Origin: a virus | Lineage: Duplodnaviria > Caudoviricetes | Strand: one strand, 5' to 3' | Virus record (IMG/VR): IMGVR_UViG_3300017560_000002 | Span: 3,587 to 67,586 of that record | DNA length: 64,000 nt | Shown here: in pieces, positions 1 through 64,000 of the stretch | How the letters are laid out: every line of letters starts with the position of its first letter | Numbering within the stretch: the first letter of the stretch is position 1 | The notes under the pieces: generated by a model | The model's database searches: none | Told to the model about the DNA's origin: nothing | The model's input: the letters and a program-made list of their open reading frames with translations, nothing else | Translations under genes and position numbers: made by a program

Positions 1-791
1 TGCTGGTCCGGATAGCAGTCGCCGCTGCTCTTCTCGTCGCCGTTGACTACGATGTTCCCGACGCGGATCGGGAAAGTCCGCAGCACCAGCATCGTCGGGC
101 CGACGAAGTGCGGATGAATTCCGGCGTCGGAAGCCGCCTGCGCGATGGTGCAGTCGCGCGACGTGCAGTGAGGGTAGAACTTGTTGTTGAGGCCGAGACT
201 GATGCCCTGCGGCACTTCGACCAGTACCGACTTGCCCTTCTGCATCGCGTAGTTGATATCGATCCGACGGACGTAGTCGCGGAGCTTCGGATGGTTACGG
301 GCAATGACGCCCGATCGCGACACCTTGCGCGCCAGCGCTTCACCGACGCCCTTTCGGGTGCTGGAAATCGCCGACTGCGGACTGTCGTCCCGGTTCTCCG
401 CGTTCTTGCACTCTTCGGTGATAATCGCGGCGTTGGGATGAATATGGAACCGCTTCGAGTGGTGCCACGGCGCATCGCGGGCCACTTGGTCCATTTCGTT
501 GAAGAGCGTGGACACGTCGATGATCGAGCCGGCATTCAGGTAGACGAGCTCGGAGCCCGGATTGACGAGCGGATAAGTCGGCAGGTGGAATACGACCCGC
601 TTAAGGCCCTTGTGTAGCGAAGTGTGGCCGGCCTGCGCTCCCGCGTTGGTGGTCACGACGTCGAAATTCAGGCTGCGCTCCGCCATGCGGGCGGCCAGCC
701 ACGCCGCCGCTGCACCCTTGGCTTCGGAGCCGTACTGTCCACCGACGATAAACGACGCCTTACCCTTAACCAGAAAGTCCTCGATCTGCAT
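1..791 (-). CDS. purZ: PurZ, adenylosuccinate synthetase-like 2-aminoadenine pathway enzyme (3' end runs off the window)
   Basis: Hand translation from ATG 791: MQIEDFLVKGKASFIVGGQYGSEAKG..NAGAQAGHT..STRKGVG..EVPQGISLGLNNKFYPHCTSRDCT..VLRTFPIRVGN..SSGDCYPDQ. PurA-family motifs with Ser in place of the catalytic Asp of GDEGKG. Not in the ORF track. Confidence 0.92.
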   Translation of the reverse strand, partial: MQIEDFLVKGKASFIVGGQYGSEAKGAAAAWLAARMAERSLNFDVVTTNAGAQAGHTSLHKGLKRVVFHLPTYPLVNPGSELVYLNAGSIIDVSTLFNEMDQVARDAPWHHSKRFHIHPNAAIITEECKNAENRDDSPQSAISSTRKGVGEALARKVSRSGVIARNHPKLRDYVRRIDINYAMQKGKSVLVEVPQGISLGLNNKFYPHCTSRDCTIAQAASDAGIHPHFVGPTMLVLRTFPIRVGNIVVNGDEKSSGDCYPDQ

Positions 792-800
792 TGGTCGCCC

Positions 801-1256
801 CTATTCTCTCTTCAAGAATTCTTGAAGTAGCTCCGTGATCCGATAGTTTCGCACTTCGTGGTTTCCGACGAACGTGTGGTTTATTACGTCGGTTTTGTAC
901 TGGTTCATGGCGCACACGTACAGACCTAGGAAATTTAGGTGCAGGTGTCGCACCGTATTGCCGCCAATAAGCACGCCTGACAGCACGCCGCAAGTCATAC
1001 CGGCCGCGTCGTATTCCCCGAGGATCGTTTGCTGCGGCACCGTCACGTCGAGCTTGAATACGTGCGACTTCACCCGCTTGTTCTTCGGCGCAGCGAACTT
1101 GTTCAGCTTTACTTCGATCAGCGCCGCCTGATAGCCGGGCACCTTGACGAGCAGATCAGGAATGCCGATCAGGAAGCGGTTGGAGAGTTTGTGAGACGCG
1201 CCGCCGACTTCCTCGACTACGTCGATGATCAGACGCTGGAGTTCGACTTCTTTCAC
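801..1256 (-). CDS. PD-(D/E)XK nuclease, VRR-NUC/Holliday junction resolvase-like
   Basis: GIPDLLVK...LIEVK motif; lies in the replication cluster. Confidence 0.7.
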   Translation of the reverse strand: MKEVELQRLIIDVVEEVGGASHKLSNRFLIGIPDLLVKVPGYQAALIEVKLNKFAAPKNKRVKSHVFKLDVTVPQQTILGEYDAAGMTCGVLSGVLIGGNTVRHLHLNFLGLYVCAMNQYKTDVINHTFVGNHEVRNYRITELLQEFLKRE

Positions 1257-1402
1257 CGGGACGTCCTCCAGCGTGACTGATACGCGCCAAACCCGAAGTA
1301 GTGTTCATAGTACGTCCAGCCGCCGTACTCACACTGGTACTTCGCATAGCTGGGCCACAGCTTCCACCAGCTGGGCCAGTACCATTGCCACTCGACGAGC
1401 AT
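1253..1402 (-). CDS. 49-aa Trp/Tyr-rich hypothetical protein
   Basis: ATG 1402 preceded by GGAGG; stop overlaps the start of the next gene. Confidence 0.55.
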   Translation of the reverse strand: MLVEWQWYWPSWWKLWPSYAKYQCEYGGWTYYEHYFGFGAYQSRWRTSR

Positions 1403-1412
1403 CGTTTCCTCC

Positions 1413-3575
1413 CTAGGCTTCGGCGCGTGCCTCACCCTTGGATTTCTTTCTGGTTCCGGTTCCGTTCGCACGCTTGGCGGGTGCGTTGGTAGCGGCGGGC
1501 TTCGGAGCTTCTTTCTTGGGCTTCTCTGGCCCGTACGTGGCGATTGCCCAGTTCGGGCCTTCACCCTCGTCGACGACGATCGGTATGTCGAGGGTGATCA
1601 CGTCGTCCGGACCAAACGACTGCATGATGTCGATGCAGCGGCGGTAGATCGGGCGGTCCTCTTCCGGAAACTGGAAGTCGACGGCGTCGTGGACCGTATT
1701 CAGCATATCGACTGCCGAATCCGCCTCGTCGAGGTATTCCGACATTTCCACGAGCTTGAGTTTCATGCAGTCGGCGTTACCGCCTTGGAGCGCCCGATTG
1801 AGCGCGACGTAGTCCTTGTTGGGATCAAGCAGCCGGCACCGCCGACCCAGCAGCGTAATCAGGTAGCCGCGCTGGCGCATACGCTTCGACATCCGCTTCT
1901 GGATGTCCTTGATTTCAGGCATTGCCCGGAAGTAATCGGCCCAGACGCGATCGACTTCCGCCGGGTCGACCTTGTACTTGCTGACGAGAACGCCCTTACC
2001 GCCGCCGGTAATAATCGTCTGGTTGATGCGCTTGGCGTAGGCGTTTCGGTAGTGCTTCTGTTCGTTTTCGTTCAGGTTGTGCCACTCGCGATTGGCGGCG
2101 ACGGCCACGGCGGTATGAGCGTCGATCGGCGGGCTCGACGTGTAGCCGTTGAAGAGCACCTTGCAGCGTGAATAGTAGGCCAGCAGCCGGGGTTCCATCT
2201 GGCTATAGTCGGTGGACGCCCATATCTTGCCTTCGTCGGGCACGAAAATCGATCGGAAGAGCCGCCCGATCTCTTCGTTGTGCTTAGGCACGGCCTGCAG
2301 GTTCGGACTGTCAGACGACAGCCGGCCCGTAATCGTGCCGAATTCGTCGTTTCTCAACTGGTTGAAATTCGTGTGGACGCGGCCGTTCCACAAGTGCGTC
2401 GTCATCAGCGGCTGGACGAACGTGTCGCGCAGCGTCATAAACTTGCGGAGCGACACGACGGCCCGGCCCGCGTCGTGGGTTTCGAGCCACGATTCCTGCA
2501 TCGACGGCTGACCCTGCGGAAAGCGCTTGCTGGCTGGCGTCATCGGCCAGTTGGTGCAGCCGTGCTTCTCCATCCAGTGCCGCACGTCGTCCGGGCTGCG
2601 GGCGTTGAAATCAGACGGAAACGAATTCAGGAGCCGCTCGATCTCACTCTTAATGTAAGCCCGCAGGCGGCTGAATTCACCCTCGTCGACCTTGATGCCC
2701 TTGACGCTCATGCGCGCCAGCACGTTGATCAGTCGGGATTCGACGTCCCATACGCGCTCAAGCTCCTGCAGCCGCAGTTGCTCCATCTGCCATTCGCGAA
2801 GCTGCCACGTGGTCGTACCGTCGCCGACGGCGTAATCCACCGCCATCGGATCGTCACCGGGCAAGCGCCAGTAGTGACCCATCGCCGACTTTCGTGCCGC
2901 CGCAGCTTCCGGGAACTTCTGGCACAGATACTCCACCATTTCCGCCGACTTCTTCGCCTGCACGCCGGCCACGTTGGCGCAGAACTCGAGCGAGAAGCGC
3001 CCCTGCCATTCGTTGATCAGACAGGCGTTGATCATAGTGTCTTCGGCGCGCGGCCGGAACCGATAGCCGACGCGCGACAGGAATTTCAGGTCGAAGTTTG
3101 CATGGTGAAATGTAAGCGTCGCGCCCTGTTTGTCGAACGCCTCGACGAGTTCCTTTTCGCCCGGCGCAAGCTTGCCGTCCCAACCCTCTGCGTGGGTCGG
3201 CCCGTTGTGTCCACCGACGTTCGCGTTACCAAGATGTCGGAATGGAACGTAGTAACTGTCCTGCGGCTTCGGACCGAACGTCAGCACGTATCCAACGATG
3301 TGGTTGCGCCGCCAGTCGAGGCCGCTGCCCTCCGTGTCAACGGCGATGTTGTTGCTGACCTTTAGCCGATTTAGGACTTCCTGCAGCCTGTCGGAGGCCG
3401 GATCGCCGCCTTTCTTCTTCGTTGAAGAACCGGACGACTTGGCTTGGGCTGTCGGTTTGTTTTCCGGCACATCGGTAGCTGATTTTGATTTTTTTGCCTT
3501 TGTAGTCGTGGACGACTGCGACGCCGGGACACTCTTCGCTGCTAAAGACTTCGAATTTCTGGCTTGGGCTGGCAT
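1413..3575 (-). CDS. Family A DNA polymerase with 3'-5' exonuclease domain (candidate DpoZ)
   Basis: Exo I DTEGSG, Exo II HHANFD, Exo III YAVGD; TITGRLSSDSPNLQ; motif A DYSQMEPR; motif C VHDA; no 5'-3' exonuclease domain. Confidence 0.93.
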   Translation of the reverse strand: MPAQARNSKSLAAKSVPASQSSTTTKAKKSKSATDVPENKPTAQAKSSGSSTKKKGGDPASDRLQEVLNRLKVSNNIAVDTEGSGLDWRRNHIVGYVLTFGPKPQDSYYVPFRHLGNANVGGHNGPTHAEGWDGKLAPGEKELVEAFDKQGATLTFHHANFDLKFLSRVGYRFRPRAEDTMINACLINEWQGRFSLEFCANVAGVQAKKSAEMVEYLCQKFPEAAAARKSAMGHYWRLPGDDPMAVDYAVGDGTTTWQLREWQMEQLRLQELERVWDVESRLINVLARMSVKGIKVDEGEFSRLRAYIKSEIERLLNSFPSDFNARSPDDVRHWMEKHGCTNWPMTPASKRFPQGQPSMQESWLETHDAGRAVVSLRKFMTLRDTFVQPLMTTHLWNGRVHTNFNQLRNDEFGTITGRLSSDSPNLQAVPKHNEEIGRLFRSIFVPDEGKIWASTDYSQMEPRLLAYYSRCKVLFNGYTSSPPIDAHTAVAVAANREWHNLNENEQKHYRNAYAKRINQTIITGGGKGVLVSKYKVDPAEVDRVWADYFRAMPEIKDIQKRMSKRMRQRGYLITLLGRRCRLLDPNKDYVALNRALQGGNADCMKLKLVEMSEYLDEADSAVDMLNTVHDAVDFQFPEEDRPIYRRCIDIMQSFGPDDVITLDIPIVVDEGEGPNWAIATYGPEKPKKEAPKPAATNAPAKRANGTGTRKKSKGEARAEA

Positions 3576-3630
3576 ATTGGTAAACTCTCTTCCACTTGGC
3601 AGATCGAAGTTGACGCAGGGTGATTGACAC
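3337..3630 (-). CDS. Hypothetical protein overlapping the polymerase 5' end in another frame
   Basis: GTG 3630 preceded by the phage leader GACATAGGA (3637-3645); globular-looking composition. Confidence 0.45.
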   Translation of the reverse strand: MSITLRQLRSAKWKRVYQYASPSQKFEVFSSEECPGVAVVHDYKGKKIKISYRCAGKQTDSPSQVVRFFNEEERRRSGLRQAAGSPKSAKGQQQHRR

Positions 3631-3676
3631 GCGGCATCCTATGTCTTGTTACGCAATACTAGCGCGCCTTTCGGCG

Positions 3677-3997
3677 TTAAAAAGGAATCTCGTCGTCCAT
3701 ATCGTCGCCGCCCCGGCGCATGGCGTCATCATCGTCGCCCTCGTCCGACGTATCCGGGAGCTCGTCGCGCGGGACGTTCGGGTCCGGCAGGTCGGCTTCC
3801 GGACAGAACTCGGCGTGCAGGTCCCGCAGCCACTTCCATTGCTTGTCGGACATGAAGATGCGGGAGCCGTAGTTCCCGTGGCGCGTGATCTGGTCGCGCA
3901 CGAAATTGCGCGAGCGCTCCGTCATGTTTTTGGTTTCAGGCTCCAGATTCTGGAGCAACACCGTAAGGTGGTCGTTTTCGCGTTCCGTGATCGGCAT
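3677..3997 (-). CDS. Small acidic protein ending in an SSB-like C-terminal tip (MDDEIPF)
   Basis: ORF track translation; ATG 3997 chosen as start. Confidence 0.75.
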   Translation of the reverse strand: MPITERENDHLTVLLQNLEPETKNMTERSRNFVRDQITRHGNYGSRIFMSDKQWKWLRDLHAEFCPEADLPDPNVPRDELPDTSDEGDDDDAMRRGGDDMDDEIPF

Positions 3998-4096
3998 TTT
4001 GTCCCTAGCCTTATTGAGTGCGCCACGGGCGGCGGCTCTACGCACCGCCCGTGGCTAGCTTCCCGATGCCAACTCTCCTACGGGAAGTTTCCGAGA

Positions 4097-5107
4097 TCAG
4101 AACCGGCGGTGGCCGGTCTGCGGCTTACCGTCCTCGCCGTCGTCGTTCGCGCCGTCGACGTCCTCTTCCTGCAGCGTCTCGATGTCCTTGATCTGCAGGC
4201 CCGTGGTGCGGAATGCGTTATGCATGTCGCGATACAGGTTGTACTGGTCCTCGTCCTCGACCATGCCGTTGCCGACGACGTTGACCGAGTAGAAGTCCTG
4301 ATTCGCGGCGTTGTGGTCAAGGAACGGCGCGAAATCGAACTTGAGGCCGAATATCGGAAGCCGCGTGGTCTTGAGTTTGGTATTCAGCTTCCTGCCGACC
4401 TTGATCAGCGAGCGCTGGAAGGTGAATACTGCCGGCATCAGGTCCGGGTAGTCCGGGAACGCCAGCACGAAATTGTACATCAGCGTCGCGGCCGGCGGCG
4501 AATTCGAGTTGTCCGGGTCGGACGTTCCCCAGTTGGCGAGGCCCGATCTCTCGACGGTCGGCGCGAGTTTCCACGTGACGGTCTTGCCGCCCTGATTGCG
4601 GTTCAGCTGGACCGTGAATTCACCAGCCGACGGCGACCAGTGAATTCCGTCGTCGGCGCGCGCCAGAATGCCACCGCCGCTGTCCTGCGGACGCCACAGC
4701 AAGTAGCGGCGCTCCATGAACACCGGCACCGTCGTCAGCGGGCCTTCGAGTATCTGCTCGGCAGCCGTGTGGAAGAACTGGCCGGGACGCAGGTCGTTGT
4801 AGACGTGGAGCTCCGGCGACAGAGCCTGAATAAGTTTCAGGCGCGGCGTCTCCAAGTCCTCGCGCCCGATCGCTTCCTTGCCGACATCGACGTCCTGTCG
4901 CATGAAGGCCGGCATATTGGCGGTCGAAACCTCTGCCGGCGGCGGCGCGGGCTTGCGGTTGGCGGGCACCGATGACTTGTTGGCGGGCGCAGCGGCGCGG
5001 CGCTCCGGTTCGGGCTCCCGTCCCTGAGAGCGGGCAGCCTGTGCGGCACGGCCTTGCGGCTTTGCGGGAGCGGCGTTTCTCGACGCCGGGGTTGGTGTCT
5101 TTGCCAT
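4097..5107 (-). CDS. Putative ssDNA-binding/annealing replication protein
   Basis: ETPRLKLIQALSPE core, acidic C-terminus, position upstream of the polymerase. Confidence 0.55.
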   Translation of the reverse strand: MAKTPTPASRNAAPAKPQGRAAQAARSQGREPEPERRAAAPANKSSVPANRKPAPPPAEVSTANMPAFMRQDVDVGKEAIGREDLETPRLKLIQALSPELHVYNDLRPGQFFHTAAEQILEGPLTTVPVFMERRYLLWRPQDSGGGILARADDGIHWSPSAGEFTVQLNRNQGGKTVTWKLAPTVERSGLANWGTSDPDNSNSPPAATLMYNFVLAFPDYPDLMPAVFTFQRSLIKVGRKLNTKLKTTRLPIFGLKFDFAPFLDHNAANQDFYSVNVVGNGMVEDEDQYNLYRDMHNAFRTTGLQIKDIETLQEEDVDGANDDGEDGKPQTGHRRF

Positions 5108-5229
5108 CGTAGCTATCCTTTGGTTTCGATGTGCTATGGTTTCGCCTATTTCGGAGCGTCGGGAGTGGCACCGCTAGGATTTGGGGGGCCGAGAAGAGCC
5201 ACCCCCGACGTCCAAGCCGCTTGCGCGGC

Positions 5230-5799
5230 TTACTTGACCGCAGTAACGCTGGTAATGGGCAGATTGACCACGTTAAACAGGTCCTGCGGAAGCTCCTTGT
5301 TCTGGTTCTCCAGCATGTCGCGTGCCAGCGACGACAAGCTGCTGGCGTTGATGGTTTCCGACAACAGGTCGGGAAATTCCTTGCGTACCCACGCGTAAGC
5401 GTCTTCCTTGCGCTTGGAATTGATGCTGGCCCGCATCAGGTAGGCCACGCCGACGCGGAAGCCCTCAGCCAGCGGAACGTTGGTGATGCCGGCCTGCTCG
5501 AAGATTGCCGGAAGCTCCAGCGTCTTGTAGTGCTCGAAGGCCGACCCGACGCCCTTAACCTTGGCGTCGACCGTCGTAACCAGACGGTGCAGGACGGTGA
5601 AAGACCGGGCCAGATCGATCGCCCCGCGTTTCTTCGCAGCGGCGAGTTCCTTCTCCAGCTTCGGTATCAACTTTTCGATGGCGTCGGCGTGCTTGACGAT
5701 CTCCGACGCCACCGGTAGCGCGGCGAGAAGGGACTTCGGAAGGGGGGTAGGCGCGGGCTTAGCGGCAGCAGCCGCCTTAGGCTTGGAAGCCATCGGCAA
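5230..5799 (-). CDS. Conserved-looking phage hypothetical protein of the replication module
   Basis: Leader motif CGAGATAGGAG upstream; helical N-terminal half. Confidence 0.7.
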   Translation of the reverse strand: MPMASKPKAAAAAKPAPTPLPKSLLAALPVASEIVKHADAIEKLIPKLEKELAAAKKRGAIDLARSFTVLHRLVTTVDAKVKGVGSAFEHYKTLELPAIFEQAGITNVPLAEGFRVGVAYLMRASINSKRKEDAYAWVRKEFPDLLSETINASSLSSLARDMLENQNKELPQDLFNVVNLPITSVTAVK

Positions 5800-5823
5800 T
5801 CTCTCCTATCTCGGGAGGGGGAT

Positions 5824-5850
5824 CAAAGCACGCCCCGTGGCGGGCGTCAA
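5824..5850 (-). terminator. Probable intrinsic terminator
   Basis: Minus strand GACGCCCGCCACGGGGCGTGC followed by TTT, right after the stop of 5847..6185. Confidence 0.45.
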
Positions 5851-6185
5851 GCCGCTGCGAGAGGGGGCGGGCAGGTCACGACGACGGGGAAGTACGCACG
5901 TTCCTTGCGATCGTAGCGCAGGACCCGGAATTTCGAGTGGTATCTCGACAGCTTGGCGGCCATCGCCACCAGTTGAAGGTGATCGCCGACGATCAACAGG
6001 TAGTCGCGCTCGGAATTGAAGCGCCGCGCCGCCTCGTCGATGCTGTAGTCTGTGGGGGACGGAATTCGCTCGTCGTCGATTTCGTCGGCGAACAGGTACT
6101 TGGCGCTGACGTACCGGATTTCACCATACCGCTCGGCGTCGGAAATGTCGTCGTTGGTGGGATTTACGGCCCAGACAGTGCTCAT
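5847..6185 (-). CDS. Hypothetical protein
   Basis: ATG 6185 with CCGAAATAGGAG leader. Confidence 0.7.
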   Translation of the reverse strand: MSTVWAVNPTNDDISDAERYGEIRYVSAKYLFADEIDDERIPSPTDYSIDEAARRFNSERDYLLIVGDHLQLVAMAAKLSRYHSKFRVLRYDRKERAYFPVVVTCPPPLAAA

Positions 6186-6332
6186 AGCGGCATTCCTCCT
6201 ATTTCGGTTTACCACCGGCCCGACTAATTCGATCGTAGACGGGGGGCGTCGTTCGATCGTTGACTAGCCGGGCCGGCAGTCCAGTACGGGGCGGATCGGC
6301 CTGCGGGGAAGACCCGCCCCGGCCCGAACTCG

Positions 6333-6770
6333 TTACGCAGCGTCCTTCTTGCTGGCGCGCTTCGCAGTCTTCTTCGCGGTCTTCTTGGCCGCCTTCTTGG
6401 CGGCCTTCGGCGCGGCCTTTTTCACGGCGGCGGGCGCGTCGGCCTCGATCGGAACGTTGACGCGCTGCTCGAGCGACTTGATCGTCAAGTCGCCGATGGT
6501 GACGGCCTCGCCGCGACGAACCCTGCCACGCAGCGAGTTGCCGATCGCCATACGAAACTGGCCGTTGTTGACGTAGTCCTGCCGGTCCATCGGCAGCTTG
6601 TTGGCGCGGACGACGCTCTCGAGCGTCTTGCCCTGCGTCAAGAGCAGGGTCAGCGCGTTGGCGACGGCGTCACCGTTGCTGACGACGGTGCGGGCGTTGC
6701 CGCGCGAGTCCCTGATGCGCGCCTTGCTGTATTCATACTTCGAGGCGTCGATGGTGGTCGTGTCGTTCAT
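6333..6770 (-). CDS. Paralogous-domain protein A with a histone H1-like Lys/Ala tail
   Basis: NNGQFRMAIGNSLRGRVRRGEAV; tail KKAAPKAAKKAAKKTAKK; own promoter. Confidence 0.8.
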   Translation of the reverse strand: MNDTTTIDASKYEYSKARIRDSRGNARTVVSNGDAVANALTLLLTQGKTLESVVRANKLPMDRQDYVNNGQFRMAIGNSLRGRVRRGEAVTIGDLTIKSLEQRVNVPIEADAPAAVKKAAPKAAKKAAKKTAKKTAKRASKKDAA

Positions 6771-6827
6771 TGTCGCTCTCCAAACAAGTTCCCCGGATCA
6801 TTCCGGGTACGCACGCAGGTTGTCGAT

Positions 6828-6856
6828 ACCAAAGCACGACGCGCGGTCCGCGTCAA
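6828..6856 (-). promoter_or_regulatory. sigma70-like extended -10 promoter
   Basis: TTGACG-N17-TTTGGT with TG at the extended position. Confidence 0.5.
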
Positions 6857-6936
6857 TCACTCGGAAGAGTTACCCTCCGGTTGTACTTAATTCCGCCCCG
6901 ACCCTGAAATTCCAAGGCCGGGGCGGTAGTCGGGCC

Positions 6937-7518
6937 TTACGGCCAGACTACTTCGTGGCCCTTGCGGATGCGAGCCCGCAAGCGGTTGGCGATGTTCATG
7001 CGCGCCATGCCGTTGTTGAGATCGTTGTAACGGTCGGCCCACACGTCGTTGGCCTTGGCGAAGCGCCGCAGCAGGACGCGGTCGATCCGGACATTACCGT
7101 CCTCGTCTTCGACGGTGACGTGGTCCGAAATCTGCTGCGACAGGTCGTCGCCGCAACGGTCGTGGAACGGGCGATAAGCCTGCTTGTACTTCTTCTTGAC
7201 GAGCGAGCCGCCCTCGTTTTCCTCTTCCTCGTCGCCGGCCTCGACTTCGCCGTCCTCGTCGCCTTCGCCCTCGTCGTCCTCGACGACCTTCTTGGGCTTC
7301 GCGGCCTTCTTGGGCGCAGCCGCCTTCTTCGCGGCCTTCTTGGGCGCGGGAGCGGCGGCGTTCATCTTCTCGATCGCCAGTTCGACGGCCACCGACCCGG
7401 AGGCGTGGGACGCCAGCAGGCGATCGCCCAGACGGACTTCGACTTCGTTCTCGACGACGTCGAGCGTGAAGCCCAGCTTCTGGGCCTTCTTGACGGTGTT
7501 GTGGTGGATGCGGGCCAT
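6937..7518 (-). CDS. Paralogous-domain protein B with basic PKKAA repeats and an acidic tract
   Basis: ATG 7518 with leader; NNGMARMNIANRLRARIRKGHEV at the C-terminus. Confidence 0.8.
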   Translation of the reverse strand: MARIHHNTVKKAQKLGFTLDVVENEVEVRLGDRLLASHASGSVAVELAIEKMNAAAPAPKKAAKKAAAPKKAAKPKKVVEDDEGEGDEDGEVEAGDEEEENEGGSLVKKKYKQAYRPFHDRCGDDLSQQISDHVTVEDEDGNVRIDRVLLRRFAKANDVWADRYNDLNNGMARMNIANRLRARIRKGHEVVWP

Positions 7519-7561
7519 TTCGGTATCTCCTATTTCAGGGTTGGCAGGTCGGATGAAGGGA

Positions 7562-7747
7562 TCAGGCCGCCTTGGCGGCCTTCGGGGGGAGCCACTGAAT
7601 GTTGATCTCGGGGACGACGCCCTCGAACTTGCCGACGACGCGGCCACGACGGCCATTGAACCGATAGACCTTGCTGACGACGACGCTGTCGAAAAGCTCG
7701 CGCGAAACGCGGAAGGTTTCACGGTCATGGTCTCGGATGATCAGCAT
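7562..7747 (-). CDS. Small hypothetical protein
   Basis: CCCGCGACATAGGAG leader and promoter upstream. Confidence 0.65.
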   Translation of the reverse strand: MLIIRDHDRETFRVSRELFDSVVVSKVYRFNGRRGRVVGKFEGVVPEINIQWLPPKAAKAA

Positions 7748-7787
7748 TTCGGACTCCTATGTCGCGGGCTTCCCTGCCCGTAAAGAG

Positions 7788-7816
7788 AGAATACCACGCC
7801 GAACGGTTCCGCGCAA
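7788..7816 (-). promoter_or_regulatory. sigma70-like extended -10 promoter
   Basis: TTGCGC-N17-TATTCT. Confidence 0.65.
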
Positions 7817-7835
7817 CAGGAAACGTTCGGCGTGG

Positions 7836-7850
7836 TTAACGCCGGGTTAA
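7836..7850. promoter_or_regulatory. CtrA-type box
   Basis: TTAA-CGCCGGG-TTAA. Confidence 0.75.
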
Positions 7851-8119
7851 TCCTCGTCGTCGGTGACGATGTCGACCAGCGGAAAGTCGGAAAGACCACG
7901 CAGGGTTGACGCCAGAGGACAGGCGTTGTCGTCGCAGGCATGCGACCAGTGATCACGGAACAAGACGGTCGGCAACGCCGTCAGACCGTCGAAAATTCCC
8001 GGCAATTCGTTGCGACGATGGCGGAGCCACACGCCGCCGATCAGGGCGTAATGGACGCCCCGATGAAACACGACGCGATCGGGGCGGAACTGCAGGACGG
8101 GATGGACGGTGGCGGTCAT
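7847..8119 (-). CDS. Hypothetical protein
   Basis: GACATAGGAG leader and promoter upstream. Confidence 0.65.
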   Translation of the reverse strand: MTATVHPVLQFRPDRVVFHRGVHYALIGGVWLRHRRNELPGIFDGLTALPTVLFRDHWSHACDDNACPLASTLRGLSDFPLVDIVTDDED

Positions 8120-8149
8120 CAGTTTCTCCTATGTCATAACCGAAATGTA

Positions 8150-8178
8150 AGTAAAACACGGGAGGAACTGCGCGTCAA
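8150..8178 (-). promoter_or_regulatory. sigma70-like extended -10 promoter
   Basis: TTGACG-N17-TTTACT. Confidence 0.6.
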
Positions 8179-8357
8179 GTGTCGTCCGAACGGTCCCGCC
8201 AGCGCTTGTGGCGACGGACGGCGCTGTCAACGGCAGCGCTGCCGTAAGGCGTTTCTCGTCCGTCCTCTTGGGCCAGCTGAATTCCGATGGCCTTCCAAGT
8301 CATTCCGGCTTCCCGAAGAGCCATGGCGCGGTTGACGTCGATCGCCGGGCTAGGCAT
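8175..8357 (-). CDS. Small HTH-like protein, paralogue of 19094..19378
   Basis: DVNRAMALREAGMTWKAIG..LA..DGR. Confidence 0.55.
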   Translation of the reverse strand: MPSPAIDVNRAMALREAGMTWKAIGIQLAQEDGRETPYGSAAVDSAVRRHKRWRDRSDDT

Positions 8358-8736
8358 CGAGTAGCTTCCGGTAGTAGTTCATCAGAAACCGATCGGATTG
8401 TGCCTTGATCGAATGGTCCACCGCCGCGCCTTCCTCGCTGATGCGAGCGACGGCCATCCGGTTTGATTCCTGTCGGCGGTGGACGCAGGCCGTAAATACA
8501 ACGCCACTGTCCATTAACGGCGCGACTTTAGCTGCAGTTTCTCGCGCCACGTAGCCGACGGGTGCGCCGTGCAGGTCACACAGGCGAAGGGCGTTGCGAT
8601 CGTTCGGGTTTTCAAATTCCCGCTCGATCATTAGCGGCTGGCCACCGACGAGCGCGGCGCGGGCTCTACGGCCGGCGACGCCGAACAGCCCGGCACCGCG
8701 AATCTGGCTGATGAAGACTCGACGCAGGGCGGTCAT
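8350..8736 (-). CDS. HIRAN-domain protein
   Basis: REFENPNDRNAL..VGYVARETAAKVAPLMDSG fits the HIRAN pattern. Confidence 0.75.
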   Translation of the reverse strand: MTALRRVFISQIRGAGLFGVAGRRARAALVGGQPLMIEREFENPNDRNALRLCDLHGAPVGYVARETAAKVAPLMDSGVVFTACVHRRQESNRMAVARISEEGAAVDHSIKAQSDRFLMNYYRKLLDA

Positions 8737-8996
8737 GACGTCACCGCGAATTCGACGATTTCCACCGGCTCGCAGACTTCCCCTTTATGACTGTATGGTC
8801 CGCGTGCCGGCTCGATCGTGCCATCGATCAGGAAATTGCAAGCCGACTGGTGACCGTCGACCGTTCCCGCCAGTTTGGTTGCGCCGTCAAACGACGTGCG
8901 GACCCAGTACGAGCCGTGCGCGAAGAACGGAGCGCCGATATGAACGTCAAGGAACGCCACCGTGCGCCCGGTCCGGGTGAATGTCGCCCCGTTCAT
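8733..8996 (-). CDS. Hypothetical protein
   Basis: Stop/start overlaps with both neighbours. Confidence 0.55.
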   Translation of the reverse strand: MNGATFTRTGRTVAFLDVHIGAPFFAHGSYWVRTSFDGATKLAGTVDGHQSACNFLIDGTIEPARGPYSHKGEVCEPVEIVEFAVTS

Positions 8997-10060
8997 TTGC
9001 CGATCCTCTTTTTGCAGTCCTCGTCGATCTGGCGGTTAAGACTGACTTCGTCGCCGGCCTCGTGGCCTGACCAGTAAGCGTTCTGGTCGAGCCGGTTGGC
9101 CTCGCGCTGCTCCCGTCGCCTCCACTGTTCAGCCGCCCGCTTCTCGGCCTTCTTCTCGCGTTCCAGACGCTTGCGCTTCTGCGCCTCCGTTTCGGGCTTC
9201 GACGGTTCGCTCTGCTGGCGAGCAAACTCCTGCGCCCGATCGAGCGAGTAGCCGTACGACATGTACGTCGCGACTTCGTGACCGTGCGGGCCAACGTTGG
9301 CGTCGTAGATCGCCTGTCGTCTGTCGCTTGCGGCTCTAGCCTCCGCCGCGTGCCGCTCTCGGTTGCGAGCGGTGGTCCCCGGCTCGAGGCCCTTGATCAG
9401 GTCGTTGTTAAGGTCCTTCTCACGCTGGACCACGTCACCAAGGTACAGGACGAGGCCGGTGCCGGGTGCCGCGCCCGGATGGCTACTCCGGGCCTTCTCT
9501 TCGCGTTCCTTCTTCGCCTGCTCTTCAAGCAGCGCCTTAAATTGCTCTTCGAGCCGCTCGTGCAGGCGGTACGCGCAGCCTTCCTTGAAGGAATGCGCCT
9601 CGCGCGTGAAATACCGGGCCGGGTCGTTACCGACGAAGTTCCGCGCCAGCCGCTCGATAGCCTCGAGCAGATACTCGAACATCAGCGACACGGTGGTCAC
9701 GTTGTCGACCCGGCCGATCAGGTCGTAGCCGTCGAAAATCTTCTGGCCTCTACCGACCTTGAAGCGGGCGAGCGCGACGCAGTAATTCACTTCCGCCACG
9801 GTCTTCATCAGGTGGCGCTGCCACGAGTAGACCTGCCGCTTATTTACGGCCGTCCGTTCACGCTTGCCGCCTTCGCTGTTCGTAGCGCCGCCGCTCGCCT
9901 CGACGGCAGCCATCGACAGGTTGTGTTCCGCCAGAATGCGCTGGACGTGGCTGGCGGCGAGAGCCGCCTCCGCTTCGGTGGCTCCCGCATCAGTGGTGAG
10001 AGCCATCAGCTTCCGGATGCGTGAAATGACAGCTTCGGACGCGGTGCTTTGCTGGGTCAT
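8993..10060 (-). CDS. DUF2786-like domain protein
   Basis: N-terminal VISRIRKLMAL....ATEAEAALAA...RILAEHNLS. Confidence 0.75.
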   Translation of the reverse strand: MTQQSTASEAVISRIRKLMALTTDAGATEAEAALAASHVQRILAEHNLSMAAVEASGGATNSEGGKRERTAVNKRQVYSWQRHLMKTVAEVNYCVALARFKVGRGQKIFDGYDLIGRVDNVTTVSLMFEYLLEAIERLARNFVGNDPARYFTREAHSFKEGCAYRLHERLEEQFKALLEEQAKKEREEKARSSHPGAAPGTGLVLYLGDVVQREKDLNNDLIKGLEPGTTARNRERHAAEARAASDRRQAIYDANVGPHGHEVATYMSYGYSLDRAQEFARQQSEPSKPETEAQKRKRLEREKKAEKRAAEQWRRREQREANRLDQNAYWSGHEAGDEVSLNRQIDEDCKKRIGK

Positions 10061-10097
10061 TAGGCAGGTCTCCTATATCGGAAGAGGATTTCGGGGT

Positions 10098-10706
10098 TTA
10101 CCACTCGACGGCTTCGCCGCGCTTGATCTTGGCGCGCAGACGGTTGCCGATATTCATGCGGATCAGGCCCGGATTGGGCAGTTCGAGGTACTTGTCGTTC
10201 CAGACGCCGTTCCGCTCGGCGAATTCCCGGAGCGCCGCCGGCTCGTATTCCGTCAGCCGGGCCTTGATGTCGTCACCCTTGGCGGGCTTCGGCGCAACCA
10301 CCGGGCTGACGCCGTCAACTCCGGAGCCGCTCTTGTTAACTCCGGGGCGGCTCCCGTCAACCGGACGGACGGGCAGCGACAGGCGCGGATCGGGCACCCA
10401 GCGGCAGATGCGCTGGTCCCACACGGTGCCCGGCGGGCGTCCCTTCTTGGGCTTCTTCTTGAGATTGTCGAGCCGAATACGCTGTGCGGCCTTGAGTTCG
10501 GCCTCAAACGCCAGCGTGGCTTCGTCCTTGACCTTGGGCTCTGCCGACAGCCGGTAAGGCTCGACGGGCGTGCCCTTGATTGCTTCGCGGCAATCGTCGA
10601 GCCACGCTCGCAATTCCGGCGACATTGTCGGCCAGTTGTCGAGTTCTTCCTGTGACGGGTAGGTGGAGCGGTAGACCAGAATGCTGCTGCGGGATGGGCC
10701 AAACAC
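10098..10706 (-). CDS. Paralogous-domain protein C
   Basis: C-terminal PNPGLIRMNIGNRLRAKIKRGEAVEW; leader upstream; exact start uncertain. Confidence 0.75.
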   Translation of the reverse strand: MFGPSRSSILVYRSTYPSQEELDNWPTMSPELRAWLDDCREAIKGTPVEPYRLSAEPKVKDEATLAFEAELKAAQRIRLDNLKKKPKKGRPPGTVWDQRICRWVPDPRLSLPVRPVDGSRPGVNKSGSGVDGVSPVVAPKPAKGDDIKARLTEYEPAALREFAERNGVWNDKYLELPNPGLIRMNIGNRLRAKIKRGEAVEW

Positions 10707-10748
10707 GGCGGGTATCTCCTATTTCGGGACGGTAAAGGCCGTGGCTCA

Positions 10749-10778
10749 ATGTAACCACGGCCTAGGGGTATCGGTCAA
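10749..10778 (-). promoter_or_regulatory. sigma70-like promoter
   Basis: TTGACC-N18-TTACAT with preceding GTGG. Confidence 0.5.
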
Positions 10779-11116
10779 GATACCTCGTCGCTCGCCGACA
10801 TCACGAAGGCCGGGCGAATGACGAGGCCCAAGATCAGATCGCCTTCCTCGTCGAGGAACCGGAAGCAACGGACCGGGCTGGTTTCGGCATCGTCCTCGAC
10901 CCAGTGGCCGGTTGCGGCGATCGACTGGCCTTCGTCGTCCTCGTAGTGGCCGCTCTCGACGATCTCTTCCTTGATGGCGAGCGACTTAAGGCGCTCGATC
11001 GTCGCCGGCTCGACGTCGAGCAGGGCGACGCCGTACGGCGTGATGTCGTCGAAGAAGTTATCGAACTTAAGGTCCGTGTTGATGTTCCGGTAGTTAGCGA
11101 ACCAGACTTCCGTCAT
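10775..11116 (-). CDS. Acidic hypothetical protein
   Basis: CGACATAGGAG leader. Confidence 0.65.
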   Translation of the reverse strand: MTEVWFANYRNINTDLKFDNFFDDITPYGVALLDVEPATIERLKSLAIKEEIVESGHYEDDEGQSIAATGHWVEDDAETSPVRCFRFLDEEGDLILGLVIRPAFVMSASDEVS

Positions 11117-11174
11117 TTCGGTCTCCTATGTCGGGACGAAGAAGGCGGCGCGGATGACGCGCCGCCGGTTGGGA

Positions 11175-11381
11175 TCAGTCGATCGCGGTGACGGACACGG
11201 CGTCCAGATAGCCCAAGGTCGGGCGGCGGTTAAAGTGGAGGACGCCAACGCCGCCGTCGCGAATGTCGCTCTGGATGCGCGCAACGGCGCTCGGATGTAG
11301 CTGAAAAACCAAGATCAGGGTGGACATCGGGGCGTCCATGACCCAGTCGCCAGCGGAGGAAGTGACGCGGAATTTCGGCAT
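11175..11381 (-). CDS. Small hypothetical protein
   Basis: Leader and promoter upstream. Confidence 0.6.
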   Translation of the reverse strand: MPKFRVTSSAGDWVMDAPMSTLILVFQLHPSAVARIQSDIRDGGVGVLHFNRRPTLGYLDAVSVTAID

Positions 11382-11421
11382 TTCAGGCTCCTATGTCGCG
11401 GCCGTGATCGACCGTACACGA

Positions 11422-11450
11422 AGTATACCACGCGACGGCCCGCAATTCAA
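11422..11450 (-). promoter_or_regulatory. sigma70-like extended -10 promoter
   Basis: TTGAAT-N17-TATACT. Confidence 0.7.
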
Positions 11451-11489
11451 GCGTCGCGGAATTCCGTCGAAGGGAACCTGTTGCCGTGG

Positions 11490-11504
11490 TTAACGCCGGG
11501 TTAA
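11490..11504. promoter_or_regulatory. CtrA-type box
   Basis: TTAA-CGCCGGG-TTAA(C); identical to the 7836 box. Confidence 0.75.
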
Positions 11505-11659
11505 CAAACGATGGTGGCTAGTGCAGCGGTGGTCTTCGGACTCCCTGAATGCCTCGCCCAGTTGCGTGGCTTCCCGTCTGGCAGCCATGGCGCGTTCCGC
11601 CCGGCGCTGAATTTCGGAGAGCTCGAGCAACACGTCGAGCGCGATTGCTTCCCGGTTGA

Positions 11660-11866
11660 TCACGACGCCAGCGCCGCAATTCTGCCGACCATGGTGATGG
11701 CGACAAAGCCGATGCCGGCGACGAGGGCGGTCACCAACGCAAACAGCCACGTCGGCATGACGTACAGCAAGTCGGGCTGCTCTGCGGCCTTGCGATGTAC
11801 TTCCGCGCGGGCACGACCCAAGCGGACGTGCGCTGGAATTAAGGCGGGTGCGTTCTTCATATCCAA
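11660..11866 (-). CDS. Small protein with a C-terminal TM helix
   Basis: WLFALVTALVAGIGFVAITMVG; ATG 11860 is a possible start. Confidence 0.5.
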   Translation of the reverse strand: MDMKNAPALIPAHVRLGRARAEVHRKAAEQPDLLYVMPTWLFALVTALVAGIGFVAITMVGRIAALAS

Positions 11867-11905
11867 GCTCCAGACAGGAACACTCGGAGGGAAGCACGCA
11901 AATCG

Positions 11906-11920
11906 TTAACAGGAGGTTAA
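11906..11920. promoter_or_regulatory. CtrA-type box
   Basis: TTAA-CAGGAGG-TTAA(C). Confidence 0.7.
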
Positions 11921-12327
11921 CGCCCGGCAGCTTCGCGCGCCAGCCTTTCCGCGCGTCTCTGCTGGGCTCCGGAGAGCTTCTTCGGTGGCCGGGTAGCTTT
12001 GGGCGCGGCCGGCTTTGCAGGCGGCTCGTCGGCCTTCCTTGCGGCTTTCTTGACCGCCTGCACGGTCGGTGGCAGCGACACTGCGACTTTCACCCGATCG
12101 ACTTCCGCAGCCGACCGACGGTCCGGTGTCTGAATTTCAGGCGGTGACGTGCCGACGTGGCGCAGGAATTCGTTGGTGACACACTGCGTCCGTCCGTTAT
12201 CCCAGCCTACTTCCGAGACTTCCAGACCGGGAACTTTGATGGTGCCCGTCATGCCGCTGTGCGTCGAGCCGATGTCGTAGACGCGGTCACCCTTCTGAAA
12301 AGCCGGCGGCGTCTTATCCTTCGGCAT
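11917..12327 (-). CDS. Hypothetical protein with an SH3-like N-terminus and a basic tail
   Basis: FQKGDRVY..G.I....EVGWDNG; Lys/Ala/Pro-rich C-terminus. Confidence 0.55.
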   Translation of the reverse strand: MPKDKTPPAFQKGDRVYDIGSTHSGMTGTIKVPGLEVSEVGWDNGRTQCVTNEFLRHVGTSPPEIQTPDRRSAAEVDRVKVAVSLPPTVQAVKKAARKADEPPAKPAAPKATRPPKKLSGAQQRRAERLAREAAGR

Positions 12328-12958
12328 GGCAAAATTCCCCGAGTTCCGCCTCGCCCATGCCGCAACGACGGCACAGACCTAGCACGACTTCGCCGTTCCG
12401 ATCCTTGATTGCGTCGGGTGCGTCCGCGTCACCGGTCTGGTACAAGTGGTGGCGGCCGGACGGTGGCGGCGATCCCTCCAGAATGGCCGTCTGCGGACCG
12501 GCCTGCTGGTCTTGGTACTTGCCTTCGTACGGCAGCGCCGTGCGGTGGTCCAGCTGGTGGAAGACGATCTGGGCAATTCCGGAGCCGGCTTCGACGTATA
12601 TCGGCACGGCCGGCGGCGTCTGTCCTCTGTCCGGTAGACGCGGTGGCCCGTGGTAAGTGATCTCGAGCGTCAGAAAGCCACGCCAGCCGGGCTCGATCAC
12701 AGTGTTCTGGACGAACAGGCCGCGACGCGCCCAAGTGCTCTTGTCGTGTACGACGGCGAGCACGGCACCCGGCATGTTGAAGCGCTCGACAGTGCTGGCT
12801 AGCACGAACTGACCGGGAAGCAACACGAGCTTCTCGGCAACGCGCACGTCGTAACCGGCCGGTCCCAGCCCGAAGGTCACGCCATTGTGGCGCGTCCTCT
12901 GGCAGAACGGTTCGACAGGCTGGAGCGCCTGAATGGTCTGTGCCGACAGGACCGTCAT
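12314..12958 (-). CDS. dcd: dCTP deaminase (trimeric dUTPase superfamily)
   Basis: AGYDVR, KSTWARRG, TVIEPGWRGFLTLE motifs. Confidence 0.85.
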   Translation of the reverse strand: MTVLSAQTIQALQPVEPFCQRTRHNGVTFGLGPAGYDVRVAEKLVLLPGQFVLASTVERFNMPGAVLAVVHDKSTWARRGLFVQNTVIEPGWRGFLTLEITYHGPPRLPDRGQTPPAVPIYVEAGSGIAQIVFHQLDHRTALPYEGKYQDQQAGPQTAILEGSPPPSGRHHLYQTGDADAPDAIKDRNGEVVLGLCRRCGMGEAELGEFCHAEG

Positions 12959-13536
12959 TGCTCGCTTCCCTCCCGCATCAGTTCCTTACGGAGGCACTCG
13001 GCGTCGGCAGCTTGAATTTCAGCCGCCCGCGCCTCGACGGCCGCTTCGGAGAACAGCCCTTCAAACAGGGCGCGTACGTCCTCCGGACTGCGGGCCGGAT
13101 CGGTCGGCTCCATTGCGAAAATCTCCAGAATTTCGCCCGCCTTGCCCTTCACCGGCCGGTTATCGATCAACTTACCGCACGCCAGCGCGTCCATATAGAT
13201 GGCGGCGTTGGCAAGGATGAAGCAACCGTGGTGAATGCCGGTCTTGGTGTCGTAGTCCTGCCCGTCCTTGAGAGCCTTGACGTGGCGCTCGAGCGCTTCG
13301 ATGTAGACGAGCGCGAGCACCTTTGCGACGCGGTAATTGTACGGCCCGTATTTGCCGGCACCGTTACCCATGCCGATCGCGGTAAAGACTTCGGCGGTGG
13401 CCGGCACGACGCCGAGCGGAACCTTGAGGTCCCCGAGACCGTCCTTAGGGTTGACGCTGTTCTCGGCGACGGGGCGCAGGCCGCTTACGTATCCGGGCGC
13501 GCGATATGGCGCGGCCGTTCTCTGGTTGTCCGACAT
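12955..13536 (-). CDS. DUF5664-type dATP/dGTP diphosphohydrolase
   Basis: NPKD..G..KVPL.VVP..GAGKYGPYNYR..ALERH...G.DYD..TG.HH...LAN pattern. Confidence 0.75.
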   Translation of the reverse strand: MSDNQRTAAPYRAPGYVSGLRPVAENSVNPKDGLGDLKVPLGVVPATAEVFTAIGMGNGAGKYGPYNYRVAKVLALVYIEALERHVKALKDGQDYDTKTGIHHGCFILANAAIYMDALACGKLIDNRPVKGKAGEILEIFAMEPTDPARSPEDVRALFEGLFSEAAVEARAAEIQAADAECLRKELMREGSEQ

Positions 13537-13601
13537 AGATGTGCTCTCCTAGGGCGCGGGCCGATAGGAGAGCACGACGCGGGGCACCACGTCAAGGAGG
13601 G

Positions 13602-13814
13602 TCAGACCCAACGCGGCTGGAACGTATCGACGTGGTCGCCCTCGTAGAAGTAGGCCGACATTCCGTCCCGATTGACGCGCACCCGGTGCTCGCCGGCAGA
13701 GCTCTCGACGACGGCTTTCCAGCCACGGGCGCGAAGGAGCGCCGCGACGGCGCGCGCCTCGCCGCGAGTGCGGAACACGTCGCCGTCGAGGACTTTGGTT
13801 TGCTTGGTGGTCAT
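13602..13814 (-). CDS. Small hypothetical protein
   Basis: ATG 13814 preceded by CAGGAG. Confidence 0.55.
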   Translation of the reverse strand: MTTKQTKVLDGDVFRTRGEARAVAALLRARGWKAVVESSAGEHRVRVNRDGMSAYFYEGDHVDTFQPRWV

Positions 13815-13837
13815 GGCAGGTCTCCTGTTTCGAGGGA

Positions 13838-14017
13838 TTAGCGGCGGTTCAGGCCCAGCAGGTCCAGCCCGCGATAGGTATATTCCGCCGTCAGGTTGGC
13901 GAACAGGCGGACGCCTTCGACGTCCATAGCGTCGCGCGCGTCGTTCGCCCGGTTGTGGGCGAAATCGGCAAGCCTGAAAGCTTCGGCGGCATCGGTGATG
14001 GTGGCGGCGCGGGGCAT
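13838..14017 (-). CDS. 59-aa hypothetical protein (not in the ORF track)
   Basis: MPRAATITDAAEAFRLADFAHN...; leader at 14024-14038 and promoter upstream. Confidence 0.6.
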   Translation of the reverse strand: MPRAATITDAAEAFRLADFAHNRANDARDAMDVEGVRLFANLTAEYTYRGLDLLGLNRR

Positions 14018-14057
14018 TGCGGTCTCCTATGTCGCGGGCGAAATTGCCCGTAAACGA

Positions 14058-14086
14058 AGGAAACCACATTGCCCGGTGGAATTCAA
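14058..14086 (-). promoter_or_regulatory. sigma70-like extended -10 promoter
   Basis: TTGAAT-N17-TTTCCT. Confidence 0.55.
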
Positions 14087-14105
14087 GCGCAGCCGATAAG
14101 CGTGG

Positions 14106-14120
14106 TTAATGGCTGGTTAA
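14106..14120. promoter_or_regulatory. CtrA-type box
   Basis: TTAA-TGGCTGG-TTAA(C). Confidence 0.75.
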
Positions 14121-14338
14121 CCGTTATGCTCCTGCTCGACGCCCCGCAGGAGCGCCGCGAAGCTGGGGTACACGACGCCTCCGCGACGATAAGTCGCACG
14201 ACCCTTGTCGTCTTTGTCAATGTACGCATGACCGTCGCGCCGACCGTGCCAGTCGAACAAAAGCACTTCGGCACCGTGAAGCCGGACGACGTGGCCCGCG
14301 CCACGTGCGAAGTATTTTGACAGGGCGTACCTAGCCAT
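14117..14338 (-). CDS. Hypothetical protein
   Basis: ATG 14338 (MARYALSKYF) preceded by AAAGGA. Confidence 0.5.
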   Translation of the reverse strand: MARYALSKYFARGAGHVVRLHGAEVLLFDWHGRRDGHAYIDKDDKGRATYRRGGVVYPSFAALLRGVEQEHNG

Positions 14339-14361
14339 TGTGTCGGTCCTTTCCGGGCGGC

Positions 14362-14571
14362 TCAAGCCGCCCGATCCTCCGCCGCGACTTTGCGCGCGGC
14401 TCCAGCCATATACTCGCCGAGCGCGGGATTGCGGTAGGTGGCTTCCGCCAACAGACCACGCACGGGCATTTTGACGAGTTCTGCCGAGCGCTCGAACAGC
14501 GCGGGCAGAACGTACGCGTCGGCGACGGAAACGTTGAAACGGGCGGCAAAGGCGGCGAACTCTTGGTGCAT
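14362..14571 (-). CDS. Hypothetical protein
   Basis: ATG 14571 preceded by GGAGGG; promoter upstream. Confidence 0.6.
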   Translation of the reverse strand: MHQEFAAFAARFNVSVADAYVLPALFERSAELVKMPVRGLLAEATYRNPALGEYMAGAARKVAAEDRAA

Positions 14572-14606
14572 AACACCCTCCTGCGGGCGGAATTGCCCGA
14601 AACAAT

Positions 14607-14635
14607 ACAAAATCACGCTTCGAGACGGAATTCAA
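14607..14635 (-). promoter_or_regulatory. sigma70-like extended -10 promoter
   Basis: TTGAAT-N17-TTTTGT. Confidence 0.55.
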
Positions 14636-14654
14636 GCGTGGCCGATAAACGTGG

Positions 14655-14669
14655 TTAACGATGTATTAA
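14655..14669. promoter_or_regulatory. CtrA-type box
   Basis: TTAA-CGATGTA-TTAA. Confidence 0.75.
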
Positions 14670-14896
14670 TCGCTCGCCGTCTCGACGTTGCTGACGGCGT
14701 CGTCGAGGCTGGACACGGCGCTTTCAAGCTCGCTGATAGCCTGATCGGCGCGGTCCCCCGCGTCGCCGTTCTGCAGGTTCTCGGGCATGTTGTCGCGGTA
14801 CTCCTGCTCTTCCTGCAGACATTCCTCGATCGTTTCCTTGGCGGAGTTGATCTGCTCGAGCGCCTCTTGCAGGCGCTTACGTCGGTCCTTGTTCAC
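14666..14896 (-). CDS. Coiled-coil hypothetical phage protein
   Basis: MNKDRRKRLQEALEQI..EEQEYRDNMPENLQ; GTG start preceded by GGAG. Confidence 0.7.
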   Translation of the reverse strand: MNKDRRKRLQEALEQINSAKETIEECLQEEQEYRDNMPENLQNGDAGDRADQAISELESAVSSLDDAVSNVETASD

Positions 14897-14910
14897 TGTG
14901 CTCTCCTGTG

Positions 14911-15093
14911 TCAATACGGGCATTCGTAAGGCTCGGGAACGCGCACGCCGCGCGCCTCGATCAGGTCCTGCATGTCGACCCACTCGGCTTCAAGTTCGGC
15001 CTGCTGTTCGGCGCGAATTTGAGCGGGCGTATCGACGCCGTAAAACTCGCAGGCTTCGGTGTAGGTGTTGAAGTGGTCGGCCCAAGACGCCAT
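14911..15093 (-). CDS. Small hypothetical protein
   Basis: CGACATAGGAG leader. Confidence 0.65.
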   Translation of the reverse strand: MASWADHFNTYTEACEFYGVDTPAQIRAEQQAELEAEWVDMQDLIEARGVRVPEPYECPY

Positions 15094-15149
15094 CGAAGTC
15101 TCCTATGTCGCGGGCGGGCGGCTCCAAGAGCCGCCCGGTGGTTTGAGGG

Positions 15150-15470
15150 TTACGAGAAGAAGATGCCGCGCATCTTGTTGAATTTCGGGTCCCGATCGTC
15201 GCGACCGAAACGAGCCGTTTCCATACCGGCCCGGCGACCGGTGAGGCAAAGCGTGATCGAAGCCGGCCACGCCTTGGTGCCAGTGTTGTACCGGCCCGAC
15301 ACGCCGTAGGCATTGATGCGGTTTTCGTCGGGGGTCGTCCACCGGCTCGCCCTCACACGGCGGGTCTCGCGTCCCAGCGTGACTTCGACAGTGCCGTCCT
15401 CAATGGTGCCAAACGAATGGTTCTCGACGGTGCCGTTCGGCTCGAAGGTGGAGGCGTTGATTGCGGTCAT
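15150..15470 (-). CDS. Hypothetical protein
   Basis: Leader variant CGACATAGGGA and promoter upstream. Confidence 0.65.
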   Translation of the reverse strand: MTAINASTFEPNGTVENHSFGTIEDGTVEVTLGRETRRVRASRWTTPDENRINAYGVSGRYNTGTKAWPASITLCLTGRRAGMETARFGRDDRDPKFNKMRGIFFS

Positions 15471-15511
15471 CGGATCGTCCCTATGTCGCGGGCGGAAGAG
15501 CCCGTGCAGAA

Positions 15512-15540
15512 ACTATACCACGGGACGACTTTGGGTGCAA
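15512..15540 (-). promoter_or_regulatory. sigma70-like extended -10 promoter
   Basis: TTGCAC-N17-TATAGT. Confidence 0.7.
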
Positions 15541-15579
15541 TGTTGGAAGAGTTCCGGCGAACAGGAACTTTAGGCGTGG

Positions 15580-15594
15580 TTAACAGATCGTTAA
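15580..15594. promoter_or_regulatory. CtrA-type box
   Basis: TTAA-CAGATCG-TTAA. Confidence 0.75.
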
Positions 15595-15773
15595 TCGACT
15601 TCGCCGTCGTCGGACGCCAGCACGCGCGTCGCGTGAACGGCCTTCCAGCTTTGCCGATGGCGGTCCACGACAAACGCCGAGCAGCGCGCAAGCGGAGACA
15701 TTCGCAGGAATTCGGTAATCAGCAGGCGACGATCGGTCGGACCCGCGCCTTGCTCGAGCGCCTTAGTCGTCAT
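15591..15773 (-). CDS. Small hypothetical protein
   Basis: Stop/start overlap with the upstream gene. Confidence 0.5.
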   Translation of the reverse strand: MTTKALEQGAGPTDRRLLITEFLRMSPLARCSAFVVDRHRQSWKAVHATRVLASDDGEVD

Positions 15774-16050
15774 CAGGTATTCGGAGCACGTCGCGAATTT
15801 TCGTCACGTCGTTGGACAAGGCGATCGCGGCGACGGTCATCTGGTCGACGGCCTTTTCCGCCCGATCGACGAAGTCCAGCACCGGCTTAAGGTCTTTCCC
15901 TTCGATTTCGTAAGTCGTCCAGCGGTGGCCGCAGCCCTCGCATCTTCGCCGACGGCGGATAGTTCTGGCCGTCGTGCGACTGTCGATAACCAGACTGCGA
16001 TGCTCGACGAGGCAACCGGGGCACGACGGCCGCTGTCTGTCTTTAGGCAT
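15763..16050 (-). CDS. NrdR-like zinc-ribbon protein lacking the ATP-cone
   Basis: CPGC..SLVIDSR...IRRRRRCEGCGHRWTTYE matches the NrdR N-terminus. Confidence 0.75.
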   Translation of the reverse strand: MPKDRQRPSCPGCLVEHRSLVIDSRTTARTIRRRRRCEGCGHRWTTYEIEGKDLKPVLDFVDRAEKAVDQMTVAAIALSNDVTKIRDVLRIPDDD

Positions 16051-16053
16051 CAG

Positions 16054-16446
16054 TCATCGCCTCGATTTAAACCGAAACTGGTTGGAACAACTAGTTGAAC
16101 AAAACTGCTGCATCGCGCTCTCGCCGTATTTGATGGCGAGAAACGCCTTGCCGCAATTGACGCAGTTGCGCGGATGCTTGCGCCTCCGGGTCCCGCCGGT
16201 CAGGTAGTAGCGGACCGTATCTCGGTCGATCTTCATAAACCGGGCGATGCGGAGTAACGCCCAGCGATGCTCGGAATATAGGTGCTGAATAACGGCGGCG
16301 CGGGCCTTCCTTTGCTTCAAGTAACGCAGCGGTCCGGACACCAGCACTTCGCTCACCGTGACCTTGTGGCTCTCGCAGATCAGCTTGATTCCCGCCATCG
16401 TCTGCCTGTGCGGCGTCACGACGACGGTGTTTTCATCGATCGACAT
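16054..16446 (-). CDS. DnaA C-terminal-like HTH fused to a Cys4 zinc finger
   Basis: ARAAVIQHL..LLRIARFMKIDRDTVRY (compare DnaA LP.IG..F.GRDHTTV); CVNC...CSTSC. Confidence 0.55.
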   Translation of the reverse strand: MSIDENTVVVTPHRQTMAGIKLICESHKVTVSEVLVSGPLRYLKQRKARAAVIQHLYSEHRWALLRIARFMKIDRDTVRYYLTGGTRRRKHPRNCVNCGKAFLAIKYGESAMQQFCSTSCSNQFRFKSRR

Positions 16447-16469
16447 ACTTTCGCCCCCTAAAGTACGTG

Positions 16470-17432
16470 TTACTGCGGCAATGGGCTCTGGAGTGGCTTG
16501 CCGTCGGCCTTCTCGCGTATCTTCTGCATGTTGGCCCAGTTGGCCTTGAGTTCGGCCTCCGTCGCAACGGACACGTCGATCGAATGCGCTTCCCCAAGGA
16601 CGAGCATCGTCAGCATCGTGCCGCCGAATTCGTTGAGAAGATCGCCAGCCGGGCGGGCGTAGACGTAGTCGGCCAGTTGCATTGCGTGCGACTTCGAGCA
16701 ACCGCACGCCTGCGCGAGCTCCAGCGCTTCTTCCAGAAATCTGAATACGCGCTCCTGCTTGTCGATCGCCCGTTCCCGACCGAAACACTGGTGCGACCAG
16801 TCACGGGCGCGGAACTGGAGCGCCCGCAGCGTCTGCATCGCGTCGGCGCGCAGCCATAGCAGCCGGCGGCGCAAGGTCTCCCACGGCTCGCGCGCCTTGC
16901 CCGCGCCGCTGTCTTCTCCGTCAAGGATTTTGGTCGCTTCCCGGCAGATCGCGTCGGCTCCGTGGTCGTGGCCGCGCCACCACGCCGGGTGCGCGCCATC
17001 AGTGGCGTCAAGCTCCGGATTATCGACGAGCATTCCGGGCGTCGGCGGAAACGGCGTCGCCAGATCGTCGGACGGGATTTCGTCTTCTTCGCTGGCTGCC
17101 ATCGACGCCATGTGTTCGGTAAGAGCGGCGAGATACTCGGCGTTCGTTTCGCACCAGTCCGCCATGCTCCGTGCTTCCTTGTCGCCGGTGTAGATCGACG
17201 CGTAGGTCCGCAGCTTGCGGCTGATGTGGTGGAGCATGTCGACGATCTCGTGATTTGCGATCGTCACCGACTGTCCACCGTTAGTGTAGCCGTAGACGGA
17301 CGCCATCGCAAGCCTGCGGTAAATCGCCTGCGTCTCGGGCTGCAGCGTTTCCCAGTCGAGCGCCGGCCGGCCCGACGGCGTCGATATGCTCGCCAGATAG
17401 ATGGCTTTCGCCTTGTTGCTAATGTGGTCCAT
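16470..17432 (-). CDS. Mosaic protein with a C-terminal MazG-like NTP pyrophosphohydrolase domain
   Basis: RVFRFLEEALELAQA...NEFGG ExxE pattern. Confidence 0.55.
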   Translation of the reverse strand: MDHISNKAKAIYLASISTPSGRPALDWETLQPETQAIYRRLAMASVYGYTNGGQSVTIANHEIVDMLHHISRKLRTYASIYTGDKEARSMADWCETNAEYLAALTEHMASMAASEEDEIPSDDLATPFPPTPGMLVDNPELDATDGAHPAWWRGHDHGADAICREATKILDGEDSGAGKAREPWETLRRRLLWLRADAMQTLRALQFRARDWSHQCFGRERAIDKQERVFRFLEEALELAQACGCSKSHAMQLADYVYARPAGDLLNEFGGTMLTMLVLGEAHSIDVSVATEAELKANWANMQKIREKADGKPLQSPLPQ

Positions 17433-17433
17433 T

Positions 17434-17907
17434 TCAGCCCTCCGCCTTTCTGATCATGCCGTCAGTGACGATCATCTGGAAGCCCTGCGGGTCGACTTCG
17501 ACGACGTACCGAAGCCCGCCGCGCGTCGTACGATAGGCGACCAGCACGACGCCCGTGTACCGCGCCTCGCCTGCGTACTTCTCAACCAAGTCCATCCGGC
17601 GATACTTGGCACCGGGGGTTTCCCCGAAACCCGGAACGGGTCCACCCAAGTCGGGCTTCGGACCGCGCGCGTAGGATTCCGATTCCACGGCCGGAGCCAT
17701 GAACATCGGCCACGGCTCTTCGCGTCGCAGACACCGGAAATAGGCGTCGCTGGCCTGTCGAGCCGTGTTGCCCGTCAGTTCCATCCACCGGATCATGAAA
17801 AACATTTCTTCGACGGCCTCCGCCATGTCGCGCATGTTTTCCAGCAGGGCGGTGCCGCGATAGCCGCCGGTTTCCTTGTCGACGCAGTGGTCGTAACTTC
17901 CAGCCAT
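17434..17907 (-). CDS. Hypothetical protein
   Basis: Tightly packed in the operon. Confidence 0.6.
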   Translation of the reverse strand: MAGSYDHCVDKETGGYRGTALLENMRDMAEAVEEMFFMIRWMELTGNTARQASDAYFRCLRREEPWPMFMAPAVESESYARGPKPDLGGPVPGFGETPGAKYRRMDLVEKYAGEARYTGVVLVAYRTTRGGLRYVVEVDPQGFQMIVTDGMIRKAEG

Positions 17908-17911
17908 CGTC

Positions 17912-18166
17912 TTATTCCTTCATTGCGTCGTTGACGCGGGACACGACTTCGTCGACGTGCTCTTTGACTTCATACACGAGTTCACCCATGCTACCGGAGC
18001 ACAAGATGTGGGTGCGCGCCACGTTATCCGGACCAGTGATCGCCTTAATCGCCAGAACGCGCGACGGGTTTAAATACACGCCGTGACTTACCACGGAGCC
18101 AACAGATTTCCAGATTTCGGTCACGTTAAACAGGCGCATAACCTCTACTCCATAAACGCCAGACAT
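17912..18166 (-). CDS. Hypothetical protein
   Basis: Operon packing; start uncertain. Confidence 0.55.
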   Translation of the reverse strand: MSGVYGVEVMRLFNVTEIWKSVGSVVSHGVYLNPSRVLAIKAITGPDNVARTHILCSGSMGELVYEVKEHVDEVVSRVNDAMKE

Positions 18167-18345
18167 TTGTCGGTTTGGCAGCGGGCGTGTATATGTTGCT
18201 TCCTACCAACGAGCCGGGCGTAGAGCTTGCCCTTACACTTAGGACAGTGCGTCCAAGCGTGGTCGATCTTCCGTTCCTTCATCTTCTCTTTCAATTTCAG
18301 AACCGCCTGAATTGCTTCCATCTGGGCTTCGAGATCGAGGGGCAT
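18145..18345 (-). CDS. Small Cys-rich putative zinc-binding protein
   Basis: CPKC...C....C. Confidence 0.6.
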   Translation of the reverse strand: MPLDLEAQMEAIQAVLKLKEKMKERKIDHAWTHCPKCKGKLYARLVGRKQHIHARCQTDKCLAFME

Positions 18346-18429
18346 CGGCTTCGTTTCTCTGGCTGCGCTTGACGCGCGGGCGGGGGTTGGGACGTCGAGG
18401 CACCATCGGCCTCGTCGGCGTGGCGTCTT

Positions 18430-18729
18430 TCACGGATCGGTGTCCTTCAAGAAGCCGATCTCGAGCAGACCGACTAGGATCGGAATTCGTTCTGCGACTT
18501 CCCAGAAATTGCGGGCGGTGATCACGCAGGCGACGGACGACACGAGCGCCAGCAGGAACGCCGCGATCGATCCGGTGCCCACGACAAGCAACAGGCACGT
18601 CGCGCAGATCACGGCGAGCACGAGCGCCATTTTGTAATGCACGAGCATCTGGAACGAATCGTCGAGGACCCAGTCCCGCACTTCCGGGTGCGCCTGATCG
18701 AGCAGCACCTTAAGCTGTTCTCTGGTCAT
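18430..18729 (-). CDS. Two-TM membrane protein
   Basis: Two hydrophobic stretches; ATG 18729. Confidence 0.55.
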   Translation of the reverse strand: MTREQLKVLLDQAHPEVRDWVLDDSFQMLVHYKMALVLAVICATCLLLVVGTGSIAAFLLALVSSVACVITARNFWEVAERIPILVGLLEIGFLKDTDP

Positions 18730-19097
18730 TTCTTCTCCCGCTGCCTTTTCTGCCAGTCTTCGACGTATTTCTTGTCGTGCCACAACGGATTGCCCACGAA
18801 TTCGGCCCGGTAGGCGGCGCGGGCCTGTACGTGCGACACCACCTTGCCACCGATCACGTTTGCCGACGAGCCGGGCTCGCTGTTTGGTCCGTACCAGCCG
18901 GTACGCTTCTCGTCGTCGGACAGCGGCCGTTCCTCGTCGTTGGGTCCGATTTCCGACGCTCCGCAGACGTCGCAGTGGTACGGGCCACATTGTTGAAATC
19001 CGACGCCGACGTCCACAAAGTCGGCGCGACAGGGCGTCCGACAATAAGGGCACGGCTCGGTCGGCTCGTGATCGCCGTAAGCGTAGCCGCCGCTCAT
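18726..19097 (-). CDS. Zinc-finger hypothetical protein
   Basis: CPYC and CDVC pairs; ATG 19097. Confidence 0.6.
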   Translation of the reverse strand: MSGGYAYGDHEPTEPCPYCRTPCRADFVDVGVGFQQCGPYHCDVCGASEIGPNDEERPLSDDEKRTGWYGPNSEPGSSANVIGGKVVSHVQARAAYRAEFVGNPLWHDKKYVEDWQKRQREKK

Positions 19098-19378
19098 TTC
19101 GGGCCTCGTGCGCGTCGCTGACGCGGGGCGTCGACGATCGGGTACTGCCGTGCCCAGAGCTCGGCAGACGGCGGAACGATGTCGCCGGCTTCCTCCCACG
19201 TACGACAGGCATGGCGCACGGAATCGTGGTGATACGCCATCCGCCGGCCCTCGCTCTTGGCGAGGATCGCCCCGATCTGGCCGTAAGTGTATCCACGCTC
19301 AAACAGCGCCATGGCGCGCTCGACGTCGATCTGCTTGCGGGTCGTCGTTCGCCCTTCGGTTACGTAGGTTACTGCCAC
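19094..19378 (-). CDS. HTH-like protein, paralogue of 8175..8357
   Basis: DVERAMALFERGYTYGQIG..LA..EGR; leader upstream. Confidence 0.6.
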   Translation of the reverse strand: MAVTYVTEGRTTTRKQIDVERAMALFERGYTYGQIGAILAKSEGRRMAYHHDSVRHACRTWEEAGDIVPPSAELWARQYPIVDAPRQRRARGPK

Positions 19379-19388
19379 GTCGTCTCTC

Positions 19389-19718
19389 CTATGTCAGCTG
19401 GCGCAGTTGCTTCCAGACATTCTTACAAGCCTGCTCGGCCTCATTAAACGACGCCCAAGGTCCGCCGTCAATAGGGATCGTGTTGTTGCTTCCAGTCTGG
19501 CCTAGCTTGCGGTAAGTCGCCGTATGGCCGACCCACTTCGCCTTTTCAGCGTCGCTCCAAGTCGAGACGCCCGGCTCGTACATGATTGACCATGAATACC
19601 CGCCGTGGATCGCCTGCCAGATACGTACTTGGTGAAAGTGAGATATGGCGGCGTTGAGCGGACGGCCGTCCGGCCCGTAAGTCGTACTGAACCGGTGCGT
19701 CACGTCCTCAAAGCGCAT
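19389..19718 (-). CDS. Hypothetical protein
   Basis: ATG 19718; operon packing. Confidence 0.55.
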   Translation of the reverse strand: MRFEDVTHRFSTTYGPDGRPLNAAISHFHQVRIWQAIHGGYSWSIMYEPGVSTWSDAEKAKWVGHTATYRKLGQTGSNNTIPIDGGPWASFNEAEQACKNVWKQLRQLT

Positions 19719-19971
19719 CGGGCTTCTTCTCCGGATCGATCGTAAACGTGAAATCCGGATGGTCACCGAGGACCAGAAACCGCTCGGACGGCTTGTAGTA
19801 CCGTTTCTTTTTGACGAAGTCAGCGAGCCTGTCGCGCCCTCCGGAGACCAGAGCTTCGAACCAGTCAACGTTTTGAAACGCGATCGGAACTCCGCCTTGG
19901 AAGCAATAACCGTCAGTCAGCTTCCGGGGCAGCATGTAGACGCGAACGAACGTGCGGCTTTCGTCAGTCAT
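19708..19971 (-). CDS. Hypothetical protein
   Basis: ATG 19971 preceded by GGAGA. Confidence 0.55.
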   Translation of the reverse strand: MTDESRTFVRVYMLPRKLTDGYCFQGGVPIAFQNVDWFEALVSGGRDRLADFVKKKRYYKPSERFLVLGDHPDFTFTIDPEKKPDAL

Positions 19972-20713
19972 TGCTCTTCTCCGGAGTTCGTGGCAGATCG
20001 GGCGGCAACGGCCACCAGCGGACCGGGTTCGCGGCTTGCTCGAATTCGCTGCCGACGACGAACCACCAGTCTGGCAAGTTCCCGCCGCCGTCCTCTTGGC
20101 TGTCCGCCCACGCGCCGCCCCACTCGACAATGTGGTAGCCAGTCGGCGCGTGCGACAATCCTTCGGCATGCGCCGCGTATAGTGTGAGTTTCTTGCCGGT
20201 GTCGTCAAGCGAGCGCGGGTCGGCCTCGTGGTCGCACCACGCAAGGATCGGGCGGTCCTTCGGTGCCGTTCCGATCGGATGACCGATGATCGCCGCCTCG
20301 ACGAGGTCCGCAACCCGACGACAGTTTTCGGCGTTGTACACGTAGGCCCAGATTTCCGCGTCCTCGCTCGACTTAGTGCGCTGATCGAAGTAGTCCGCCG
20401 CCCCCCGCAGAAACCCCGCCGCCTTGTCAGCGGCTATCGGCTCGATCTTCGCCCGCGATTTGTCGATCTTGGCCTGTTTGGCATCCATGCTGTCGAGGTA
20501 AGGCTTGCAATACTCGAGCGCCTTGTACAGCTGATGTTCCGTCGCCTTCTTCACAAGATCGAATATGGAACGTCTGCCGGCGTACGTGCCGCCAAGAATG
20601 TTCATTAGGGTGGCCGTCGCCATGCTGCCCATATACAGACTGTTGCAGCTGTCCGGCCCGCTGCGGTACTTGCTCGCCGCTACGATGCGTTGTTCGAGTT
20701 CGGCTCTCGTCAT
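19964..20713 (-). CDS. Mosaic hypothetical protein with a C-terminal phage module (PIGTAPKDRPIL..WWPLP)
   Basis: Leader at 20721-20732. Confidence 0.6.
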   Translation of the reverse strand: MTRAELEQRIVAASKYRSGPDSCNSLYMGSMATATLMNILGGTYAGRRSIFDLVKKATEHQLYKALEYCKPYLDSMDAKQAKIDKSRAKIEPIAADKAAGFLRGAADYFDQRTKSSEDAEIWAYVYNAENCRRVADLVEAAIIGHPIGTAPKDRPILAWCDHEADPRSLDDTGKKLTLYAAHAEGLSHAPTGYHIVEWGGAWADSQEDGGGNLPDWWFVVGSEFEQAANPVRWWPLPPDLPRTPEKSND

Positions 20714-20723
20714 CGTCGTTCTC

Positions 20724-21218
20724 CTATTTCGGCCTGATTTCAAGCCACCTGCCCCAGAGATTTTCCCACGGCCTGCCGATCTGCTCGGCATAGCCCAGAC
20801 AGTTAGCAGTGCCGCCGCGCGTGCCGTCGTAGAGCGCCACGATCTTGTTGCAGTTGTCGACCATCCAGCGGTTACGCCTAGTCATCTTGGCGTTCGTGTA
20901 ACGACCGTAACTGACGTAGCGGACCTTAGCCGCTTGAGCAAGCAAGCTGCGGTATTGATTGCGAGCCACTGTCGGCCACAGGTCAGCCTGACCGGGGAAT
21001 GGTACGGCGGCGACAAACGGAATGCTTAAATCGTAACACGCCTGCGCCACGGCTAGGTCCCAACCCAGCGCCATCCCGCTAATGACGCTAAGGTCCGGGT
21101 GCGCCTCGCGCTGCTCGACCAGATAATCATCGGCCAGACGTATGAGCGCAAACGACGCGCCGGGATCGGTGTACCCGCCCAGCTTTTCCGGCCGGTGCCC
21201 CGTCGCCGCGATGATCAT
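20724..21218 (-). CDS. SLOG/YspA-like (DUF1273) protein
   Basis: IAATGHRP..KLGGY; VISGMALGWD; RRNRWMVD; YDGTRGGTANC. Confidence 0.8.
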   Translation of the reverse strand: MIIAATGHRPEKLGGYTDPGASFALIRLADDYLVEQREAHPDLSVISGMALGWDLAVAQACYDLSIPFVAAVPFPGQADLWPTVARNQYRSLLAQAAKVRYVSYGRYTNAKMTRRNRWMVDNCNKIVALYDGTRGGTANCLGYAEQIGRPWENLWGRWLEIRPK

Positions 21219-21436
21219 TCGTCGTCCGGTGCTTGCAGCAACGACTTGAGGCGCGGCGCGGCTTCGTGCTCCCGCACGATTTCGGCGCTGATTTCCCGCA
21301 GCTGCCCGACGACGACCAGCAGGCTCTGGTTGGCCTCGTCGTATGCGGTCTGCAGCTGTCGGACCCGAACGCCGAGATAAACGACGACGGCGAACATGAC
21401 GACCGTTAACAGGTCCATCACGGTGACTTCGGACAT
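21215..21436 (-). CDS. Small membrane-anchored coiled-coil protein
   Basis: N-terminal TM helix; promoter upstream. Confidence 0.5.
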   Translation of the reverse strand: MSEVTVMDLLTVVMFAVVVYLGVRVRQLQTAYDEANQSLLVVVGQLREISAEIVREHEAAPRLKSLLQAPDDE

Positions 21437-21471
21437 ACGCGGAATCCTTAAACCAATGTGGAGTACGCGGG

Positions 21472-21500
21472 ACTGTAGCACGCCGCGCGGGCGTCGTCAA
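21472..21500 (-). promoter_or_regulatory. sigma70-like extended -10 promoter
   Basis: TTGACG-N17-TACAGT. Confidence 0.65.
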
Positions 21501-21507
21501 AATGGAA

Positions 21508-21753
21508 CTAGGGTTCAGCCAGCCATTCCTGAAAGTCCCGAATGCGAATGCTAATATCGTCGATTTCCCGGTCGGTCAGCGGCGGCTCGAAGTCGTCCTC
21601 GCCTAGAACCGTGTTGCGCGGCATGTCGGGAAAAGCAGTGGATTCTTCCGGCAGACACAGCCACCAAGTGTCGTGCTCGATCCACAGTTCGATCAACCGC
21701 CCGCGCAACACGAATTCATCAGTGACGAGGCGCTCAGTCATCGCAGCGATCAT
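21508..21753 (-). CDS. Acidic hypothetical protein
   Basis: Operon packing. Confidence 0.55.
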   Translation of the reverse strand: MIAAMTERLVTDEFVLRGRLIELWIEHDTWWLCLPEESTAFPDMPRNTVLGEDDFEPPLTDREIDDISIRIRDFQEWLAEP

Positions 21754-22337
21754 CCTCCGGCGGTAAAAACGACCTGCATCGTCTTTCTGACGCCGTTGCA
21801 GGTCTCTTCTCCGACGTACTCAGCGGTATAGATGCCGACCTTGATGCCCTCGAAGTACCCGTGGTACGCGCGCTGCAGGTCTTCGGTGCTGGCGACGGCG
21901 TAGCTCTGTACGAGGGTGCCCTGATCGGTGTCTCTTGCGGACCCGAAAGTATGGGTACGTAGCTGGTGAAAATTCGGACCGGCGTAGACCTTGAATTCGC
22001 CTTTTATTGTCGAAAGTTCGTCGCCGTCAAGGATCGACGCCAGCACGACCGGCTGCTCGGCGATCATGCCGTCGATGGCCGTGTTGCCGTTGATCACTTT
22101 CAGCTGCTCGACGACTTCATCCAGTGCCTTCATCCGCTGCTCAAGTGCGGCTTCGGAGCGCATGGCAAAGAGCGACAACGACGTGGCGATTGACGCGATG
22201 CCCGACATCGTGGCTTTCTGTATCGCGTGATGGACATTGTCGGGTGCGCCCAAATCTACGTGGCGCAACATCAGCAGCGCGTCGTTGTAGTCGCGCATGA
22301 AAGTGATCAGAAAATCAGTCGGCTTCTGCTCGTGCAT
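21750..22337 (-). CDS. Hypothetical protein
   Basis: GGGGAGA RBS; operon packing. Confidence 0.6.
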   Translation of the reverse strand: MHEQKPTDFLITFMRDYNDALLMLRHVDLGAPDNVHHAIQKATMSGIASIATSLSLFAMRSEAALEQRMKALDEVVEQLKVINGNTAIDGMIAEQPVVLASILDGDELSTIKGEFKVYAGPNFHQLRTHTFGSARDTDQGTLVQSYAVASTEDLQRAYHGYFEGIKVGIYTAEYVGEETCNGVRKTMQVVFTAGG

Positions 22338-22533
22338 TTGGTCTCTCCCCTTCGTTTCGTTCCATCAGCGTGTCGCCCCGATCGTTAAGGGTACGCACGA
22401 CACGCCACCCGAACTGCGATGCGTAGTAAGCTTGTTCGCGGTTCAGCTGCACGCGCCCATACATCGCCGACGCGATTTCAGATATCTTGATGTCGCCGTG
22501 CTCGTTGACGACGTCGCCCAGTGCTGACATCAC
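22315..22533 (-). CDS. Hypothetical protein
   Basis: Operon packing. Confidence 0.45.
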   Translation of the reverse strand: MMSALGDVVNEHGDIKISEIASAMYGRVQLNREQAYYASQFGWRVVRTLNDRGDTLMERNEGERPNARAEAD

Positions 22534-22787
22534 GCGGACCCTGAATTAGCCTTTGCAAGAATGGCGTCGCAGTGACACCGTAGCGGCTTACAAAAGCACA
22601 CGAGATCACGGCCGCGCAAGTTGGAAACGTCGAGTTTCGGCAGAATTTCACGCTCGAAGCGATCGCAGACGTCGTCACGCGTTCCGTCTCTGCCGATCCT
22701 AAACGGATTGCCGTACCTCGAGCCGCGCCCGCAGTAGACGGCGTCCCGTGGCGCGTCGCCGTGGTGTCTGTTGTAGACCTTCGGCAT
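22530..22787 (-). CDS. DUF4326-like protein
   Basis: AVYCGRGSRYGNPF..RGRDLVCFCKPLRCHCD. Confidence 0.8.
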   Translation of the reverse strand: MPKVYNRHHGDAPRDAVYCGRGSRYGNPFRIGRDGTRDDVCDRFEREILPKLDVSNLRGRDLVCFCKPLRCHCDAILAKANSGSA

Positions 22788-25093
22788 CAGAAGTCGTCCG
22801 AATTCCGGTTGCCTCGCTTGCCGTCCGGGTCCGGATCGTCGTTCTTGGTGTCATCAGACTTGGGCTCAGCGTCCCAGTTAAGCTCCTGACCGATATACTT
22901 CTCGAAATGCTTGCGACACTTGGCAAGCGTCGGCATGTTCATAATCGACGATTGTCGTCCCTGTCCGTCGCCCAGATTGTGAGCATGGCGCGAGACGTTC
23001 TCTTCCATGATCAGGTCATTGTAACGCTGACGCCGCAAATCGAGTTCCAGACCACCGAGCATCTGGCTTAAGGTGCTGCGTATCTGAAACGGGTTAATTG
23101 GCCTACGTATACCATTGGTGTCGAGATAAATGGCGTACGATGCTTCAAGCGCCCGCAGCGACACGACGTCCGGCCAGTGGTGACCCGCCGGCTTCGTCAT
23201 GCCGCGTAAATAACTGTCGAGCACGTGGCCAGTTTCCAGCCGCTTCTGCCACCATAGGACGATCGGGTCAAGATTAAGTTCTTTTACCTGCAGTAGTTCC
23301 TTGTTCTTAAGATTGGAGCGCGGCAGCTGCGGATCGTAGTCCATCGTCGTCAGATAGTGGTGGAGCGCCGCTGGCCCGCCGTTCTTCTCTTCGGCCAGCA
23401 CGGCGTCTCGCAACGTTTCGTTTTCCTTGACCGAACGATCACCCATCATAAAGACGGTGTACCGCCGGTCACCAAGTGCGACTGGCGCGGCGTGGGTCTT
23501 GTTTGACGACAGGATCAGTCGCGCATAGTTGCGGGCGCGTTCGGCATCAACGCCTTTAGCCTCGACCATCATGTATTCATCGGTGATCAGTGACCGGATG
23601 ATCGCGGCGTGGCGCTGGTCGCCACCGTACAGAGCCTCTTCGGAGTGAAGAAGTAAGGCCGTCGCCATGTGCTTGTTAAATTTGCCCCGAATGTGCTCTT
23701 CGTTCGACGCTACGACGTAGTTGGAGCCAAGGATGTGGCCGAAGTAGCGCACCAACAGCGACTTGCCGGCACCTTCTTCGCCGATCAGCACTGGCGCGGT
23801 GCCGCACTTGTTCTGTGGTTCCCGCAAGATATTGGCGAACCAGTGCAGCATCCAGACGTACTGCTCGTCGTTACCGCCGCAGATCACGTCGCGCAGCAAC
23901 GTCAGCCACGCCTCACACGAACCGTCTTTCGACGGCGGTGCCGCCCAGCCGGTCCAGCTATTTAGCACGTTCCGCTTGCCGACTTTGAAATCCGGCTCAC
24001 CGCCGGGAATAAAGCGCACGTCGTCGTAAGTACGGCGGCGCGGGCTGCTCAACCACAGCCGGGCCTTTGATACCGGCTTGTCGCTGCCCGGTATGTTGAT
24101 GTAGTCGTTGGAATACCGGTTGAGAAAGTCTTCCTTGTGGAGAAACACGGGCGGCTCACCGGGTGGAACTTCGGTGTTGGCGATGCGAAACGAGCCGGCT
24201 ACCATCGACACCGCGAACGTCTCGTTAAACTCGCCGACCCACGCCACGTCGGGTGCACCCAGCCAACGCAGGATGTAGTCGACGACGATGCCTTTGCTCT
24301 CACCCAGCTGCTCCCGCAGCTTGACGGAGCCCGTGAGCATCTGGCCCTGATCACCGCGACGATACGTGGCCTTGATCGTCGGAATGCGAGACTTGTCCTT
24401 GTCGCCCGTGTAGTCCATCACGGCCTGTATGATTTCGCAGGCTTCCTCGACGGGCCAATCGTTGCGGTAGAACATGCCCGACAGGTGCTTGCACGGCTCG
24501 TTGTGGTAGCCCTCCTGCCAGATGTGGCGAGCGATCACGGAGCAGATGGCGACTTTCGTTGCGGCTTTCCTCAAGACTTCGGACGTGACCGTCGGGACGG
24601 TCGGAAACGGAACTGTGCTCCACTTGATGTCTTCGCCCGTGCCTTCGTGGACCGAACCCGGCATTACGGTCTGGTGCCCGCCGTCGCCCCGGAGCTCGAG
24701 GATCGTCTCTTTCGACATCGGGTCGATGAAGGCGATCTTTTCAAACGTCGGCTCTTCGACCCGGTACAGGCGGTGAGAATCGACCTTGCTGGCGCGGCCG
24801 AATACGGCCTGTGTAGGCGGCAGGAACAGCGAGCCGAAATGAATTCCCTCCGGGCTGTCAAGGTCGGCGTCGATCGGGCCTGAATGGGCCGGGCCGGTGA
24901 CGAGGCCAAGGCCGTAGTCGTTGGCGTGCCAGAGGGAATCGTCAGGCGGGACGTATCCGGGGTCAACGTAGTTGCGGTTGATCGCGGCCTTTGACCGGTG
25001 AAACAGAGGCACCGGCTTGAAGTCATTCCGGCGCACCCACTGCAGGGTCTGGTTGATTCCGGACGCGGTCGATCCCTTAGGCTGGTCAGGCAT
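22787..25093 (-). CDS. Primase-polymerase fused to an SF3 helicase (DUF5906-like)
   Basis: N-terminal GLVTG..IDADLDS, HRLYR, LELRGDGGHQTVMPGSVH; Walker A GEEGAGKS; Walker B HSEE. Confidence 0.85.
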   Translation of the reverse strand: MPDQPKGSTASGINQTLQWVRRNDFKPVPLFHRSKAAINRNYVDPGYVPPDDSLWHANDYGLGLVTGPAHSGPIDADLDSPEGIHFGSLFLPPTQAVFGRASKVDSHRLYRVEEPTFEKIAFIDPMSKETILELRGDGGHQTVMPGSVHEGTGEDIKWSTVPFPTVPTVTSEVLRKAATKVAICSVIARHIWQEGYHNEPCKHLSGMFYRNDWPVEEACEIIQAVMDYTGDKDKSRIPTIKATYRRGDQGQMLTGSVKLREQLGESKGIVVDYILRWLGAPDVAWVGEFNETFAVSMVAGSFRIANTEVPPGEPPVFLHKEDFLNRYSNDYINIPGSDKPVSKARLWLSSPRRRTYDDVRFIPGGEPDFKVGKRNVLNSWTGWAAPPSKDGSCEAWLTLLRDVICGGNDEQYVWMLHWFANILREPQNKCGTAPVLIGEEGAGKSLLVRYFGHILGSNYVVASNEEHIRGKFNKHMATALLLHSEEALYGGDQRHAAIIRSLITDEYMMVEAKGVDAERARNYARLILSSNKTHAAPVALGDRRYTVFMMGDRSVKENETLRDAVLAEEKNGGPAALHHYLTTMDYDPQLPRSNLKNKELLQVKELNLDPIVLWWQKRLETGHVLDSYLRGMTKPAGHHWPDVVSLRALEASYAIYLDTNGIRRPINPFQIRSTLSQMLGGLELDLRRQRYNDLIMEENVSRHAHNLGDGQGRQSSIMNMPTLAKCRKHFEKYIGQELNWDAEPKSDDTKNDDPDPDGKRGNRNSDDF

Positions 25094-25138
25094 AGAAAAG
25101 CACCCCCTAGGTTCCGTGGAGCGCGCACGGAGTACCTA

Positions 25139-25167
25139 TTGACGTGGTCGTGATGTCGTGGTAAAAA
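25139..25167 (+). promoter_or_regulatory. Rightward sigma70-like promoter, divergent from the primase gene
   Basis: TTGACG-N17(ending GTGG)-TAAAAA; same architecture as the leftward promoters. Confidence 0.5.
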
Positions 25168-25241
25168 GGAGCCGGACGTTACACGCGTCTGTACCCAGCC
25201 TTTACGCCCCGGTCTCGGTCCAGAGACCGGGGCGTCTTTTT
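25168..25241 (+). ncRNA. Candidate small RNA of about 70 nt
   Basis: Flanked by a promoter and a strong terminator, with no usable ORF. Confidence 0.35.
25204..25241 (+). terminator. Intrinsic terminator
   Basis: Perfect 13-bp stem ACGCCCCGGTCTC / GAGACCGGGGCGT, 6-nt loop, then CTTTTT. Confidence 0.8.
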
Positions 25242-25718
25242 ATCCGACATCGGACAGGCGATCACCTGACCACGGCTCAGGGCGGCGTGTCAAGGGCTTC
25301 TCTCGGAAATCCGTTGTGGTCGGAAGCGTACCTGTGGACGGCGCGAGGGAGGAGCTCCGAGGAACCAAGCCGCTTGCTCCACATTGGGTTAACGGTAAGC
25401 GGATGCCGGGACGGTCGGCCCGAGACCGTAACAGAGACGCAAGCGGAGGATGTGGCAGACTGTCGCATCCCGGACGGGGTAGGTCGGATCGGGCTACCAC
25501 TGGAGCCGGCCGTCCCGTCCCGGTGCCGTCGGTCTGTCCCGGTGACGGATCGGGCCTCGAGAAAAGGGTCGGACGTCGTCAATGCCCGTCTGACGGGCTT
25601 CAAGACGCAGCCAACTATCAAGGGCCTTTAAGGGTTGTCCTGCTGTCCATCCGTCCCCGATATGCGTCCATATCCGGGGCGCGGCGGGGGAGAGCGGCGG
25701 GCCGGCGGGACCCTCCCT

Positions 25719-25790
25719 CGCGCGCGCGTTTTTTTCTTTCTTCCTTCCTTCTTCTTCTTCTTCTTCTTCTTCTAAAAAAAGAGGGGACAG
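25719..25790. repeat. (CG)5, then a 45-nt pyrimidine tract with (CTT)8, then an A7/purine tract; candidate origin core
   Basis: Read directly from the sequence; non-coding region next to the primase gene. Confidence 0.6.
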
Positions 25791-26042
25791 ACGGGACGGA
25801 AAGGACAAGGCCCGTCGGACGGGCATCGAGTGCGTCCCGAGGCCGTCCTTATTCACGCCTCCGGGCGGGACAGAACGGGTATCGGAGGTTGTGACGAGTG
25901 CATCCTACTCACACCCGGTAGGTCCGAGGCCGGCGGTCTAGGACCGAAGTCCTAGGAGTGCTTGCGCGTCGGTTAACCCTTGCATCAGGGTGACAGGGCG
26001 TGGTTGTCTGTCGGCTCCCGGATGGCGAGCAGGGGTCGGGGC

Positions 26043-26271
26043 GGAATGTCGGGCGGAATTCAGCGTGTCTATCTAGGAATGCGAGGCTGGGGCAAGCGTA
26101 GGAACCCGAGGGAACTCGGGCGGAACGCAGAGGGAATTTTGCCGGGGGAATTTTTGGGAATCCCGTCGGGAACTCGGGTGGAGTACCTCGATCGGAGTAT
26201 GGCGCGACGCGGGGAGAGCGAGGGGAACTCCCGGAATTCCCTCAATCCACGCAAACCAAAGCGCGCGGAAT
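26043..26271 (+). repeat. GGAA(C/T) repeat cluster upstream of terS; candidate pac/TerS-binding region
   Basis: About 13 copies; a run at 26101, 26111, 26122, 26133, 26147, 26157, 26169. Confidence 0.55.
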
Positions 26272-26308
26272 GCTAAACATGTTGTGTATATCGGGCGGGA
26301 TATAGCGA

Positions 26309-26914
26309 ATGGCGGGCGGCAAACCAGCGGCGCAGGCCAAGGCCAAACGGCGTATAGGTCGGAACGGCAAGCCGGTCAAGAACCAGAGCACTGGCCGAAT
26401 TTTCACCAATCACGGCCAGAAGGAACACATTCCCTACTACAAGCAGACGTTTCTCGCCGCGATCCGCAAGGGTCAGTCAGTCTACGCCGCCGCTGCGGCA
26501 GCCGATATTTCGCGAAATACGGCGTATCACTGGCGCTGGTCCGACCCCGAGTTTGCCGCCGCTTGGGACGAGGCCAAGCAGGATGGCATCGACCTGATGG
26601 TTGACGAGGCGCGACGGCGGGCGGTGGAGGGCGTCGAAGAAGCCGTCTACCATGCGGGCGATGTCGTCGGTCACAAGATCAACTACAGTGACCGCCTGCT
26701 GGAATTCCTGCTTAAGGGAATGCGGCCGGAAGTCTTCAACCCGGCGACCAACCTGTCAATCACCGACCAGTCGTCGACGACCCAGACACGGGAACAGATC
26801 GAGAAGCGTTTGACGTCGCTCGGCCTGCCGCTGGTGGCATTCGACGAGGACGAGCCGGAAGACGTGGTGATCGAGGGCACCGCCGTCGACATCACCAAGG
26901 ACGAGCCGGAATGA
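26309..26914 (+). CDS. terS: Terminase small subunit
   Basis: HTH (AAAADISRNTAYHW), EARRRAVEG, YSDRLLEFLLK; directly upstream of terL. Confidence 0.85.
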   Translation: MAGGKPAAQAKAKRRIGRNGKPVKNQSTGRIFTNHGQKEHIPYYKQTFLAAIRKGQSVYAAAAAADISRNTAYHWRWSDPEFAAAWDEAKQDGIDLMVDEARRRAVEGVEEAVYHAGDVVGHKINYSDRLLEFLLKGMRPEVFNPATNLSITDQSSTTQTREQIEKRLTSLGLPLVAFDEDEPEDVVIEGTAVDITKDEPE

Positions 26915-28389
26915 CGACGGTCAGCCGCGTGATGCAGGTGCCGCGTCGGTTGCTGACGCCCGAAACGCTGGTGATGTACGAGATACTGGCGGCGATCAAG
27001 GCGCGCGAGAGCTTCTGGACTTACCGCCAGTACATGAATCCCGGCATGAAGCTCGGCTGGTGGCAGCGCCGGGTGGCGCGGGAACTGACGCACTTCTACC
27101 ACGACTTCGCTGCCGGCAAAGCGCCGATCATGCTGTTTCAGGCACCGCCGCAGCACGGCAAGTCGTGGACCGTCATCGACTTTATCTGCTGGCTGTCCGG
27201 CCGGCTACCCGACACCAAGACCATCTACGGCTCGTTTTCGGACCGGCTCGGCGTGCGCGCCAACCTGCGGGTGCAGCGATCGCTCAACAGTGAGAAGTAC
27301 CAGCGCGCGTTTCCGGAGACCCAGCTTGCGGCGTCGGCGCTGGGACCGCTGGGCGGGTACGTCCGCAACCAGAGCGTCCTTGAGTTTATGTATCGCGGCT
27401 CGTTTCGCAACACCACCGTGCTCGGATCGGTCACGGGCGAGAGCCTTGATCTGGGCGTGGTCGACGATCCGATTAAAGGCCGCGCCGAAGCCAACAGCCC
27501 GGCGGCTCGAGACAAGGTCTGGGACTGGTTTACTGACGACTTCTTCTCGCGTTTCTCGGAAACTGCCGGCCTGATTATGATGATGACGCGCTGGCACGTC
27601 GACGATCCGGCCGGCCGGCTGATTGCGCATTTCGGCAAGGAGCGCGTCAAGGTCGTGTCGTTCCCGGCGATCGCCACCGAAGACGAGCAGTACCGGGTCA
27701 AAGGCGAGGCGCTGTTCCCGGAATTCAAGTCGAAGGACTTCCTGCTTAAGCGCAAGGTGTTGATGCGGCAGGCTAATTGGGAAGCGGTCTATCAGCAGAG
27801 CCCGATCATTCAGGGCGGCGGAATTTTCCCGATCGAAAAATTCTCCACCGTTAGGAACATTGATCGCAAGCAGATCAAGCGCAGCGTGCGCTACTGGGAC
27901 AAGGCCGGCACCGAGGGCGGCACAGGTGCCCAGACTGCGGGCGTACTGATGCATCTGATGAAGGACGATACCTACGTCGTCGACGACGTGATCACCGGAC
28001 GCTGGTCGGCGCTCAAGCGGGAATCGATCATCAAGCAACGGGCGGAACTCGATCGCGCCGCTTATGGTGCTAATGTCAGCGTGTGGGTCGAGCAGGAGCC
28101 GGGATCGGGCGGCAAGGAGAGCGCCGAAAACACCGTGCGCCAGTTGGCCGGCTTCAAGGCCCGCGCCGACAAGGTGACTGGTAGCAAAGAGACGCGTGCT
28201 GATCCGTATGCAGCCCAAGTCGAGGGCGGCAACGTCAAGCTGCGGGAAGCCGAATGGAACAAGGAATTCATCGATCAGCACGAGCTCTTCCCGAATGGGA
28301 AGCTTAAGGACATAGTCGACGCGGCTGCCGGCGCGTTCGCCAAGCTGATCGTCGGCGGTTATGATTCGTCGATGTCGTGGGTCAGATAA
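26911..28389 (+). CDS. terL: Terminase large subunit
   Basis: Walker A APPQHGKS, Walker B VVDDP, nuclease WD..EQEPG..KDIVDA. Confidence 0.93.
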   Translation: MTTVSRVMQVPRRLLTPETLVMYEILAAIKARESFWTYRQYMNPGMKLGWWQRRVARELTHFYHDFAAGKAPIMLFQAPPQHGKSWTVIDFICWLSGRLPDTKTIYGSFSDRLGVRANLRVQRSLNSEKYQRAFPETQLAASALGPLGGYVRNQSVLEFMYRGSFRNTTVLGSVTGESLDLGVVDDPIKGRAEANSPAARDKVWDWFTDDFFSRFSETAGLIMMMTRWHVDDPAGRLIAHFGKERVKVVSFPAIATEDEQYRVKGEALFPEFKSKDFLLKRKVLMRQANWEAVYQQSPIIQGGGIFPIEKFSTVRNIDRKQIKRSVRYWDKAGTEGGTGAQTAGVLMHLMKDDTYVVDDVITGRWSALKRESIIKQRAELDRAAYGANVSVWVEQEPGSGGKESAENTVRQLAGFKARADKVTGSKETRADPYAAQVEGGNVKLREAEWNKEFIDQHELFPNGKLKDIVDAAAGAFAKLIVGGYDSSMSWVR

Positions 28390-28401
28390 CGGGGGCGTAG
28401 A

Positions 28402-29064
28402 ATGACGAGCAGAACGCAATGGATTTCGGGTACTCGTTTCTGGAAAGACCCGCAAGTCAAACAACGGCTGACCGAATTGTGGCGTAATCCGGACATACCG
28501 GCGTCGGAGATTGCGAAGCTTCTAAGTAAGGAATTCGGCGTCGACATTTCCACCAACTCAGTGATCGGCAAGGTCCATCGGCTCGGCCTGCACGACGAAT
28601 ACCCGCGTCACAACGGCGCGCGCGTCATGCAGATCAGAGGCCGCAACGGAACGGCGATGTCGCCCGCGATGCGTGCCCAGCAGCGAGAGCGCCGGTTGCT
28701 GCAGATCGAGCAGCAACGCGCCGCACGGGCGGCGACTGTAAAGTCGGAGACAGACCAGCATGGTAGGGTCCTCGCCGCCTTCCGGCCCGCCACTGTTCAG
28801 CACGAAATGAAGCGTGGCGACGACGGCAAGCTGATCCCGACGATACCGGAACTTCCGGAAGAGGAACCCGATGCGCCGTTCGTCCTGCTTACTGGCGTCA
28901 GTCGCACGGCCTGCCGCTGGCCGATGCCCGGTGTCGACGACGATGGCGTGTCGCACCTATGTGGTCAGAAGTCGGCTTTCGGTGCGTACTGCGCGCGCCA
29001 TGCCGCGATCGGCTACGTCCGCCCGCCGTCGGCGTCGCGCATGGAACGTTTCTGGTGTGTGTAG
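28402..29064 (+). CDS. gcrA: GcrA-like cell-cycle regulator
   Basis: LTELW..ASEIA..NSVIGKVHRLGL N-terminus; CRWP..LCG..YCARH C-terminus. Confidence 0.85.
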   Translation: MTSRTQWISGTRFWKDPQVKQRLTELWRNPDIPASEIAKLLSKEFGVDISTNSVIGKVHRLGLHDEYPRHNGARVMQIRGRNGTAMSPAMRAQQRERRLLQIEQQRAARAATVKSETDQHGRVLAAFRPATVQHEMKRGDDGKLIPTIPELPEEEPDAPFVLLTGVSRTACRWPMPGVDDDGVSHLCGQKSAFGAYCARHAAIGYVRPPSASRMERFWCV

Positions 29065-29065
29065 C

Positions 29066-29407
29066 ATGGCAAGGCGGAACACTTTCAGATGGACGCCGGA
29101 AGTGTTCGCACGCATCAGGCAGATGCGTGATAACGATCGGCTGGCACCGAATGTGATTGCGGAGCGGCTGGGCGTGTCCGACACCGCACTACATACGGCT
29201 TGGAGCCGATACAGGTCCGGCCGGCTGAAATTCACGCACGTCGCCGCCGACAAGGAACGCACGGTGCGCGAGCAGATGTTCCTGTCGGGCTCCAACCTGT
29301 CGGACATTGCTCGAGCGCGCAACGTTTCGCCGGCAGCCGTCAGTCTGGGATTCACTCGCTCTGGCTTCGATGCGGAAGTCAGGCGTAGCATGAGGAAGAA
29401 GTCATGA
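29066..29407 (+). CDS. Double-HTH DNA-binding protein
   Basis: PNVIAERLGVS and LSDIARARNVSPAAV; ATG 29066. Confidence 0.6.
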   Translation: MARRNTFRWTPEVFARIRQMRDNDRLAPNVIAERLGVSDTALHTAWSRYRSGRLKFTHVAADKERTVREQMFLSGSNLSDIARARNVSPAAVSLGFTRSGFDAEVRRSMRKKS

Positions 29408-31434
29408 CCGAAGCAACCGTTAACGGCATTCCGGTCAACGATGCCGTCAGGGCTAACATCACGAAGGTCCGCGATTCGCTGACCAATCTGATTACTGGTA
29501 TGGGCACGGCACGCGACAAGACCGCCGCCACCCGCTTTAACTTCGTGCCGCTCGACATTGCCCAGCAGGAAGCCGCTTATCGCGGCGACTGGATCGCGCG
29601 TAAAGTTGTTGACATTCCGGCCTACGACGCCACCCGCGAAGGCCGCAACTGGCAGGCCGATCGTGCCGACATCACGGCGTTGGAGACTGCCGAAAAGAAT
29701 CTGAACTTGATGAACAAGCTCCAGACCGCGATGATCAAGGCGCGGCTGTACGGCGGTGGCGCGCTGGTGATGGGCGTCGACGGCACGGGCGACAACAGCA
29801 CGCCGCTTGATCTTAACATGGTCAAGAAGGATTCGTTGCGATTCGTGCACGCGATCAGTCGGAACGAGATTGCGTCCGGCCCGATTGAGCGCGATCTCGG
29901 CAGTCCGTGGTATGGCGAACCGCAATACTACGATCGCACAGCGGCCAACACGTCATCGATGCGTATTCACCCGTCGCGCGTGGTGCGGCTGGTCGGAATG
30001 CCGCTGCCTGATCCTGATCGAAGTGGCGTCGGCGACGGCTGGGGCGACAGTATGCTGCAGATCGTGCATGACGCCATCGTCGGCGCGGGCCTCGTCATCA
30101 GTTCGGTCGCGTCGTTGGTGCAGGAGAACAAGCTCGACGTGATCAGCGTTCCGGACCTAACCGCCAGTCTGTCCGACCCGGACTACTCCAACCGTCTGCT
30201 CGAGCGCTTCGCTCTTGCTGGCGTCGCCAAGTCGCTGCACAACATGATCCTGCTCGACAAGGACGAGGAATGGGAACGCATCAACGCGCAGTTTACGGGG
30301 ATGCCCGATCTGCTGCGCATGTACCTGCTTATCGCGTCCGGTGCTGCCGACATTCCGGCCACCCGCATGCTGGGCCAGTCGCCGACTGGTCTGTCAGCTA
30401 CCGGCGAAAGCGACATCCGCAATTACTATGACCGCGTGTCGACGGAGCAAAAGACGACGATCGCCCCGGCGCTCAGCCGCATTGATGAAGTGATGATACG
30501 GTCGGTGCTCGGCACCCGGCCCGCCGACATCTTCTTCGAGTGGAATTCGCTCTGGCAGCTGACGGAAAAGGAAAAGACCGAGATCGCCAAGTCGAAGTCC
30601 GACGTGTTTAAGGTTGACGTCGATACCGGCCTGATCGAGCCCGAAATTCTGCGGGAAGCTCGCATCAACCAACTGATCGAGGACGGCACCTATCCCGGAC
30701 TGGAATCGATCTTGGAAGACTTCGAAGCGCAGCAGGAAGCCGGGCTGCTGGGTGAAGCTGATCTCGCACCCGATCCGACCGACGAGCCTATTAACACTGG
30801 CGTCGATATCGGCAACGAAATGCCGCTGGCTGATGCCGCCCGCATTCTGCAGCGCCGACATAAGCGCTTCGGGAATTCGTTTAAGGACGAACACGGGGCG
30901 CTGCACCGCCGGGTTAGCAGGCTGATCGCCGACGCCCGGCCGCGCACGCTCTACATGCGGCGCGACGTCGTCAACGCTGATGAAATCCGCGCATGGGCAA
31001 AGTCAGTTGGCTTCGAGACGGTACAAACCGACCTGCACGTCACGGTCGCCTATTCACATACGCCGGTCGACTGGTTTAAGATCGGCGAAGACTGGACCGT
31101 CGGACCGAATGAAGAGGACAGGCTCGTCGTTAAAGGCGGGCCACGCGCGATCGAGGAATTCAACAAGGGCGCGATCGTGCTGCAGTTCGCCTCCACCAAG
31201 CTCGGGTGGCGGCACGAGAGCATCCGGGAGCGCGGCGCGTCGTGGGACTTCCCGGAGTACAACCCGCACATTACGCTGACGTGGAACAAACCGCAGGGCC
31301 TCGACATCGCCGCAATTAAGCCCTACAACGGACAGATCGTGCTCGGACCGGAAATTTTCGAGGAAATTAAGACCGACTGGGTCAGGCACGAGGACGCCAA
31401 GGCCGGCCGGGGCGACATTCCGTTCTGGTGGTAA
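29404..31434 (+). CDS. Portal protein (DUF1073 type) with a C-terminal Acb1-like 2H phosphoesterase domain
   Basis: WIARKVVDIPAYDATRE, ARLYGG, GLSATGESDIRNYYD portal motifs; C-terminal LHVTVAYS and PHITL (two HxT motifs). Confidence 0.88.
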   Translation: MTEATVNGIPVNDAVRANITKVRDSLTNLITGMGTARDKTAATRFNFVPLDIAQQEAAYRGDWIARKVVDIPAYDATREGRNWQADRADITALETAEKNLNLMNKLQTAMIKARLYGGGALVMGVDGTGDNSTPLDLNMVKKDSLRFVHAISRNEIASGPIERDLGSPWYGEPQYYDRTAANTSSMRIHPSRVVRLVGMPLPDPDRSGVGDGWGDSMLQIVHDAIVGAGLVISSVASLVQENKLDVISVPDLTASLSDPDYSNRLLERFALAGVAKSLHNMILLDKDEEWERINAQFTGMPDLLRMYLLIASGAADIPATRMLGQSPTGLSATGESDIRNYYDRVSTEQKTTIAPALSRIDEVMIRSVLGTRPADIFFEWNSLWQLTEKEKTEIAKSKSDVFKVDVDTGLIEPEILREARINQLIEDGTYPGLESILEDFEAQQEAGLLGEADLAPDPTDEPINTGVDIGNEMPLADAARILQRRHKRFGNSFKDEHGALHRRVSRLIADARPRTLYMRRDVVNADEIRAWAKSVGFETVQTDLHVTVAYSHTPVDWFKIGEDWTVGPNEEDRLVVKGGPRAIEEFNKGAIVLQFASTKLGWRHESIRERGASWDFPEYNPHITLTWNKPQGLDIAAIKPYNGQIVLGPEIFEEIKTDWVRHEDAKAGRGDIPFWW

Positions 31435-32489
31435 GGACCACGCCGATGCTAGCGCGCCTCCGCCATCCGTCAGCTGCTCCGGCCTACGCTTGTCTATGCG
31501 ACGCGCGCTCCAAGCCGTCGCGTGACCCGACCGGCACGTTTGACTTGAGGCGTCGATACCGAACCTTGCTGGCGACGCGCTGGCACAAGCTGGTCGCCCG
31601 ATTCAAGACGGTGGTCGTAGCGCAGGACATCTTTGGCATCGCGCCGACGCCAACCGCGTCGTCGATCGCCGCCACCCTTGCTCCCGGTGGTCGCGTCAAG
31701 TCATTTCAGACGATTGCCGATGGGCTGTTACGTGACGCGCTGCTTGGGCGGGACGACGGCGAGTGGCTCGAGCCGATGACCCAGCAGGCGTATAATCGCG
31801 GCGTCAAGCGAGCGCTGCGGATGGTTGCGCCCGGCCTGCGGGTCGAGAATCGCGACGTCGTCGAGGCCGGCGAAGTGTTGCAGGCGCTGGTGGTGGTCGA
31901 GATCGAAGGCATAATGGAAGCGGTGTCGCAGCGGCTGGTGCGCATCGCGTCCTACGCCGTGATCGACGGCGGCGATCCTAACGCCGTGATGCGCGACATC
32001 GCCGACGCAATCAACAAGATCGGCGTCCAGCGCACCAACGCCATGGTGGAATTCATGGTCGTCAAGGCGCACGCCACCGGGACGCTCGACGTGTTCGAGC
32101 TCGCCGGCATCCGCGCTGTCGGCCTCGTACCCGAAACTGTACCGGCGACGACACGTACGATTGGCGACGCGGCGGCGCGTGGTCCGCGTGCCCGTGGTCG
32201 CACCGGTCCGGGCTCCCGCGCCAGTCGCAAATCAACGCCGTCGGCTTCTACCATCTACCGCATTCGCAAGGCTCAGGAAGAGCTTGAGAAGATGGAGGAA
32301 GTCGACATCCTGACTGCGGGCGACGCCGACGTTTGCGAGGAATGCGAAGGAATTGCGGAGGAAGGCCCATATCCGATCGACACGGCGCGCTCGCTGATAC
32401 CGGCGCACCCGTATTGTCGTTGCGCCTATGTGCCTACCGATGACGCCCGTTTCGCGGAAATCGAGACCGACGAAACGGAATGGTTTTAA
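31428..32489 (+). CDS. Head morphogenesis protein (SPP1 gp7/Mu gpF-like)
   Basis: DPTGT N-terminus; D.DVCEEC...IPAHPYCRC. Confidence 0.85.
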   Translation: MVRTTPMLARLRHPSAAPAYACLCDARSKPSRDPTGTFDLRRRYRTLLATRWHKLVARFKTVVVAQDIFGIAPTPTASSIAATLAPGGRVKSFQTIADGLLRDALLGRDDGEWLEPMTQQAYNRGVKRALRMVAPGLRVENRDVVEAGEVLQALVVVEIEGIMEAVSQRLVRIASYAVIDGGDPNAVMRDIADAINKIGVQRTNAMVEFMVVKAHATGTLDVFELAGIRAVGLVPETVPATTRTIGDAAARGPRARGRTGPGSRASRKSTPSASTIYRIRKAQEELEKMEEVDILTAGDADVCEECEGIAEEGPYPIDTARSLIPAHPYCRCAYVPTDDARFAEIETDETEWF

Positions 32490-32501
32490 TGGAGGGCTGG
32501 A

Positions 32502-33404
32502 ATGAACATGCGTAAAGTTGCCGTCATCGGCACCGGTTACGTCGGAACCGGAATGGTTTCGATGTTCCAACACGGCTTCGATGTCCGGACCTACGACACC
32601 AAGTACACAAACGCAGACCGGGCCAACGTGCAGGGCTGCGATCTCGCCGTGATCTGCGTACCGACGCCGATGGGACCGGATGGCGGAGCCGACATTACCG
32701 CCGTACTCGACGTGGCGTCGTGGATTGACGCGCCGCTGGTCGTGGTCAAGTCGACGGTGCCGCCCGGCACGACCGATGGCCTCAACCGCATCTACGGCGA
32801 TGGCCGCTTTCATTTCAGCCCGGAATACATGGGCGAACCACGCAACTACATGTCGGGCCACAAGTACCCTGACCCGCGCGAGCCGCGAACCCATGACTTC
32901 GTGATCGTCGGCGGGCCACGCGCGTCGGAAGTGCTCGACTTCTTTCTCGCAGTGATGGCGATCGACGCCCGTTATGTCGGCACCACGTCGATCGCGGCGG
33001 AACTCGCGAAGTACATGGAAAACACATACTTCGCCACCAAGGTCACGTTCTGCAACGAATGGGCGCGGATCGCCAAGAATTTCGGCGTCGATTACAAGCA
33101 TCTGCGGGAATTGTGGCTGCTCGATCCGCGAATGGAGGCCGACCACACGGCCGTATTCAGTCATTCGCCGGGCTTCGGCGGCAAGTGCCTGCCGAAAGAC
33201 CTTGCCGCGATTATCTACTCGAGCGCGGCGGCGGGCTTCTATCCGGAGCTCCTGATGGCGGTGCAGGAAGTCAACGACAACATGCGCAATCAGCCGGTGT
33301 CGCCGGTTCCGACGCCCGTGCAGCTGTCGAAGCCGACGTTTGACGCGCCGCCGGCCGTGGTCGAGCAGTACGGCACGAGCCTGCTGGAGAAACTGGGGCG
33401 ATGA
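32502..33404 (+). CDS. UDP-glucose/GDP-mannose dehydrogenase family protein, apparently lacking the C-terminal domain
   Basis: IGTGYVG, ICVPTP, KSTVPPGTT, SPEY, AELAKY.EN, GFGGKCLPKD. Confidence 0.88.
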   Translation: MNMRKVAVIGTGYVGTGMVSMFQHGFDVRTYDTKYTNADRANVQGCDLAVICVPTPMGPDGGADITAVLDVASWIDAPLVVVKSTVPPGTTDGLNRIYGDGRFHFSPEYMGEPRNYMSGHKYPDPREPRTHDFVIVGGPRASEVLDFFLAVMAIDARYVGTTSIAAELAKYMENTYFATKVTFCNEWARIAKNFGVDYKHLRELWLLDPRMEADHTAVFSHSPGFGGKCLPKDLAAIIYSSAAAGFYPELLMAVQEVNDNMRNQPVSPVPTPVQLSKPTFDAPPAVVEQYGTSLLEKLGR

Positions 33405-33562
33405 ATAAACCAGCGGATGTCGAAGGTGGCGGCGGTTGTCTCGTCTTTATTGGCGTCGCCATCGTTTGCGCCGGCCTTGCGTCGTGGATCGGCTGGGGCA
33501 CGGCAATGACCGTCTTCGGCGTATTTGTCGTGCTGCTCGGCCTGATCGCTATATTTGGCTAG
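33401..33562 (+). CDS. 53-aa two-TM membrane protein (not in the ORF track)
   Basis: MNKPADVEGGGGCLVFIGVAIVCAGLASWIGWGTAMTVFGVFVVLLGLIAIFG; ATG overlaps the upstream stop. Confidence 0.6.
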   Translation: MNKPADVEGGGGCLVFIGVAIVCAGLASWIGWGTAMTVFGVFVVLLGLIAIFG

Positions 33563-33587
33563 CGAGGGGAAATCAAGGAGACGACGC

Positions 33588-33764
33588 ATGTATCTGATCG
33601 TTATGTCCGTGGTCCTGTCCGTGCTGGCGGCGCTGATCGACCACTTTTTCGGCATCGGCGAGCCGTGGCGCAAGATGATTTACGCCGGTATCGTGATCGT
33701 CTTCGTTCTCGGCGTCGTATTGTTGCTGCTCCGGTTGGGTGGCATCGCAACTCCGGCTTGGTAG
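33588..33764 (+). CDS. 58-aa two-TM membrane protein
   Basis: AAGGAG RBS; two hydrophobic helices. Confidence 0.7.
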   Translation: MYLIVMSVVLSVLAALIDHFFGIGEPWRKMIYAGIVIVFVLGVVLLLLRLGGIATPAW

Positions 33765-33806
33765 CCGACATCAACAAATCCGCGTAGCCTTGAGGAGGGC
33801 AAGATC

Positions 33807-34706
33807 ATGAAGATGCTGTGGTGCTACGACGACGAGGGCGTCTGGGGACGTCATCTGTATGAAGCGGCGCGTAATCGCAAGATGCCCGCCCGGATGTTTA
33901 CCAGTCCGTACGAGCCGAACGAAGGCTACGTCTTTGCTCACATGCATCACCACCCGAACGTCCGGGCACGCGACAAGGCGGTAATGGCGCATCTGGCGCT
34001 CAATCCCGGTCTTACTCTGATTCCCGACTACCGCTCGTCAGTCGTTTATGACGACAAGATCGAGCAGTGCCGACACTTCGCCAAGTGGATGCCGCGCACG
34101 TTCGTCAGCCGCACTGCGAGCGAAGCCCGGATCGTGCTGGGCCAGATGCGATATCCGTTCATGTCGAAATCGTTCGACGGCGCGGGCTCGCACAACGTAC
34201 GCCTAATCGTCGACGAGGACGCCGCGCGCAACGAAATCCGACTGGCATTTGGTGGCGACGGCATCAAATGCCGCTACAACCAGATGCAGCAAGACTATCT
34301 GTTGTGGCAAGAATTCATTCCGGGCAACGACCACGACATTCGCGCCATCATCATCGGCGAGCAGGTCATGCTGCTACGGCGCGACAATCGCGACGATCGC
34401 CCGATGGCGAGCGGCTCTGGGCGCACGATCCCGATTACGTACAAGAATCTTGACGCTCACTACTGCAGCGCGCTGGATTTTTCGCGTCGGTTCTTCAAGG
34501 AAAACAGCCTGAAATGGTGCGGCATCGATTTGGTGGCGCACGGTGATCGCTGGTACGTGCTCGAGACCACGGTCGGCTGGACGATGCCGGTCTACAACGA
34601 TTGCACGTTCTTCGGGCCGGGCGACGTTTACGCCTCGACGCCCTATACAGGCAAACAGACGTGGAGCGTTCTGCTCGACGAAATACAGCGAGGAATCTTC
34701 AAATGA
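33807..34706 (+). CDS. ATP-grasp ligase (RimK-like)
   Basis: DDK, MPRT, PFMSK..GAGS..V, WQEFIP..DIR, GIDL..VLE. Confidence 0.85.
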   Translation: MKMLWCYDDEGVWGRHLYEAARNRKMPARMFTSPYEPNEGYVFAHMHHHPNVRARDKAVMAHLALNPGLTLIPDYRSSVVYDDKIEQCRHFAKWMPRTFVSRTASEARIVLGQMRYPFMSKSFDGAGSHNVRLIVDEDAARNEIRLAFGGDGIKCRYNQMQQDYLLWQEFIPGNDHDIRAIIIGEQVMLLRRDNRDDRPMASGSGRTIPITYKNLDAHYCSALDFSRRFFKENSLKWCGIDLVAHGDRWYVLETTVGWTMPVYNDCTFFGPGDVYASTPYTGKQTWSVLLDEIQRGIFK

Positions 34707-35293
34707 GGCACTTCTATTCAGACATTCCGGGCTGGGCGTCGTTCGCCAAGCTCTACGTCGATATCGTGCGCGCCGCACCCGCGCAGGGCGCGCACTTCGT
34801 CGAGATCGGCTCGTGGCAAGGCCGGTCCGCCGCGCTGATGGCGGTTGAAATCATCAACAGCGGAAAGCAGATCACTTTCGACTGCGTCGACCCGTGGTCG
34901 GACGGCGGACCCGATCTTAAACACAAGATCGACAAGGCCAACGTCGGTCCGGACTGGCTGTACGAACAGTTCCTCAAGAACACGAAGCCCGTGGCGCACA
35001 TGATCAACGCGCGCCGCATGAAGTCGCTCGAAGCCGCGCCGACCTATCAGGACGCTTCGCTCGACTTCGTCATGATCGACGGATCGCATCAGTACGACGA
35101 CGTCCGCGCCGATATCGTGGCGTGGCTGCCGAAGATCAAGCCCGGCGGCTACATTTCGGGCGACGATTACAACTGGTCTGGCGTCCAGCAGGCCGTAAAC
35201 GAGCTCCTGCCCGGACGCTTTCGCGTGTTTACCAACACGACCAGAAAGCAGGGCAAGAAGGGTCATCCGCGCTACTGGGTCGTTAAATGCTGA
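34703..35293 (+). CDS. Class I SAM-dependent methyltransferase (Methyltransf_24-like)
   Basis: VEIGSWQGRS, VDPW, FVMIDGSHQY..V..D, KPGGYISGDDY; ATG 34703. Confidence 0.88.
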   Translation: MRHFYSDIPGWASFAKLYVDIVRAAPAQGAHFVEIGSWQGRSAALMAVEIINSGKQITFDCVDPWSDGGPDLKHKIDKANVGPDWLYEQFLKNTKPVAHMINARRMKSLEAAPTYQDASLDFVMIDGSHQYDDVRADIVAWLPKIKPGGYISGDDYNWSGVQQAVNELLPGRFRVFTNTTRKQGKKGHPRYWVVKC

Positions 35294-35994
35294 CGCTCGT
35301 AATGGCGTATTATGAAAACCCGGTCATGCTCGCACATCACTTGCACGAGTGGCGGGCGTGGTCGGCTCGAGCACGCAAGGAGATCGCCGTCGTCATCGTC
35401 GACGATGGCTCTCCGCGCAACCCGGCAATCGACGTGCTGACGGGTTTCGATTCCCTGCAGCTGTCGCTATATCGGGTCGACGTCAACATACCGTGGAATC
35501 AGGACGGCGCTCGCAACCTTGCGATGAAGGCGGCGCAGACCGACTGGACGCTGATGACTGACATGGATCATCTGTTGTTGCCGTCGGAGGCCGACCGTCT
35601 GCTCGATATGCCGAAGCAACGCGGCTATTACTACATGCCCGCCCGGCGCACGATCGCGGGCAAGCGTTGCGAGCCGCACTTCAACAGCTACGTCATGCAC
35701 CGCAAGGATTTCTGGCGCATCGGCGGATACGACGAGGACTTTGCCGGCTTTTACGGCAGCGACGGCAATTTTCGCAGGCGTATGAAGGCGTACAAGGCCC
35801 GAGAGGTAGAAACCGAAGCGTTCTACCTGACCCAAGTATTCAGCACCGACGTTGCGGATTCCAACACCCGCGAGTGGGGACGCAAGAAGACTGAATGGGC
35901 TGTGTCGGGCAACTCGGCGCTGAAAGCCAAGAACGCGGCTCCACCTTACGTCGCCAGCGATCCGCTGCGCTTTCCCTACCGGAGACTGATCTGA
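35287..35994 (+). CDS. GT-A glycosyltransferase (GT2/GT7-like)
   Basis: IVDDGS, ARNLAM, TDMD (DxD), GGYDEDF.G.YG.D. Confidence 0.85.
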   Translation: MLTLVMAYYENPVMLAHHLHEWRAWSARARKEIAVVIVDDGSPRNPAIDVLTGFDSLQLSLYRVDVNIPWNQDGARNLAMKAAQTDWTLMTDMDHLLLPSEADRLLDMPKQRGYYYMPARRTIAGKRCEPHFNSYVMHRKDFWRIGGYDEDFAGFYGSDGNFRRRMKAYKAREVETEAFYLTQVFSTDVADSNTREWGRKKTEWAVSGNSALKAKNAAPPYVASDPLRFPYRRLI

Positions 35995-36725
35995 TGCACC
36001 ACATCGTGCTGTGGAAGTGGCACCACCCGACTTACCGCGAGCGATTCACTGCCGACCACGTCAATCACGTGGCGGCGATGCTCAGGCGCAATTGCGCCGG
36101 TTTGGAATTCAGGATCGTGCTGATTACTGACGACGCCGCAGGCGTTGACCCGTCGATCAGCGTCTATCCGCTGTGGCGCGACCATTCCGACATGAACAAC
36201 ATCTGCGGCGCGCACCTACCGTCGTGTTATCGCCGTCTGCGACTGTTTGATCCCGACACTCAGGCGCGGATGGAAATGTATCCGGGCGATCGCATCGTCA
36301 GTATCGATCTTGACGCCGTGATCTGCCAGCCGATCGCCCCGATGCTCGAGCGCAAGGAGCGCTACTTAGGCTGGTTCGTGCACGGCACGCATCACCGTTC
36401 GGTCTACAACGGCTCGCTATTTATGTTTACGGCCGGCGATCTGGCCGACGTCTGGTTGAAATTCCACGCCGACACGTCGCCGAAAGAGGCGCTCGCCGCC
36501 GGTTATCTCGGCTCCGATCAGGGCTGGTTGTCATACTGTTTGCTAAAGAACTCTTGGGCGAGCGGGTGGATCAGGCCCGAAGTCGTCAGTTATTCACGCG
36601 ACGTAATGCAGTCGCGGACGCTGCTGGCCGAGACGCGGATCGTGTTCTTTAATGGTCGACGCAAGCCTTGGCATAGGGATGTTCAGAGGCAGTCGCCTTG
36701 GATTGGTAGATACTGGCGTATATAA
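35994..36725 (+). CDS. GT-A glycosyltransferase (GT8-like)
   Basis: LITDD, SIDLD (DxD), YNGS, SDQGW, FFNGRRKPW; ATG 35994. Confidence 0.78.
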   Translation: MHHIVLWKWHHPTYRERFTADHVNHVAAMLRRNCAGLEFRIVLITDDAAGVDPSISVYPLWRDHSDMNNICGAHLPSCYRRLRLFDPDTQARMEMYPGDRIVSIDLDAVICQPIAPMLERKERYLGWFVHGTHHRSVYNGSLFMFTAGDLADVWLKFHADTSPKEALAAGYLGSDQGWLSYCLLKNSWASGWIRPEVVSYSRDVMQSRTLLAETRIVFFNGRRKPWHRDVQRQSPWIGRYWRI

Positions 36726-36769
36726 CACCGCTGCAAGCAAGGGATGCTTTCGTCCGTTCCTAGAGCGGA

Positions 36770-38053
36770 ATGGAACCGGGGCGTCCCCTGATGCTGAAAG
36801 ACGGCGAGACCAGCAAGATCGAGCTTACTGACCGATTGTCCTTCGGGGACGCCGCCGCCATGCGGATCACGAAGGACGGCTATCTCGTCACTCAGCCGCG
36901 CGTCGCCCGGACCGGAATTCAGCTGTATCGGGGCAGCGAAGTCGGACGGCCGGAACTCGACGTCGTCCGCGTCTATCGCGCCGAAGATCAGGTGTTCCAC
37001 GCCGATTCCTTCCACACCTTCGCCTATCGTCCGATCACCGACGACCATCCACCAGTACCGGTGCAGGCCGACAATTGGAAGCAGTATTCCGTCGGGCAGA
37101 CCGGCGGCGACGTCGTGCGCGACGGTCAGTTCATTCGCGTGCCGATGGTCCTGATGGACCAGACCGCCATCAAAAAGGTGCGTGACGGCAAGGTGGAACT
37201 CTCGGTTGGCTATCTGGCCGAGATCAAGTGGGGCAAGGGCGTATCGCCTCAGGGCGAGCACTACGATGCCCAGCAAGTCGGAATCAACGTCAACCATATC
37301 GCACTGACGGACGCAGCACGAGGCGGGGACAAGCTGCGTATCGGCGACGAAGACGACAACAAGGATAAGAAAGACGGGGGCGCGTCGGACGATAATCCGC
37401 CCGACAAGTTGAGCAAGTCAACACACGGAGACAAGGCAATGGAGAAGCTGATCGTCGATGGCGTGACCATCGAGCTTGAGGACGCTCTGACGGCGGGCGT
37501 GATCCGCAAGGCCGTCAAGGACTTGGAGACGCGCGTCTCTTCGCTGTCCGCCAAGCTGGCGGAGGAAGAGGAAGCGAAGAAGACCGCCGCCACCGACAGC
37601 GCTGCCAACACCACCAAGCTGCAGGCCGAGATCGTCACCAAGGACGCCGAGATCGCCAAGCTCAAGCAGCAGATCGCCGACGCCGCCATGACGCCCCAGC
37701 GCCTCGACGCTCTCGTCAAGGACCGCGCCGAAGTCGTCGCCAAGGCCAAGGCCCTGATCGGCGATACGCTCGTCGTCGATGGCAAGACCGAAGCCGAAAT
37801 TCGCAAGGCCGTGGTCGACGCCAAGATGGGCGACACTGCGAAGTCCTACAACGACGACATGGTGAAGGTGGCCTTCGACACGCTGACTTCCGGCATCAAG
37901 CTCGACGGCACTGCTCCTGCTCCTTCGAATGGCGCCAGCCAGCAGATGGCTCACGCCTTCAAGCAGGACACGCGCACCACCGCCCAGCACTACGACGCGT
38001 ACGACAAGAAGCTGTCGGAGCGCTGGAAGACCGCAGGCATCCCGACCCAGTAA
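36770..38053 (+). CDS. DUF2213-type prohead protease/scaffold protein
   Basis: ARTGIQLY, VELSVGY, NHIALTDAARGG; coiled-coil C-terminus; start may be ATG 36791. Confidence 0.85.
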   Translation: MEPGRPLMLKDGETSKIELTDRLSFGDAAAMRITKDGYLVTQPRVARTGIQLYRGSEVGRPELDVVRVYRAEDQVFHADSFHTFAYRPITDDHPPVPVQADNWKQYSVGQTGGDVVRDGQFIRVPMVLMDQTAIKKVRDGKVELSVGYLAEIKWGKGVSPQGEHYDAQQVGINVNHIALTDAARGGDKLRIGDEDDNKDKKDGGASDDNPPDKLSKSTHGDKAMEKLIVDGVTIELEDALTAGVIRKAVKDLETRVSSLSAKLAEEEEAKKTAATDSAANTTKLQAEIVTKDAEIAKLKQQIADAAMTPQRLDALVKDRAEVVAKAKALIGDTLVVDGKTEAEIRKAVVDAKMGDTAKSYNDDMVKVAFDTLTSGIKLDGTAPAPSNGASQQMAHAFKQDTRTTAQHYDAYDKKLSERWKTAGIPTQ

Positions 38054-38162
38054 CACCGGGGCGTCAATCCCGGTAAGTGAAGCGGGCGTGCATCGTTAAG
38101 GTGCACGCCAGACGGCAACGAAAGCACCGGAACTCTTCCGGCCCATTCAGGAGGTAGACTTA

Positions 38163-38633
38163 ATGTCTCCCATTCAGACGACCTACAACGAGCGGATGGA
38201 GCCGGGCGCACCCGGCCTTGTTCAGGGCTCGGATCACAAGGTGATCACGGGCGTAGTCGCCGCCGAGGCCGGAATCGGTTTCGGTCTCGGCGTCCGTCGC
38301 GATTCGGCTTCCGAAAAGGCCACGCTTCCCGGCGCGGCCACCGCCACGTTCTACGGCGTGTCGGTCCGTGACGTGACGCTCGATCCGCGCCACGAAGACA
38401 AGTATCCGAGGTATGCCAACATCGGCATCCTCCAGCGCGGCTCGATCTGGGTTCAGGTCAACGGGGACGTGGCAGTCGGCGGCGCGGCGTACGTTCATGC
38501 AACGTCCGGCGCACTCGGCCCGGCCGGCTCCGACATGACCGAGATTTCTCAGAGCCGCTGGCTTACGTCGGCAGCGTCTGGCGGTCTGGCGCTGCTGGAA
38601 ATCGACGCGTTCCACATCCCGGCCAACGCTTAA
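38163..38633 (+). CDS. Capsid decoration/cement protein
   Basis: Between scaffold and major capsid genes; I.FG.GV, G.IWV pattern. Confidence 0.7.
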   Translation: MSPIQTTYNERMEPGAPGLVQGSDHKVITGVVAAEAGIGFGLGVRRDSASEKATLPGAATATFYGVSVRDVTLDPRHEDKYPRYANIGILQRGSIWVQVNGDVAVGGAAYVHATSGALGPAGSDMTEISQSRWLTSAASGGLALLEIDAFHIPANA

Positions 38634-38698
38634 CCGCGCCCTAACCGGCGCTTTCTTTCACGACGCGCGACTGCGTCACGTTTGGGAGACACTGCAAG

Positions 38699-39664
38699 AT
38701 GTACCTTGTGGATCAGCAGGCGGCACTGGGCTTTTTGCAGTCCCAGACTGCCCACATCGAAAGTCAGGTGGTCGAGGTTCAGTACCCCGACATTCAGTAT
38801 CCTGACATCATCCCCGTCGATTCGACGGCCAACGAATGGGCAACGTCGGTCGAGTATTACTCGACCGATCGCGTCGGCAAGGCCGGGTGGTTCCATCACC
38901 ACGCCAAGGACATCCACGTCGCCGACGTCCAGCGCAACCGCCACGAAGTCAGCATCGAAATGGCTGACGTCGGCTACCGCTACACGCTGCAGGAACTTGG
39001 CACGGCGATGATGATTCCCGGCCGTAATCTTTCTGCGGACCGTGCGGCGGCGGCGCGTCGGGCCTACGAAGAGTTCATCGACGAAGTCGCGCTGCGCGGC
39101 GACGCTGAGAAGAACTTCCACGGCCTGATCAACTACCCCGGCATTTCATCGGCTCTGGTCCCGGCGGGTGCCGGTTCCGGCACCCCGCTGAACTGGATCG
39201 GCAAGACGCCCGACGAGATTTTGGCCGACGTCAATGCCGTGCTGATCGGCATGTGGACGTCGTCCAACACCGTCGAAATGGCGGATACGATCCTGATTCC
39301 GCCGGCCGCGATGGCGGCAATCGCGACGCGGCGTCTGACGGACACGCAGATCACGGTCCTGCAGTTCTTGCTGCAGAACAACGTCTACTCGCACACGACC
39401 GGTCGCCCGCTGGTGATTCGCGCCGTGCGTGGGCTCGAGACGGCGGGCGTCGGCGGCACCGGCCGCATGATCGCCTATCGGCGTGATCCGCTGGTCCTCA
39501 AGCTGCACATTCCGATGACCCATCGGTTCTTGCAGCCGTTCCAGACTGCGCCGCTGGTCTTCGACGTTCCGGGCATCTTCCGTCTCGCCGGCCTCGAAGT
39601 CCGACGGCCGGGAGCCATCCGGTACGCCGACGGCATCCTTGCCGCGCCGTCCGACAGCGAGTAA
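38699..39664 (+). CDS. Major capsid protein (DUF2184-type HK97 fold)
   Basis: FLQSQTAHIE, GYRYTLQEL, GLINYP, PMTHRFL; size and position. Confidence 0.88.
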   Translation: MYLVDQQAALGFLQSQTAHIESQVVEVQYPDIQYPDIIPVDSTANEWATSVEYYSTDRVGKAGWFHHHAKDIHVADVQRNRHEVSIEMADVGYRYTLQELGTAMMIPGRNLSADRAAAARRAYEEFIDEVALRGDAEKNFHGLINYPGISSALVPAGAGSGTPLNWIGKTPDEILADVNAVLIGMWTSSNTVEMADTILIPPAAMAAIATRRLTDTQITVLQFLLQNNVYSHTTGRPLVIRAVRGLETAGVGGTGRMIAYRRDPLVLKLHIPMTHRFLQPFQTAPLVFDVPGIFRLAGLEVRRPGAIRYADGILAAPSDSE

Positions 39665-39799
39665 GCAACGGGGATCAAGTCGCGCTTAATCCGCTCTCCT
39701 CTTGGGTGCGACTTGTGGACCCGGTCAGTGATTACGCGGCACTGGCCGGGTCCTTCGCATCTTGAGACTTCGCCGCGTATCAAATAGGAGACCCGCGTA

Positions 39800-40363
39800 A
39801 TGTACGAAGTCACCAACAAGCGCACGGGGCAGCTTGAAGTTCCGGACCGGTTCGGTCGAGTGCGCGTCATTCCACCCGGACAGACGAGCGTCATCGACCT
39901 TTCCGAGCAGGTATTCAAAATCCTGAAAGCCGAAGAGCGCCGCACCAACAAAGTGCTGTTGAAGCACGTGTCCGGCCCGGACGACTGGTTTGACAAGAAG
40001 CCGTCCGACCCGCCGCCGGCCCAGACAGGACAGGAAGGCGATCCCGCCAATCCGGAGGACGAGGACGGTACGACGACGGACCACACGTCGCCGCCCGCGT
40101 CCGACGCGCCGACCCAGCAGCCCGCCGGTTCGGACGCGGATGCTGGCGGAACCGACGATACGTCCGACGCCGACGCCGACGCGAAGGGCTACCGCAAGTC
40201 GATCGCAGCCGGCCTGCTCGAGCAGCAGGACAAGGGCGAGATCAACTATGACCAGCTGCTGGAGGCCACCTTCGCGCTCGTCGACAAGTCGGAATTCAGG
40301 GCTCCGCGCCCGAGAAAGTCCGACCTTCTTGACGCGCTTCGCAAGGTAGCGGCGGAGGGCTGA
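39800..40363 (+). CDS. Hypothetical virion-module protein
   Basis: AAATAGGAG leader at 39782. Confidence 0.65.
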   Translation: MYEVTNKRTGQLEVPDRFGRVRVIPPGQTSVIDLSEQVFKILKAEERRTNKVLLKHVSGPDDWFDKKPSDPPPAQTGQEGDPANPEDEDGTTTDHTSPPASDAPTQQPAGSDADAGGTDDTSDADADAKGYRKSIAAGLLEQQDKGEINYDQLLEATFALVDKSEFRAPRPRKSDLLDALRKVAAEG

Positions 40364-40367
40364 CGCA

Positions 40368-40724
40368 ATGGCGGAACCCTACGTTCCCCCGACGGTCGAA
40401 GATGTCGTCCTGCGTTATCCGGACCTTGAAGTCTATGACGAGGACCGGTTGCAGGCGCTTCTTAACGACGCCATCGACATGGTCGGTCCGACTTGGATCA
40501 GCCGTGACCGCAGGAAAGCGACGATGCTGCTCGTCGCCCACTGGGCAACGTCGGGGGAAACGGAAGGCGATCCGGGCAACATACAGTCGGAGAGCTTCGG
40601 GCCGATTTCCGTATCCTACGGCTCGTCGCCCTCCGTCGGTAGCAACGACTTTAGCTCGACGGGATACGGTCGCCAGTACGTCGCGTTGCGGCGGCTGAAT
40701 TTCCCCGGAATTGCGGTGGTTTGA
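40368..40724 (+). CDS. Head-tail adaptor (DUF4054-like)
   Basis: LLVAHW, IQSESFG.ISVSYG, TGYGRQY. Confidence 0.8.
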   Translation: MAEPYVPPTVEDVVLRYPDLEVYDEDRLQALLNDAIDMVGPTWISRDRRKATMLLVAHWATSGETEGDPGNIQSESFGPISVSYGSSPSVGSNDFSSTGYGRQYVALRRLNFPGIAVV

Positions 40725-41088
40725 GGACATGCCACGCTTTAGCACCGAAAGAGCACAGCGCGTCTCGCATCGCCAGATCATCCGGTTTGGCTCGAGCGCG
40801 CGTGTGCCGGGTGCTATCGGCAAATTGCGACGCGGCACTACCGATCGCACGTGCTACGTCGCCGTGCTCGATTACACGCCGCGCGAACAGTCGCTGCGGC
40901 TGGAGTATTCACGCCGCGCGTTGATTTCAACGGTCGGCCTCGCAGTTCCGCCGGACCACGAATTAGACAAACTCGTTGTTGGTGGCGAGATTTTCCGGCT
41001 TGTGAAGCCTCCCGAAGGGCCACGCCCCGGCGGCGTCCCGATTTTTCACGACTGCGAAGTGCAGTACGAATCCAGAGTAGGTGCGTGA
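40711..41088 (+). CDS. Putative head-closure protein
   Basis: Position and size; start may be ATG 40729. Confidence 0.55.
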   Translation: MRWFEDMPRFSTERAQRVSHRQIIRFGSSARVPGAIGKLRRGTTDRTCYVAVLDYTPREQSLRLEYSRRALISTVGLAVPPDHELDKLVVGGEIFRLVKPPEGPRPGGVPIFHDCEVQYESRVGA

Positions 41089-41549
41089 TGGATCGCCGCG
41101 AAGCCATTCTCGCTCGTCTCTTTACGGTGGCCGGCATCCCGGCTCACACGCCGCCGTTTACGACCCGCGTCCGTAATCGAGCGATGATCGATCCCGACAA
41201 GCGCCCGACGTTCGTGATGCTCGACGGCACCGAGAGCGAAGCGGCCAGCCAGCCCAACCGGGGACGGGTGGCGCTGTCGCCGTCCATCATGATTCTGCGT
41301 CCGCAGTTGTTCGTGTTGTTAAAGACGCAGAAGCCGACAAACGAGACGGTCGGCCAGTTGCTCAATGAGTACCGCGTGGCCATGCTTAAGGCAATCGGCG
41401 AAGACCCGGAGCTTCTGGAGTTGGTCGGTGACAACGGCAACATTCGTTATCACGGGTGTCTCACCGACTTGCAGTCAGGCTCGAGCATGGAAGGGCAGAT
41501 GCAGCTGAATTTGTCTCTGTCCTACCCCCTTAATCCATTCGAACTTTAA
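41088..41549 (+). CDS. Putative tail terminator/completion protein
   Basis: MDRREAILARL; directly upstream of the tail tube gene. Confidence 0.6.
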   Translation: MDRREAILARLFTVAGIPAHTPPFTTRVRNRAMIDPDKRPTFVMLDGTESEAASQPNRGRVALSPSIMILRPQLFVLLKTQKPTNETVGQLLNEYRVAMLKAIGEDPELLELVGDNGNIRYHGCLTDLQSGSSMEGQMQLNLSLSYPLNPFEL

Positions 41550-41565
41550 CACTGGAGACCACGTC

Positions 41566-42132
41566 ATGGCCGACGCAGTCCTTAACGCCCCGAACCCGCG
41601 CAACTACCGCATCGGTAAGGGTCGTGGTTACTTCAAGCGCTTGGGAGACACCGACTTTCGCGCGCTGGGCAACTGCCCGGAGATCGAATTCACGCCCGTG
41701 ATCGAGAAGCTCGAGCACTTCTCGTCGATGGAAGGCGTGCGCGTCAAGGATTTGGACGTGGTGCTCGAGAAGGGCGGTACGCTCCGGATCGTCATGGAAG
41801 AAGCCACCCTGCACAACCTGCAGATGCTTCTGATCGGCGACGTCGATATGCTCGACCCGGAAGGCCCGTCCATCGACATTCTGGGCGGCGTCAGCCTCGA
41901 GGGCGAGTTCCGCTTCGTTTCGTCCAACGACGTCGGACCGAAGTACAACATTCACCTGTATCGCGTCGTGTTCTCACCGTCCGGCTCGCTCAATCTGATC
42001 GATCAGGACGAAGTCGGGAACTTCGAAGTCGAAGGCGAATCCCTGATCGCAATTCCGGGCGGGCCGAACGAAGGCAAGTTCGGCAAGCTGTGGTTCACCA
42101 ATATCGAAGGGTACATGCCCGCCGATAGCTGA
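41566..42132 (+). CDS. Major tail (tube) protein
   Basis: NYRIGKG, LGNCPEIEF, EHFSS..G.R.KD; position. Confidence 0.75.
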   Translation: MADAVLNAPNPRNYRIGKGRGYFKRLGDTDFRALGNCPEIEFTPVIEKLEHFSSMEGVRVKDLDVVLEKGGTLRIVMEEATLHNLQMLLIGDVDMLDPEGPSIDILGGVSLEGEFRFVSSNDVGPKYNIHLYRVVFSPSGSLNLIDQDEVGNFEVEGESLIAIPGGPNEGKFGKLWFTNIEGYMPADS

Positions 42133-42161
42133 CGACCAACCGCGTAAATGAGGAGAGAGCA

Positions 42162-42611
42162 GTGGTCAGTTTGGTTGACATCGTAAACGCCCCACAGGAA
42201 GTGGAAATACAGGGGCACAAGCTGAAAGTACGCGGCATTTCTGGCGAGGGTGTCGCGTACCTTCTCGTCGACTTCCCGGAGCTCCGGCTCGCAATGATCA
42301 ACAAGGGCGAAGACTTGACGCCTGAGACACTGCTCCGGATCGCACCGAAAGCAGTGGCGTCAATCATCGCGGCCGGCATCGGCCAGCAGGGCGACAAGGC
42401 GACGATCGACGCGGCGCGCATCTTGCCACTCGGCGATCAGATCGCGCTGCTTGGGCCGATCGTCAAGCAGACGTTCCCTCGAGGTATCCGAAGTTTTCTC
42501 GAGGCTCTGGAGGAATTCAGCCGCGAAGTCGGCGTGCATGGATGGGTAGCGGGTACGAAATCGCCAGAGCCGTCGAACAACTCCGATCTCGAGGGCACGC
42601 CGACGCAATAA
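42162..42611 (+). CDS. Tail assembly chaperone
   Basis: Lies between tail tube and tape measure genes. Confidence 0.7.
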   Translation: MVSLVDIVNAPQEVEIQGHKLKVRGISGEGVAYLLVDFPELRLAMINKGEDLTPETLLRIAPKAVASIIAAGIGQQGDKATIDAARILPLGDQIALLGPIVKQTFPRGIRSFLEALEEFSREVGVHGWVAGTKSPEPSNNSDLEGTPTQ

Positions 42612-42769
42612 CTTACACGCCGCGACAGTTAGCGGCGTGGATCGAGTTAGGAGATCGCCGACAGATACGAGAGGACGCAAGATACGTCGCCCTGACGAGG
42701 CTGGCCTCAATGGGTGACAAATCGAAGCTAGCCAAGTTTTACAGGACTGCACTGGAACAGTCTAGATGA
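42542..42769 (+). CDS. Second tail chaperone ORF, possibly frameshift-fused to the first
   Basis: Overlaps the chaperone 3' end in the -1 frame. Confidence 0.5.
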   Translation: MGSGYEIARAVEQLRSRGHADAITYTPRQLAAWIELGDRRQIREDARYVALTRLASMGDKSKLAKFYRTALEQSR

Positions 42770-43320
42770 TTCGCTTCGAGTTAGGCGACAAGCAAGTTGG
42801 GCGGCGCTTTCGTTTCGGCTTCACGCGGTTCGCGGAGAGGGTCGGACGGGCAGCCGCCCGCTCTGCATTGGAAGTGGCGGAAGAAATCGAGGATCGCGTT
42901 AAGGTGCAGATCGCAGGCGCAGACGGTGAATTCGGACTACGCTGGCCGCGCGGCTTCCATGCGGAGCCGCAAGTGCGTCCGGGTACGAACGAAATCGTCA
43001 TCCGCGCGTGGCACGACATTTTTTACTGGACGGTCCACGAGTTCGGCGCAGTGATCCGGGGCAAGCCGCTGCTCTGGATTCCGCTTAGCTTCGCCGACGA
43101 CGCCAAGGGCGTATGGGCGCGCGACTATCCGGGCGGCTTGTTTCGCGTCGATCGAGCCGGCAAAGCGCCGCTGTTGCTGTCACGGGAGACCGGCGAACCC
43201 AAATACTTTGGTAAGGAGTCCGTCAAAGTACCGCCGCGATTTAAGATACGCGCGATCATCAAGGACGTCTCGACTAAGATACGAAACGTCTACCGTCGGA
43301 ATTACAAGGCCACGAAATGA
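42766..43320 (+). CDS. Putative neck/tail completion protein
   Basis: YWTVHEFGAVI..K..LWIP pattern. Confidence 0.55.
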   Translation: MIRFELGDKQVGRRFRFGFTRFAERVGRAAARSALEVAEEIEDRVKVQIAGADGEFGLRWPRGFHAEPQVRPGTNEIVIRAWHDIFYWTVHEFGAVIRGKPLLWIPLSFADDAKGVWARDYPGGLFRVDRAGKAPLLLSRETGEPKYFGKESVKVPPRFKIRAIIKDVSTKIRNVYRRNYKATK

Positions 43321-45464
43321 GCGACGACGGCAGCATTATCCAAGACATCAAGATCACGGGCGCGGATGAAGCCCAGCGCACGCTTGAAAACTTGGGCAAG
43401 GCGGGCGAAGACGCCTTCAACAAGATCAGGGATTCGGGGTCGAAGGCCGACGACGCCTCGAAGGGTATTGACAAGGCGGCGGCGTCTGCCGAAGAACTGG
43501 AGAAGCAACTTAAGGACGCCGAGAAGGCCGGCGAGAATTTTGGCAAGTCCCTTAAGGACGTGGGCCGGGATTCGCTCACCGCAGCCCGCGATCTGGCCCG
43601 TTTTGCCGCTGCTGCGGCTGCGGCCGTTGCTGCCGTGGCGGGCGGAATTTTTGCGCTGTCGGCTCGAGCCGCTCAACTTACGTCGGACCTAAAGGAAGCT
43701 TCGATCGCCGTCGGCACCACGGCGCAGGAACTGGCAGGTCTTCAATTCGCGGCGGGTCAGGCCGGCTCGAGCGCCGAACGGCTGCAGGCCGCTTTGGGAC
43801 GTATCGCTGCGGGAGGCGACGTCGAAGACAAACTGGCGAAGTTTAACATCGCCGTCAAGAATGCTGACGGCACCGCCCGCAGTACGACGGACGTGTTTCG
43901 CGATTTTGCAGACGCCATCGCCAACATGGAAAGTCCGGCTGAACGGTCGGCGGCAGCGGCGGAGGTTTTCGGTCGACGGCTAGGTCCGGGCCTCGTCGAG
44001 TTGCTGTCAACCGGGAGGAAAGGGCTCGACGAATTCACGAAAGAAGCCCAGCGCATCGGGATCGTCTTTACCGAGGCCGAGCTCAAGGTCGGTAAGGATT
44101 TTAACGATGCGCTCGACAAGACGGGTAAGGCTTTCAGCGGGCTGGTTACGCGTATCGGGCTGGCGTTCGGTCCGCACTTTATTCAGATATTTGACCGGAT
44201 CACCGAGGCCATCGTCGCGATTTCACCCGCCGTCATTAAGGCGGCGGAGGCTTTCGCCAATTACGTCGGCCCGGCGATTGTATCGTTCCTTGACACGTTA
44301 GGTCCCGTCGGCACGGCGATCGGCGTGGTGGTTGCTGGTTTTGCCGGTCTGCTCGTCGTTGCCAAGACGGTTGCGGCCGTACTCGCTCCCGTCGGCGCGC
44401 TGCTCGCTACGCTGTTTACTCCACTGACGGCCGCTGTTACGCTTTTGGGTTCGGGCCTGACCTTGCTCGGCAGTATTTTGGCGTCGATCGTCGCCACTCT
44501 GAAAGTCATGGGCATTGCGGCGGTAGCTGCGTTTGGCCCATGGGGTATCGTCATCGCCGCCATCATCGCCGCGATTGGCGTGCTGGCCTACATGCTCTAC
44601 CAGAGTTTCGACTGGGAGACGTTTAAGGCGACGGTCACCGACGCTTGGAACACGTTTAAGCAGGCGATCACTGACGCCATTCAGAATGCTACTGAAAACT
44701 GGGCTGCGTTTACGGCGACGGTGACCTACGCGTGGGAAGTCATCAAGCAAGGCGTCGCCGACGCAGTCGCGTTCGTCCAGAACAGTTGGAATAGCTTTCT
44801 GGAGTGGATGCAGGGCTTGTGGGACAGTGTCAAACAATCGGCAGTCGACGCGTGGAATTTCGTCGCCGACGCCGTCAATAGCGCCGTCCAACGAGCAACG
44901 GCGACAATCAACGGCTGGATCGAAAAGATCAAAGAGACGATCAGGTACGCGAACGAGCTTGCGCAGTCGTGGGGATTTGCGTCGGGTGGTCCAGTCGGCG
45001 CGGCGGCGCAAGGCTTTGCGGGTGGCGGCGGAGTGCGTGGACCGGGAACGTCAAAGTCCGACAGCATTCCGGCGTGGTTGTCGGACGGTGAATTTGTCCA
45101 ACCGGTCCGCGCGGTCCAATACTACGGATCACGCTTTATGGAGGCCATCCGGACGCTTCGCATTCCGCGCGAAGCTCTGGCCGCGCTGATGGGTGGACAG
45201 GGTTTCAACATGGGCGGACTAGTCGAAGGTCTGGCCTCTCGCTTTAGTGAACCGTTGACGAGCGGCGTGTCAGCGTCCGGTCTGTACCGGGAGAGCACGT
45301 CGAGCGGCGATAGCCGGCGTCCGCTCCAACTGGTGCTGCCGGGCGGCCAGACGATTTCAGGCATGACGGCGAATTCCGAAGCCATTCGGGCGCTTGAACG
45401 GTATTCAATCGAAGAGCGGCTGGCTAGCGCTGGCAGGCGGCAGTCAAGTAGGTCGGCGAAATGA
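43317..45464 (+). CDS. Tape measure protein
   Basis: Ala-rich helical protein with W/F-spaced repeats; C-terminal GFAGGG.V.GPGT.KSDSIPAWLSDGEFV. Confidence 0.92.
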   Translation: MSDDGSIIQDIKITGADEAQRTLENLGKAGEDAFNKIRDSGSKADDASKGIDKAAASAEELEKQLKDAEKAGENFGKSLKDVGRDSLTAARDLARFAAAAAAAVAAVAGGIFALSARAAQLTSDLKEASIAVGTTAQELAGLQFAAGQAGSSAERLQAALGRIAAGGDVEDKLAKFNIAVKNADGTARSTTDVFRDFADAIANMESPAERSAAAAEVFGRRLGPGLVELLSTGRKGLDEFTKEAQRIGIVFTEAELKVGKDFNDALDKTGKAFSGLVTRIGLAFGPHFIQIFDRITEAIVAISPAVIKAAEAFANYVGPAIVSFLDTLGPVGTAIGVVVAGFAGLLVVAKTVAAVLAPVGALLATLFTPLTAAVTLLGSGLTLLGSILASIVATLKVMGIAAVAAFGPWGIVIAAIIAAIGVLAYMLYQSFDWETFKATVTDAWNTFKQAITDAIQNATENWAAFTATVTYAWEVIKQGVADAVAFVQNSWNSFLEWMQGLWDSVKQSAVDAWNFVADAVNSAVQRATATINGWIEKIKETIRYANELAQSWGFASGGPVGAAAQGFAGGGGVRGPGTSKSDSIPAWLSDGEFVQPVRAVQYYGSRFMEAIRTLRIPREALAALMGGQGFNMGGLVEGLASRFSEPLTSGVSASGLYRESTSSGDSRRPLQLVLPGGQTISGMTANSEAIRALERYSIEERLASAGRRQSSRSAK

Positions 45465-45925
45465 GCGACGAGGAATACTACGCTCCCGTAATCGGCGGCG
45501 GATTTCAGACCGTTCTGACGCTGCTTGGTATGGGCGTCACGCTGTTTTCGTCACGCGGGCTGGTGCAGACGCTGGCACCGATCGAGGCCGCGACGCAGCA
45601 AGCGCGGACCATCAACGGACAGCTACAAGACCTGTCGGTCGAGCTCTTCCACAAATATCGCACGACGATCACCTGCGTCGATCAGCGCGTGCCGGCGCTT
45701 GACGGCATTTTTCCGGGCCGGGAACTTACCGTACATTGCGCGGTGGAGCTTGCCTGCCCGGTAGGTGATACGCCCGCGCGGCCGGCCGCTCCGGGCAGCA
45801 CGCGCGTCGAGCACGGCTTCACTTTCTATCGCCCCGTTCTGGTCATGCTGGTTACGACGTATAGCGTCGAATATAACGAGTGGGGTGCGTCCGTCGGCTG
45901 GTCCCTCGAAATGGAGGAACGCTGA
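45461..45925 (+). CDS. Putative distal tail protein
   Basis: Immediately after the tape measure gene. Confidence 0.6.
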   Translation: MSDEEYYAPVIGGGFQTVLTLLGMGVTLFSSRGLVQTLAPIEAATQQARTINGQLQDLSVELFHKYRTTITCVDQRVPALDGIFPGRELTVHCAVELACPVGDTPARPAAPGSTRVEHGFTFYRPVLVMLVTTYSVEYNEWGASVGWSLEMEER

Positions 45926-48060
45926 TGGAGGCGATTTATTTTGCATGGGTGGATGCAGGGGAGCCGTTTAACGCCGCTGTCCACAACCGCTCGGATGAAA
46001 ACATCTACAGCCTGTCCCTTAAGCAGAAAGAGGGTGGCTTCGCGTATTTGACCATCGTCGTGCGAAATCCACGCGTCGGGTTGCTGTCACCGGGCCGAAA
46101 GTTCTGGGCGTGGGTGTCGATCGAGCACAACAATGCCGTTTATCCGCTTTTCTATGGGCAGATGATCGGTACGCCGAGCAACATTTTCGCGGAGCAAGTG
46201 ACGCTCGAATTCCGTGCCCGCCCGCTCGACTATCTGGATCGCAAGCACGAACTGGCGGATTCGCTGCGCGTGCTGCCGTGGTACGATCCCGTCTGGTACG
46301 ACGAGCGAAAGCGGCTTGAGCCCGATACTGTGTTTGAAGGCTATAGCGGGTCGATCCACGTCGATCGTCTGACGCACGCGTTGACGCTGTCCGACTGGAT
46401 CAGCGGTGACAGCCTGCTTGAATACGGCGAGAGCGGCGTGCTCTACGACGGGCTCGAGAGCCGTATCGTCTCGGTTCCGATACGCAGCGTTCTGGTACGC
46501 GCGCGGGCTTTCTGGACACAGATCGGCCAGACGACGTCGGACGTTATGCCGCTGATCTACAACCAGTACACAAACATCGACGACAAGAAGGGTTTTCTGT
46601 CAACATTCACGGCGCAAGGTCTGGAGAGTTCATGGCCGCAGCCGGGAGCCAACATCGGCGGCGGGCTGTCAACGGCTCAGGCCAGCCTCAATCTGGACGC
46701 GCCGATCAAACTGGAGACCACGACGATATCGTGGAAGACCGACAACAAGCCATCAAAGCCCGACACTGGTCCGCCGATTTCGTCGTTTGACGGCGGGCAG
46801 GTCCTTATCGTCGTCCACAACGTATCGGGCAGCGAAACGAAAGTCGTACCGCCCAAGAATGTCCGGCTGTATCCGCAGCCCGACCCGTTTTCCCCGATGG
46901 CGATGGGACCGGACGACGTAATTGCTCCGATCGTCATGACTAAAGGGACGAGCCAGCGCACGTCTGATACTAAGACTGGCGCAACTCAGAGCATGTCGGA
47001 TTCCATTACGTACCAGCGTCCGCTGATCTACCTTACGTATTTCAGGCCGGTCTGGACCGTCGCAATCAACGTGGCCCGTCGCCAGATCGAGTTCGTCGAA
47101 TTCGCGCTCAACGCCGAAATGCAGCCGGTCGTAACCGATCCCGAAGACAAGGACGTGCTGGAGCTCACGTTTGACAGCGTAGACGCTTCGTTTCCGATCT
47201 TGGACAACACGCCAGCCGTTGATCCTGACGACGTGCCGCTCGTTGACAACCGACGCCCGATCGTCAATCCGGCGCTGCGCTCCTACATCACGACGACGCG
47301 CGGCCTTAAGAGCCTCGAGCACCTGCTCATGGTGGCACGGGCGCACATCTTGGCGGCGGCTAGAGCGATCGAACACAAGTTCGTTCTTCGGGACTTTATG
47401 GAGATCGTTGACGTCAGTCTGCGTAAAAACGCCCGGATTTTGGACCCGCGTTTGCCCGGCGGCGAAGTAACCGGCAAAATTACCGAATACGAACTGACGG
47501 TCCAGAACGGGGCGGTCCTCTGCACCGTTACAATGGTTTCGACCGTCGGTTATGGCGGCAATATCGACGTGCTACCGGGCGAACCGACTTACGTCGAGGC
47601 GGATTACGTCGAGCCCGACTATCAGGAGTATGAAAACGCCGTCGTGGCTCCCAATTCGGACATCGGATACAAGCGTCCGCTGGCAAACCCGAAGGACGAC
47701 GGCATCAATCTTCTTGGCGCGACGGTGCCGGCGAACCAGATTGTCAACTCGGTGGTCGTCGCGAACGGACCTGTCACCCAACGCGACGAAATCATGGCGA
47801 TCGTCGAGGCCGGCGTCCCGGAGGACGGAGCGATTATCACGTCGGAATTCGGGTCCGGCAGTTTGTCGGCTACGTGGGACAATACGGCTGCGTATCAGGA
47901 ATTCTCGTCACGCCTGCGTGATATGTTGAAAGACAAACAAACGTCGATCAAGGTCGTCTTTCGTAATCTGCAGAAGGAATTTGAATCTCCATATCTGATC
48001 GAGGTAGAAGACCTTAAGGTGCCGAAGATGATCGATCTCGAAGCGGGGTCGACGCCATGA
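45925..48060 (+). CDS. Putative baseplate hub/tail tip protein
   Basis: Position, size and beta-rich composition; ATG 45925. Confidence 0.65.
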   Translation: MEAIYFAWVDAGEPFNAAVHNRSDENIYSLSLKQKEGGFAYLTIVVRNPRVGLLSPGRKFWAWVSIEHNNAVYPLFYGQMIGTPSNIFAEQVTLEFRARPLDYLDRKHELADSLRVLPWYDPVWYDERKRLEPDTVFEGYSGSIHVDRLTHALTLSDWISGDSLLEYGESGVLYDGLESRIVSVPIRSVLVRARAFWTQIGQTTSDVMPLIYNQYTNIDDKKGFLSTFTAQGLESSWPQPGANIGGGLSTAQASLNLDAPIKLETTTISWKTDNKPSKPDTGPPISSFDGGQVLIVVHNVSGSETKVVPPKNVRLYPQPDPFSPMAMGPDDVIAPIVMTKGTSQRTSDTKTGATQSMSDSITYQRPLIYLTYFRPVWTVAINVARRQIEFVEFALNAEMQPVVTDPEDKDVLELTFDSVDASFPILDNTPAVDPDDVPLVDNRRPIVNPALRSYITTTRGLKSLEHLLMVARAHILAAARAIEHKFVLRDFMEIVDVSLRKNARILDPRLPGGEVTGKITEYELTVQNGAVLCTVTMVSTVGYGGNIDVLPGEPTYVEADYVEPDYQEYENAVVAPNSDIGYKRPLANPKDDGINLLGATVPANQIVNSVVVANGPVTQRDEIMAIVEAGVPEDGAIITSEFGSGSLSATWDNTAAYQEFSSRLRDMLKDKQTSIKVVFRNLQKEFESPYLIEVEDLKVPKMIDLEAGSTP

Positions 48061-48455
48061 CCATGGAAAACGTCGTTCGCCCGTTCGCCACCAACTGGGT
48101 TAATCCGCCCGTCGTTGGTCGTAAAAACAACGCGGGCAATCCGGACGAAATCGAAATGACGATCGAATTCGGTGGAGCAAACACCGTCGAGACTTCCTAC
48201 AACAACACCAGCACTATTCAGTCCGTGCGTCGCACTGAAAACACCGAGCACCGCCGCAAGTTCGACAAAGTCCGCGTCAAAAATCAGGACGATCCGGAGA
48301 CGTATATCGACGTCGAAGTTACGAAGGCGATCGCGCAGTCTGCAGCCAAGGGCGCGAACATCAACGCTCCGTCGCAGAACGTCATCAAGCTGATCGAGCA
48401 GGAAGAAGACGACCACATCGAAATTCTGGAACGAGACCAGATCAAGACCGGTTAA
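48057..48455 (+). CDS. Virion-associated hypothetical protein
   Basis: Operon packing. Confidence 0.6.
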   Translation: MTMENVVRPFATNWVNPPVVGRKNNAGNPDEIEMTIEFGGANTVETSYNNTSTIQSVRRTENTEHRRKFDKVRVKNQDDPETYIDVEVTKAIAQSAAKGANINAPSQNVIKLIEQEEDDHIEILERDQIKTG

Positions 48456-48471
48456 AGGAGGCTTTTAAGCC

Positions 48472-49275
48472 ATGCCGCTCGAGCTACTATACAAGAACGA
48501 TGGGCCGTGGGGCGGCGGTAAGGGTGATCCGCTTACGTCGGTGGAAGCCGACACCAATCTATGGGCCATCGTTCAATATGTTCAGGACATCGAGGCCAAT
48601 CTCGCTGTTCCGGTTGGTATTGATGAAGTAGTGCTCGTCACGCCGAATTCGTTTATCGTTCGGCTGACGGACGAGCGCGTCATGGGTCCGTTTACAATCC
48701 CGACGGCGCGCATTCGCTGGCGCGACCAGTGGGCGAACGGCCAGACGTACGCCGTCAACGATCTGATTCAGGTTGAGGGCGTCGGCATTTACTGGGTACT
48801 ACAGGCACACACCACGCCTGCGATCCCGGCGGCGTTTGATCCGGAAGCCGTCGGCGAAGACAGCCAGCCGCTCTATCAACAGATGTTCGGGCCGAGCCCT
48901 GTGGTCCGGTACGATATTCCGTTCAATATACTGGGTCCGCTTCCCGGCGGCGAAGACATGCGCATGGGCATCTACGTCGTGCCCGGCAACTTGAACTTCT
49001 TCCTGCCCGACGAGCTCGCCAACTCGGTGGCTTATCTGGGAACGGCATGCACCGAGCCCGTCAGTATCGAAATCTACAAAAATGACGAAGTTATCGGGTC
49101 GATTGATTTCGACCCGGAAGCCGAAGTTGACGGATCAGGAGGCCAGTTTGGCACATTAAGCATGGGGGCGCGCACCGATTTTGCTCCCGGCGACAAACTG
49201 TGGCTCGTTGAGCCGACAATCGTCGACGAAACCGCCGCCGATCTATCAGTGGTATTTGCCGCGTTTACCACCTAG
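48472..49275 (+). CDS. Tail-tip protein with a CBM5/12-like carbohydrate-binding segment
   Basis: LT..EAD.N N-terminus; W..GQTYAVNDLI...IYWVLQAHT. Confidence 0.6.
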   Translation: MPLELLYKNDGPWGGGKGDPLTSVEADTNLWAIVQYVQDIEANLAVPVGIDEVVLVTPNSFIVRLTDERVMGPFTIPTARIRWRDQWANGQTYAVNDLIQVEGVGIYWVLQAHTTPAIPAAFDPEAVGEDSQPLYQQMFGPSPVVRYDIPFNILGPLPGGEDMRMGIYVVPGNLNFFLPDELANSVAYLGTACTEPVSIEIYKNDEVIGSIDFDPEAEVDGSGGQFGTLSMGARTDFAPGDKLWLVEPTIVDETAADLSVVFAAFTT

Positions 49276-49283
49276 GGTGAAGT

Positions 49284-52200
49284 ATGACTACGTCGCTTGT
49301 TAGCGCGATTACAGTTCGAAGTCGCCGTAAAGGGCGGAAGACGATCCGTGCCTCGAAACTGATCAACCAACACGCATTCGGCAGTCATGGGCTCGAGCTC
49401 CGGGACGTCATCAACATCGCTCACACGAAACTAGCCAACCAGCAGGCGTTTGGCGGTCATTCGCTCGAGCTTCGCGACGTTCTCAACATTGTTCATACGA
49501 AACTGGCAAACCAGCACGCGTTCGGCGCTCTCGCCGTTGAAAACGTAACGCCGCCCGTCGGCCTCGACATTTTGTTGTCCAAGCTGTACGGTACGTCTGC
49601 ATTCGGCGCGCACGAACTTGTCATGGGCGATCTGCGTCCGACTTCGGGCCTGCTGTTCTGCGACAGTTTCGATTCTTATGACGCTGTGGGCGGCGGCACG
49701 GGCGGCGTGGGCGGCGTTTGGGTGCAAAACGGCGGCACGGTCGAATATCTGCCGACGGGCGGCAAGAATGGGCGCGGTGCCTTCCGGCGAGCGTCCAGCA
49801 CCAGCTTTATTCACATGATGACGCCGGTACTAAACGATACGGGCGTGCCGGTTGGTGAGGAACTGCACTTCGCGGTCAACGCGAAGTTTACCACGTCGAT
49901 CCCAACCAGCAACGCGCGGTGGCTTGGTATCGGCGTCGAGGGCGACAGTCTGGGTCCGGCGTCGGCTGCGTTCCTCGTCCTTGGAGCCAACGCCCGCGTG
50001 TCGCTCCAGTCGCTCGACACGTCATTTCCCGGAACGACGATCGCTACCGAAAACAACGGCGCGGGAATCGGGTATCTGGCCGACAAGTTGGGGCAGTGGG
50101 TTCACGTCGAAGTTATGTACAAGCTCGACGGTGCGAGCGGACGCTGCAAAGTGTGGCTTGACGGCGTCCTGATCATCGACTTTACTGGCGATTTGTCGAC
50201 GGCGACCGAGGGCGCAATTCATCGCGTATCGCTGGTCGGTGGCGGCGACGAGTGCGTGTTCGACGACTTCGTGGCGTGGCGTAAGGCTCCGGGCGTTACG
50301 GCGTTTAATTACGACCAGATCGGCATTGACAGCAACGATCTTCCGAAGCCGCACTATATCGAGACGTTGCGTCCGATCGCGGATGGCGACGCCGTCCAAC
50401 TGTCGCCGAGCGGTGGCAATCCGAATTGGCAGAACGTGTCAGAAGCGTGGCGCGACGGCACGTCAACCATTAACACTACGTCAACCGACGGCGCGTACGA
50501 TCTGTATGAATTCGAAAAGCTGGACGAATATTCAGCCCTCGATGACGTTCTGGCGGTGGTTTCGTTTGATCACCACGATTTCGGCACATCGACCAGCGAA
50601 TATCGGCACCGGACGAAGACGAACAGCCGCGACTTTTTCGGCCTAAACATGGGCGGTTCTACGTCCCTTAACACGAGGCGTTTCAACGGGTGGCCAGTAA
50701 ATCCCGAGACTTTCGCCCTGTGGACCATCGACGAAGTCAACGACGCCCAGTTCGGGTTTCAGCGCATGTCGGCGGCGTCAGGTGCCACACGCCTGACCAA
50801 CATGTTTCTGGAAGTGATCCGGGGAGGCGGCCTGCAGGACGACGACGGCGGAGAACTGACAGAACAGGCGACGATAACGCTCACCATTCCGTCGGGTAAA
50901 GTCACCGCCGACCTTACTGATTTTCCCGTCCTGATCGACTTGTCGAAGCTTCCGACGGACTTTAAGGACACGATCCTGTCCGGAGCCGGCAACTTGCGGG
51001 CTTTCGACATGGCGGGCGACGCGCTACCGCTTGACGTCGTCGTGTGGGACCACGTCGAGCAGAAGGGCTTCGCCTTCGTCAAGCTCCCGACGGTCTTTAC
51101 GGCGGCGGATACCGAGTGGCGCTTGCGTACGTACACGGCTGGCGACAAGGCACCAAACAACGCTCCCGAAGGCCGGAACGCCGTCTGGTCTGACTACGAA
51201 ATCGTGCTATTCTTTGACGACGGCGACGGCTGGACCGATCATGCCGGCAAGATCGTAGTCAGTCCCGGCACCACGGGCCACGGCACCACCGGGCGCGCGT
51301 ACGTCGATCTGCTCGACGAGCCGCTTTTCGCCGGCAAGGGTCTGCGTCTTTACAATCCGTCGAGCGAAGCGACGGCCTTTGCAGTCTGGGGTATGCTGTC
51401 GGGCTCGCTTCCCGCCTTTACGCTTGGCGTGTCGCTGCAGACGACGCGACAGAGTACGTCAAACAATTTTGGCGTCGGTTCGTTGCTCAATTCCGCTAAC
51501 CAGACCCAGCGTGCATCGATGTCGTGGCGCGGCTCCGATAGCAGCGGATCGGACGCCATGCAGGCGTGGGACAACACCAACTCGTGGCTCAACAACACGC
51601 CTCGTTTCATTCCGTCCAACGACGCCGAGCGCTTCCGAGGCCACTTGCAGTATAGTGCGGCGTCCAGTGGCACGCGCCGTAATTTGTACAACGGTCCGGA
51701 CGGTTACGTGGCGTCGGCAGGCTTCACTTCTCGTCCGACGACCGACATGTTCGTGCTGGGGCGGGCTCAAGCCAACTCGACGACCGAACCCGGCAACTTT
51801 GAATACGGCTTCGCGTACGTTCGGGCCGAATATCTTAGCGACGATTGGCTCCGGGCCGAAGTGGACATGGCGACGGACCCGGATTTCATCGACTTTCCGG
51901 GAGAAGGCGAAATCGTCGAGGGAGGCTTGCAACACTGGAACCCGGACACCAGCAGCGACGGTCTGATCACGGACGCCCTACGCATGGACGTCACGCTGCT
52001 GAATTCAGGTGCCGCCGGCTGGCACGTGGCAAAGGCGTTCGATCGCGCGACGGATAAGAAGTATTGGGAAATTCACGTACTGGCGCTCGACGCTTGCTCG
52101 ACGGGTATGGCCGTTCCGTTCACAGCTACAAACCAGAAACTGGGTCAGACGATCACCGATTTTGGCGTCGGTGTAAGAGGACAGGGCATCGGTTATTGGA

Positions 52201-52508
52201 ACGACGGGCGCGTGGTTATTGGCGGGGTGATCGTCCAGAATTACGCGCCGTACACGGCGGGCGACGTGGTGATGATAGCCTACGATCACGACACCCGACG
52301 CATCTGGTTTGGTAAGAACGGCAGCTGGAACGGCAACCCGGCGGCGGGGACCGGTTGGGCGCACCAGCTACCTGTCAACACTGTGCTGGTGTCCGCCAAT
52401 CACTGGATGCCAGCGGATTCCGTGTTTGGCGGGCACAGTAACCAAGCTCGCTTCCAAGCCGGAAGTCAGTTGCACTCACCGCCTTCTGGCTTTAGCTCGT
52501 TTACTTAA
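49284..52508 (+). CDS. Large receptor-binding/tail fibre protein (N-terminal repeats, lectin-like region, DUF2341-like, SPRY-like C-terminus)
   Basis: 1074 aa; LTDFPVLIDL (DUF2341-like); KKYWEIH..GDVVMIAYD..IWFGKNG (SPRY-like). Confidence 0.7.
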   Translation: MTTSLVSAITVRSRRKGRKTIRASKLINQHAFGSHGLELRDVINIAHTKLANQQAFGGHSLELRDVLNIVHTKLANQHAFGALAVENVTPPVGLDILLSKLYGTSAFGAHELVMGDLRPTSGLLFCDSFDSYDAVGGGTGGVGGVWVQNGGTVEYLPTGGKNGRGAFRRASSTSFIHMMTPVLNDTGVPVGEELHFAVNAKFTTSIPTSNARWLGIGVEGDSLGPASAAFLVLGANARVSLQSLDTSFPGTTIATENNGAGIGYLADKLGQWVHVEVMYKLDGASGRCKVWLDGVLIIDFTGDLSTATEGAIHRVSLVGGGDECVFDDFVAWRKAPGVTAFNYDQIGIDSNDLPKPHYIETLRPIADGDAVQLSPSGGNPNWQNVSEAWRDGTSTINTTSTDGAYDLYEFEKLDEYSALDDVLAVVSFDHHDFGTSTSEYRHRTKTNSRDFFGLNMGGSTSLNTRRFNGWPVNPETFALWTIDEVNDAQFGFQRMSAASGATRLTNMFLEVIRGGGLQDDDGGELTEQATITLTIPSGKVTADLTDFPVLIDLSKLPTDFKDTILSGAGNLRAFDMAGDALPLDVVVWDHVEQKGFAFVKLPTVFTAADTEWRLRTYTAGDKAPNNAPEGRNAVWSDYEIVLFFDDGDGWTDHAGKIVVSPGTTGHGTTGRAYVDLLDEPLFAGKGLRLYNPSSEATAFAVWGMLSGSLPAFTLGVSLQTTRQSTSNNFGVGSLLNSANQTQRASMSWRGSDSSGSDAMQAWDNTNSWLNNTPRFIPSNDAERFRGHLQYSAASSGTRRNLYNGPDGYVASAGFTSRPTTDMFVLGRAQANSTTEPGNFEYGFAYVRAEYLSDDWLRAEVDMATDPDFIDFPGEGEIVEGGLQHWNPDTSSDGLITDALRMDVTLLNSGAAGWHVAKAFDRATDKKYWEIHVLALDACSTGMAVPFTATNQKLGQTITDFGVGVRGQGIGYWNDGRVVIGGVIVQNYAPYTAGDVVMIAYDHDTRRIWFGKNGSWNGNPAAGTGWAHQLPVNTVLVSANHWMPADSVFGGHSNQARFQAGSQLHSPPSGFSSFT

Positions 52509-52520
52509 GGAGAACCGACT

Positions 52521-52940
52521 ATGGCAAACGCTCTCTACCCCAGCGCCAAAGCAGCTATGCTGCAGGGTGCTATCAATCTGCTGACGGCGGACGTTCGCGC
52601 CGCTCTGCTCAAGACGAGCGTGTATAACGCGACGCACGCTTTCATGTCGGATATAGCGGCAAACGTGATCGCTCGTTCGACGTCTCTGACTGGCAAGTCC
52701 GTCGACCCAGCAACAGCCACGTTTGACAGTGACGACGCCTTATTCGCGTCGGTGCCGTCCGGACCGGACGACGTCGCGGTGGTCGTTCTGTTTATCCATA
52801 CCGGCAACGACGCCACAGCGCGACTGCTGGGCTTCTTCGACACCGGTCTTACCGGGGTTCCGCTGACGCCCGATGGTCGCGACATTCGCGTCATGGTTGA
52901 TGACGACGAGTATGGCGTCCCCGGCTGGTTCCAGCTGTAA
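52521..52940 (+). CDS. Virion structural protein
   Basis: MANALY..K..L...INL..DV.AAL pattern typical of tail-tip regions. Confidence 0.6.
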   Translation: MANALYPSAKAAMLQGAINLLTADVRAALLKTSVYNATHAFMSDIAANVIARSTSLTGKSVDPATATFDSDDALFASVPSGPDDVAVVVLFIHTGNDATARLLGFFDTGLTGVPLTPDGRDIRVMVDDDEYGVPGWFQL

Positions 52941-52969
52941 GACAACACGAGACTGCAAGGAATAGAGGC

Positions 52970-53350
52970 ATGATCCCCGGACGTTATGACTTCGAGGTTT
53001 GGCGCGGGACCACGCCTCGATTTGTGTTCGCCGTGCTTGATTCGAATCAAGTACCGGTCGAATTCGACGACATCCGCGTCAGTTTTGCGTACAAGGGAAA
53101 CCTGCTCTTTCGTAAGACTTACGTTATGGACGACAGCAGCGAAAGTCCGGGCGGCGTGGTTTCGGAAGATGAATACGCTGGGACTTTTCGTGTTGTGCTG
53201 ACGCCCGAAGACACCCGGACTATTCGCGAGGCGTCGGATACGAAGCCCTACACGCCAGCCACTTACGAAATCGAAGTGTGGCACAACGGTAGCCAGCTGG
53301 TCTATCTGTGGGGTGAGATTGTAGGCCGGGGAGGCCGGAACGATGACTGA
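52970..53350 (+). CDS. Fibre adaptor-like protein (BppU N-terminal-like)
   Basis: YDFEVWRGTT..TYEIEV; precedes the collagen fibre gene. Confidence 0.5.
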   Translation: MIPGRYDFEVWRGTTPRFVFAVLDSNQVPVEFDDIRVSFAYKGNLLFRKTYVMDDSSESPGGVVSEDEYAGTFRVVLTPEDTRTIREASDTKPYTPATYEIEVWHNGSQLVYLWGEIVGRGGRNDD

Positions 53351-54740
53351 TGACGTCACGGTTAACGTAATCAGCACCCCGGACGTCAACGTTCAGGTCG
53401 TGGAATCTCCGTCTGGTCCGGTTGTCGTTATTCAGCGATCGTCGGGTGAAGGTAGTGACGGGACCAATGGCTGGACGCCGGTCTCGGCGATCGTGGCCGA
53501 TGGCGAGCGCCGGGTTCACCAGATTGTTGACTGGACCGGCGGCACCGGCCAGAAGCCGGCGAGCGGCTTGTACGTCGGCCCGACGGGTTTCACGTCACTG
53601 ATCGCGGAGGCCGTCGATATCCGAGGCGGCGTCGGCGCGACGGGGGCAACTGGAGCGGACGGGACGCCCGGTGCGGATGGCGCACCGGGAGCCGACGGGG
53701 AAGACGGTGCTCCCGGCCTTTCGGCGTATGAAATTGCCGTCGCCGACGGCTTTGTCGGCACGGAATCGCAGTGGCTCGACAGCCTGAAAGGTGATCCGGG
53801 CAACGATGGCGCTCCCGGAGCCGACGGCAATGACGGTGCGCCGGGAGCCGACGGGGAAGACGGTGCTCCGGGCGACGACGGTCTTTCGGCCTACGAGCTC
53901 GCCGTAGGCGAGGGCTTCGAGGGTACGCTCGAAGAGTGGCTGCTGAGTTTGATCGGTCCGCCGGGTGCCGATGGCGCGGACGGCGAGCAGGGTCCTCCGG
54001 GTGAAGACGGAGCAGACGGCGATCCGTTCTCGCCCGATCCTCTGCCCGACGCCGCGACGCTCGATGGCAGCGAGTTGTTCGCTCTGTCGCAGTCGAGCGC
54101 CAAGGTCAAGGCTCTACTGTCCGTGATCGCAGCGTTTATTCGCAGTGGAGCTTCCGCCAGCCCAGTTCTAATTCAAGACCCGTTAGGAGGTATCCCGTAT
54201 TTGCGACTTGACGCCGATAACACAATCGGCGGTTCAACGGGTATATTCGAGGCAACGCGATATTCTGCCGGATCGTCCGGAAGCGTATTTTTCGGGCGCA
54301 AGGCGCGCGGTACACGCGCCGCACCAGAAGCTGTTCAATCTGGCGACACACTGCTAGGTTTTCGCGGTTATGGTTACAACGGATCGGCTTTTGTTGGGGC
54401 GAACCTTGGCGTCGCATTTTTGCTTGAAGCATCCGAAACATGGGTAGTTTCCACAAATTACGGGACGCAAATTCGGTTTTTCACAACACCGAACGGAAGC
54501 GCGGCCAATGTAACAGAACGATTGCGCATCGCGAATGATGGCGCGCTGCAAATGGGCGGCGCAAACACCGTCATCGATGCGAACCGACATCACGTCTTGC
54601 GGTCCTACACCGTCGCGACGCTTCCTAGCGCCAATCCGGCGGGACAGATGATCTACGTCTCGGACGGCGCGAGCAACAAGCGTCTCGCTGTTTCTGATGG
54701 CACCGACTGGCGCTGGCCGGACGGTGCAGTCGTTTCCTGA
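53343..54740 (+). CDS. Collagen-like tail fibre
   Basis: Three G-X-Y runs separated by LSAYE.AV..GF.GT..W modules. Confidence 0.8.
   Translation: MTDDVTVNVISTPDVNVQVVESPSGPVVVIQRSSGEGSDGTNGWTPVSAIVADGERRVHQIVDWTGGTGQKPASGLYVGPTGFTSLIAEAVDIRGGVGATGATGADGTPGADGAPGADGEDGAPGLSAYEIAVADGFVGTESQWLDSLKGDPGNDGAPGADGNDGAPGADGEDGAPGDDGLSAYELAVGEGFEGTLEEWLLSLIGPPGADGADGEQGPPGEDGADGDPFSPDPLPDAATLDGSELFALSQSSAKVKALLSVIAAFIRSGASASPVLIQDPLGGIPYLRLDADNTIGGSTGIFEATRYSAGSSGSVFFGRKARGTRAAPEAVQSGDTLLGFRGYGYNGSAFVGANLGVAFLLEASETWVVSTNYGTQIRFFTTPNGSAANVTERLRIANDGALQMGGANTVIDANRHHVLRSYTVATLPSANPAGQMIYVSDGASNKRLAVSDGTDWRWPDGAVVS
53685..53869 (+). repeat. 29-bp direct repeat in the collagen region
   Basis: CCGGGAGCCGACGGGGAAGACGGTGCTCC at 53685-53713 and 53841-53869. 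Confidence 0.85.
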
Positions 54741-54754
54741 CAGGAGTAAATACG

Positions 54755-55066
54755 ATGGCAGTCTACGTCTATGAATTTCTCTATCGAGGCCGTGCACCGG
54801 GCGACGCGACGCCGCCCGCGTGGCACATCGCTCTGCGCAGCGCGACCACGGACGACTTTGGCCGCACAGTTCTTAGCGAGCCGCTGCTACTCAACATGAC
54901 GCAGGCGGCGCAGCAGGAGTGGGACCTGCCGGCAATCATTTCAGCAATCAACGCTGAAACGCTCGCCTTTGCAGAAGCTGAGACGGCGCGCGCCAATGCA
55001 GCGGAGCAGGCACTCGAGGACGCTCTCGCGCAGATTCAACCGCAGCCGCCTGCGCCGACCGAATAA
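54755..55066 (+). CDS. Hypothetical protein, possibly a fibre chaperone
   Basis: AGGAG RBS; follows the fibre gene. Confidence 0.6.
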   Translation: MAVYVYEFLYRGRAPGDATPPAWHIALRSATTDDFGRTVLSEPLLLNMTQAAQQEWDLPAIISAINAETLAFAEAETARANAAEQALEDALAQIQPQPPAPTE

Positions 55067-55093
55067 CCGCCCCGGCGGATGTAGGACTTCGTC

Positions 55094-55906
55094 ATGCCGC
55101 TCGCTTTTCCGTTCGATCGCGTCGTCAACATCAAGTGGGGCGGGTTCGGCCTGTCGTTTAACGCGTCCTTCTTGAAAATTTGGACGACGCCCGAGCAGTC
55201 TGAGCCGGGTGATCAAGATGTGAGCCTGTCCGGTCCTTTCGTCGGGGGCGGCATCATTGCCGGCATCAACGTCCCACACCCTACCAATCCCGATGGGTAT
55301 CTCGCAGAGAGCGGCGATACGGACGAGAATGAAACTCGGGAAGAAGGCGAGACGGAAGTTTGCGTGTCCCGCAATTACGAACTGTGGGCTGACCAATACG
55401 AATGGCGAGAGGACGGCCCGCCGTGGGGACCAGTCGAGGCGACGTGGAGGGTTACACCGATTGAAACTCAGGCGTTTGGAAACGCCGCAGCGGCGCAGGA
55501 CTGGGCGGATTCTTTCAACGATCCTTTGTTCACGCGCATTGCTCACTTTGCCGTTCCGCTTGAGTGCGTAGCGACCGAAGTGCGGCCGTGGCGGCAGACT
55601 ATCGTCAGTCGAAGTAACTACGTCAACATAAACGTAGGCGCGATCCGGACTTTGATGAAAGGCGACGACCCGAATGCCGAGACGCCGACGGTCGAGTTTG
55701 TTCTCGTCATTCCGGGATTCAGGAGCACTCGAACTAGCGGGTCGGCCGGTATTACGCTTACTGTTCCTTCGGACGACGAGGGCGGCACGTCGGAGCACAA
55801 GACCGAAGATGGTGGAATGCCTGACGTTGGTAATCAGGACTATCCGGCGCAGACCATCACGGTCACTGTCCATCCGGACAACACCATTGACGTTGAAGTA
55901 ACATAA
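55094..55906 (+). CDS. Acidic virion-associated hypothetical protein
   Basis: Operon position. Confidence 0.6.
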   Translation: MPLAFPFDRVVNIKWGGFGLSFNASFLKIWTTPEQSEPGDQDVSLSGPFVGGGIIAGINVPHPTNPDGYLAESGDTDENETREEGETEVCVSRNYELWADQYEWREDGPPWGPVEATWRVTPIETQAFGNAAAAQDWADSFNDPLFTRIAHFAVPLECVATEVRPWRQTIVSRSNYVNINVGAIRTLMKGDDPNAETPTVEFVLVIPGFRSTRTSGSAGITLTVPSDDEGGTSEHKTEDGGMPDVGNQDYPAQTITVTVHPDNTIDVEVT

Positions 55907-55920
55907 AGGGAGCAACCGAA

Positions 55921-56859
55921 ATGCGCATGTCAGAACGCGGACTGCTCGATCTCGTCGCCGACGAGGGCGAAGTGCTTACCGCTTACAAGGACGTAGTCGG
56001 CGTCTGGACGATCGGCGTCGGCCTCACTTCCGCGTCGGGCGTCATCAAGCCCGTGGCCGGCATGAAAATCGGCAAGGAAGAGAGCCGACGGTTGCTGCGG
56101 CTGGCGCTGGAGCGCAACTACGAGCCGACCGTAAGCAAGACGATGGGTCCGGTCAAACAGCACGTGTTTGACGGCTCGACGTCGTTTCACTTCAACACGG
56201 GTGCCATCGCCCGCGCCTCTTGGGTGTCCAAATTCAAGGCCGGGGCGATGGCCGCCGCCCGTACCTCCTTTCTGTCGTGGAACAAGGGGGGCGGACGCAT
56301 AATTCGAGGGCTCGAGCTCCGTCGCCAGCGTGAATGGGCGACGATCAGCACCGGCAAGTACCACACCGGTCCCGCCGTGGTCCCGACGGCACCCGCGTCG
56401 CCCGCCCAAATTGACGCGGCCGTGGAGCGGTCCGTCATGAAGCAAGGGGACCGGGGACCCGACGTCCTCAAGCTCCAGAACAACCTGTCCACACTCGGAT
56501 ACTACACCGGACCGAAGGACGGGGATTTCGGACCCTTGACGGACGGAGCCGTCCGTGCTTTCCAGAAGTCGCACCCGCATCTGGTCGCCGATGGGAGAGC
56601 CGGCACCGCGACGCTGACGACGATCCAGCGCATGCTGGACGTCAAGGCGAAGGCGGTAAAGACCAGCGGCGGGGGCACAGCCGGTACGGCTGCGGGCGGC
56701 ATCATCAACGAAGCCGCCAAAGAGCAGGGTTTCTTCATGTTCTCCACCCTCGACGTTGTCCTCGTCATCGCCGTCGTTTCAATCGCGCTGCTCGTGTTCC
56801 TCGCGTGGAACTACCGCGACGAAATCTCGGCTATGATTTCGAAGAAAGAAGGCCGGTAA
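55921..56859 (+). CDS. Endolysin: GH24 lysozyme, peptidoglycan-binding domain and C-terminal TM helix
   Basis: E-X8-D-X5-T (EGEVLTAYKDVVGVWT); G..V..LQ..L..LGY..DG.FG..T..AV..FQ. Confidence 0.9.
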   Translation: MRMSERGLLDLVADEGEVLTAYKDVVGVWTIGVGLTSASGVIKPVAGMKIGKEESRRLLRLALERNYEPTVSKTMGPVKQHVFDGSTSFHFNTGAIARASWVSKFKAGAMAAARTSFLSWNKGGGRIIRGLELRRQREWATISTGKYHTGPAVVPTAPASPAQIDAAVERSVMKQGDRGPDVLKLQNNLSTLGYYTGPKDGDFGPLTDGAVRAFQKSHPHLVADGRAGTATLTTIQRMLDVKAKAVKTSGGGTAGTAAGGIINEAAKEQGFFMFSTLDVVLVIAVVSIALLVFLAWNYRDEISAMISKKEGR

Positions 56860-57248
56860 TGCAGGCGCTTCGAGTTATCGTCACGTCGGGCCTGATCGTC
56901 ACCCTGTTTTTGATTTACTGGCTGGTGATCAGGCCGCGCCTACAGGCGCGATTTACCGATCTGTACGCGCACGTCGGCGGGTTCTGGGCGCGAACTTGGG
57001 CTCGCATCGTCGCATTTCAGACTTTCGTGCTGGGTTCGATCGGGCTGATACTGCCCGAAGTCGTGACGCTTATCACGCCCTACATGCACGACGATCTCGA
57101 CTTCCTGCCCGACGGCTGGAAGGGCGTATTCCGCGCCGCGATCATTTTGCTGATCATCTGGGCGCGGGCTCGAGCAACCACTCCGGGCGAAGAGCCGCCC
57201 GCTCCACTCGACACCGGGCGAACTCCCGACGACGGCGACTGCAACTAG
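56859..57248 (+). CDS. Multi-TM lysis-cassette protein (holin candidate)
   Basis: Three hydrophobic segments; ATG 56859. Confidence 0.55.
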   Translation: MQALRVIVTSGLIVTLFLIYWLVIRPRLQARFTDLYAHVGGFWARTWARIVAFQTFVLGSIGLILPEVVTLITPYMHDDLDFLPDGWKGVFRAAIILLIIWARARATTPGEEPPAPLDTGRTPDDGDCN

Positions 57249-57260
57249 CGGAGACGTGAC

Positions 57261-57752
57261 ATGCTGGCCGCAATCCTTCAAGCCGTAGGCGGATCGCTTA
57301 TCGGGCGAATCTTCGGTAGCGTCGAGACGATCATGCAGGCGTACTTCAACAAGGAGATCAGCGCCGCCGAAGCCCAGTCCCGCCTGCTGCAGTCGTTGAT
57401 CGGCGGCGCAGCCGAAGTCGAAAAGGCCCAAGCCGACAGCCTCGCGAAGACGTACGATTCCTTCATGCAGCACGGCATGAAGTATCAGGAAGTCCGCGCG
57501 CTATGGGTGGCCGTCACCGGATCGCAGCTGCTCGTGCTGCTCTGGCATCAGGTCGGAATTCCGTTCGTGGTGTTTATGGCTTGGACCGGCAGAGACGTCG
57601 CCGGACGGGTCATACAGTTTCCGTCGAGCGGAAATACAGTGGAATGGGCGTACGCGCTGCTTGCCGCGTGTCTCGGCTTTGGCGTGATGATGCAGCGCAG
57701 TGGTCCGGGCGCGGGTTATTTGGACCGGTTTAAGGCGCTCATTGGCAAATAA
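57261..57752 (+). CDS. Holin-like membrane protein
   Basis: N-terminal amphipathic region followed by two TM helices. Confidence 0.55.
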   Translation: MLAAILQAVGGSLIGRIFGSVETIMQAYFNKEISAAEAQSRLLQSLIGGAAEVEKAQADSLAKTYDSFMQHGMKYQEVRALWVAVTGSQLLVLLWHQVGIPFVVFMAWTGRDVAGRVIQFPSSGNTVEWAYALLAACLGFGVMMQRSGPGAGYLDRFKALIGK

Positions 57753-57761
57753 GGGGGCGCA

Positions 57762-58016
57762 ATGGTCGACCAGCAAAATCCGCACATAGGCCCGCCCGAG
57801 CCGCCGCCGCCCGAACTTCGACCTTTTAGTGGTAGGGACTTCGAGGATATCGAAAGGAGAAAGATACGGCGCTTGCTGCACAATCAGGAACGAATGGAGT
57901 GGTTGTGGACCACGCTGCGCGTCTGGCTGGGCTGGGCAGCCGCCACGGCCACCTTTCTATACATGATGGGGGAACACCTGATCCGGGGCATCAAGGCAGT
58001 CATTTTCAAGGGGTAA
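57762..58016 (+). CDS. Small membrane protein
   Basis: C-terminal TM helix; GGGGG RBS. Confidence 0.55.
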   Translation: MVDQQNPHIGPPEPPPPELRPFSGRDFEDIERRKIRRLLHNQERMEWLWTTLRVWLGWAAATATFLYMMGEHLIRGIKAVIFKG

Positions 58017-58022
58017 ACCACA

Positions 58023-58577
58023 ATGGTCGGTAGACAGCACGCATACGCCGCCGCAACTACGATCGCACTCGGCATTGTCGCGGCCTTCGCTATAGCCTAC
58101 GACAGGAGGCCGCCGCTCGACATCACGTCGGTCGTCATCACGCCGATAAACGCGGACGCGGGCGACTGGATCACCGTACGAAAGACGGTGACGTGGCGGC
58201 GTCGGTGCGTGGGTGAAGTCTACCGGCAGATCGTCGGAGCCGACCGGGAAGTGCGGGTATACACGAGGGAGTGGATCGGCCCGCCCTACCGGCCGGGCGA
58301 CACGATCGAGAGCAACCGGGTGCAGCTGTCGATCGGTCTGCCGTCGGGTGAAGCGATTTACCGGTCTGCCGTCATTTTCAGGAATTGCGGGTTCACGTCT
58401 CGCTGGTGGACGATCGACGTAATCAGCCCTGAAATCCCGATCGTTATTCAGGCGATCGACCTGACGCGCCGAAACCAAAACGGTGAAATCCTACAGAGGC
58501 CCAGCCGCAACTCGCCGTTTGAGCCGAGTTTAAAGCGGCTGATGCGTCTGGGCTTTCTGCCGGCCGTTCTCAACTAG
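58023..58577 (+). CDS. Membrane-anchored periplasmic protein of the lysis cassette
   Basis: N-terminal TM helix followed by a beta domain with two Cys. Confidence 0.55.
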   Translation: MVGRQHAYAAATTIALGIVAAFAIAYDRRPPLDITSVVITPINADAGDWITVRKTVTWRRRCVGEVYRQIVGADREVRVYTREWIGPPYRPGDTIESNRVQLSIGLPSGEAIYRSAVIFRNCGFTSRWWTIDVISPEIPIVIQAIDLTRRNQNGEILQRPSRNSPFEPSLKRLMRLGFLPAVLN

Positions 58578-58855
58578 TTGGCGGTCTTCATCCGCTCCCG
58601 GCGGCTGTTTTCTCTGTCGACGGCGTCAAAAATGTCGTCGACGAGGATCATCGGGAGCGTTCCGACAAGAGCTTGGCGCTCGTGCTCCGACTGAACGAAA
58701 TCGCTCAACAGTCGGTTTCCTTTGATGTCGGTTTGTTTGGCTCGAGCAATTATGTCGGCGAGCGTCAGTACGCGCCCATAGGAGATTTCGTGCTTTTGGG
58801 CGATGTAAAGAAAAGGATACCCGACGCTGTCGGGTGCGATCGTTGGTGAATTCAC
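58574..58855 (-). CDS. Hypothetical protein
   Basis: GTG start overlapping the upstream stop. Confidence 0.5.
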   Translation of the reverse strand: MNSPTIAPDSVGYPFLYIAQKHEISYGRVLTLADIIARAKQTDIKGNRLLSDFVQSEHERQALVGTLPMILVDDIFDAVDRENSRRERMKTAN

Positions 58856-59337
58856 GACGGTGGTCCTTTCGGAATTGGTTCCGGCTCCAGATGGGGGACG
58901 CCAAGAGTGACGGCGTCGAGCAAAGTACGAGCGCGGCTGGCCGTCAAGATGGGCCGGTTGTGCTGCATCAGGACGGAATTCTTGGTGCAGACCATCCAGA
59001 CGTAGCCTGCCCCGTTCTTGTAGCGGTAGATGGATAGCAGGCGCTCGTGGCCGGCGACCAGCAGGACCGGGTCCTTTTCCAGATGCGTTTCGAGCGCCTG
59101 CGTGGCCTCTTCCGGTGTCATCGCCGGACCCGCCGGCCCGACGTAGCTGGTCATCATGACGCCAATCCGAGAGGCCATGTCGTACTCGACGGAGCCTATG
59201 GGACATTCCGCCCGCATTCCGGCGACGAGCGCGCCGAGCAGACGGACGTATGACGACTGGCGCTGGAGCGCCCCGGTCAGTTCCCGGCGGGTGGTCATCG
59301 ACGGAATCGCGAGGGGTGACGATAGTGGCTTGGGCAT
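58852..59337 (-). CDS. Hypothetical protein
   Basis: ATG 59337 preceded by GGAGAG. Confidence 0.55.
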   Translation of the reverse strand: MPKPLSSPLAIPSMTTRRELTGALQRQSSYVRLLGALVAGMRAECPIGSVEYDMASRIGVMMTSYVGPAGPAMTPEEATQALETHLEKDPVLLVAGHERLLSIYRYKNGAGYVWMVCTKNSVLMQHNRPILTASRARTLLDAVTLGVPHLEPEPIPKGPPS

Positions 59338-59408
59338 CGGGCTCTCCGGTTGAGGTAGGGGCGTCGCGGGTACTGATATAGCGGGCGGGTCCGTCCGGGC
59401 GGCTCCCG

Positions 59409-59852
59409 TCAATCCGGGATCGGGCGCGGCGGGGTGTCGAGGGGCTGCATCGGGTCCTCGTCGATGTCGTCCGTCGGACCCAGCCGCGTCATCGGCTGGC
59501 CGTCGGCGCGGCGATCCGGCGGCGGAGGGGGCGAGGCGGTACGCGCGGGAGGTTCCCCGGTAATCACCGAAGACAACGTCGGCGGCGACAGAGTTTCGGC
59601 GATCTCGGAATTCACGGCCTGAATTCCCTCCGATATGATCCCGTGGAATGTCAGGGCGCGCTGTACCGCCGTCGATTGCTGTCGGAACCGGGCGACGCAC
59701 TCGTCCTTGCCGCGCTCGATCGCGGCGATCGTCTCGTCGATCTGGTCGCGGAGCTCCGTCAGCTTGCCGACTGTAAACCGGGATTGCTGGAGGGTCAGTT
59801 CCTCCATCCGCTCGAGCGCGATTTGACTGGTGGATTTGCCCTGATCGGTCAC
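59409..59852 (-). CDS. Coiled-coil protein with a Pro-rich tail
   Basis: AGGAGA RBS. Confidence 0.6.
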   Translation of the reverse strand: MTDQGKSTSQIALERMEELTLQQSRFTVGKLTELRDQIDETIAAIERGKDECVARFRQQSTAVQRALTFHGIISEGIQAVNSEIAETLSPPTLSSVITGEPPARTASPPPPPDRRADGQPMTRLGPTDDIDEDPMQPLDTPPRPIPD

Positions 59853-60238
59853 TGTGTTTCTCCTGTTGGTGATTTTGTTTCGTTCGGCGCTCGAGCGGAA
59901 AACCGCCCGGTCACGGCACCCTTATAGGGAGCACCGTAAACCCGCCCGAACCACCCGAGTTCGTACAGTTTGTCGAGCGCGTCGGCGGGCGAACCCGGAA
60001 TGTTCTGCATGTTCGGTTCCGATCGGGCGACGAGGCGTCCAGTCGGTGAAATTTCGGCGTCTTCATTCAGCCGCGACACTAGCACGCGCGCCATGTAGTA
60101 GTACAGCGAACTTTCGTGCTGGTACGTCGAAGCTATCGCCGGCCACCCTAGGTCCCGGAAAGCGACGGATTGCAGGAACTTGGTTTCGGCCAACTCCTGC
60201 ATCGACACGGCGTACCGCAGTTTGTCTTCGCGCGTCAT
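59849..60238 (-). CDS. 129-aa protein carrying two PolA-like TGR..S..PN motifs
   Basis: SPTGRLVARSEPNMQNIP and GAVTGRFSARAPN; ATG 60238. Confidence 0.6.
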   Translation of the reverse strand: MTREDKLRYAVSMQELAETKFLQSVAFRDLGWPAIASTYQHESSLYYYMARVLVSRLNEDAEISPTGRLVARSEPNMQNIPGSPADALDKLYELGWFGRVYGAPYKGAVTGRFSARAPNETKSPTGETQ

Positions 60239-60519
60239 TACCGGCCTCTCTTTCGCTCTCGATAAAACACGTGCACCAGTGCTGCGCCGGGGTCCTGCAC
60301 CGTCAGGTGCTGGCGCTTGTCGGATCGGTAGACGAAGAACTCGTCCTCCTGTCCGGACTGTGAATTCAACTGAAACCGGGCGACTTCGTAAGGATGCCCG
60401 GAATCGCTGCGCGTGCAATCGTTCCAGCCGCGCCTGACCATAAAGGCCCTGAAATCATCCAGATGTGACGGATGGAGCGTCGCGCGATCGCGCCGCCCGG
60501 ATCGCGGGCCTCTGGTCAT
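60238..60519 (-). CDS. Hypothetical protein
   Basis: Operon packing. Confidence 0.55.
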   Translation of the reverse strand: MTRGPRSGRRDRATLHPSHLDDFRAFMVRRGWNDCTRSDSGHPYEVARFQLNSQSGQEDEFFVYRSDKRQHLTVQDPGAALVHVFYRERKRGR

Positions 60520-60755
60520 TGGATCGCCCCGGCTCGCCGTAAGGCGTCGAGGACATGCGGTTCGATCCGGGCCTTGACGGACGGCGACACTCGCTGGCGC
60601 TTGGCTGCCGTCAGGAGCGACGACAGCTGCTTGTTGTGTACTACTGCGATGTAGGACTTTCCCCATTTAAACATGGTGGACGGCCACTGGACCAGCCACG
60701 TCTGCGGCGTGGTCCACTTTTCGGAGATCAGCCTCGCCGCCGGCTTCTTCCTCAT
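60516..60755 (-). CDS. Basic hypothetical protein
   Basis: Operon packing. Confidence 0.55.
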   Translation of the reverse strand: MRKKPAARLISEKWTTPQTWLVQWPSTMFKWGKSYIAVVHNKQLSSLLTAAKRQRVSPSVKARIEPHVLDALRRAGAIQ

Positions 60756-62326
60756 TTCACGCCCTCGACGTTGTTGATCATAACCAGCGAGCCCTGCGAG
60801 CGCGTGACCGCGACGTAAATCAGGTTCTGCTCCTGCACCTTCTGCCATGCCTGCCGAGCCCACGGCGACGGCATATAGTCGTTACGGCCGAGAATGAAGA
60901 CGCGCTCCCACTCCCGACCCTTCGACTTGTGGACGGTCGACAGGGTCAGCGTCGGACGGGTTTCCTTGTCGCCGTCGGTGAACATCGCGGCGATCCGGTT
61001 GCGCAGTTCCTCGACCGACGAAGCCGGCGGCTGGCTGTCCATGATCACGAAGATCGTGTCGACCCGATCAGAGACGGCTTCGGCTTGAGTTTCCTTGCCC
61101 TTCGCCGTCAGCTTGGCGCACTCGACCTGCCGGTAATGCTCGAGCCGGTCCCGCAGTTCGTCCATATCCCGGACCTTCCAGCGGTTGACGAGGCGCAGCA
61201 AGCCGGCACCGATCTCGCGGCCTTCGACGTGGCAGGCGACGCCTTGCTTAATCAGGCTGTAGGCCAGCGACACCAGCGGCTTGGTCTTGCGGCACAGGAT
61301 GGCATCCGACGCTTTCAGGGTCTGAACGCTGTCCTTCTGCAGGAAGTCCTCGAAGTTGATTTCACCGACTTCACCCTGCGGCGCGGTTTCATGGGCCTGA
61401 ATGTGGTTGACGACTTCCTGCGCCACGGCGACGACCGACTTGGGGCAGCGATAGGTAATGGTCAGGGGCAGCGTGACGCAGCTGAATTCCCGGCTGATCT
61501 TGTCGATCGCGTCGTTGTCCGCGCCGGTAAAGCCGTAGATCGCCTGATGACGGTCGCCGACCCACACCGAGCGGCCGTTGCGCTTGAGCATCTTACGCGC
61601 CAGCGCGCGACGGGCCGGGTTGGTGTCCTGCGCCTCGTCGATGAAAACCCAGTCATTCTCCCAAACCCGAATGCCGGACACGACGGGCAGATAAATCATG
61701 TCGTCGAAGTCCACGACCTTCGGCCCAAGCTGGCGGTGATATTTCAGGGTCCGGATAGCGAGTTCGATACCGGCCTCGACCGTGACTTCCTGACCCTCGA
61801 CGGCGGCGAGTTCGTTCTCTTCCGGCTCGTCGGCCTCGAGCTCGTAGGCCATGTCGAAGTGGTCGACGATGTCGTGCCACAGCGAGCGGTCCTCGATCGA
61901 GCCGAACAGGCCGATGGCGCGCTGCTTGGCAAGCGACACCAGCTTGAGGGTGAAGCCGTCAAGGCGCTCCGGTGAATTCACCTTACGGAAGTTGGCGACG
62001 GTCATGTCGCGCTTGAGATCGGCGTCGACCTTGACGTTCGGATAAGCCTGCCGCCACGCGTTGAGGCCGAACGAATGAAACGTGCCGATGCGGACGCGGT
62101 TGCCGAAGCCCAGCTTCGCGACTTTCGCCTTGATCTCGTCGGCGATCTTCTTGTTGTATGCGGCGAAGGCGACAGTGCCGTCCGTGTGCTTAAGGGCCTC
62201 GACCAGCGTAGTGGTCTTGCCGGCACCGGCAACGGCCTCGACGAACGCCGACCCGTGACCGGTCTTAACCCAGTCGATGACGGCGGCTTGCTGGACGGAC
62301 GGAACGAAAGGCTTCGGGGAATTCAT
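60752..62326 (-). CDS. SF1 (UvrD/Rep-like) helicase
   Basis: AVAGAGKTT, IDEAQD, VGDRHQAIYGFTGA, YRCP, STVHKSKGREW, YVAVTR. Confidence 0.92.
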   Translation of the reverse strand: MNSPKPFVPSVQQAAVIDWVKTGHGSAFVEAVAGAGKTTTLVEALKHTDGTVAFAAYNKKIADEIKAKVAKLGFGNRVRIGTFHSFGLNAWRQAYPNVKVDADLKRDMTVANFRKVNSPERLDGFTLKLVSLAKQRAIGLFGSIEDRSLWHDIVDHFDMAYELEADEPEENELAAVEGQEVTVEAGIELAIRTLKYHRQLGPKVVDFDDMIYLPVVSGIRVWENDWVFIDEAQDTNPARRALARKMLKRNGRSVWVGDRHQAIYGFTGADNDAIDKISREFSCVTLPLTITYRCPKSVVAVAQEVVNHIQAHETAPQGEVGEINFEDFLQKDSVQTLKASDAILCRKTKPLVSLAYSLIKQGVACHVEGREIGAGLLRLVNRWKVRDMDELRDRLEHYRQVECAKLTAKGKETQAEAVSDRVDTIFVIMDSQPPASSVEELRNRIAAMFTDGDKETRPTLTLSTVHKSKGREWERVFILGRNDYMPSPWARQAWQKVQEQNLIYVAVTRSQGSLVMINNVEGVK

Positions 62327-62351
62327 GGCAGGTCTCCTATGTCGAATGTGG

Positions 62352-62380
62352 AGTAAAACACGCCGCCGGCCGGCGGGCAA
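62352..62380 (-). promoter_or_regulatory. sigma70-like extended -10 promoter
   Basis: TTGCCC-N17-TTTACT. Confidence 0.6.
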
Positions 62381-62410
62381 TAGGCACGGAGGGAATTCCG
62401 CGCCGCATGG

Positions 62411-62425
62411 TTAACGACGAGTTAA
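62411..62425. promoter_or_regulatory. CtrA-type box
   Basis: TTAA-CGACGAG-TTAA(C). Confidence 0.75.
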
Positions 62426-62691
62426 CCGGCCATCAGTTCGACTTCGTCGATCTTCCATTCGAACCAGTCCTCGTCACAGATGTTCGCGCCGACGCACGTT
62501 TCCTCGAAGGAAGTCAGTGTAAAGTCGGCGTCGCAATCGCTGATCAGATCGGCGTGGTCGTTGGCGAGCCGGGCATGGTCCCGACGGATTTCCGCATGCG
62601 CGGAGGCCAGCGTGGTGAAAACCATCGACAGAACGCGATGACTTTCCTCACCGTCGAGGCAATCGATACGAGTGATGACGAAAATGCGCAT
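62422..62691 (-). CDS. Acidic hypothetical protein
   Basis: GGGAGGG RBS. Confidence 0.6.
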   Translation of the reverse strand: MRIFVITRIDCLDGEESHRVLSMVFTTLASAHAEIRRDHARLANDHADLISDCDADFTLTSFEETCVGANICDEDWFEWKIDEVELMAG

Positions 62692-62702
62692 TGCGCCCTC
62701 CC

Positions 62703-62882
62703 CTAGACCGCGACCGAACGGCGGATCGAGCGCGCCACGAAATCGGCGCGGGCGGCATTCGCCTTCGCGACGCGACGGCGGCGGGCCTTTTCGGCAACCT
62801 TCGCGACCGTAGCGTCAACGCCGTGCTTAGCAACGGCGGCGTAGAAAGCGTCGAGGCGAGGGGTCTTGGACTTGGCAGTCAT
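62703..62882 (-). CDS. 59-aa basic protein (not in the ORF track)
   Basis: MTAKSKTPRLDAFYAAVAKHGV...; leader and promoter upstream. Confidence 0.6.
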   Translation of the reverse strand: MTAKSKTPRLDAFYAAVAKHGVDATVAKVAEKARRRRVAKANAARADFVARSIRRSVAV

Positions 62883-62906
62883 ATCGGTCTCCTATGTCGT
62901 GCAGAC

Positions 62907-62935
62907 ACCCTACCACGACGGACCGCGCCGCGCAA
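62907..62935 (-). promoter_or_regulatory. sigma70-like extended -10 promoter
   Basis: TTGCGC-N17-TAGGGT. Confidence 0.55.
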
Positions 62936-62955
62936 TTCTGGAATTTCGTGTGCAG

Positions 62956-62970
62956 TTAACGGCTGGTAAA
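62956..62970. promoter_or_regulatory. CtrA-type box with one mismatch
   Basis: TTAA-CGGCTGG-TAAA. Confidence 0.6.
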
Positions 62971-62978
62971 TATTCGAC

Positions 62979-63018
62979 GGGCGCGCTCCTAGACCTGCCG
63001 GGAATCAGGAGCGCGCCC
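62979..63018. terminator. Hairpin, probable terminator
   Basis: 12-bp stem GGGCGCGCTCCT / AGGAGCGCGCCC. Confidence 0.55.
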
Positions 63019-63088
63019 GCCTTTAGAGGACTAGGGGAGCCACAAGGCGGTGGCCCTCAGGCTCAACCGTCGTCCTGCCGCCAGCAAA

Positions 63089-63529
63089 TCACACTGCGGG
63101 ATTAGTCGTCAAGTCCTCGTCCGGCGTCTTTTCGATGTATTCCTTGTTGCGTTCGGTGCCGAACGTCCAGACCTTATAGTCAACCTTATGGTCCGTGAAC
63201 CACTGCTCCAAGGTCTTGGCGAGCCGGGCCTCGAGATCGTTCTGCTGATCTCTGGTCGTCTCTTCGAGGCACGCACCGTCTTCGCCCCAAAGCTCTTCGT
63301 TGTTGTCCACGAAGTTATCGAGCGCGAAGCCCGCGTCGATCGCGTAAAAGGACGGCTTCTTCTTGTCGGCCTCGACGATAGTGAAGCCGTAGCCCTCGTC
63401 GTATGCGTTGTCCCTCGCGTCGTCGATGGCCTCTTGCTTTGTCCCGAAGCCGCCGTGATACTCGTCCGGCATGTTGCCGTGTCCCCAGTACCAGAGGAAC
63501 ACGCCGTCGCCGCCGTTATCACCAGCCAT
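63089..63529 (-). CDS. Acidic hypothetical protein
   Basis: ATG 63529 preceded by AAGGAGAG. Confidence 0.6.
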   Translation of the reverse strand: MAGDNGGDGVFLWYWGHGNMPDEYHGGFGTKQEAIDDARDNAYDEGYGFTIVEADKKKPSFYAIDAGFALDNFVDNNEELWGEDGACLEETTRDQQNDLEARLAKTLEQWFTDHKVDYKVWTFGTERNKEYIEKTPDEDLTTNPAV

Positions 63530-64000
63530 TTCGTCTCTCCTTCGTTTTGCGCACGGCGTCCACCAGAGTGTCCAGTGAATCCGCCATTTCCTTTTTCTCC
63601 TGCAGGATTTCAACGGCTCGCTCTTCAACCGGGCTCGCCACGAAATCCCAGCAAGTACAGGTTTCGTCCTGATCGCCGCGATGATTACGGTCCTCCATCT
63701 GCGAGCGGTAGTAATAGCTGAAACCGTTCTCGTAGAACGCCGTCTTGGTGCAGCGATCGCCTTCCGATCCGATCAGCGTGTGGCCTCGAGCCGTCGCCAC
63801 TTCCTGTCCGACGAGCACGCGACACTTGCTGTCCTCGTTGAAGCGCTTTTTCTCCTGTACGATCAGTTCCGCGTCCATCCGACCCTGAATATAGGCCGGC
63901 TCGTAACCTTCCTTGCGGAACTGGTCGAGCAACATTTTGCCGGTTTCGGTAAAGTGGTGCACGACGATCGACTTGCCGGGACCGTCGATCATCTGCTTGA
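63519..64000 (-). CDS. SF2 (SNF2-like) helicase, C-terminal part (5' end outside the window)
   Basis: Helicase-C motifs: RVLVGQ..RGHTL, FYE..F..YRSQMEDRNHRGDQ. Confidence 0.8.
   Translation of the reverse strand, partial: KQMIDGPGKSIVVHHFTETGKMLLDQFRKEGYEPAYIQGRMDAELIVQEKKRFNEDSKCRVLVGQEVATARGHTLIGSEGDRCTKTAFYENGFSYYYRSQMEDRNHRGDQDETCTCWDFVASPVEERAVEILQEKKEMADSLDTLVDAVRKTKERRNGW

What the first reader, a model, noticed from the sequence alone, without database searches (positions are those of the whole stretch)
1..791. PurZ gene missed by the ORF track: likely 2-aminoadenine (Z) genome
Seen: the minus-strand ORF from ATG 791 runs off the window and translates to a PurA-family enzyme whose P-loop reads GGQYGSEAKG. 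Known: the Asp-to-Ser change in GDEGKG marks PurZ, which converts dGMP towards dZTP so that Z replaces A in phage DNA and blocks many restriction enzymes. Inference: this alphaproteobacterial phage makes Z-DNA. A family A polymerase lies about 600 bp upstream in the same transcription direction.
Basis: partly seen in the sequence, partly recalled or inferred. Interest (0 to 1): 0.9.

Follow-up and report, generated by a model that had tools for sequence, protein, structure and literature searches.

The report
Intact PurZ Z-DNA gene cluster
The gene cut off by the window edge is an intact PurZ, and with the helper genes beside it this uncultured 67.6-kb phage very probably replaces adenine with 2-aminoadenine (Z) in its DNA, which is a new example of an already known system and not a new kind.

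Summary
Window 3-791 (-) encodes the first 263 residues of an intact 360-aa PurA-family protein with the P-loop GGQYGSEAKG. The gene ends 291 bp beyond the window.

In a careful tree the protein falls inside the PurZ clade (UFBoot 100 / SH-aLRT 99) with S-2L, phiVC8, SH-Ab 15497, PMBT28, Bm1 and Ochrobactrum phage OH. It is separate from PurZ0 and from canonical PurA.

Directly downstream lie a MazZ-2-like gene and a DatZ that keeps the W-x-I specificity pair. Upstream lies a family A polymerase whose best matches are DpoZ. A DUF5664 dATP/dGTP pyrophosphohydrolase and a dCTP deaminase lie about 12 kb away. About 30 IMG/VR contigs share the same gene order.

A Z-genome is therefore very likely but has not been shown chemically.

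Caveats:
- Ser-for-Asp alone is not diagnostic. At least 556 prokaryotic chromosomal paralogues carry it.
- PurZ and PolA both score below NCBIfam's curated cut-offs.
- The NTP-donor motif reads H-x-D-Y, between PurZ0 and PurZ.
- Polymerase motif B reads Q/T, unlike the known DpoZ types.

This scan has noted PurZ before on other DNA: 245 notes in at least 187 genomes. Verdict: new member of a known kind, moderate-to-low interest.

The parts
1..791 (-). purZ, first 263 of 360 codons (ATG at 791). The gene continues 291 bp past the window start to genome C1:3295, which is L002:3295-4377(-).
   Evidence: ORF and P-loop GGQYGSEAKG. phrog_1211 at 5.2e-60 and PF00709 at 2.5e-31. PDB phiVC8 PurZ 6fm1 at 1.1e-42 and S-2L PurZ 7odx at 2.7e-36. 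PurZ clade at 100/99. Catalytic K16, H41, T129, R143, Q224, T239, R303 and R305 are kept and D13 is Ser.
801..1256 (-). 151-aa ORF between polA and purZ, possibly a PD-(D/E)xK-type nuclease.
   Evidence: Conserved in this position in about 20 IMG/VR relatives at 30-51% identity. Only weak family signal: phrog_93 endonuclease at E 0.002, and OH gp30 'putative nuclease' at E 0.033. The function is inferred.
1413..3575 (-). Family A DNA polymerase with a 3'-5' exonuclease domain, a DpoZ candidate. Motif B reads KRINQTIITG.
   Evidence: PF00476 at 3.8e-54 and PF01612 at 1.7e-07. Best PDB hit is DpoZ of phiVC8, 7pbk, at 3.7e-42 against Klenow at 1.6e-36. Best NCBIfam hit is NF038380 phage_DpoZ_1 at 295 bits, below its cut-off of 500. 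Sister to the OH polymerase at 99*.
4097..5799 (-). Pam3 gp34-like and gp33-like replication-module genes, part of the conserved block upstream of polA.
   Evidence: PF23977 at 2.5e-36 and PF23984 at 7.9e-21. Syntenic in about 25 IMG/VR relatives. Also found in OH, phiVC8, ZP6 and the non-Z phage PaMx11.
12955..13536 (-). Stand-alone DUF5664 protein, a candidate second dATP/dGTP pyrophosphohydrolase.
   Evidence: PF18909 dGTP_diPhyd_N at 9.1e-17. phrog_801 dATP/dGTP pyrophosphohydrolase at 3.8e-12. 36% identity to Wayne gp50 (E 2e-9) and 31% to the N-terminus of SH-Ab 15497 gp40 (E 9e-8).
12314..12958 (-). dCTP deaminase-like gene overlapping the end of the DUF5664 gene.
   Evidence: PF22769 at 3.3e-20. 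phrog_1663 at 3.2e-46. TIGR02274 at 86.3 bits against a cut-off of 92.8.
28402..29064 (+). GcrA homologue, a host indicator and not part of the Z pathway.
   Evidence: PF07750 at 7.5e-16.

Best explanation
The ORF is the 5' two-thirds of an intact purZ gene for succino-amino-deoxyadenylate synthase. It lies in a complete, circularly assembled 67.6-kb genome of an uncultured tailed phage, probably of an alphaproteobacterium.

The gene order is polA - small nuclease-like ORF - purZ - mazZ-2-like - datZ, the arrangement seen in Ochrobactrum phage OH, phiVC8 and Burkholderia phage Bm1.

Proposed mechanism, inferred from the characterised homologues:

1. The MazG-like protein, and probably the separate DUF5664 protein, turn dGTP (and dATP) into monophosphates.
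2. PurZ condenses dGMP with aspartate, using an NTP donor, to give dSMP.
3. Host PurB and host kinases finish dZTP. No phage PurB was found.
4. DatZ destroys dATP.
5. The phage polymerase copies the genome with Z in place of A, which protects it from many restriction enzymes.

Shown here: gene integrity, family placement, conserved catalytic and specificity residues, and conserved synteny. Inferred: every enzymatic activity and the presence of Z in virion DNA.
For: PurZ:
- Intact 360-aa gene.
- Best PHROG, PDB and NCBIfam matches are all PurZ.
- Careful IQ-TREE places it in the PurZ clade at UFBoot 100 / SH-aLRT 99, on a branch of 0.91. It is apart from PurZ0 (100/99) and from canonical PurA (100/100). 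Two quick trees with different sampling agree.
- The residues reported to distinguish PurZ (preprint 10.1101/2025.10.22.683976) are kept. In phiVC8 numbering these are S14, an aromatic at position 12, P233, Y244, W252, G256, T262 and Y298.

DatZ, L002:2279-2881(-):
- phrog_7076 dATP triphosphohydrolase at 1.7e-18 and PF12917 at 5.5e-18.
- HD ligands are kept, and W22/I24 align to S-2L W20/I22.

MazZ-2-like, L002:2847-3302(-):
- It sits between purZ and datZ, as in all Z-clusters (PMC8342488).
- 35% identity to OH MazZ-2, E 8e-9.
- The ExxE...ExxD acidic residues are invariant across 11 homologues.
- The top Foldseek hits of the AF2 model are all MazG-family proteins.

Other evidence:
- The whole block is syntenic in about 30 IMG/VR contigs.
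- A DUF5664 gene is present.
- The PolA's best hits are DpoZ, and like every other PurZ-linked PolA aligned here it has lost Klenow Y766.
- Literature: datZ, mazZ and purZ alone put Z into E. coli DNA (PMC8342488).
Against: - No chemical evidence. The sequence reads A whether or not the base is Z.
- PurZ scores 226 bits on NF038379 against a cut-off of 300. PolA scores 295 bits on NF038380 against a cut-off of 500. Identity to any characterised PurZ is only 32-40%.
- The MazZ-2-like protein has no Pfam, PHROG or NCBIfam hit. Its fold matches are weak: Foldseek E about 0.2, pLDDT 73.
- The NTP-base motif reads S-H-V-D-Y. It keeps the Asp that aligns with the guanine-reading D333 of E. coli PurA and with PurZ0, and it replaces phiVC8 F295 with His. 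The phosphate donor is therefore uncertain.
- PurZ-clade genes with the full signature also sit in housekeeping regions of Micavibrio and Bdellovibrionales chromosomes, with no DatZ or DpoZ within the 4 kb of flank fetched. Clade membership alone does not prove a Z-genome.
Confidence: 0.8

Rival explanations
1. This is a PurZ-clade enzyme, but the phage does not fully replace A with Z. Substitution could be partial, or the module could mainly reshape purine dNTP pools, or the enzyme could serve another nucleotide role as the chromosomal homologues in predatory bacteria may do.
For: - PurZ-clade genes occur in non-phage, housekeeping contexts without DatZ or DpoZ nearby.
- The donor motif H-x-D-Y and the P-loop GSEAKG differ from all characterised PurZ enzymes.
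- The PolA motif-B residues Q/T have never been tested.
- PurZ and PolA score below the curated HMM cut-offs.
Against: - The full purZ-mazZ-datZ trio is present and conserved in order across about 30 relatives.
- DatZ keeps the dATP-specificity pair W/I.
- An extra dATP/dGTP pyrophosphohydrolase domain is encoded.
- The trio alone suffices for Z incorporation in E. coli (PMC8342488).
- S-2L achieves full substitution without a Z-specific polymerase (PMC10201439).
Confidence: 0.15
2. It is an ordinary adenylosuccinate synthetase (PurA) carried as an auxiliary metabolic gene to boost host AMP synthesis.
For: The protein matches Pfam PF00709. JGI annotates the metagenomic homologues as 'adenylosuccinate synthase'.
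Against: - The catalytic Asp13 is Ser.
- Canonical bacterial PurAs are far weaker PDB matches, 1e-13 or worse against 1e-42 for PurZ.
- Canonical PurA forms a separate 100/100 clade.
- TIGR00184 purA scores 111 bits against a cut-off of 396.
- The neighbours are DatZ and a MazG-like gene, not purine-biosynthesis genes.
Confidence: 0.02
3. It is a PurZ0-type enzyme: GTP-dependent, and working with DutZ and DmtZ partners.
For: The P-loop GSEAKG is identical to PurZ0 of Wayne and Archimedes. The Asp aligned with the guanine-reading PurA D333 is kept, as in PurZ0. A DUF5664 gene and a dUTPase-fold gene are present.
Against: - The tree separates it from PurZ0 with full support.
- Its PDB score against PurZ0 7vf6 is 104 bits, against 149 for phiVC8 PurZ.
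- It has the PurZ-only Y244 insertion and Y298, where PurZ0 has a gap and Gln.
- Its partners are DatZ and MazZ-2, the PurZ set described in PMC12884076.
- The dUTPase-fold gene is a dCTP deaminase by PHROG and TIGRFAM.
- No NDT/DmtZ hit passed the family cut-off.
Confidence: 0.03

Closest known systems
Z-cluster of Ochrobactrum phage vB_OspP_OH (Wolominvirus OH, NC_070933)
   Same: It is the nearest cultured relative for PurZ (40% identity), PolA (31%), the gp34-like protein (34%) and MazZ-2 (35%). The gene order is the same: polA - small ORFs - purZ - mazZ-2 - (small ORF) - datZ - helicase. The host is an alphaproteobacterium.
   Different: OH is a 41-kb podophage and this genome is 67.6 kb, with no close cultured relative by TerL (51% identity or less). 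OH PurZ has the classic GSTGKG P-loop and F-M-N-Y donor motif, where this one has GSEAKG and H-V-D-Y. In OH PolA motif B, M and S align with Klenow F762 and Y766, where this PolA has Q and T. This MazZ-2-like protein has an extra N-terminal region of about 50 aa.
[quoted passage not shown]
   Same: Same clade at 100/99 support. Same catalytic residues, with Ser replacing PurA Asp13. The residues that accommodate the 2-amino group are kept (S14, aromatic 12, T262). It is followed by mazZ and datZ.
   Different: Only 32-34% identity. phiVC8 F295 and N297 are His and Asp here, and PurA N38 is Gln. S-2L uses a PrimPol, whereas this phage has a PolA.
[quoted passage not shown]
   Same: Ser in the P-loop, an identical GSEAKG motif, and retention of the Asp aligned with PurA D333. 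A DUF5664 protein is encoded in the same genome.
   Different: PurZ0 is a separate clade at 100/99. This genome has none of the DutZ/DmtZ partner set and has DatZ and MazZ-2 instead.
DpoZ, phiVC8-like (PDB 7PBK; PolA cluster #18 of PMC10201439)
   Same: It is the best PDB and NCBIfam match. It has an exonuclease plus polymerase architecture, is encoded next to purZ, and has lost Klenow Y766.
   Different: This PolA falls in a separate 23-row clade with OH (99*). That clade is not resolved as sister to the phiVC8-like clade. Holding all PurZ-linked PolAs together as one clade is neither supported nor rejected (AU p 0.27). At motif-B positions B3/B4 it has Q/T, where phiVC8-like DpoZ has L/F.

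Membership tests
PurZ (succino-amino-deoxyadenylate synthase) | PurA Asp13 is replaced by Ser in the P-loop. | tested here: met
   GGQYGSEAKG; Ser aligns with phiVC8 S14 and E. coli D13. The feature is necessary but not specific: PurZ0 and at least 556 confirmed prokaryotic paralogues share it.
PurZ (succino-amino-deoxyadenylate synthase) | Falls in the PurZ clade, apart from PurA and PurZ0. | tested here: met
   Careful IQ-TREE of 52 rows: the 30-row PurZ clade has 100/99 support and includes S-2L, phiVC8, Bm1, PMBT28, SH-Ab 15497 and OH. PurZ0 is 100/99 and PurA is 100/100 elsewhere in the tree.
PurZ (succino-amino-deoxyadenylate synthase) | Scores above NCBIfam's curated cut-off for NF038379. 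| tested here: not met
   NF038379 is the best-scoring family at 226.1 bits, but the cut-off is 300. The next family, NF003295, scores 153 bits. The model is of NCBI type 'exception'. I assume, without having tested it, that it was built from classic PurZ; I did not score any classic PurZ against it.
PurZ (succino-amino-deoxyadenylate synthase) | Residues that stack on the adenine of the ATP donor (phiVC8 F295, Y298). | tested here: inconclusive
   Y298 is kept. F295 is His, and the intervening Asn is Asp, the residue aligned with the guanine-reading D333 of PurA. Among the 120 nearest homologues the motif is FxDY in 53, HxDY in 33 and FxNY in 26.
PurZ (succino-amino-deoxyadenylate synthase) | Uses dGMP plus Asp to form dSMP. 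| not testable with these tools
   This needs an enzyme assay.
Z-cluster (datZ-mazZ-purZ, PMC8342488) | A mazZ gene lies between purZ and datZ on one strand. | tested here: met
   L002:3295-4377(-), L002:2847-3302(-) and L002:2279-2881(-) are contiguous or overlapping. The order is conserved in IMG/VR relatives.
DatZ (HD-domain dATP triphosphohydrolase) | HD metal ligands plus the S-2L W20/I22 specificity pair. | tested here: met
   H36, H67, D68 and D133 are invariant, and W22-S-I24 aligns with S-2L W20-G-I22. phrog_7076 at 1.7e-18. The direct PDB hit to DatZ 6zpa is weak (2e-4), and YfbR scores better (1e-8).
MazZ-2 (MazG-like (d)GTP pyrophosphohydrolase) | Four conserved acidic residues (ExxE...ExxD) on an all-alpha MazG fold. 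| tested here: met
   E87, E90, E106 and D109 are invariant. 35% identity to OH MazZ-2, E 8e-9. PDB 2p06 at 3.8e-5. Top Foldseek hits are all MazG family, but at E about 0.2. No HMM library hit.
DpoZ (Z-preferring family A polymerase) | Member of the phiVC8-like or the Wayne-like DpoZ clade. | tested here: inconclusive
   Best PDB hit 7pbk and best NCBIfam hit NF038380 (295 bits, below the cut-off of 500). The tree places it with OH in a clade distinct from the phiVC8-like and Wayne-like groups. AU test of one PurZ-linked clade gives p 0.27.
DpoZ (Z-preferring family A polymerase) | Phe at motif-B position B4 (Klenow Y766), shared by both known DpoZ clusters (PMC10201439). | tested here: not met
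   Thr aligns with Y766 and Gln with F762. The Tyr is lost, as in all PurZ-linked PolAs aligned here, but the replacement differs.
Z-genome phage | 2-aminoadenine replaces adenine in virion DNA. | not testable with these tools
   This needs LC-MS, restriction-resistance or raw-signal data.

The most novel reading that the evidence does not exclude
This uncultured lineage (about 30 IMG/VR contigs, more than 100 protein clusters) may be a third, biochemically distinct solution for Z-DNA. Two features suggest this.

- Its PurZ lies inside the ATP-type clade but keeps the guanine-reading Asp and the PurA/PurZ0-type P-loop. It could use GTP or both donors, which would blur the proposed one-way PurZ0-to-PurZ transition.
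- Its family A polymerase carries Gln/Thr where Klenow has F762/Y766. That would make it a new Z-adapted PolA type beside the phiVC8-like and Wayne-like DpoZ.
Probability: 0.3. Interest if true: 0.5.

Novelty: new member of a known kind. Interest (0 to 1): 0.3.

Why it matters
Z-genome phages are resistant to about half of 147 tested restriction enzymes (PMC12944874), and their enzymes are tools for building ZTGC-DNA. This genome adds a complete, well-resolved example from a lineage with no cultured representative, probably infecting Alphaproteobacteria.

It offers three concrete variants to test:
- a PurZ with an H-x-D-Y donor motif;
- a MazZ-2 with an N-terminal extension;
- a PurZ-linked polymerase with Q/T in motif B.

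It does not change the picture of how Z-DNA is made. The practical lesson for the scan is that the Ser-for-Asp P-loop is widespread in cellular paralogues and must be backed by phylogeny and by the presence of DatZ and MazZ.

Tried and rejected
I used the search for related loci on IMG/VR instead.
- One search failed on syntax.
- One search was a mis-specified AU test: I left the window's own PolA out of the constrained set. Its p of 3e-56 should be ignored. One search is the correct test.
- No DUF550 (PF04447) hit in the genome, but this search is uninformative because its control found the family nowhere. No PurB/Lyase_1 in the genome. No tRNAs.
- A weak NDT hit (PF05014, E 0.003, below the cut-off) lies about where two ORFs overlap. 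One gave no Pfam or PHROG hit and the other is a YpsA/SLOG-DprA-like protein, so I found no DmtZ.
- The dUTPase-fold hit is a dCTP deaminase, not a DutZ.
- Foldseek on the MazZ-2 model gave no hit at E 0.001 or better, and S-2L MazZ was not among the listed hits.
- I considered and rejected canonical PurA and PurZ0 membership.
- I did not fold PurZ itself, because a ligand-free model could not settle donor specificity.

Full report
**1. Observation**

The minus-strand ORF 3..791 is real. It starts at ATG 791 and reads MQIEDFLVKGKASFIVGGQYGSEAKG.... The 263 in-window residues match Pfam PF00709 at 2.3e-28 and PHROG phrog_1211, the PurZ family, at 1.9e-44.

The window is bases 3587-67586 of a 67,586-bp IMG/VR virus record. 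CheckV rates the record 100% complete. Its 'direct terminal repeat' is an exact 41-bp end overlap, which I read as a circular assembly. GC content is 60.8%.

Reading past the window edge (L002 = C1:1-6000) gives an uninterrupted 360-aa gene, L002:3295-4377(-). The 'broken beyond the window' refutation therefore fails.

**2. What the protein is**

Against solved structures the order of hits is:

| Structure | E-value |
|---|---|
| phiVC8 PurZ (6fm1) | 1.1e-42 |
| S-2L PurZ (7odx) | 2.7e-36 |
| 7vf6, deposited as 'PurA-like adenylosuccinate synthetase'; named PurZ0 of Gordonia phage Archimedes in PMC12884076 | 5.5e-29 |
| 5k7x and 2d7u, adenylosuccinate synthetase; 5k7x is named Pyrococcus horikoshii PurA in PMC12884076 | about 9e-27 |
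| other adenylosuccinate synthetases, including E. coli PurA | 1e-14 or worse |

The best NCBIfam family is NF038379 (PurZ) at 226 bits, well ahead of archaeal-type PurA at 153 bits. It is still below the curated cut-off of 300.

I built trees from these sequences:
- six known phage PurZ;
- two PurZ0;
- E. coli PurA and four other canonical PurAs;
- DPANN archaeal and bacterial Ser-P-loop homologues from GTDB genomes;
- metagenomic and IMG/VR relatives.

A careful IQ-TREE run (52 rows, LG+C20+F+G4 PMSF) gives a 30-row PurZ clade with UFBoot 100 / SH-aLRT 99 on a branch of 0.91. The clade contains S-2L, phiVC8, Bm1, PMBT28, SH-Ab 15497, OH and the window protein. PurZ0 (100/99) and canonical PurA (100/100) are elsewhere. 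Two quick trees with different sampling agree.

Within the PurZ clade the window protein belongs to a 100/100 group of uncultured sequences at 52-61% identity (more than 100 protein clusters). This group joins OH and a group of MAG sequences in a moderately supported subclade (93/87).

**3. Residues**

- The PurA catalytic residues K16, H41, T129, R143, Q224, T239, R303 and R305 are all present. D13 is Ser and N38 is Gln.
- In phiVC8 numbering, the residues reported to distinguish PurZ are kept: S14, an aromatic at position 12, P233, Y244, W252, G256, T262 and Y298 (preprint 10.1101/2025.10.22.683976). Y244 lies in an insertion that PurZ0 and the bacterial paralogues lack.
- The P-loop is GSEAKG, as in PurZ0 and PurA. 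Classic PurZ has GSTGKG.
- The donor-base motif reads S-H-V-D-Y, where phiVC8 has N-F-C-N-Y. F295 is His. The next-but-one residue is Asp, which aligns with D333 of E. coli PurA (the guanine-reading Asp of the NKxD-like motif, from my own knowledge) and with the Asp of PurZ0.
- Among the 120 nearest homologues the motif is FxDY in 53, HxDY in 33 and FxNY in 26.

The phosphate donor (ATP, dATP or GTP) is therefore undetermined.

**4. Neighbourhood**

The next genes downstream on the same strand are these.

- A 151-aa protein, L002:2847-3302(-); 163 aa if read from the upstream ATG.
  - No HMM-library hit.
  - It matches the MazG-like AF_0060 (2p06, 3.8e-5).
  - It is 35% identical to OH MazZ-2 (E 8e-9).
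  - Its ExxE...ExxD acidic residues are invariant across 11 IMG/VR homologues.
  - The AF2 model (pLDDT 73) finds only MazG-family proteins at the top of Foldseek, though at E about 0.2.
- A 200-aa HD protein, L002:2279-2881(-).
  - phrog_7076 dATP triphosphohydrolase at 1.7e-18 and PF12917 at 5.5e-18.
  - The HD ligands are kept, and the W-x-I pair aligns with S-2L DatZ W20/I22.

This is the datZ-mazZ-purZ 'Z-cluster' that sufficed to put Z into E. coli DNA (PMC8342488).

Upstream are a 151-aa ORF (window 801-1256) and the family A polymerase (window 1413-3575). OH, phiVC8 and Bm1 have the same overall order.

tblastn against 80 IMG/VR loci shows the block gp33-like / gp34-like / PolA / orf151 / PurZ / MazZ-2-like / DatZ in the same order and orientation in about 30 contigs of up to 68 kb.

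Two further nucleotide-pool genes lie about 12 kb away:
- a stand-alone DUF5664 protein (PF18909, 9.1e-17; related to Wayne gp50 and to SH-Ab 15497 gp40), a domain shown to hydrolyse dATP and dGTP in PMC12884076;
- a dCTP deaminase.

No PurB was found, which fits reliance on host enzymes as reported for phiVC8. No DmtZ was found. The DUF550 search found nothing, but its control also found the family nowhere, so it is uninformative.

**5. Polymerase**

The best PDB hit is DpoZ of phiVC8 (7pbk, 3.7e-42, against Klenow at 1.6e-36). The best NCBIfam family is phage_DpoZ_1 at 295 bits, below the cut-off of 500. The top phage hits are PurZ phages.

In a 41-row tree the window PolA sits in a 23-row clade with OH (99*). 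That clade is distinct from the phiVC8-like DpoZ clade (100*) and from a clade of six other phage PolAs (99*). Five of those six genomes were searched and lack PF00709; Birtae was not searched. The three clades form an unresolved trichotomy. An AU test does not reject one clade for all PurZ-linked PolAs (p 0.27).

Motif B residues aligned with Klenow F762 and Y766:

| Group | F762 | Y766 |
|---|---|---|
| Klenow | F | Y |
| The six non-PurZ-linked phage PolAs | F or L | Y |
| phiVC8-like DpoZ | L | F |
| Wayne | F | F |
| OH | M | S |
| Window clade | Q | T |

The Phe at B4 was already noted as shared by both DpoZ clusters (PMC10201439; PMC8599892). The Q/T and M/S variants appear in none of the passages I read from the Z-genome and DpoZ papers consulted here.

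**6. Host**

A GcrA homologue is present (PF07750, 7.5e-16), and the nearest cultured relatives of PurZ, PolA and the gp34-like protein are from an Ochrobactrum phage. Both fit an alphaproteobacterial host, but this is an inference. By TerL there is no close cultured relative (51% identity or less).

**7. A caution on the diagnostic**

The pattern [GD]xQ[FWY]GS[ET][GA]KG matched at least 600 stretches in GTDB species genomes. Of these, 556 were confirmed as relatives, many on megabase-size contigs. Five genomes checked each also have a canonical PurA. These sequences fall outside the PurZ clade.

A smaller group does fall inside the PurZ clade with the full residue signature: an Arcobacter MAG, Micavibrio, and MAGs labelled Alphaproteobacteria, Proteobacteria and Bdellovibrionales. 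None has DatZ, MazZ or PolA within the 4 kb of flank fetched. On a 1-Mb Micavibrio contig the gene follows a tandem-MazG gene and lies among HflX, inositol monophosphatase and M20 peptidase genes.

The Ser alone, and even clade membership alone, therefore does not prove a Z-genome. Here the conserved partners carry the argument.

**8. Verdict**

- I put about 0.8 on this being a functional Z-DNA module in a Z-genome phage.
- It is a new member of a known kind.
- PurZ phages are known to be diverse and widespread: 151 sequences in the PurZ group and at least seven gene-sharing groups of Z-phages in PMC12884076, plus environmental dZ contigs in the 2025 preprint.
- This scan has already noted PurZ in at least 187 genomes.
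- The remaining interest lies in the lineage-specific PurZ donor motif and polymerase motif B.

Noticed in passing
L014-L093 (GTDB genome loci); e.g. L024 (Binatia, 3.6-Mb chromosome), L089 (Mesorhizobium qingshengii), L076 (Pirellulaceae SH501), L035 (Mariprofundus erugo): A PurA-like paralogue about 340-360 aa long, with Ser in place of Asp13 (GSEGKG), is widespread in bacterial and DPANN archaeal chromosomes. At least 556 loci were confirmed. Five genomes checked each also have a canonical PurA. These sequences fall outside the PurZ clade, and their function is unknown to me.
   Followed up: partly
L015:3093-5098(+) (Micavibrio, 1.0-Mb contig); L019:3977-5023(+) (Bdellovibrionales, 610-kb contig); also L014, L016-L018: Genes inside the PurZ clade, with the full PurZ residue signature, sit in housekeeping contexts of genomes labelled Micavibrio and Bdellovibrionales (predatory groups). 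In L015 the gene starts 3 nt after a tandem-MazG gene and lies among HflX, inositol monophosphatase and M20 peptidase genes. No DatZ, MazZ-2 or PolA lies within the 4 kb of flank fetched. This may be a cellular use of PurZ chemistry.
   Followed up: partly
window 1995-2055 (-), PolA motif B: Motif B reads KRINQTIITG. Gln and Thr replace Klenow F762 and Y766. All 30 PurZ-linked PolAs that group with phiVC8 or OH, and Wayne, have lost Y766 (to F, S or T), while the six non-PurZ-linked phage PolAs and Klenow keep it. The window/OH clade is separate from both described DpoZ clusters.
   Followed up: partly
window 12314-13536 (-): A stand-alone DUF5664 (dGTP_diPhyd_N) gene overlaps a dCTP deaminase gene about 12 kb from purZ. 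DUF5664 is usually fused to DUF550 in PurZ phages, or occurs in PurZ0 phages.
   Followed up: partly
L002:3295-4377(-), residues about 310-314 (S-H-V-D-Y): The PurZ donor-base motif keeps the Asp aligned with the guanine-reading residue of PurA and PurZ0, together with the Tyr of ATP-type PurZ. In the 120 nearest homologues the motif is FxDY in 53, HxDY in 33 and FxNY in 26.
   Followed up: partly
window 28402-29064 (+): A GcrA cell-cycle regulator homologue (PF07750, 7.5e-16) lies between terL and the portal gene. This supports an alphaproteobacterial host.
   Followed up: partly
genome C1:1-41 and C1:67546-67586 (window 63960-64000): The 'direct terminal repeat' is an exact 41-bp overlap, the size of an assembler k-mer. 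The record is probably a circular or permuted assembly and not a genome with true DTR ends. The SNF2 helicase ORF at C1:1-978(-) runs off the record start.
   Followed up: no
window 60752-62380 (-) and 22787-25093 (-): A UvrD/PcrA-type helicase, as found next to DpoZ in PMBT28 and SH-Ab 15497, and a 768-aa protein containing DUF5906. I read the latter as D5-like primase-helicase from my own knowledge, not from a tool result. Both complete the replication module.
   Followed up: no

Follow-up and report, generated by a model that had tools for sequence, protein, structure and literature searches.

Two aromatic residues of helix O, F762 and Y766 in Klenow numbering, are replaced by Gln and Thr in the DNA polymerase of a phage that also carries purZ, and the question is whether this replacement contributes to a choice of 2-aminoadenine (Z) over adenine. 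The polymerase gene, P0001, lies in the window analysed here (the whole stretch of 64,000 nucleotides), to which all coordinates refer unless marked as genome positions. The gene and its domains are as follows.

[quoted passage not shown]
2802..3395, minus strand: 3'-5' exonuclease domain, residues about 61-258 (PF01612; motif alignment with Klenow)
1545..2654, minus strand: polymerase domain, residues 308-677 (PF00476 and alignments)

The Pfam scores (PF00476, 184.5 bits against a threshold of 34.3; PF01612, 31.7 bits against 23.6), together with motifs A, B (K758), C (HD) and TGR, identify P0001, whose translation includes HYRNAYAKRINQTIITGGGKG, as a family A DNA polymerase. In alignment with Klenow, Exo I (DTE), Exo II (NFD), and Exo III (YAvgD) are intact, and D705, E710, the R of TGR, K758, N761, Q849, H881, and D882 (Klenow numbering) are all kept. 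Motif A reads DYSQMEPR, with the E710 steric gate retained, motif 6 reads NRALQG, and motif C reads VHDA, with Ala in place of E883. The AlphaFold2 model has a pLDDT of 84 and a pTM of 0.81, with a local pLDDT of only 77-79 about residues 511-540. In the Foldseek comparison, which gave whole-chain matches only, the predicted fold is nearer to Klenow and Bst (TM 0.82) than to 7PBK (TM 0.72). P0001 is most likely the replicative, proofreading polymerase of an uncultured phage with a complete genome of 67.6 kb.

The two replaced residues lie in motif B.

1998..2039, minus strand: motif B / helix O, Y513-G526, YAKRINQTIITGGG (translation, phmmer, MAFFT, model)
2019-2021, minus strand: Gln519 codon, at Klenow F762 (B3)
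2007-2009, minus strand: Thr523 codon, at Klenow Y766 (B4)

In phmmer comparison with Klenow chains, 'akrinqtiitg' stands opposite 'AKAINFGLIYG', which gives the register K515=K758, N518=N761, Q519=F762, T523=Y766, and G524=G767. The MAFFT alignments reproduce this register, and in the model residues 503-522 form a single helix with T523 at its C-terminal end, like Y766 on helix O. The sequence-only reading, which had placed Gln at 762 and Thr at 766 within 1995-2055, is thus confirmed by phmmer, the MAFFT register and the model. Its further statement that position 762 is usually F, Y, or L in phage PolA agrees with PMC6302109 and PMC10201439; in the latter, B3 is only F, Y, or L across 19 PolA clusters, and B4 is Tyr, with F only in two DpoZ clusters. 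The Q/T pair of P0001 breaks the B3/B4 pattern of all 19 clusters.

The genes that accompany P0001 are the following.

1..791, minus strand: 5' part of purZ, a 360-aa gene cut at the window edge, the whole gene being at genome 3295-4377 (PF00709, 109 bits)
801..1256, minus strand: conserved 151-aa gene (g151), family not assigned, between the polymerase gene and purZ
4097..5107, minus strand: Pam3 gp34-like gene (PF23977, 126 bits)
12314..12958, minus strand: dCTP deaminase / dUTPase-fold protein (PF22769, 73.2 bits)
12955..13536, minus strand: MazZ-like dATP/dGTP diphosphohydrolase (PF18909, 61.3 bits)
genome 2279-2881, outside the window: HD/YfbR-like DatZ candidate (PF12917, 65.7 bits)

The best match of PurZ is NF038379 (226 bits; cut-off 300), ahead of the PurA models, and the dCTP deaminase-like protein scores slightly below the cut-off of TIGR02274 (86.3 against 92.8 bits). 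The gene set that marks DpoZ function is present, with purZ one gene downstream of the polymerase gene, followed by the HD/YfbR-like gene, and the MazZ-like gene in the same arm. From purZ, the HD/DatZ-like gene and the MazZ-like gene, the phage very probably makes Z DNA.

The surroundings of the polymerase gene are conserved. The gene order in the related IMG/VR and metagenome loci is Pam3 gp34-like gene, polymerase, g151, purZ, HD; the gp34-like gene directly upstream is syntenic in nearly all of them, and g151 occupies the same position in most (tblastn). The small conserved neighbours g151, g163, and g122 have no Pfam, NCBIfam, or PHROG match. Related loci were gathered with an alignment query, a single-protein query having given one locus only; a scan of genome contigs gave only one 3.7-kb MAG contig, and no prophage or host clue.

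The Q/T pair occurs in 111 of the 120 nearest database homologues, the remainder being Q/S, M/T, Q/A, or M/S, and an aromatic residue at 762 or 766 is found in none of the 120. A motif retained at this frequency is not due to chance; on these comparisons, Q/T is the signature of a large sub-clade rather than a one-off. It is strictly kept among polymerases down to 40% overall identity, which argues for purifying selection on these exact residues.

Where an IMG/VR or metagenome locus extends at least 3 kb downstream of the Q/T polymerase gene, purZ follows in 60 of 60 (43 distinct), and none of the 60 has a Q/T polymerase without purZ. The metagenome scan used exonuclease-domain patterns, so that motif B was not selected for. 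The sequence-only reading would have fallen had Q/T been common in phages without purZ, and these loci do not refute it. Independent contrasts of purZ with T766, Q762, or a residue other than F or Y at B3, however, gave four to five pairs with p of 0.5 or above, and no claim of co-evolution is therefore made; with a single origin of Q762 and so few contrasts, the sign test has no power.

Other purZ-linked relatives within the same lineage carry L/Y, L/T, M/T, or M/S. In the trees a T766 clade (95) contains the Q762 clade (97), indicating that Tyr766 was replaced by Thr first and Leu/Met762 by Gln later; Q762 arose once, in a lineage already with purZ. The canonical F/Y is seen in this lineage only where purZ was not found (L052, L125). 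In a group nested within the Q/T clade, also with no purZ found (L084-86, L091), both Q and T are lost and the pair is M/N; in L050, a complete genome with no purZ found, it is L/N. The second-shell Klenow positions 711, 713, 802, 848, 852, and 887 co-vary with the motif.

Alignment with the DpoZ and PolA families, which the sequence-only reading had called for, puts P0001 outside both published DpoZ groups. Its lineage forms a separate clade (support 100/100), as do the phiVC8-like (100/100) and phiJL001-like (100/99 to 100/100; phiJL001 sequence from AY576273) enzymes. NF038380 (DpoZ_1) is its top NCBIfam match, at 295.1 bits against a cut-off of 500. Insertions 2 (helix O, A442-P448) and 3 (fingertip, P473-K491) of phiVC8 are gaps in the P0001 lineage (L-INS-i), and one residue is added between R510 and K515 in the P0001 subgroup. 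The best tree joins the lineage to the phiVC8-like DpoZ as sisters, but without firm support (94/73), and AU tests do not reject the alternatives (p values of 0.21 and 0.23). P0001 is thereby placed in a third purZ-linked PolA lineage, beside the phiVC8-like and Wayne-like DpoZ. That the lineage is distinct from the characterised DpoZ, as first proposed, therefore stands on its fully supported clade, its score below the NF038380 cut-off and the two absent insertions. The companion proposal, that loss of the aromatics is itself an adaptation to dZTP, is no more than a hypothesis, given the L/Y, L/T, M/T, and M/S pairs of the purZ-linked relatives. Together with the L/F pair of the phiVC8-like enzymes, these also indicate that a Z genome can do without Q/T.

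The comparisons establish what the enzyme is, the register and conservation of motif B, the placement of the lineage and the linkage to purZ; the Z content of the DNA, any preference of the polymerase for Z over A, and any part of Q/T in it are inferences. The best explanation, to which we give about even weight, is that P0001 is a DpoZ-like replicase with a weakened aromatic lid and a greater dependence on base-pair strength. In Klenow the aromatic F762 and Y766 pack against the incoming nucleotide and act as a gate for the templating base, and Gln519 and Thr523 take their places here. With the aromatic lid gone, and with it the pre-insertion gate formed by Tyr, shape fit alone would contribute less to the closed ternary complex, which would depend more on how strong the nascent pair is. 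Z:T and G:C, with three hydrogen bonds each, would be extended, whereas A:T would be extended less well and be handed more often to the intact exonuclease, while the HD enzyme would remove dATP. The selectivity of phiVC8 DpoZ has been placed in backtracking and proofreading and tied to base-pair strength (PMC8599892), and this model is counted in favour of the pair-strength reading for P0001.

A serious competitor, with a substantial though less than even probability, is that Q/T, a compensated variant of helix O peculiar to this lineage, plays no role in choosing Z over A. Adenine would then be excluded by removal of dATP by HD, supply of dZTP by PurZ and general properties of the polymerase and exonuclease, and the linkage to purZ would reflect shared descent. 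The single origin of Q762 where purZ was already present, the contrasts without power, and the L/Y, L/T, and M/T pairs of purZ-linked relatives are in accord with this, as are the non-aromatic pairs of relatives in which no purZ was found (L050, L/N; L084, M/N) and the second-shell changes, which are expected of compensated drift. Moreover, cyanophage S-2L is fully substituted without a Z-specific polymerase, DpoZ being dispensable there, and B4 is considered unlikely to affect the choice between A and Z (PMC10201439). Compensated drift accords poorly, however, with the strict retention of the motif down to 40% identity, the confinement of F/Y within the lineage to loci in which purZ was not found, and the change of both residues in the nested group without purZ. 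Furthermore, B4 is F, F, and T in the three purZ-linked PolA lineages, and Tyr in none.

It is also conceivable, though rather unlikely, that a third family of Z-DNA polymerases, biochemically unlike phiVC8 DpoZ, has its active-site solution in the Gln762/Thr766 helix O. Its polar pocket might read the 2-amino group or 3'-OH region of dZTP directly, or the Tyr gate might simply have been removed, so that pairs with three hydrogen bonds would be selected at the insertion step and not by backtracking. The series L/Y, L/T, M/T, Q/T, together with the F/Y and M/N pairs without purZ, would then record the build-up of specificity.

We regard it as improbable that the pocket serves another property of the substrate, such as less strict sugar selection (ddNTP/rNTP) or tolerance of some other modified base, whether in the template or in the nucleotide pool. 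F762 is the classical ddNTP discriminator and Y766 contributes to the choice between dNTP and rNTP (PMC10201439), genes for thymidine hypermodification or deazaguanine stand beside the polymerase gene in some phages of the neighbouring phiJL001-like group (Pam3, phiJL001, Me-ZS1), and a dCTP deaminase-like gene is present in the genome. Against it, the E710 steric gate is intact, and neither this genome nor the related loci examined yielded further genes for base modification close to the polymerase gene, whose conserved neighbours are purZ and HD.

Finally, that the gene is a decaying or non-catalytic polymerase, with replication left to a different enzyme, for instance the DUF5906 primase-helicase protein, is extremely improbable: two near-invariant residues are replaced and motif C is HDA rather than HDE, but a degenerate polymerase is rejected by the intact catalytic residues, and the three exonuclease motifs, the full-length open frame with the same motif in more than 100 homologues, the confident fold model, and the absence of E883 from the active phiVC8 DpoZ as well (HDS; PMC8599892) also speak against it.

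Two groups of Z-specific PolA have been recognised (PMC10201439, 2023; PMC12884076, 2026), and both papers ask whether other PolA subfamilies have also made the change from A to Z; a preprint (bioRxiv 10.1101/2025.10.22.683976) presents two 'novel DpoZ' sequences, phiDpoZ1 and phiDpoZ2. The Q/T lineage is a large one: metagenomes and viromes in many separate datasets yield at least 43 distinct enzymes. In it the two best-studied fidelity residues of helix O are exchanged for residues not reported at those positions. The graded natural series, together with the reversions in loci that yielded no purZ, allows a direct test of the structural basis for choosing Z over A. Z-DNA or other modified DNA could also be synthesised with the help of a polymerase whose nascent-pair pocket is polar.

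Among known systems, the phiVC8-like DpoZ (PolA cluster #18; NF038380; PDB 7PBK), which also include those of SH-Ab 15497, PMBT28, ZP6, and Bm1, are proofreading phage PolA adjoining purZ, datZ, and mazZ-type genes, as here, and 7pbk_A is the best PDB sequence match of P0001 (3.7e-42). Both have a non-aromatic B3 and a non-Tyr B4, and E883 of motif C is often lost. The motif itself differs, KQMNLGMIFN in the phiVC8-like DpoZ against KRINQT..TGGG here, B3/B4 being L/F (L455, F459) in phiVC8, SH-Ab 15497, PMBT28, ZP6, and Bm1 but Q/T in P0001.

The only cultured member of the P0001 lineage is the DNA polymerase I of Ochrobactrum phage vB_OspP_OH (Wolominvirus OH), the best cultured match (31% identity for the polymerase, 40% for PurZ), whose neighbourhood matches in purZ, a pyrophosphohydrolase, and a 5'-nucleotidase. 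This polymerase, annotated merely as Pol I, lies on a separate branch, and its motif B, GKRMAMGMLSMMY, is M/S with N761 also replaced; Z is not discussed in the description of the phage (PMC7139368).

The Wayne-like DpoZ (PolA cluster #19), such as that of Arthrobacter phage BigMack, likewise stand beside a purZ-type gene and have a non-Tyr B4. The BigMack motif, AKRANFSLIFG, is F/F, whereas P0001 has F at neither position; BigMack forms a long, distant branch unrelated to P0001 within PolA, and the helper genes differ, being of the dUTPase type. A D29-like affinity is reported for the Wayne-like DpoZ (PMC10201439). The phiJL001-like PolA (cluster #11; phiJL001, Pam3, Lucjan) belong to a neighbouring phage group, Pam3 being the source of the names of the gp33/gp34-like genes upstream of P0001. 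They have Leu at B3, but they lack purZ, keep Tyr at B4, and form a separate clade.

In the repair polymerases, the Klenow substitutions Y766S and Y766A give mutator enzymes, and ddNTP discrimination depends on F762. The Klenow Y766 and F762 mutants and Bst Pol I Y714S, seen with a G:T mismatch in PDB 3HPO, carry substitutions at the same two sites of helix O as P0001. These are laboratory mutants of repair polymerases, whereas Q/T is the conserved wild type of what is most likely a replicative enzyme.

The source record (67,586 bp, with a 41-bp terminal repeat), of which the window covers bases 3587-67586, was judged 100% complete. Its family-A DNA polymerase (PolA), P0001, matches the Pfam domains DNA_pol_A (184.5 bits) and 3'-5' exonuclease (31.7 bits). 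The gene and its helix-O motif lie in the window as follows.

1413-3575, (-) strand: polymerase gene, P0001, 720 aa, from ORF translation; contains HYRNAYAKRINQTIITGGGKG
1998-2039, (-) strand: motif B, mapped from the P0001 ORF
2019-2021, (-) strand: Gln519 codon of P0001
2007-2009, (-) strand: Thr523 codon of P0001

In the phmmer alignment with Klenow chains, K515 corresponds to K758, N518 to N761, Q519 to F762 (position B3), T523 to Y766 (position B4) and G524 to G767, and the same register was obtained in two independent MAFFT alignments. The AlphaFold2 model (pLDDT 84.1, pTM 0.81) has a single helix at 503-522 with T523 at its C-terminal end, so that in helix O the modelled T523 is predicted to sit where Klenow has Y766. 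Structurally the model is closest to Bst and Klenow Pol I (TM 0.82), and phiVC8 DpoZ (7PBK) matches at TM 0.72. With the ORF translation, these results bear out the sequence-only reading, which had placed Gln at 762 and Thr at 766 in motif B (window 1995-2055), in content, register and coordinates.

The relationships of P0001 were examined with IQ-TREE on 104 rows (quick mode) and 43 rows (careful mode). Two known groups were recovered, the phiVC8-like DpoZ clade (phiVC8, ZP6, Bm1, SH-Ab 15497, PMBT28; support 100/100) and the phiJL001-like PolA clade (phiJL001, Pam3, Lucjan, Me-ZS1, Birtae, HTVC023P; 100/99). P0001 falls in a third lineage (100/100) with all metagenomic relatives and the Pol I of Ochrobactrum phage vB_OspP_OH, its sole cultured member and also the best cultured match for PurZ. 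The best tree pairs this lineage with the phiVC8-like clade (94/73), and the two alternative orders are not rejected (AU p 0.21, 0.23). One M/T member (residues at B3/B4) lies on a 3.7-kb contig (CAZUUO010000044.1) of a MAG labelled 'uncultured Gammaproteobacteria bacterium', probably a mis-binned phage fragment. In the phiJL001-like group, genes for thymidine hypermodification (aGPT-Pplase, Nmad5, a thymidylate synthase homologue, glucosyltransferase) or 7-deazaguanine (QueC, QueD, FolE, TGT) adjoin the polymerase gene of Pam3 (L060), Me-ZS1 (L061) and phiJL001 (L068); this links the PolA neighbourhood as a whole to modified DNA.

By alignment, the exonuclease motifs are all present in P0001 (Exo I, DTE; Exo II, NFD; Exo III, YAvgD). 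Motif A is DYSQMEPR, with the E710 steric gate retained, and TGR, K758, N761, motif 6 (NRALQG), H881 and D882 are also present. E883 is replaced by Ala, whereas phiVC8 DpoZ, an active enzyme, has Ser there. Further features of the polymerase are the following.

1677-1688, (-) strand: motif C, VHDA rather than HDE
2025-2090, (-) strand: extra residues before helix O, about 496-517, in the P0001 subgroup
3411-3575 and 1413-1511, (-) strand: disordered tails, N-terminal 1-55 and C-terminal 689-720 (pLDDT below 50)

Motif C is HDA or HDS across the third lineage, and HDE in its basal L/Y members. The P0001 subgroup has about 13 additional residues (EWHNLNENEQKHY) ahead of helix O and one more between the conserved Arg (R510) and K515. 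The tails, rich in Lys, Ser, Thr, Ala and Pro and predicted to be disordered in the AlphaFold2 model, could be DNA-binding or processivity appendages; because the longer homologues (685-724 aa) span 90-98% of the query, they may have similar tails. Two close homologues, P0010 (872 aa) and P0114 (886 aa), contain HNH_3, Hint_2 and intein-splicing domains (PF13392, PF13403, PF14890), which by domain content indicates a putative intein within the gene.

A protein collection search gave 978 proteins with E <= 0.001 among the candidates scored. The best 120 are 52-68% identical to P0001, and carry Q/T (111), Q/S (4), M/T (3), Q/A (1) or M/S (1); none of the 120 has an aromatic residue at B3 or B4. 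Related loci were collected from IMG/VR (50) and from metagenomes (80), the latter with exonuclease-domain patterns and hence without selection on motif B. Their gene order is nearly constant: Pam3 gp34-like gene, polymerase, a 151-aa gene, purZ, (a 163-aa gene), HD. Wherever at least 3 kb follows a Q/T polymerase gene, purZ is found (60 of 60 loci, representing 43 distinct polymerases that share no more than 85% identity; none purZ-less). Q/T marks a clade and is no isolated substitution, and the counts speak against the notion that it is common in phages without purZ, which the sequence-only reading had named as a ground for rejecting its proposal.

In this phage, purZ (genome 3295-4377, truncated by the window edge) follows the polymerase gene on its downstream side, with a single small gene between the two. 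The purZ product matches PF00709 (109 bits) and, as best NCBIfam match, PurZ NF038379 (226 bits, under the cut-off of 300). A 163-aa gene comes next, followed by an HD/YfbR-like protein (PF12917, 65.7 bits), the domain type of DatZ (bioRxiv 10.1101/2025.10.22.683976). The same genome arm carries a MazZ-like dATP/dGTP diphosphohydrolase (PF18909), a dCTP-deaminase-like gene, a DUF5906 primase-helicase and a UvrD helicase. With purZ, the HD/YfbR-like gene and the MazZ-like gene, the known gene set for a 2-aminoadenine (Z) genome is complete in this phage. Two genes lie upstream of the polymerase gene.

4097-5107, (-) strand: Pam3 gp34-like gene (PF23977), function unknown, directly upstream
5230-5799, (-) strand: Pam3 gp33-like gene (PF23984), function unknown

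Their position is constant across the lineage, including the purZ-less locus L085.

The order of changes may be seen in the 104-row tree. Basal members of the third lineage either combine L/Y with purZ (L034, L040, L042) or have F/Y, in loci where purZ was not found (L052, L125). Tyr766 is lost in a clade of 84 rows (support 95) that includes M/T, L/T, M/S (vB_OspP_OH) and L/N (L050), and Gln762 occurs in a group of 68 rows (97) nested inside it, so that Tyr to Thr came first and Leu or Met to Gln later. L050 (IMGVR_UViG_3300014969_000027; 46.5 kb, 100% complete) has no purZ in its whole record, and its motif B is AKTLGLSIFNGMQ, with Leu at 762, Asn at 766 and Asn761 changed to Gly. Four metagenome contigs nested in the Q clade (L084, L085, L086, L091) have M/N in motif B (GKNANMTIINSGG), a class II RNR gene upstream of the polymerase gene and SNF2 helicase and OmpA-like beta-barrel genes downstream; neither purZ nor an HD gene was found in these contigs of up to 13.9 kb.

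The identity of P0001 is well supported, and the enzyme is most likely a DpoZ-like replicase. For its Q/T pocket the most likely mechanism, as we infer it, starts from Gln and Thr standing in for the aromatic lid and for the pre-insertion gate formed by Tyr. Shape complementarity would then contribute less to closure of the fingers, and the intrinsic strength of the nascent pair more, a dependence that would favour Z:T and G:C. A:T would be more prone to rejection or to excision by the intact exonuclease, with dATP depleted by the HD enzyme. The pair-strength idea for phiVC8 DpoZ would thus be extended to the insertion step. Klenow Y766S and Y766A are mutators, with which the mechanism would by analogy be compatible, and a Bst Y714S-mismatch structure (3HPO) is in the PDB.

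The main alternative, quite possible if short of probable, is that Q/T is compensated lineage-specific variation travelling with purZ by descent. Q762 has a single origin, within a lineage already equipped with purZ, and the independent contrasts number only 4-5, at which a sign test cannot reach significance. L/Y, L/T and M/T suffice in purZ-linked relatives, and non-aromatic pockets are also present where no purZ was found. The selectivity of phiVC8 DpoZ has been placed in backtracking and proofreading (PMC8599892); DpoZ is described as dispensable in S-2L, and B4 is considered unlikely to affect the choice between A and Z (PMC10201439). Several second-shell positions (Klenow 711, 713, 802, 848, 852, 887) also change together with the motif, a pattern that would fit either tuning or compensated drift. 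On the other side, exact Q and T are kept among enzymes only about 40% identical, which argues for selection on both residues. Moreover, F/Y is confined in the third lineage to members where no purZ was found, the nested purZ-less M/N group has altered both residues, and each of the three PolA lineages linked to purZ shows a departure from Tyr at B4. A measurable contribution of Q/T to the choice of Z over A appears rather doubtful.

The identity of the enzyme and its separate lineage, in contrast, are very probably correct. P0001 scores 295 bits against the curated DpoZ model NF038380 (cut-off 500) and is without insertions 2 and 3 of phiVC8 DpoZ; the site of the 7-residue insertion 2 is that of the extra residues in the P0001 subgroup. 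Together with its own fully supported clade, these differences agree with the suggestion in the sequence-only reading of a lineage distinct from characterised DpoZ. Wayne-like DpoZ (BigMack, F/F) is distant from P0001. The papers searched contain no description of the third lineage or of its helix-O signature, with phiDpoZ1 and phiDpoZ2 (2025 preprint) outside the comparison. PolA enzymes devoted to Z genomes are already known as a kind, and in those papers only two DpoZ groups are recognised (PMC10201439; PMC12884076); B3 has been reported as F, Y or L only, and F at B4 in the two DpoZ clusters alone (PMC10201439).

Follow-up and report, generated by a model that had tools for sequence, protein, structure and literature searches.

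That phage genes can be coupled to the pathway of CtrA, the cell-cycle regulator of Alphaproteobacteria, has been known since 2022 (Mascolo et al.) and is not a new principle. Phage CtrA sites, described under the term "lytic deferment", are found in phiCbK-like phages, Brevundimonas phage Delta, Sphingomonas phage MMDA13, and Rhizobium phages Palo and Pasto, and CtrA binds and regulates phage promoters in phiCbK, Cp1R7A-A1, and Delta (Mascolo et al. 2022, PMC9437464). A repeat in MMDA13 with the sequence TGCGTTAACCAT overlaps the predicted CtrA sites (PMC9437464). In Caulobacter and Rhodobacter sphaeroides (PMC4287350; PMC6180460), as in phiCbK gp005 and gp018, CtrA activates from a box that overlaps the -35 region, and the end of the box in CtrA-activated promoters lies approximately 23-24 nt from the start site (PMC4287350; PMC6180460). 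An ungapped variant of the CtrA motif, TTAACCAT, is also known (PMC6180460).

The phage DNA analyzed here is a stretch of 64,000 nucleotides (the window, to which all positions refer) from the IMG/VR record IMGVR_UViG_3300017560_000002 of an uncultured phage. An initial annotation had reported seven exact TTAA-N7-TTAA boxes (at 7836, 11490, 11906, 14106, 14655, 15580, and 62411) and a one-mismatch copy at 62956, in DNA where TTAA was thought to be otherwise uncommon. All seven coordinates were confirmed and the copy at 62956 exists as one of six one-mismatch sites. TTAA itself is not uncommon, with 110 copies in the window compared with roughly 90 expected by our own arithmetic on base composition; the signal is the pairing of TTAA at N7 and not a scarcity of TTAA. 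The enrichment statistics that had been proposed as a check bear this out: whole-window shuffles produce 0.09 boxes on average and never more than 2, compared with the seven present, and six boxes were observed where an intergenic-only shuffle (17.3 kb) gave a mean of 0.05. A scan of TTAA-Nx-TTAA for x = 0-20 returned seven copies at N7 and at most one at every other spacing, which leaves N7 as the sole enriched spacing among N0 to N20. With N7 as the spacer, each of fifteen further A/T tetramer dyads is present in 0-1 copies, and TTAA-N7-TTAA ranks first among the spaced dyads of the phage genome. No box was found in 50 other phage loci with a GC content of at least 55% (555 kb) or in the 3.6 kb of the 67.6-kb genome that lie beyond the window.

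All eight half-site positions are invariant across the seven boxes, and the flanking C and CA(C/T)G are invariant or nearly so, whereas the spacer columns carry 0.3-1.4 bits and are not conserved. On the coding strand the motif reads TTAAC-N5-(C)GTTAACCA(C/T)G: a C follows the proximal TTAA in 7 out of 7 boxes, CCA(C/T)G is present in 6 out of 7, and the CA(C/T)G flank is on the promoter-proximal side in 6 out of 7. As judged from the sequence, invariant half-sites around a non-conserved spacer are the dyad-spacer pattern of CtrA sites. The earlier assignment of the boxes to the CtrA consensus thus holds with the flanks included, which contain a TTAACCAT-like variant.

All seven boxes coincide with gene junctions in the minus-strand arm that carries the replication and nucleotide-metabolism genes, and in 6 out of 7 the distal TTAA contains the TAA stop codon of the upstream gene. 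All features of the cassettes lie on the minus strand. Box 1 (7836..7850; stop codon of gene 7847-8119) is followed after 19 bp by the sigma70-type promoter TTGCGC-17-TATTCT (7788..7816), which precedes genes 7562-7747 (61 aa) and 6937-7518. Box 2 (11490..11504) is separated by 39 bp from TTGAAT-17-TATACT, which carries a TG (11422..11450) and precedes genes 11175-11381 and 10775-11116. Box 3 (11906..11920; stop codon of 11917-12327) had been described as abutting a weak -35, which could not be substantiated because no credible sigma70-type -35/-10 pair is present downstream; a TTCCCT begins 13 nt past the box, and the ATG of a 66-aa membrane ORF (11660-11860) follows at 11860, 45 nt after the box. 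Box 4 (14106..14120; stop codon of the 73-aa gene 14117-14338) lies 19 bp ahead of TTGAAT-17-TTTCCT (14058..14086), under which gene 13838-14017 is followed by an operon of a dATP/dGTP diphosphohydrolase (PF18909, MazZ-like) and a dCTP-deaminase-like gene (12314..13536). This gene pair is located downstream of both the boxed promoter at 14086 and a box-less promoter at 13595. Box 5 (14655..14669; stop codon of 14666-14896, phrog_4068) with TTGAAT-17-TTTTGT (14607..14635) 19 bp after it is a near-duplicate of the box 4 cassette. Box 6 (15580..15594; stop codon of 15591-15773) lies 39 bp from TTGCAC-17-TATAGT (15512..15540), which precedes genes 15150-15470, 14911-15093, and 14666-14896. Box 7 (62411..62425; flank TTAACCATG; stop codon of 62422-62691) is followed after 30 bp by TTGCCC-17-TTTACT (62352..62380) and by the UvrD/REP-type helicase (60752..62326) as the first gene, so that the helicase operon does lie behind a box, as had been noted initially. 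The one-mismatch box (62956..62970; distal half TTTA), with a strong 16-bp terminator-like hairpin before it, is followed after 20 bp by TTGCGC-17-TAGGGT (62907..62935) and genes 62703-62882 and 62422-62691.

As in the phages of Mascolo et al., canonical TTAA-N7-TTAA sites occur far above chance in non-coding promoter regions before small genes of unknown function, in a trait gained independently in separate lineages, and the MMDA13 repeat resembles the proximal half of the boxes described here. Unlike in those phages, the boxes are not concentrated in a terminal repeat/gap region but dispersed with one per cassette promoter over approximately 8 kb and a second site, a separate -35 follows 19-39 bp downstream of them, 2-aminoadenine is probably present in the genome, and the CtrA sites are predicted. 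The low-positional-entropy (LPEG) signature of Mascolo et al. (2022) is defined by more than five sites and a normalized positional entropy below 0.75 in 50 bins. The seven exact boxes give H = 0.80 (0.75-0.83 when the one-mismatch site is added), which, for exact matches as opposed to the scoring matrix of that study, lies outside the entropy limit whereas the intergenic and promoter location agrees with the signature.

The gaps from box to -35 reported in the initial annotation were reproduced exactly (19, 39, 19, 19, 39, 30, and 20 bp). A strict consensus scan was passed by a single promoter (11450), and the remaining -35/-10 calls are based on a looser scan and an alignment of the paralogous cassettes. 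Overall, the promoters fall into two classes: a TTGAC -35 is present in none of the seven boxed promoters, all of which have a degenerate -35, but in all eight box-less promoters (Fisher p = 1.6e-4), such as TTGACG-17-TTTGAT (5822..5850, minus strand) and those with a -35 at 6856, 8178, 10778, 13595, 19471, and 21500. The claimed phasing of the gaps at approximately 10 bp is statistically suggestive (R = 0.91-0.96 at 10-10.5 bp; Rayleigh p ~0.003-0.007), although the cassettes are paralogues and the seven gaps are therefore not seven independent events: the 14106 and 14655 cassettes are the near-duplicates described above and boxes 7836 and 11490 have the whole 15-mer in common. The accompanying claim of an upstream activator bound to the same face is not established, because characterized boxes overlie the -35 and a TTCC element past the boxes fits that geometry. 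With start sites placed 7 nt past the -10, the putative box centers, which depend on this placement, are at -62, -62, -62, -63, -73, -82, and -82.

The closest relative, a sister phage (G001) with a UvrD that is 68% identical, carries TTGACA and no box upstream of both UvrD and the homologue of gene 6937, the two positions that can be compared. Both phages have the design of promoter, hairpin, and leader in common, and no alternative enriched dyad was found in G001 in place of the boxes. The sister phage thus offers a clean natural comparison in which the same design is combined with a consensus -35 and is box-free. The cassettes are absent from close relatives.

One of the phage genes (28402..29064, plus strand) codes for a GcrA homologue that scores above the Pfam cut-off, and GANTC is depleted (83 compared with 319 expected), both of which point to an alphaproteobacterial host. 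The best portal and polymerase matches are Rhizobium and Ochrobactrum phages. A terL search of bacterial genomes yielded no usable taxon, and the annotation of the tail proteins was uninformative on pilus- or flagellum-dependent adsorption. An alphaproteobacterial host is plausible on these genomic signs.

We consider it fairly probable that host CtrA gates the boxed cassettes, which is the best reading of the data. The alphaproteobacterial host would supply the response regulator CtrA, which would bind the boxes in its phosphorylated form, and the phage lineage would have equipped seven or eight cassette junctions of the minus-strand arm with one box each, directly after the upstream gene and usually with its TAA stop within the distal half-site. 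In the sigma70-type promoters that follow the boxes, the TTGAC -35 retained by other promoters of the phage appears to have been lost, which suggests that transcription of the downstream cassettes is probably CtrA-dependent. Expression of the gated cassettes (small ORFans, the UvrD-like helicase, and the entry to the dNTP-pool operon) is thereby probably tied to the cell-cycle or motility state of the host, which would make part of the expression from the replication arm host-state dependent.

The preferred mechanism is activation from box centers near -62, -63, -73, and -82 on one helical face, which would resemble class I activators and OmpR-family regulators. In class I activation CRP acts from -61.5, -71.5, and -82.5, and OmpR has upstream sites as well. 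The inferred centers and the poor -35 hexamers are alike in this respect, a likeness that describes a possible working mode and not family membership. No precedent for CtrA action from -62 to -82 was found in the literature. The CtrA promoters of Caulobacter crescentus and R. sphaeroides are similar in the dyad, the TTAAC flank, and the TTAACCAT-like variant but have the box over the -35, whereas here the TTGnnn hexamer is 19-39 bp downstream.

The sigma70-type promoters thus do not match the geometry of activating boxes, and this raises the alternative, possible although doubtful, that CtrA binds in the classical arrangement with the box replacing the -35, TTCC(C/T)T serving as the -10, and a start approximately 24 nt past the box. 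The downstream sigma70-type promoter would then be a second, weak, CtrA-independent tandem promoter. A TTCC starts 13-16 nt past the box in 6 out of 8 boxes (naive p ~1e-9), whereas the distance to the -35 varies between 19 and 39 nt, and if this element is the -10 then the box-to--10 spacing agrees with that of characterized CtrA promoters; phiCbK gp005, gp018, and gp020 likewise carry a -10-like C(T/C)(A/T)(G/T)GGTC approximately 10-12 nt past the box. Only this arrangement supplies box 11906 with a promoter, boxes 11906 and 62411 have an 11-nt element starting with TTCC in common, and TTTCCT and TCTCCT are already putative -10 hexamers in this phage. However, TTCCCT has no A at -11, a base that never varies in the CtrA promoters of R. 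sphaeroides, boxes 14106 and 14655 have no TTCC element at this position, and the 10-bp phasing and the -35 dichotomy would become side effects. Furthermore, a conserved hairpin is located 7-9 nt past the downstream -10 in boxed, box-less, and sister-phage promoters alike, which argues that the downstream start site is real.

Binding of the boxes by a phage-encoded protein, as a CtrA-independent operator network, is unlikely. Many dispersed copies of one dyad at junctions of the putative early arm are reminiscent of phage operator/stoperator networks, and the phage has many small unannotated proteins and an NrdR-type zinc-ribbon protein above the Pfam cut-off that lacks the ATP cone (15763..16050, minus strand) and is the best candidate binder; a weak HTH protein (28871-29407) and an unannotated paralogue in 6333-10706 are further candidates. 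A protein of the phage itself could also be adapted to DNA containing 2-aminoadenine (Z). NrdR boxes, however, are unrelated 16-bp palindromes, and, unlike in repressor operators, the spacer is neither palindromic nor conserved while the box flanks agree with CtrA-specific motifs. No OmpR/PhoB-type winged helix (Trans_reg_C) was found in any of the six frames of the phage, no cognate repressor is evident, and G001 has no replacement palindrome. Classification of the boxes as a phage repressor operator network was rejected on the non-conserved spacer, the lack of a G001 dyad, and the lack of an OmpR-type domain.

That CtrA binds the boxes but acts negatively is quite improbable; it would repress the downstream promoter or block read-through by RNA polymerase and insulate the cassettes when CtrA is active. 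The position of the boxes is compatible with insulation, as the box begins in the upstream stop codon in 6 out of 7 cases and a terminator cannot fit before it, and DELTA_120 of Brevundimonas phage Delta is repressed by CtrA. In Caulobacter, however, CtrA represses from sites that overlap the -10, which none of the boxes does here, and weak -35 hexamers suit activation rather than repression. Finally, the cassettes are clearly paralogous, but it is extremely unlikely that the boxes are functionless passengers of a promoter cassette that was duplicated, since none of the eight half-site positions differs among the seven copies although spacer and flanks diverged, the distance to the -35 shifted by whole helical turns, and box 11906 was kept without a promoter.

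Under host CtrA gating, the differences in box position by whole helical turns make the mode of CtrA action directly testable. The phage encodes a PurZ homologue in addition to the dATP/dGTP diphosphohydrolase, which suggests that 2-aminoadenine replaces adenine in its genome. In a test of 147 restriction enzymes, 53% were blocked or impaired by this base (PMC12944874). It may also affect CtrA binding, a point against the gating reading. A probable Z-genome would permit testing whether a host transcription factor and sigma70 read 2-aminoadenine DNA. Should CtrA indeed recognize TTZZ-N7-TTZZ and exert activation from -62 to -82, recruitment of a host response regulator onto Z-DNA would be seen here for the first time, together with a mode of CtrA action undescribed for cellular promoters. 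We tentatively suggest, with considerable doubt, that this Z-DNA phage nonetheless evolved its sites for CtrA, a regulator that reads A/T, after the split from the box-free sister lineage, with once constitutive TTGACA promoters being weakened and a phased box placed upstream of them.

Secondary structure was also seen within individual promoters. The segment from the flank of box 1 through the -10 of the promoter at 7788..7816 folds into a 17-bp hairpin with a U-rich tail behind it, and the spacer of the promoter at 62352..62380 doubles as a GC hairpin with a T run after it.

All seven exact TTAA-N7-TTAA boxes (window positions 7836, 11490, 11906, 14106, 14655, 15580, and 62411) were recovered where the initial annotation had placed them, against an expectation of 0.09, and shuffling of the intergenic DNA only gave an expectation of 0.05 for six observed boxes. 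Among the spacings N0–N20, N7 alone was enriched (seven occurrences, at most one at any other spacing), and TTAA-N7-TTAA was the top-ranked spaced dyad of the whole genome. Other phage DNA with a GC content of at least 55% (555 kb in total) contained no box. The annotation had also described TTAA as otherwise uncommon, but its frequency is close to the base-composition prediction. The motif agrees with the CtrA site, including a flank of the TTAACCAT type (PMC6180460), and with the repeat of Sphingomonas phage MMDA13 (PMC9437464).

The window covers bases 3587–67586 of the record of an uncultured virus. This 67,586-bp record terminates in a 41-bp direct repeat, and a search of the isolated-phage collection returned no near relatives. 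Minus-strand genes occupy about 800–25,600 and 59,400–64,000 and encode a family A polymerase, a DUF5906 primase/helicase-like protein, a UvrD-like helicase, a dATP/dGTP diphosphohydrolase, and a dCTP-deaminase-like protein; the plus-strand block carries the head protease, major head protein, major tail protein, and endolysin. All boxes lie within the minus-strand arm and are therefore read on the minus strand. The operon behind box 11490 also encodes a HIRAN-domain protein (128 aa, Pfam 50 bits, window 8350–8736, minus strand).

An alignment of the boxed cassettes on the coding strand gave the following order of elements: the distal TTAA, a non-conserved spacer, the sequence (C)GTTAACCA(C/T)G, a gap of 19–39 nt, a TTGnnn −35 hexamer separated from a T-rich −10 hexamer by 17 nt that end in GTGn, a short GC hairpin, and a conserved ribosome-binding leader followed by the start codon. 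In six of the seven exact boxes the preceding gene ends within the distal TTAA, which supplies its TAA stop (stop codons at 7847, 11917, 14117, 14666, 15591, and 62422), with no room for a spacer or terminator between gene end and box in those six. Besides the short GC hairpin of the cassettes, the stretch between the box flank and the −10 of cassette 7836 forms a 17-bp hairpin with a U-rich tail (window 7794–7835, z = −3.7), and the spacer of promoter 62380 forms a GC hairpin that precedes a T run (window 62358–62380). A strong 16-bp terminator-like hairpin (window 62976–63021, minus strand, z = −3.0) directly precedes the one-mismatch box (62956). The first two look like overlapping terminator–promoter modules.

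The promoters of the minus-strand arm fall into two classes. In the box-less class, eight promoters are built like the boxed ones (GTGn, hairpin, and leader), and every one has TTGAC(G/C) as its −35 (hexamers at 5850, 6856, 8178, 10778, 13595, 19471, and 21500, and one beyond the window). The −35 hexamers of the seven boxed promoters are TTGCGC (two), TTGAAT (three), TTGCAC, and TTGCCC, a split that is significant (Fisher p = 1.6e-4) among promoters that all came from a scan requiring TTG. Only promoter 11450 passes a strict consensus scan; the remaining boxed promoters are weak and were called by a looser scan together with paralogy. Activator dependence typically shows itself in this way, as a degraded −35 that has a binding site upstream.

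The gaps between box and −35 (19, 19, 19, 20, 30, 39, and 39 bp) were reproduced. Assuming a transcription start 7 nt past each −10, the box centres would lie at −62 (three), −63, −73, and −82 (two). The steps of about 10 bp claimed by the initial annotation do place the boxes on one helical face (R = 0.91–0.96, p about 0.003–0.007), but this phasing is suggestive only, given the paralogy of the cassettes and some latitude in calling the hexamers. Box 11906, described as abutting a weak −35, departs from the common cassette order: it is followed by a TTCCCT element but by no sigma70-type promoter, and 45 nt separate it from the start codon. The upstream geometry is counted against by full activating CtrA sites in Caulobacter, which begin near −35 to −39 (PMC4287350), and by activating sites in R. 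sphaeroides, which end 23–24 nt from the start site (PMC6180460). In phiCbK, the genes gp005 and gp018, both activated by CtrA (PMC9437464), have exact boxes followed after about 10–12 nt by a −10-like element.

A different geometry is suggested by the tetramer TTCC, which begins 13–16 nt past the promoter-proximal TTAA in six of the eight boxes (the seven exact boxes and 62956), including 11906 (cassettes at 7788–7850, 11860–11920, 11422–11504, 15512–15594, 62352–62425, and 62907–62970). Given this distance, each box may stand in for the −35 of a promoter of its own, and the sigma70-type promoter would then lie in tandem downstream; TTCC may be a −10-like element or the site of a second factor. 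Both geometries predict the same outcome, CtrA-dependent transcription of the cassettes. One 11-nt element starting with TTCC recurs at boxes 11906 and 62411, and in three cassettes TTCC opens a TTCC-N7/8-GGAA dyad; as a genome-wide dyad, TTCC-N8-GGAA is only weakly enriched.

Control by a phage-encoded protein was considered as a further explanation. The candidate binders are an NrdR-type zinc ribbon protein and a weak HTH, neither of which is expected to read a TTAA-N7-TTAA dyad. The former (95 aa, Pfam 45 bits, without ATP cone) is encoded at window 15763–16050 on the minus strand, just upstream of cassette 15580. No OmpR/PhoB-type DNA-binding domain was found in any frame, and the dyad test in the sister phage gave no support for a phage repressor. 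UP-element and IHF readings were ruled out by position and sequence, and an opposite-strand ECF-type GGAAC promoter was rejected since the cassette sequences show no matching −10.

Gating by host CtrA presupposes an alphaproteobacterial host, which is favoured by a GcrA homologue above the Pfam cut-off, an about fourfold depletion of GANTC (83 observed, 319 expected), and top portal and polymerase matches to Rhizobium and Ochrobactrum phages, with Pseudomonas phages almost tied for the portal. A terL scan of bacterial genomes returned mixed taxa and mis-binned contigs, and the phage carries no tRNA genes. The sister phage has 152 GANTC sites (250 expected), and Ochrobactrum phage OH has 19 (118 expected).

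The sister phage is the closest relative and is represented by a 60-kb contig of 94% completeness, whose UvrD is 68% identical; the two phages share the replication and head modules, the GcrA homologue, and a PurZ homologue. The sister contains no box anywhere in its contig and no other enriched spaced dyad. Its promoters before UvrD and before the homologue of 6937–7518 carry TTGACA in the same hairpin-leader design without an upstream motif. A box-free sister with TTGACA implies that this lineage acquired the boxes, or that the sister lost them, alongside a change in −35 quality. Such sites are reported to have arisen repeatedly and independently in phages (PMC9437464), which fits gain or loss between sisters. 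The majority of boxes lie within a 15-kb region (7562–22787) with no homologous region in the sister. Boxes were absent from the GC-rich loci of 41 UvrD relatives and from the five closest genomes; a 355-aa protein (8993–10060) had a single distant match, the dCTP-deaminase relatives are unrelated phages, and a hairpin-leader word scan returned only chance matches. An extended-box scan of viral contigs gave single, mainly AT-rich chance matches and a few unrelated box-dense contigs.

That CtrA boxes bind CtrA and regulate phage promoters is established (PMC9437464). Compared with the phages of that study, the boxes described here are dispersed, one per promoter, with a positional entropy of 0.80 (above the published threshold of 0.75), differ in position, and probably reside in DNA containing 2-aminoadenine (Z). 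A genome with this base is suggested by the gene content, a PurZ-type adenylosuccinate synthetase homologue and the dATP/dGTP diphosphohydrolase, in which case boxes and −10 hexamers would be read as Z:T pairs. Such pairs would leave the major-groove face unchanged and alter the minor groove. Selection on the boxes is strong, which shows that some reader, possibly CtrA, acts on them in the chemical form of the genome. In the Ochrobactrum Z-phage OH (41.2-kb record), the 35.3 kb covered by the analysis lacked boxes, so this phage is uninformative on the reading of Z-DNA by CtrA. Many putative −10 hexamers of the minus-strand promoters (window 5800–21500) and of the sister contig (L051–L053) have T for A at position 2 (e.g., TTTGAT, TTTACT, TTTGGT, and TTTTGT), which could be linked to a 2-aminoadenine genome.

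Dense TTAAC or TTAA-N7-TTAA arrays occur in four unrelated viral contigs (L171:1700–2000, L132:7700–7750, L175:1260–1310, and L223:7180–7420), which are further candidates for CtrA-wired phages; the L171 array encloses a TTGACA promoter. In a 62-kb viral contig (L144, GC 0.59), the perfect 15-bp palindrome TTAACAG-S-CTGTTAA occurs three times (at 1939, 3727, and 5653), twice directly upstream of a ribosome-binding site, an arrangement more suggestive of a phage operator than of a CtrA site. Finally, the 8-bp palindrome GCTCGAGC occurs 25 times in the phage under study and 18 times in its sister, where tetramer counts predict about 2, an excess that codon usage may explain.
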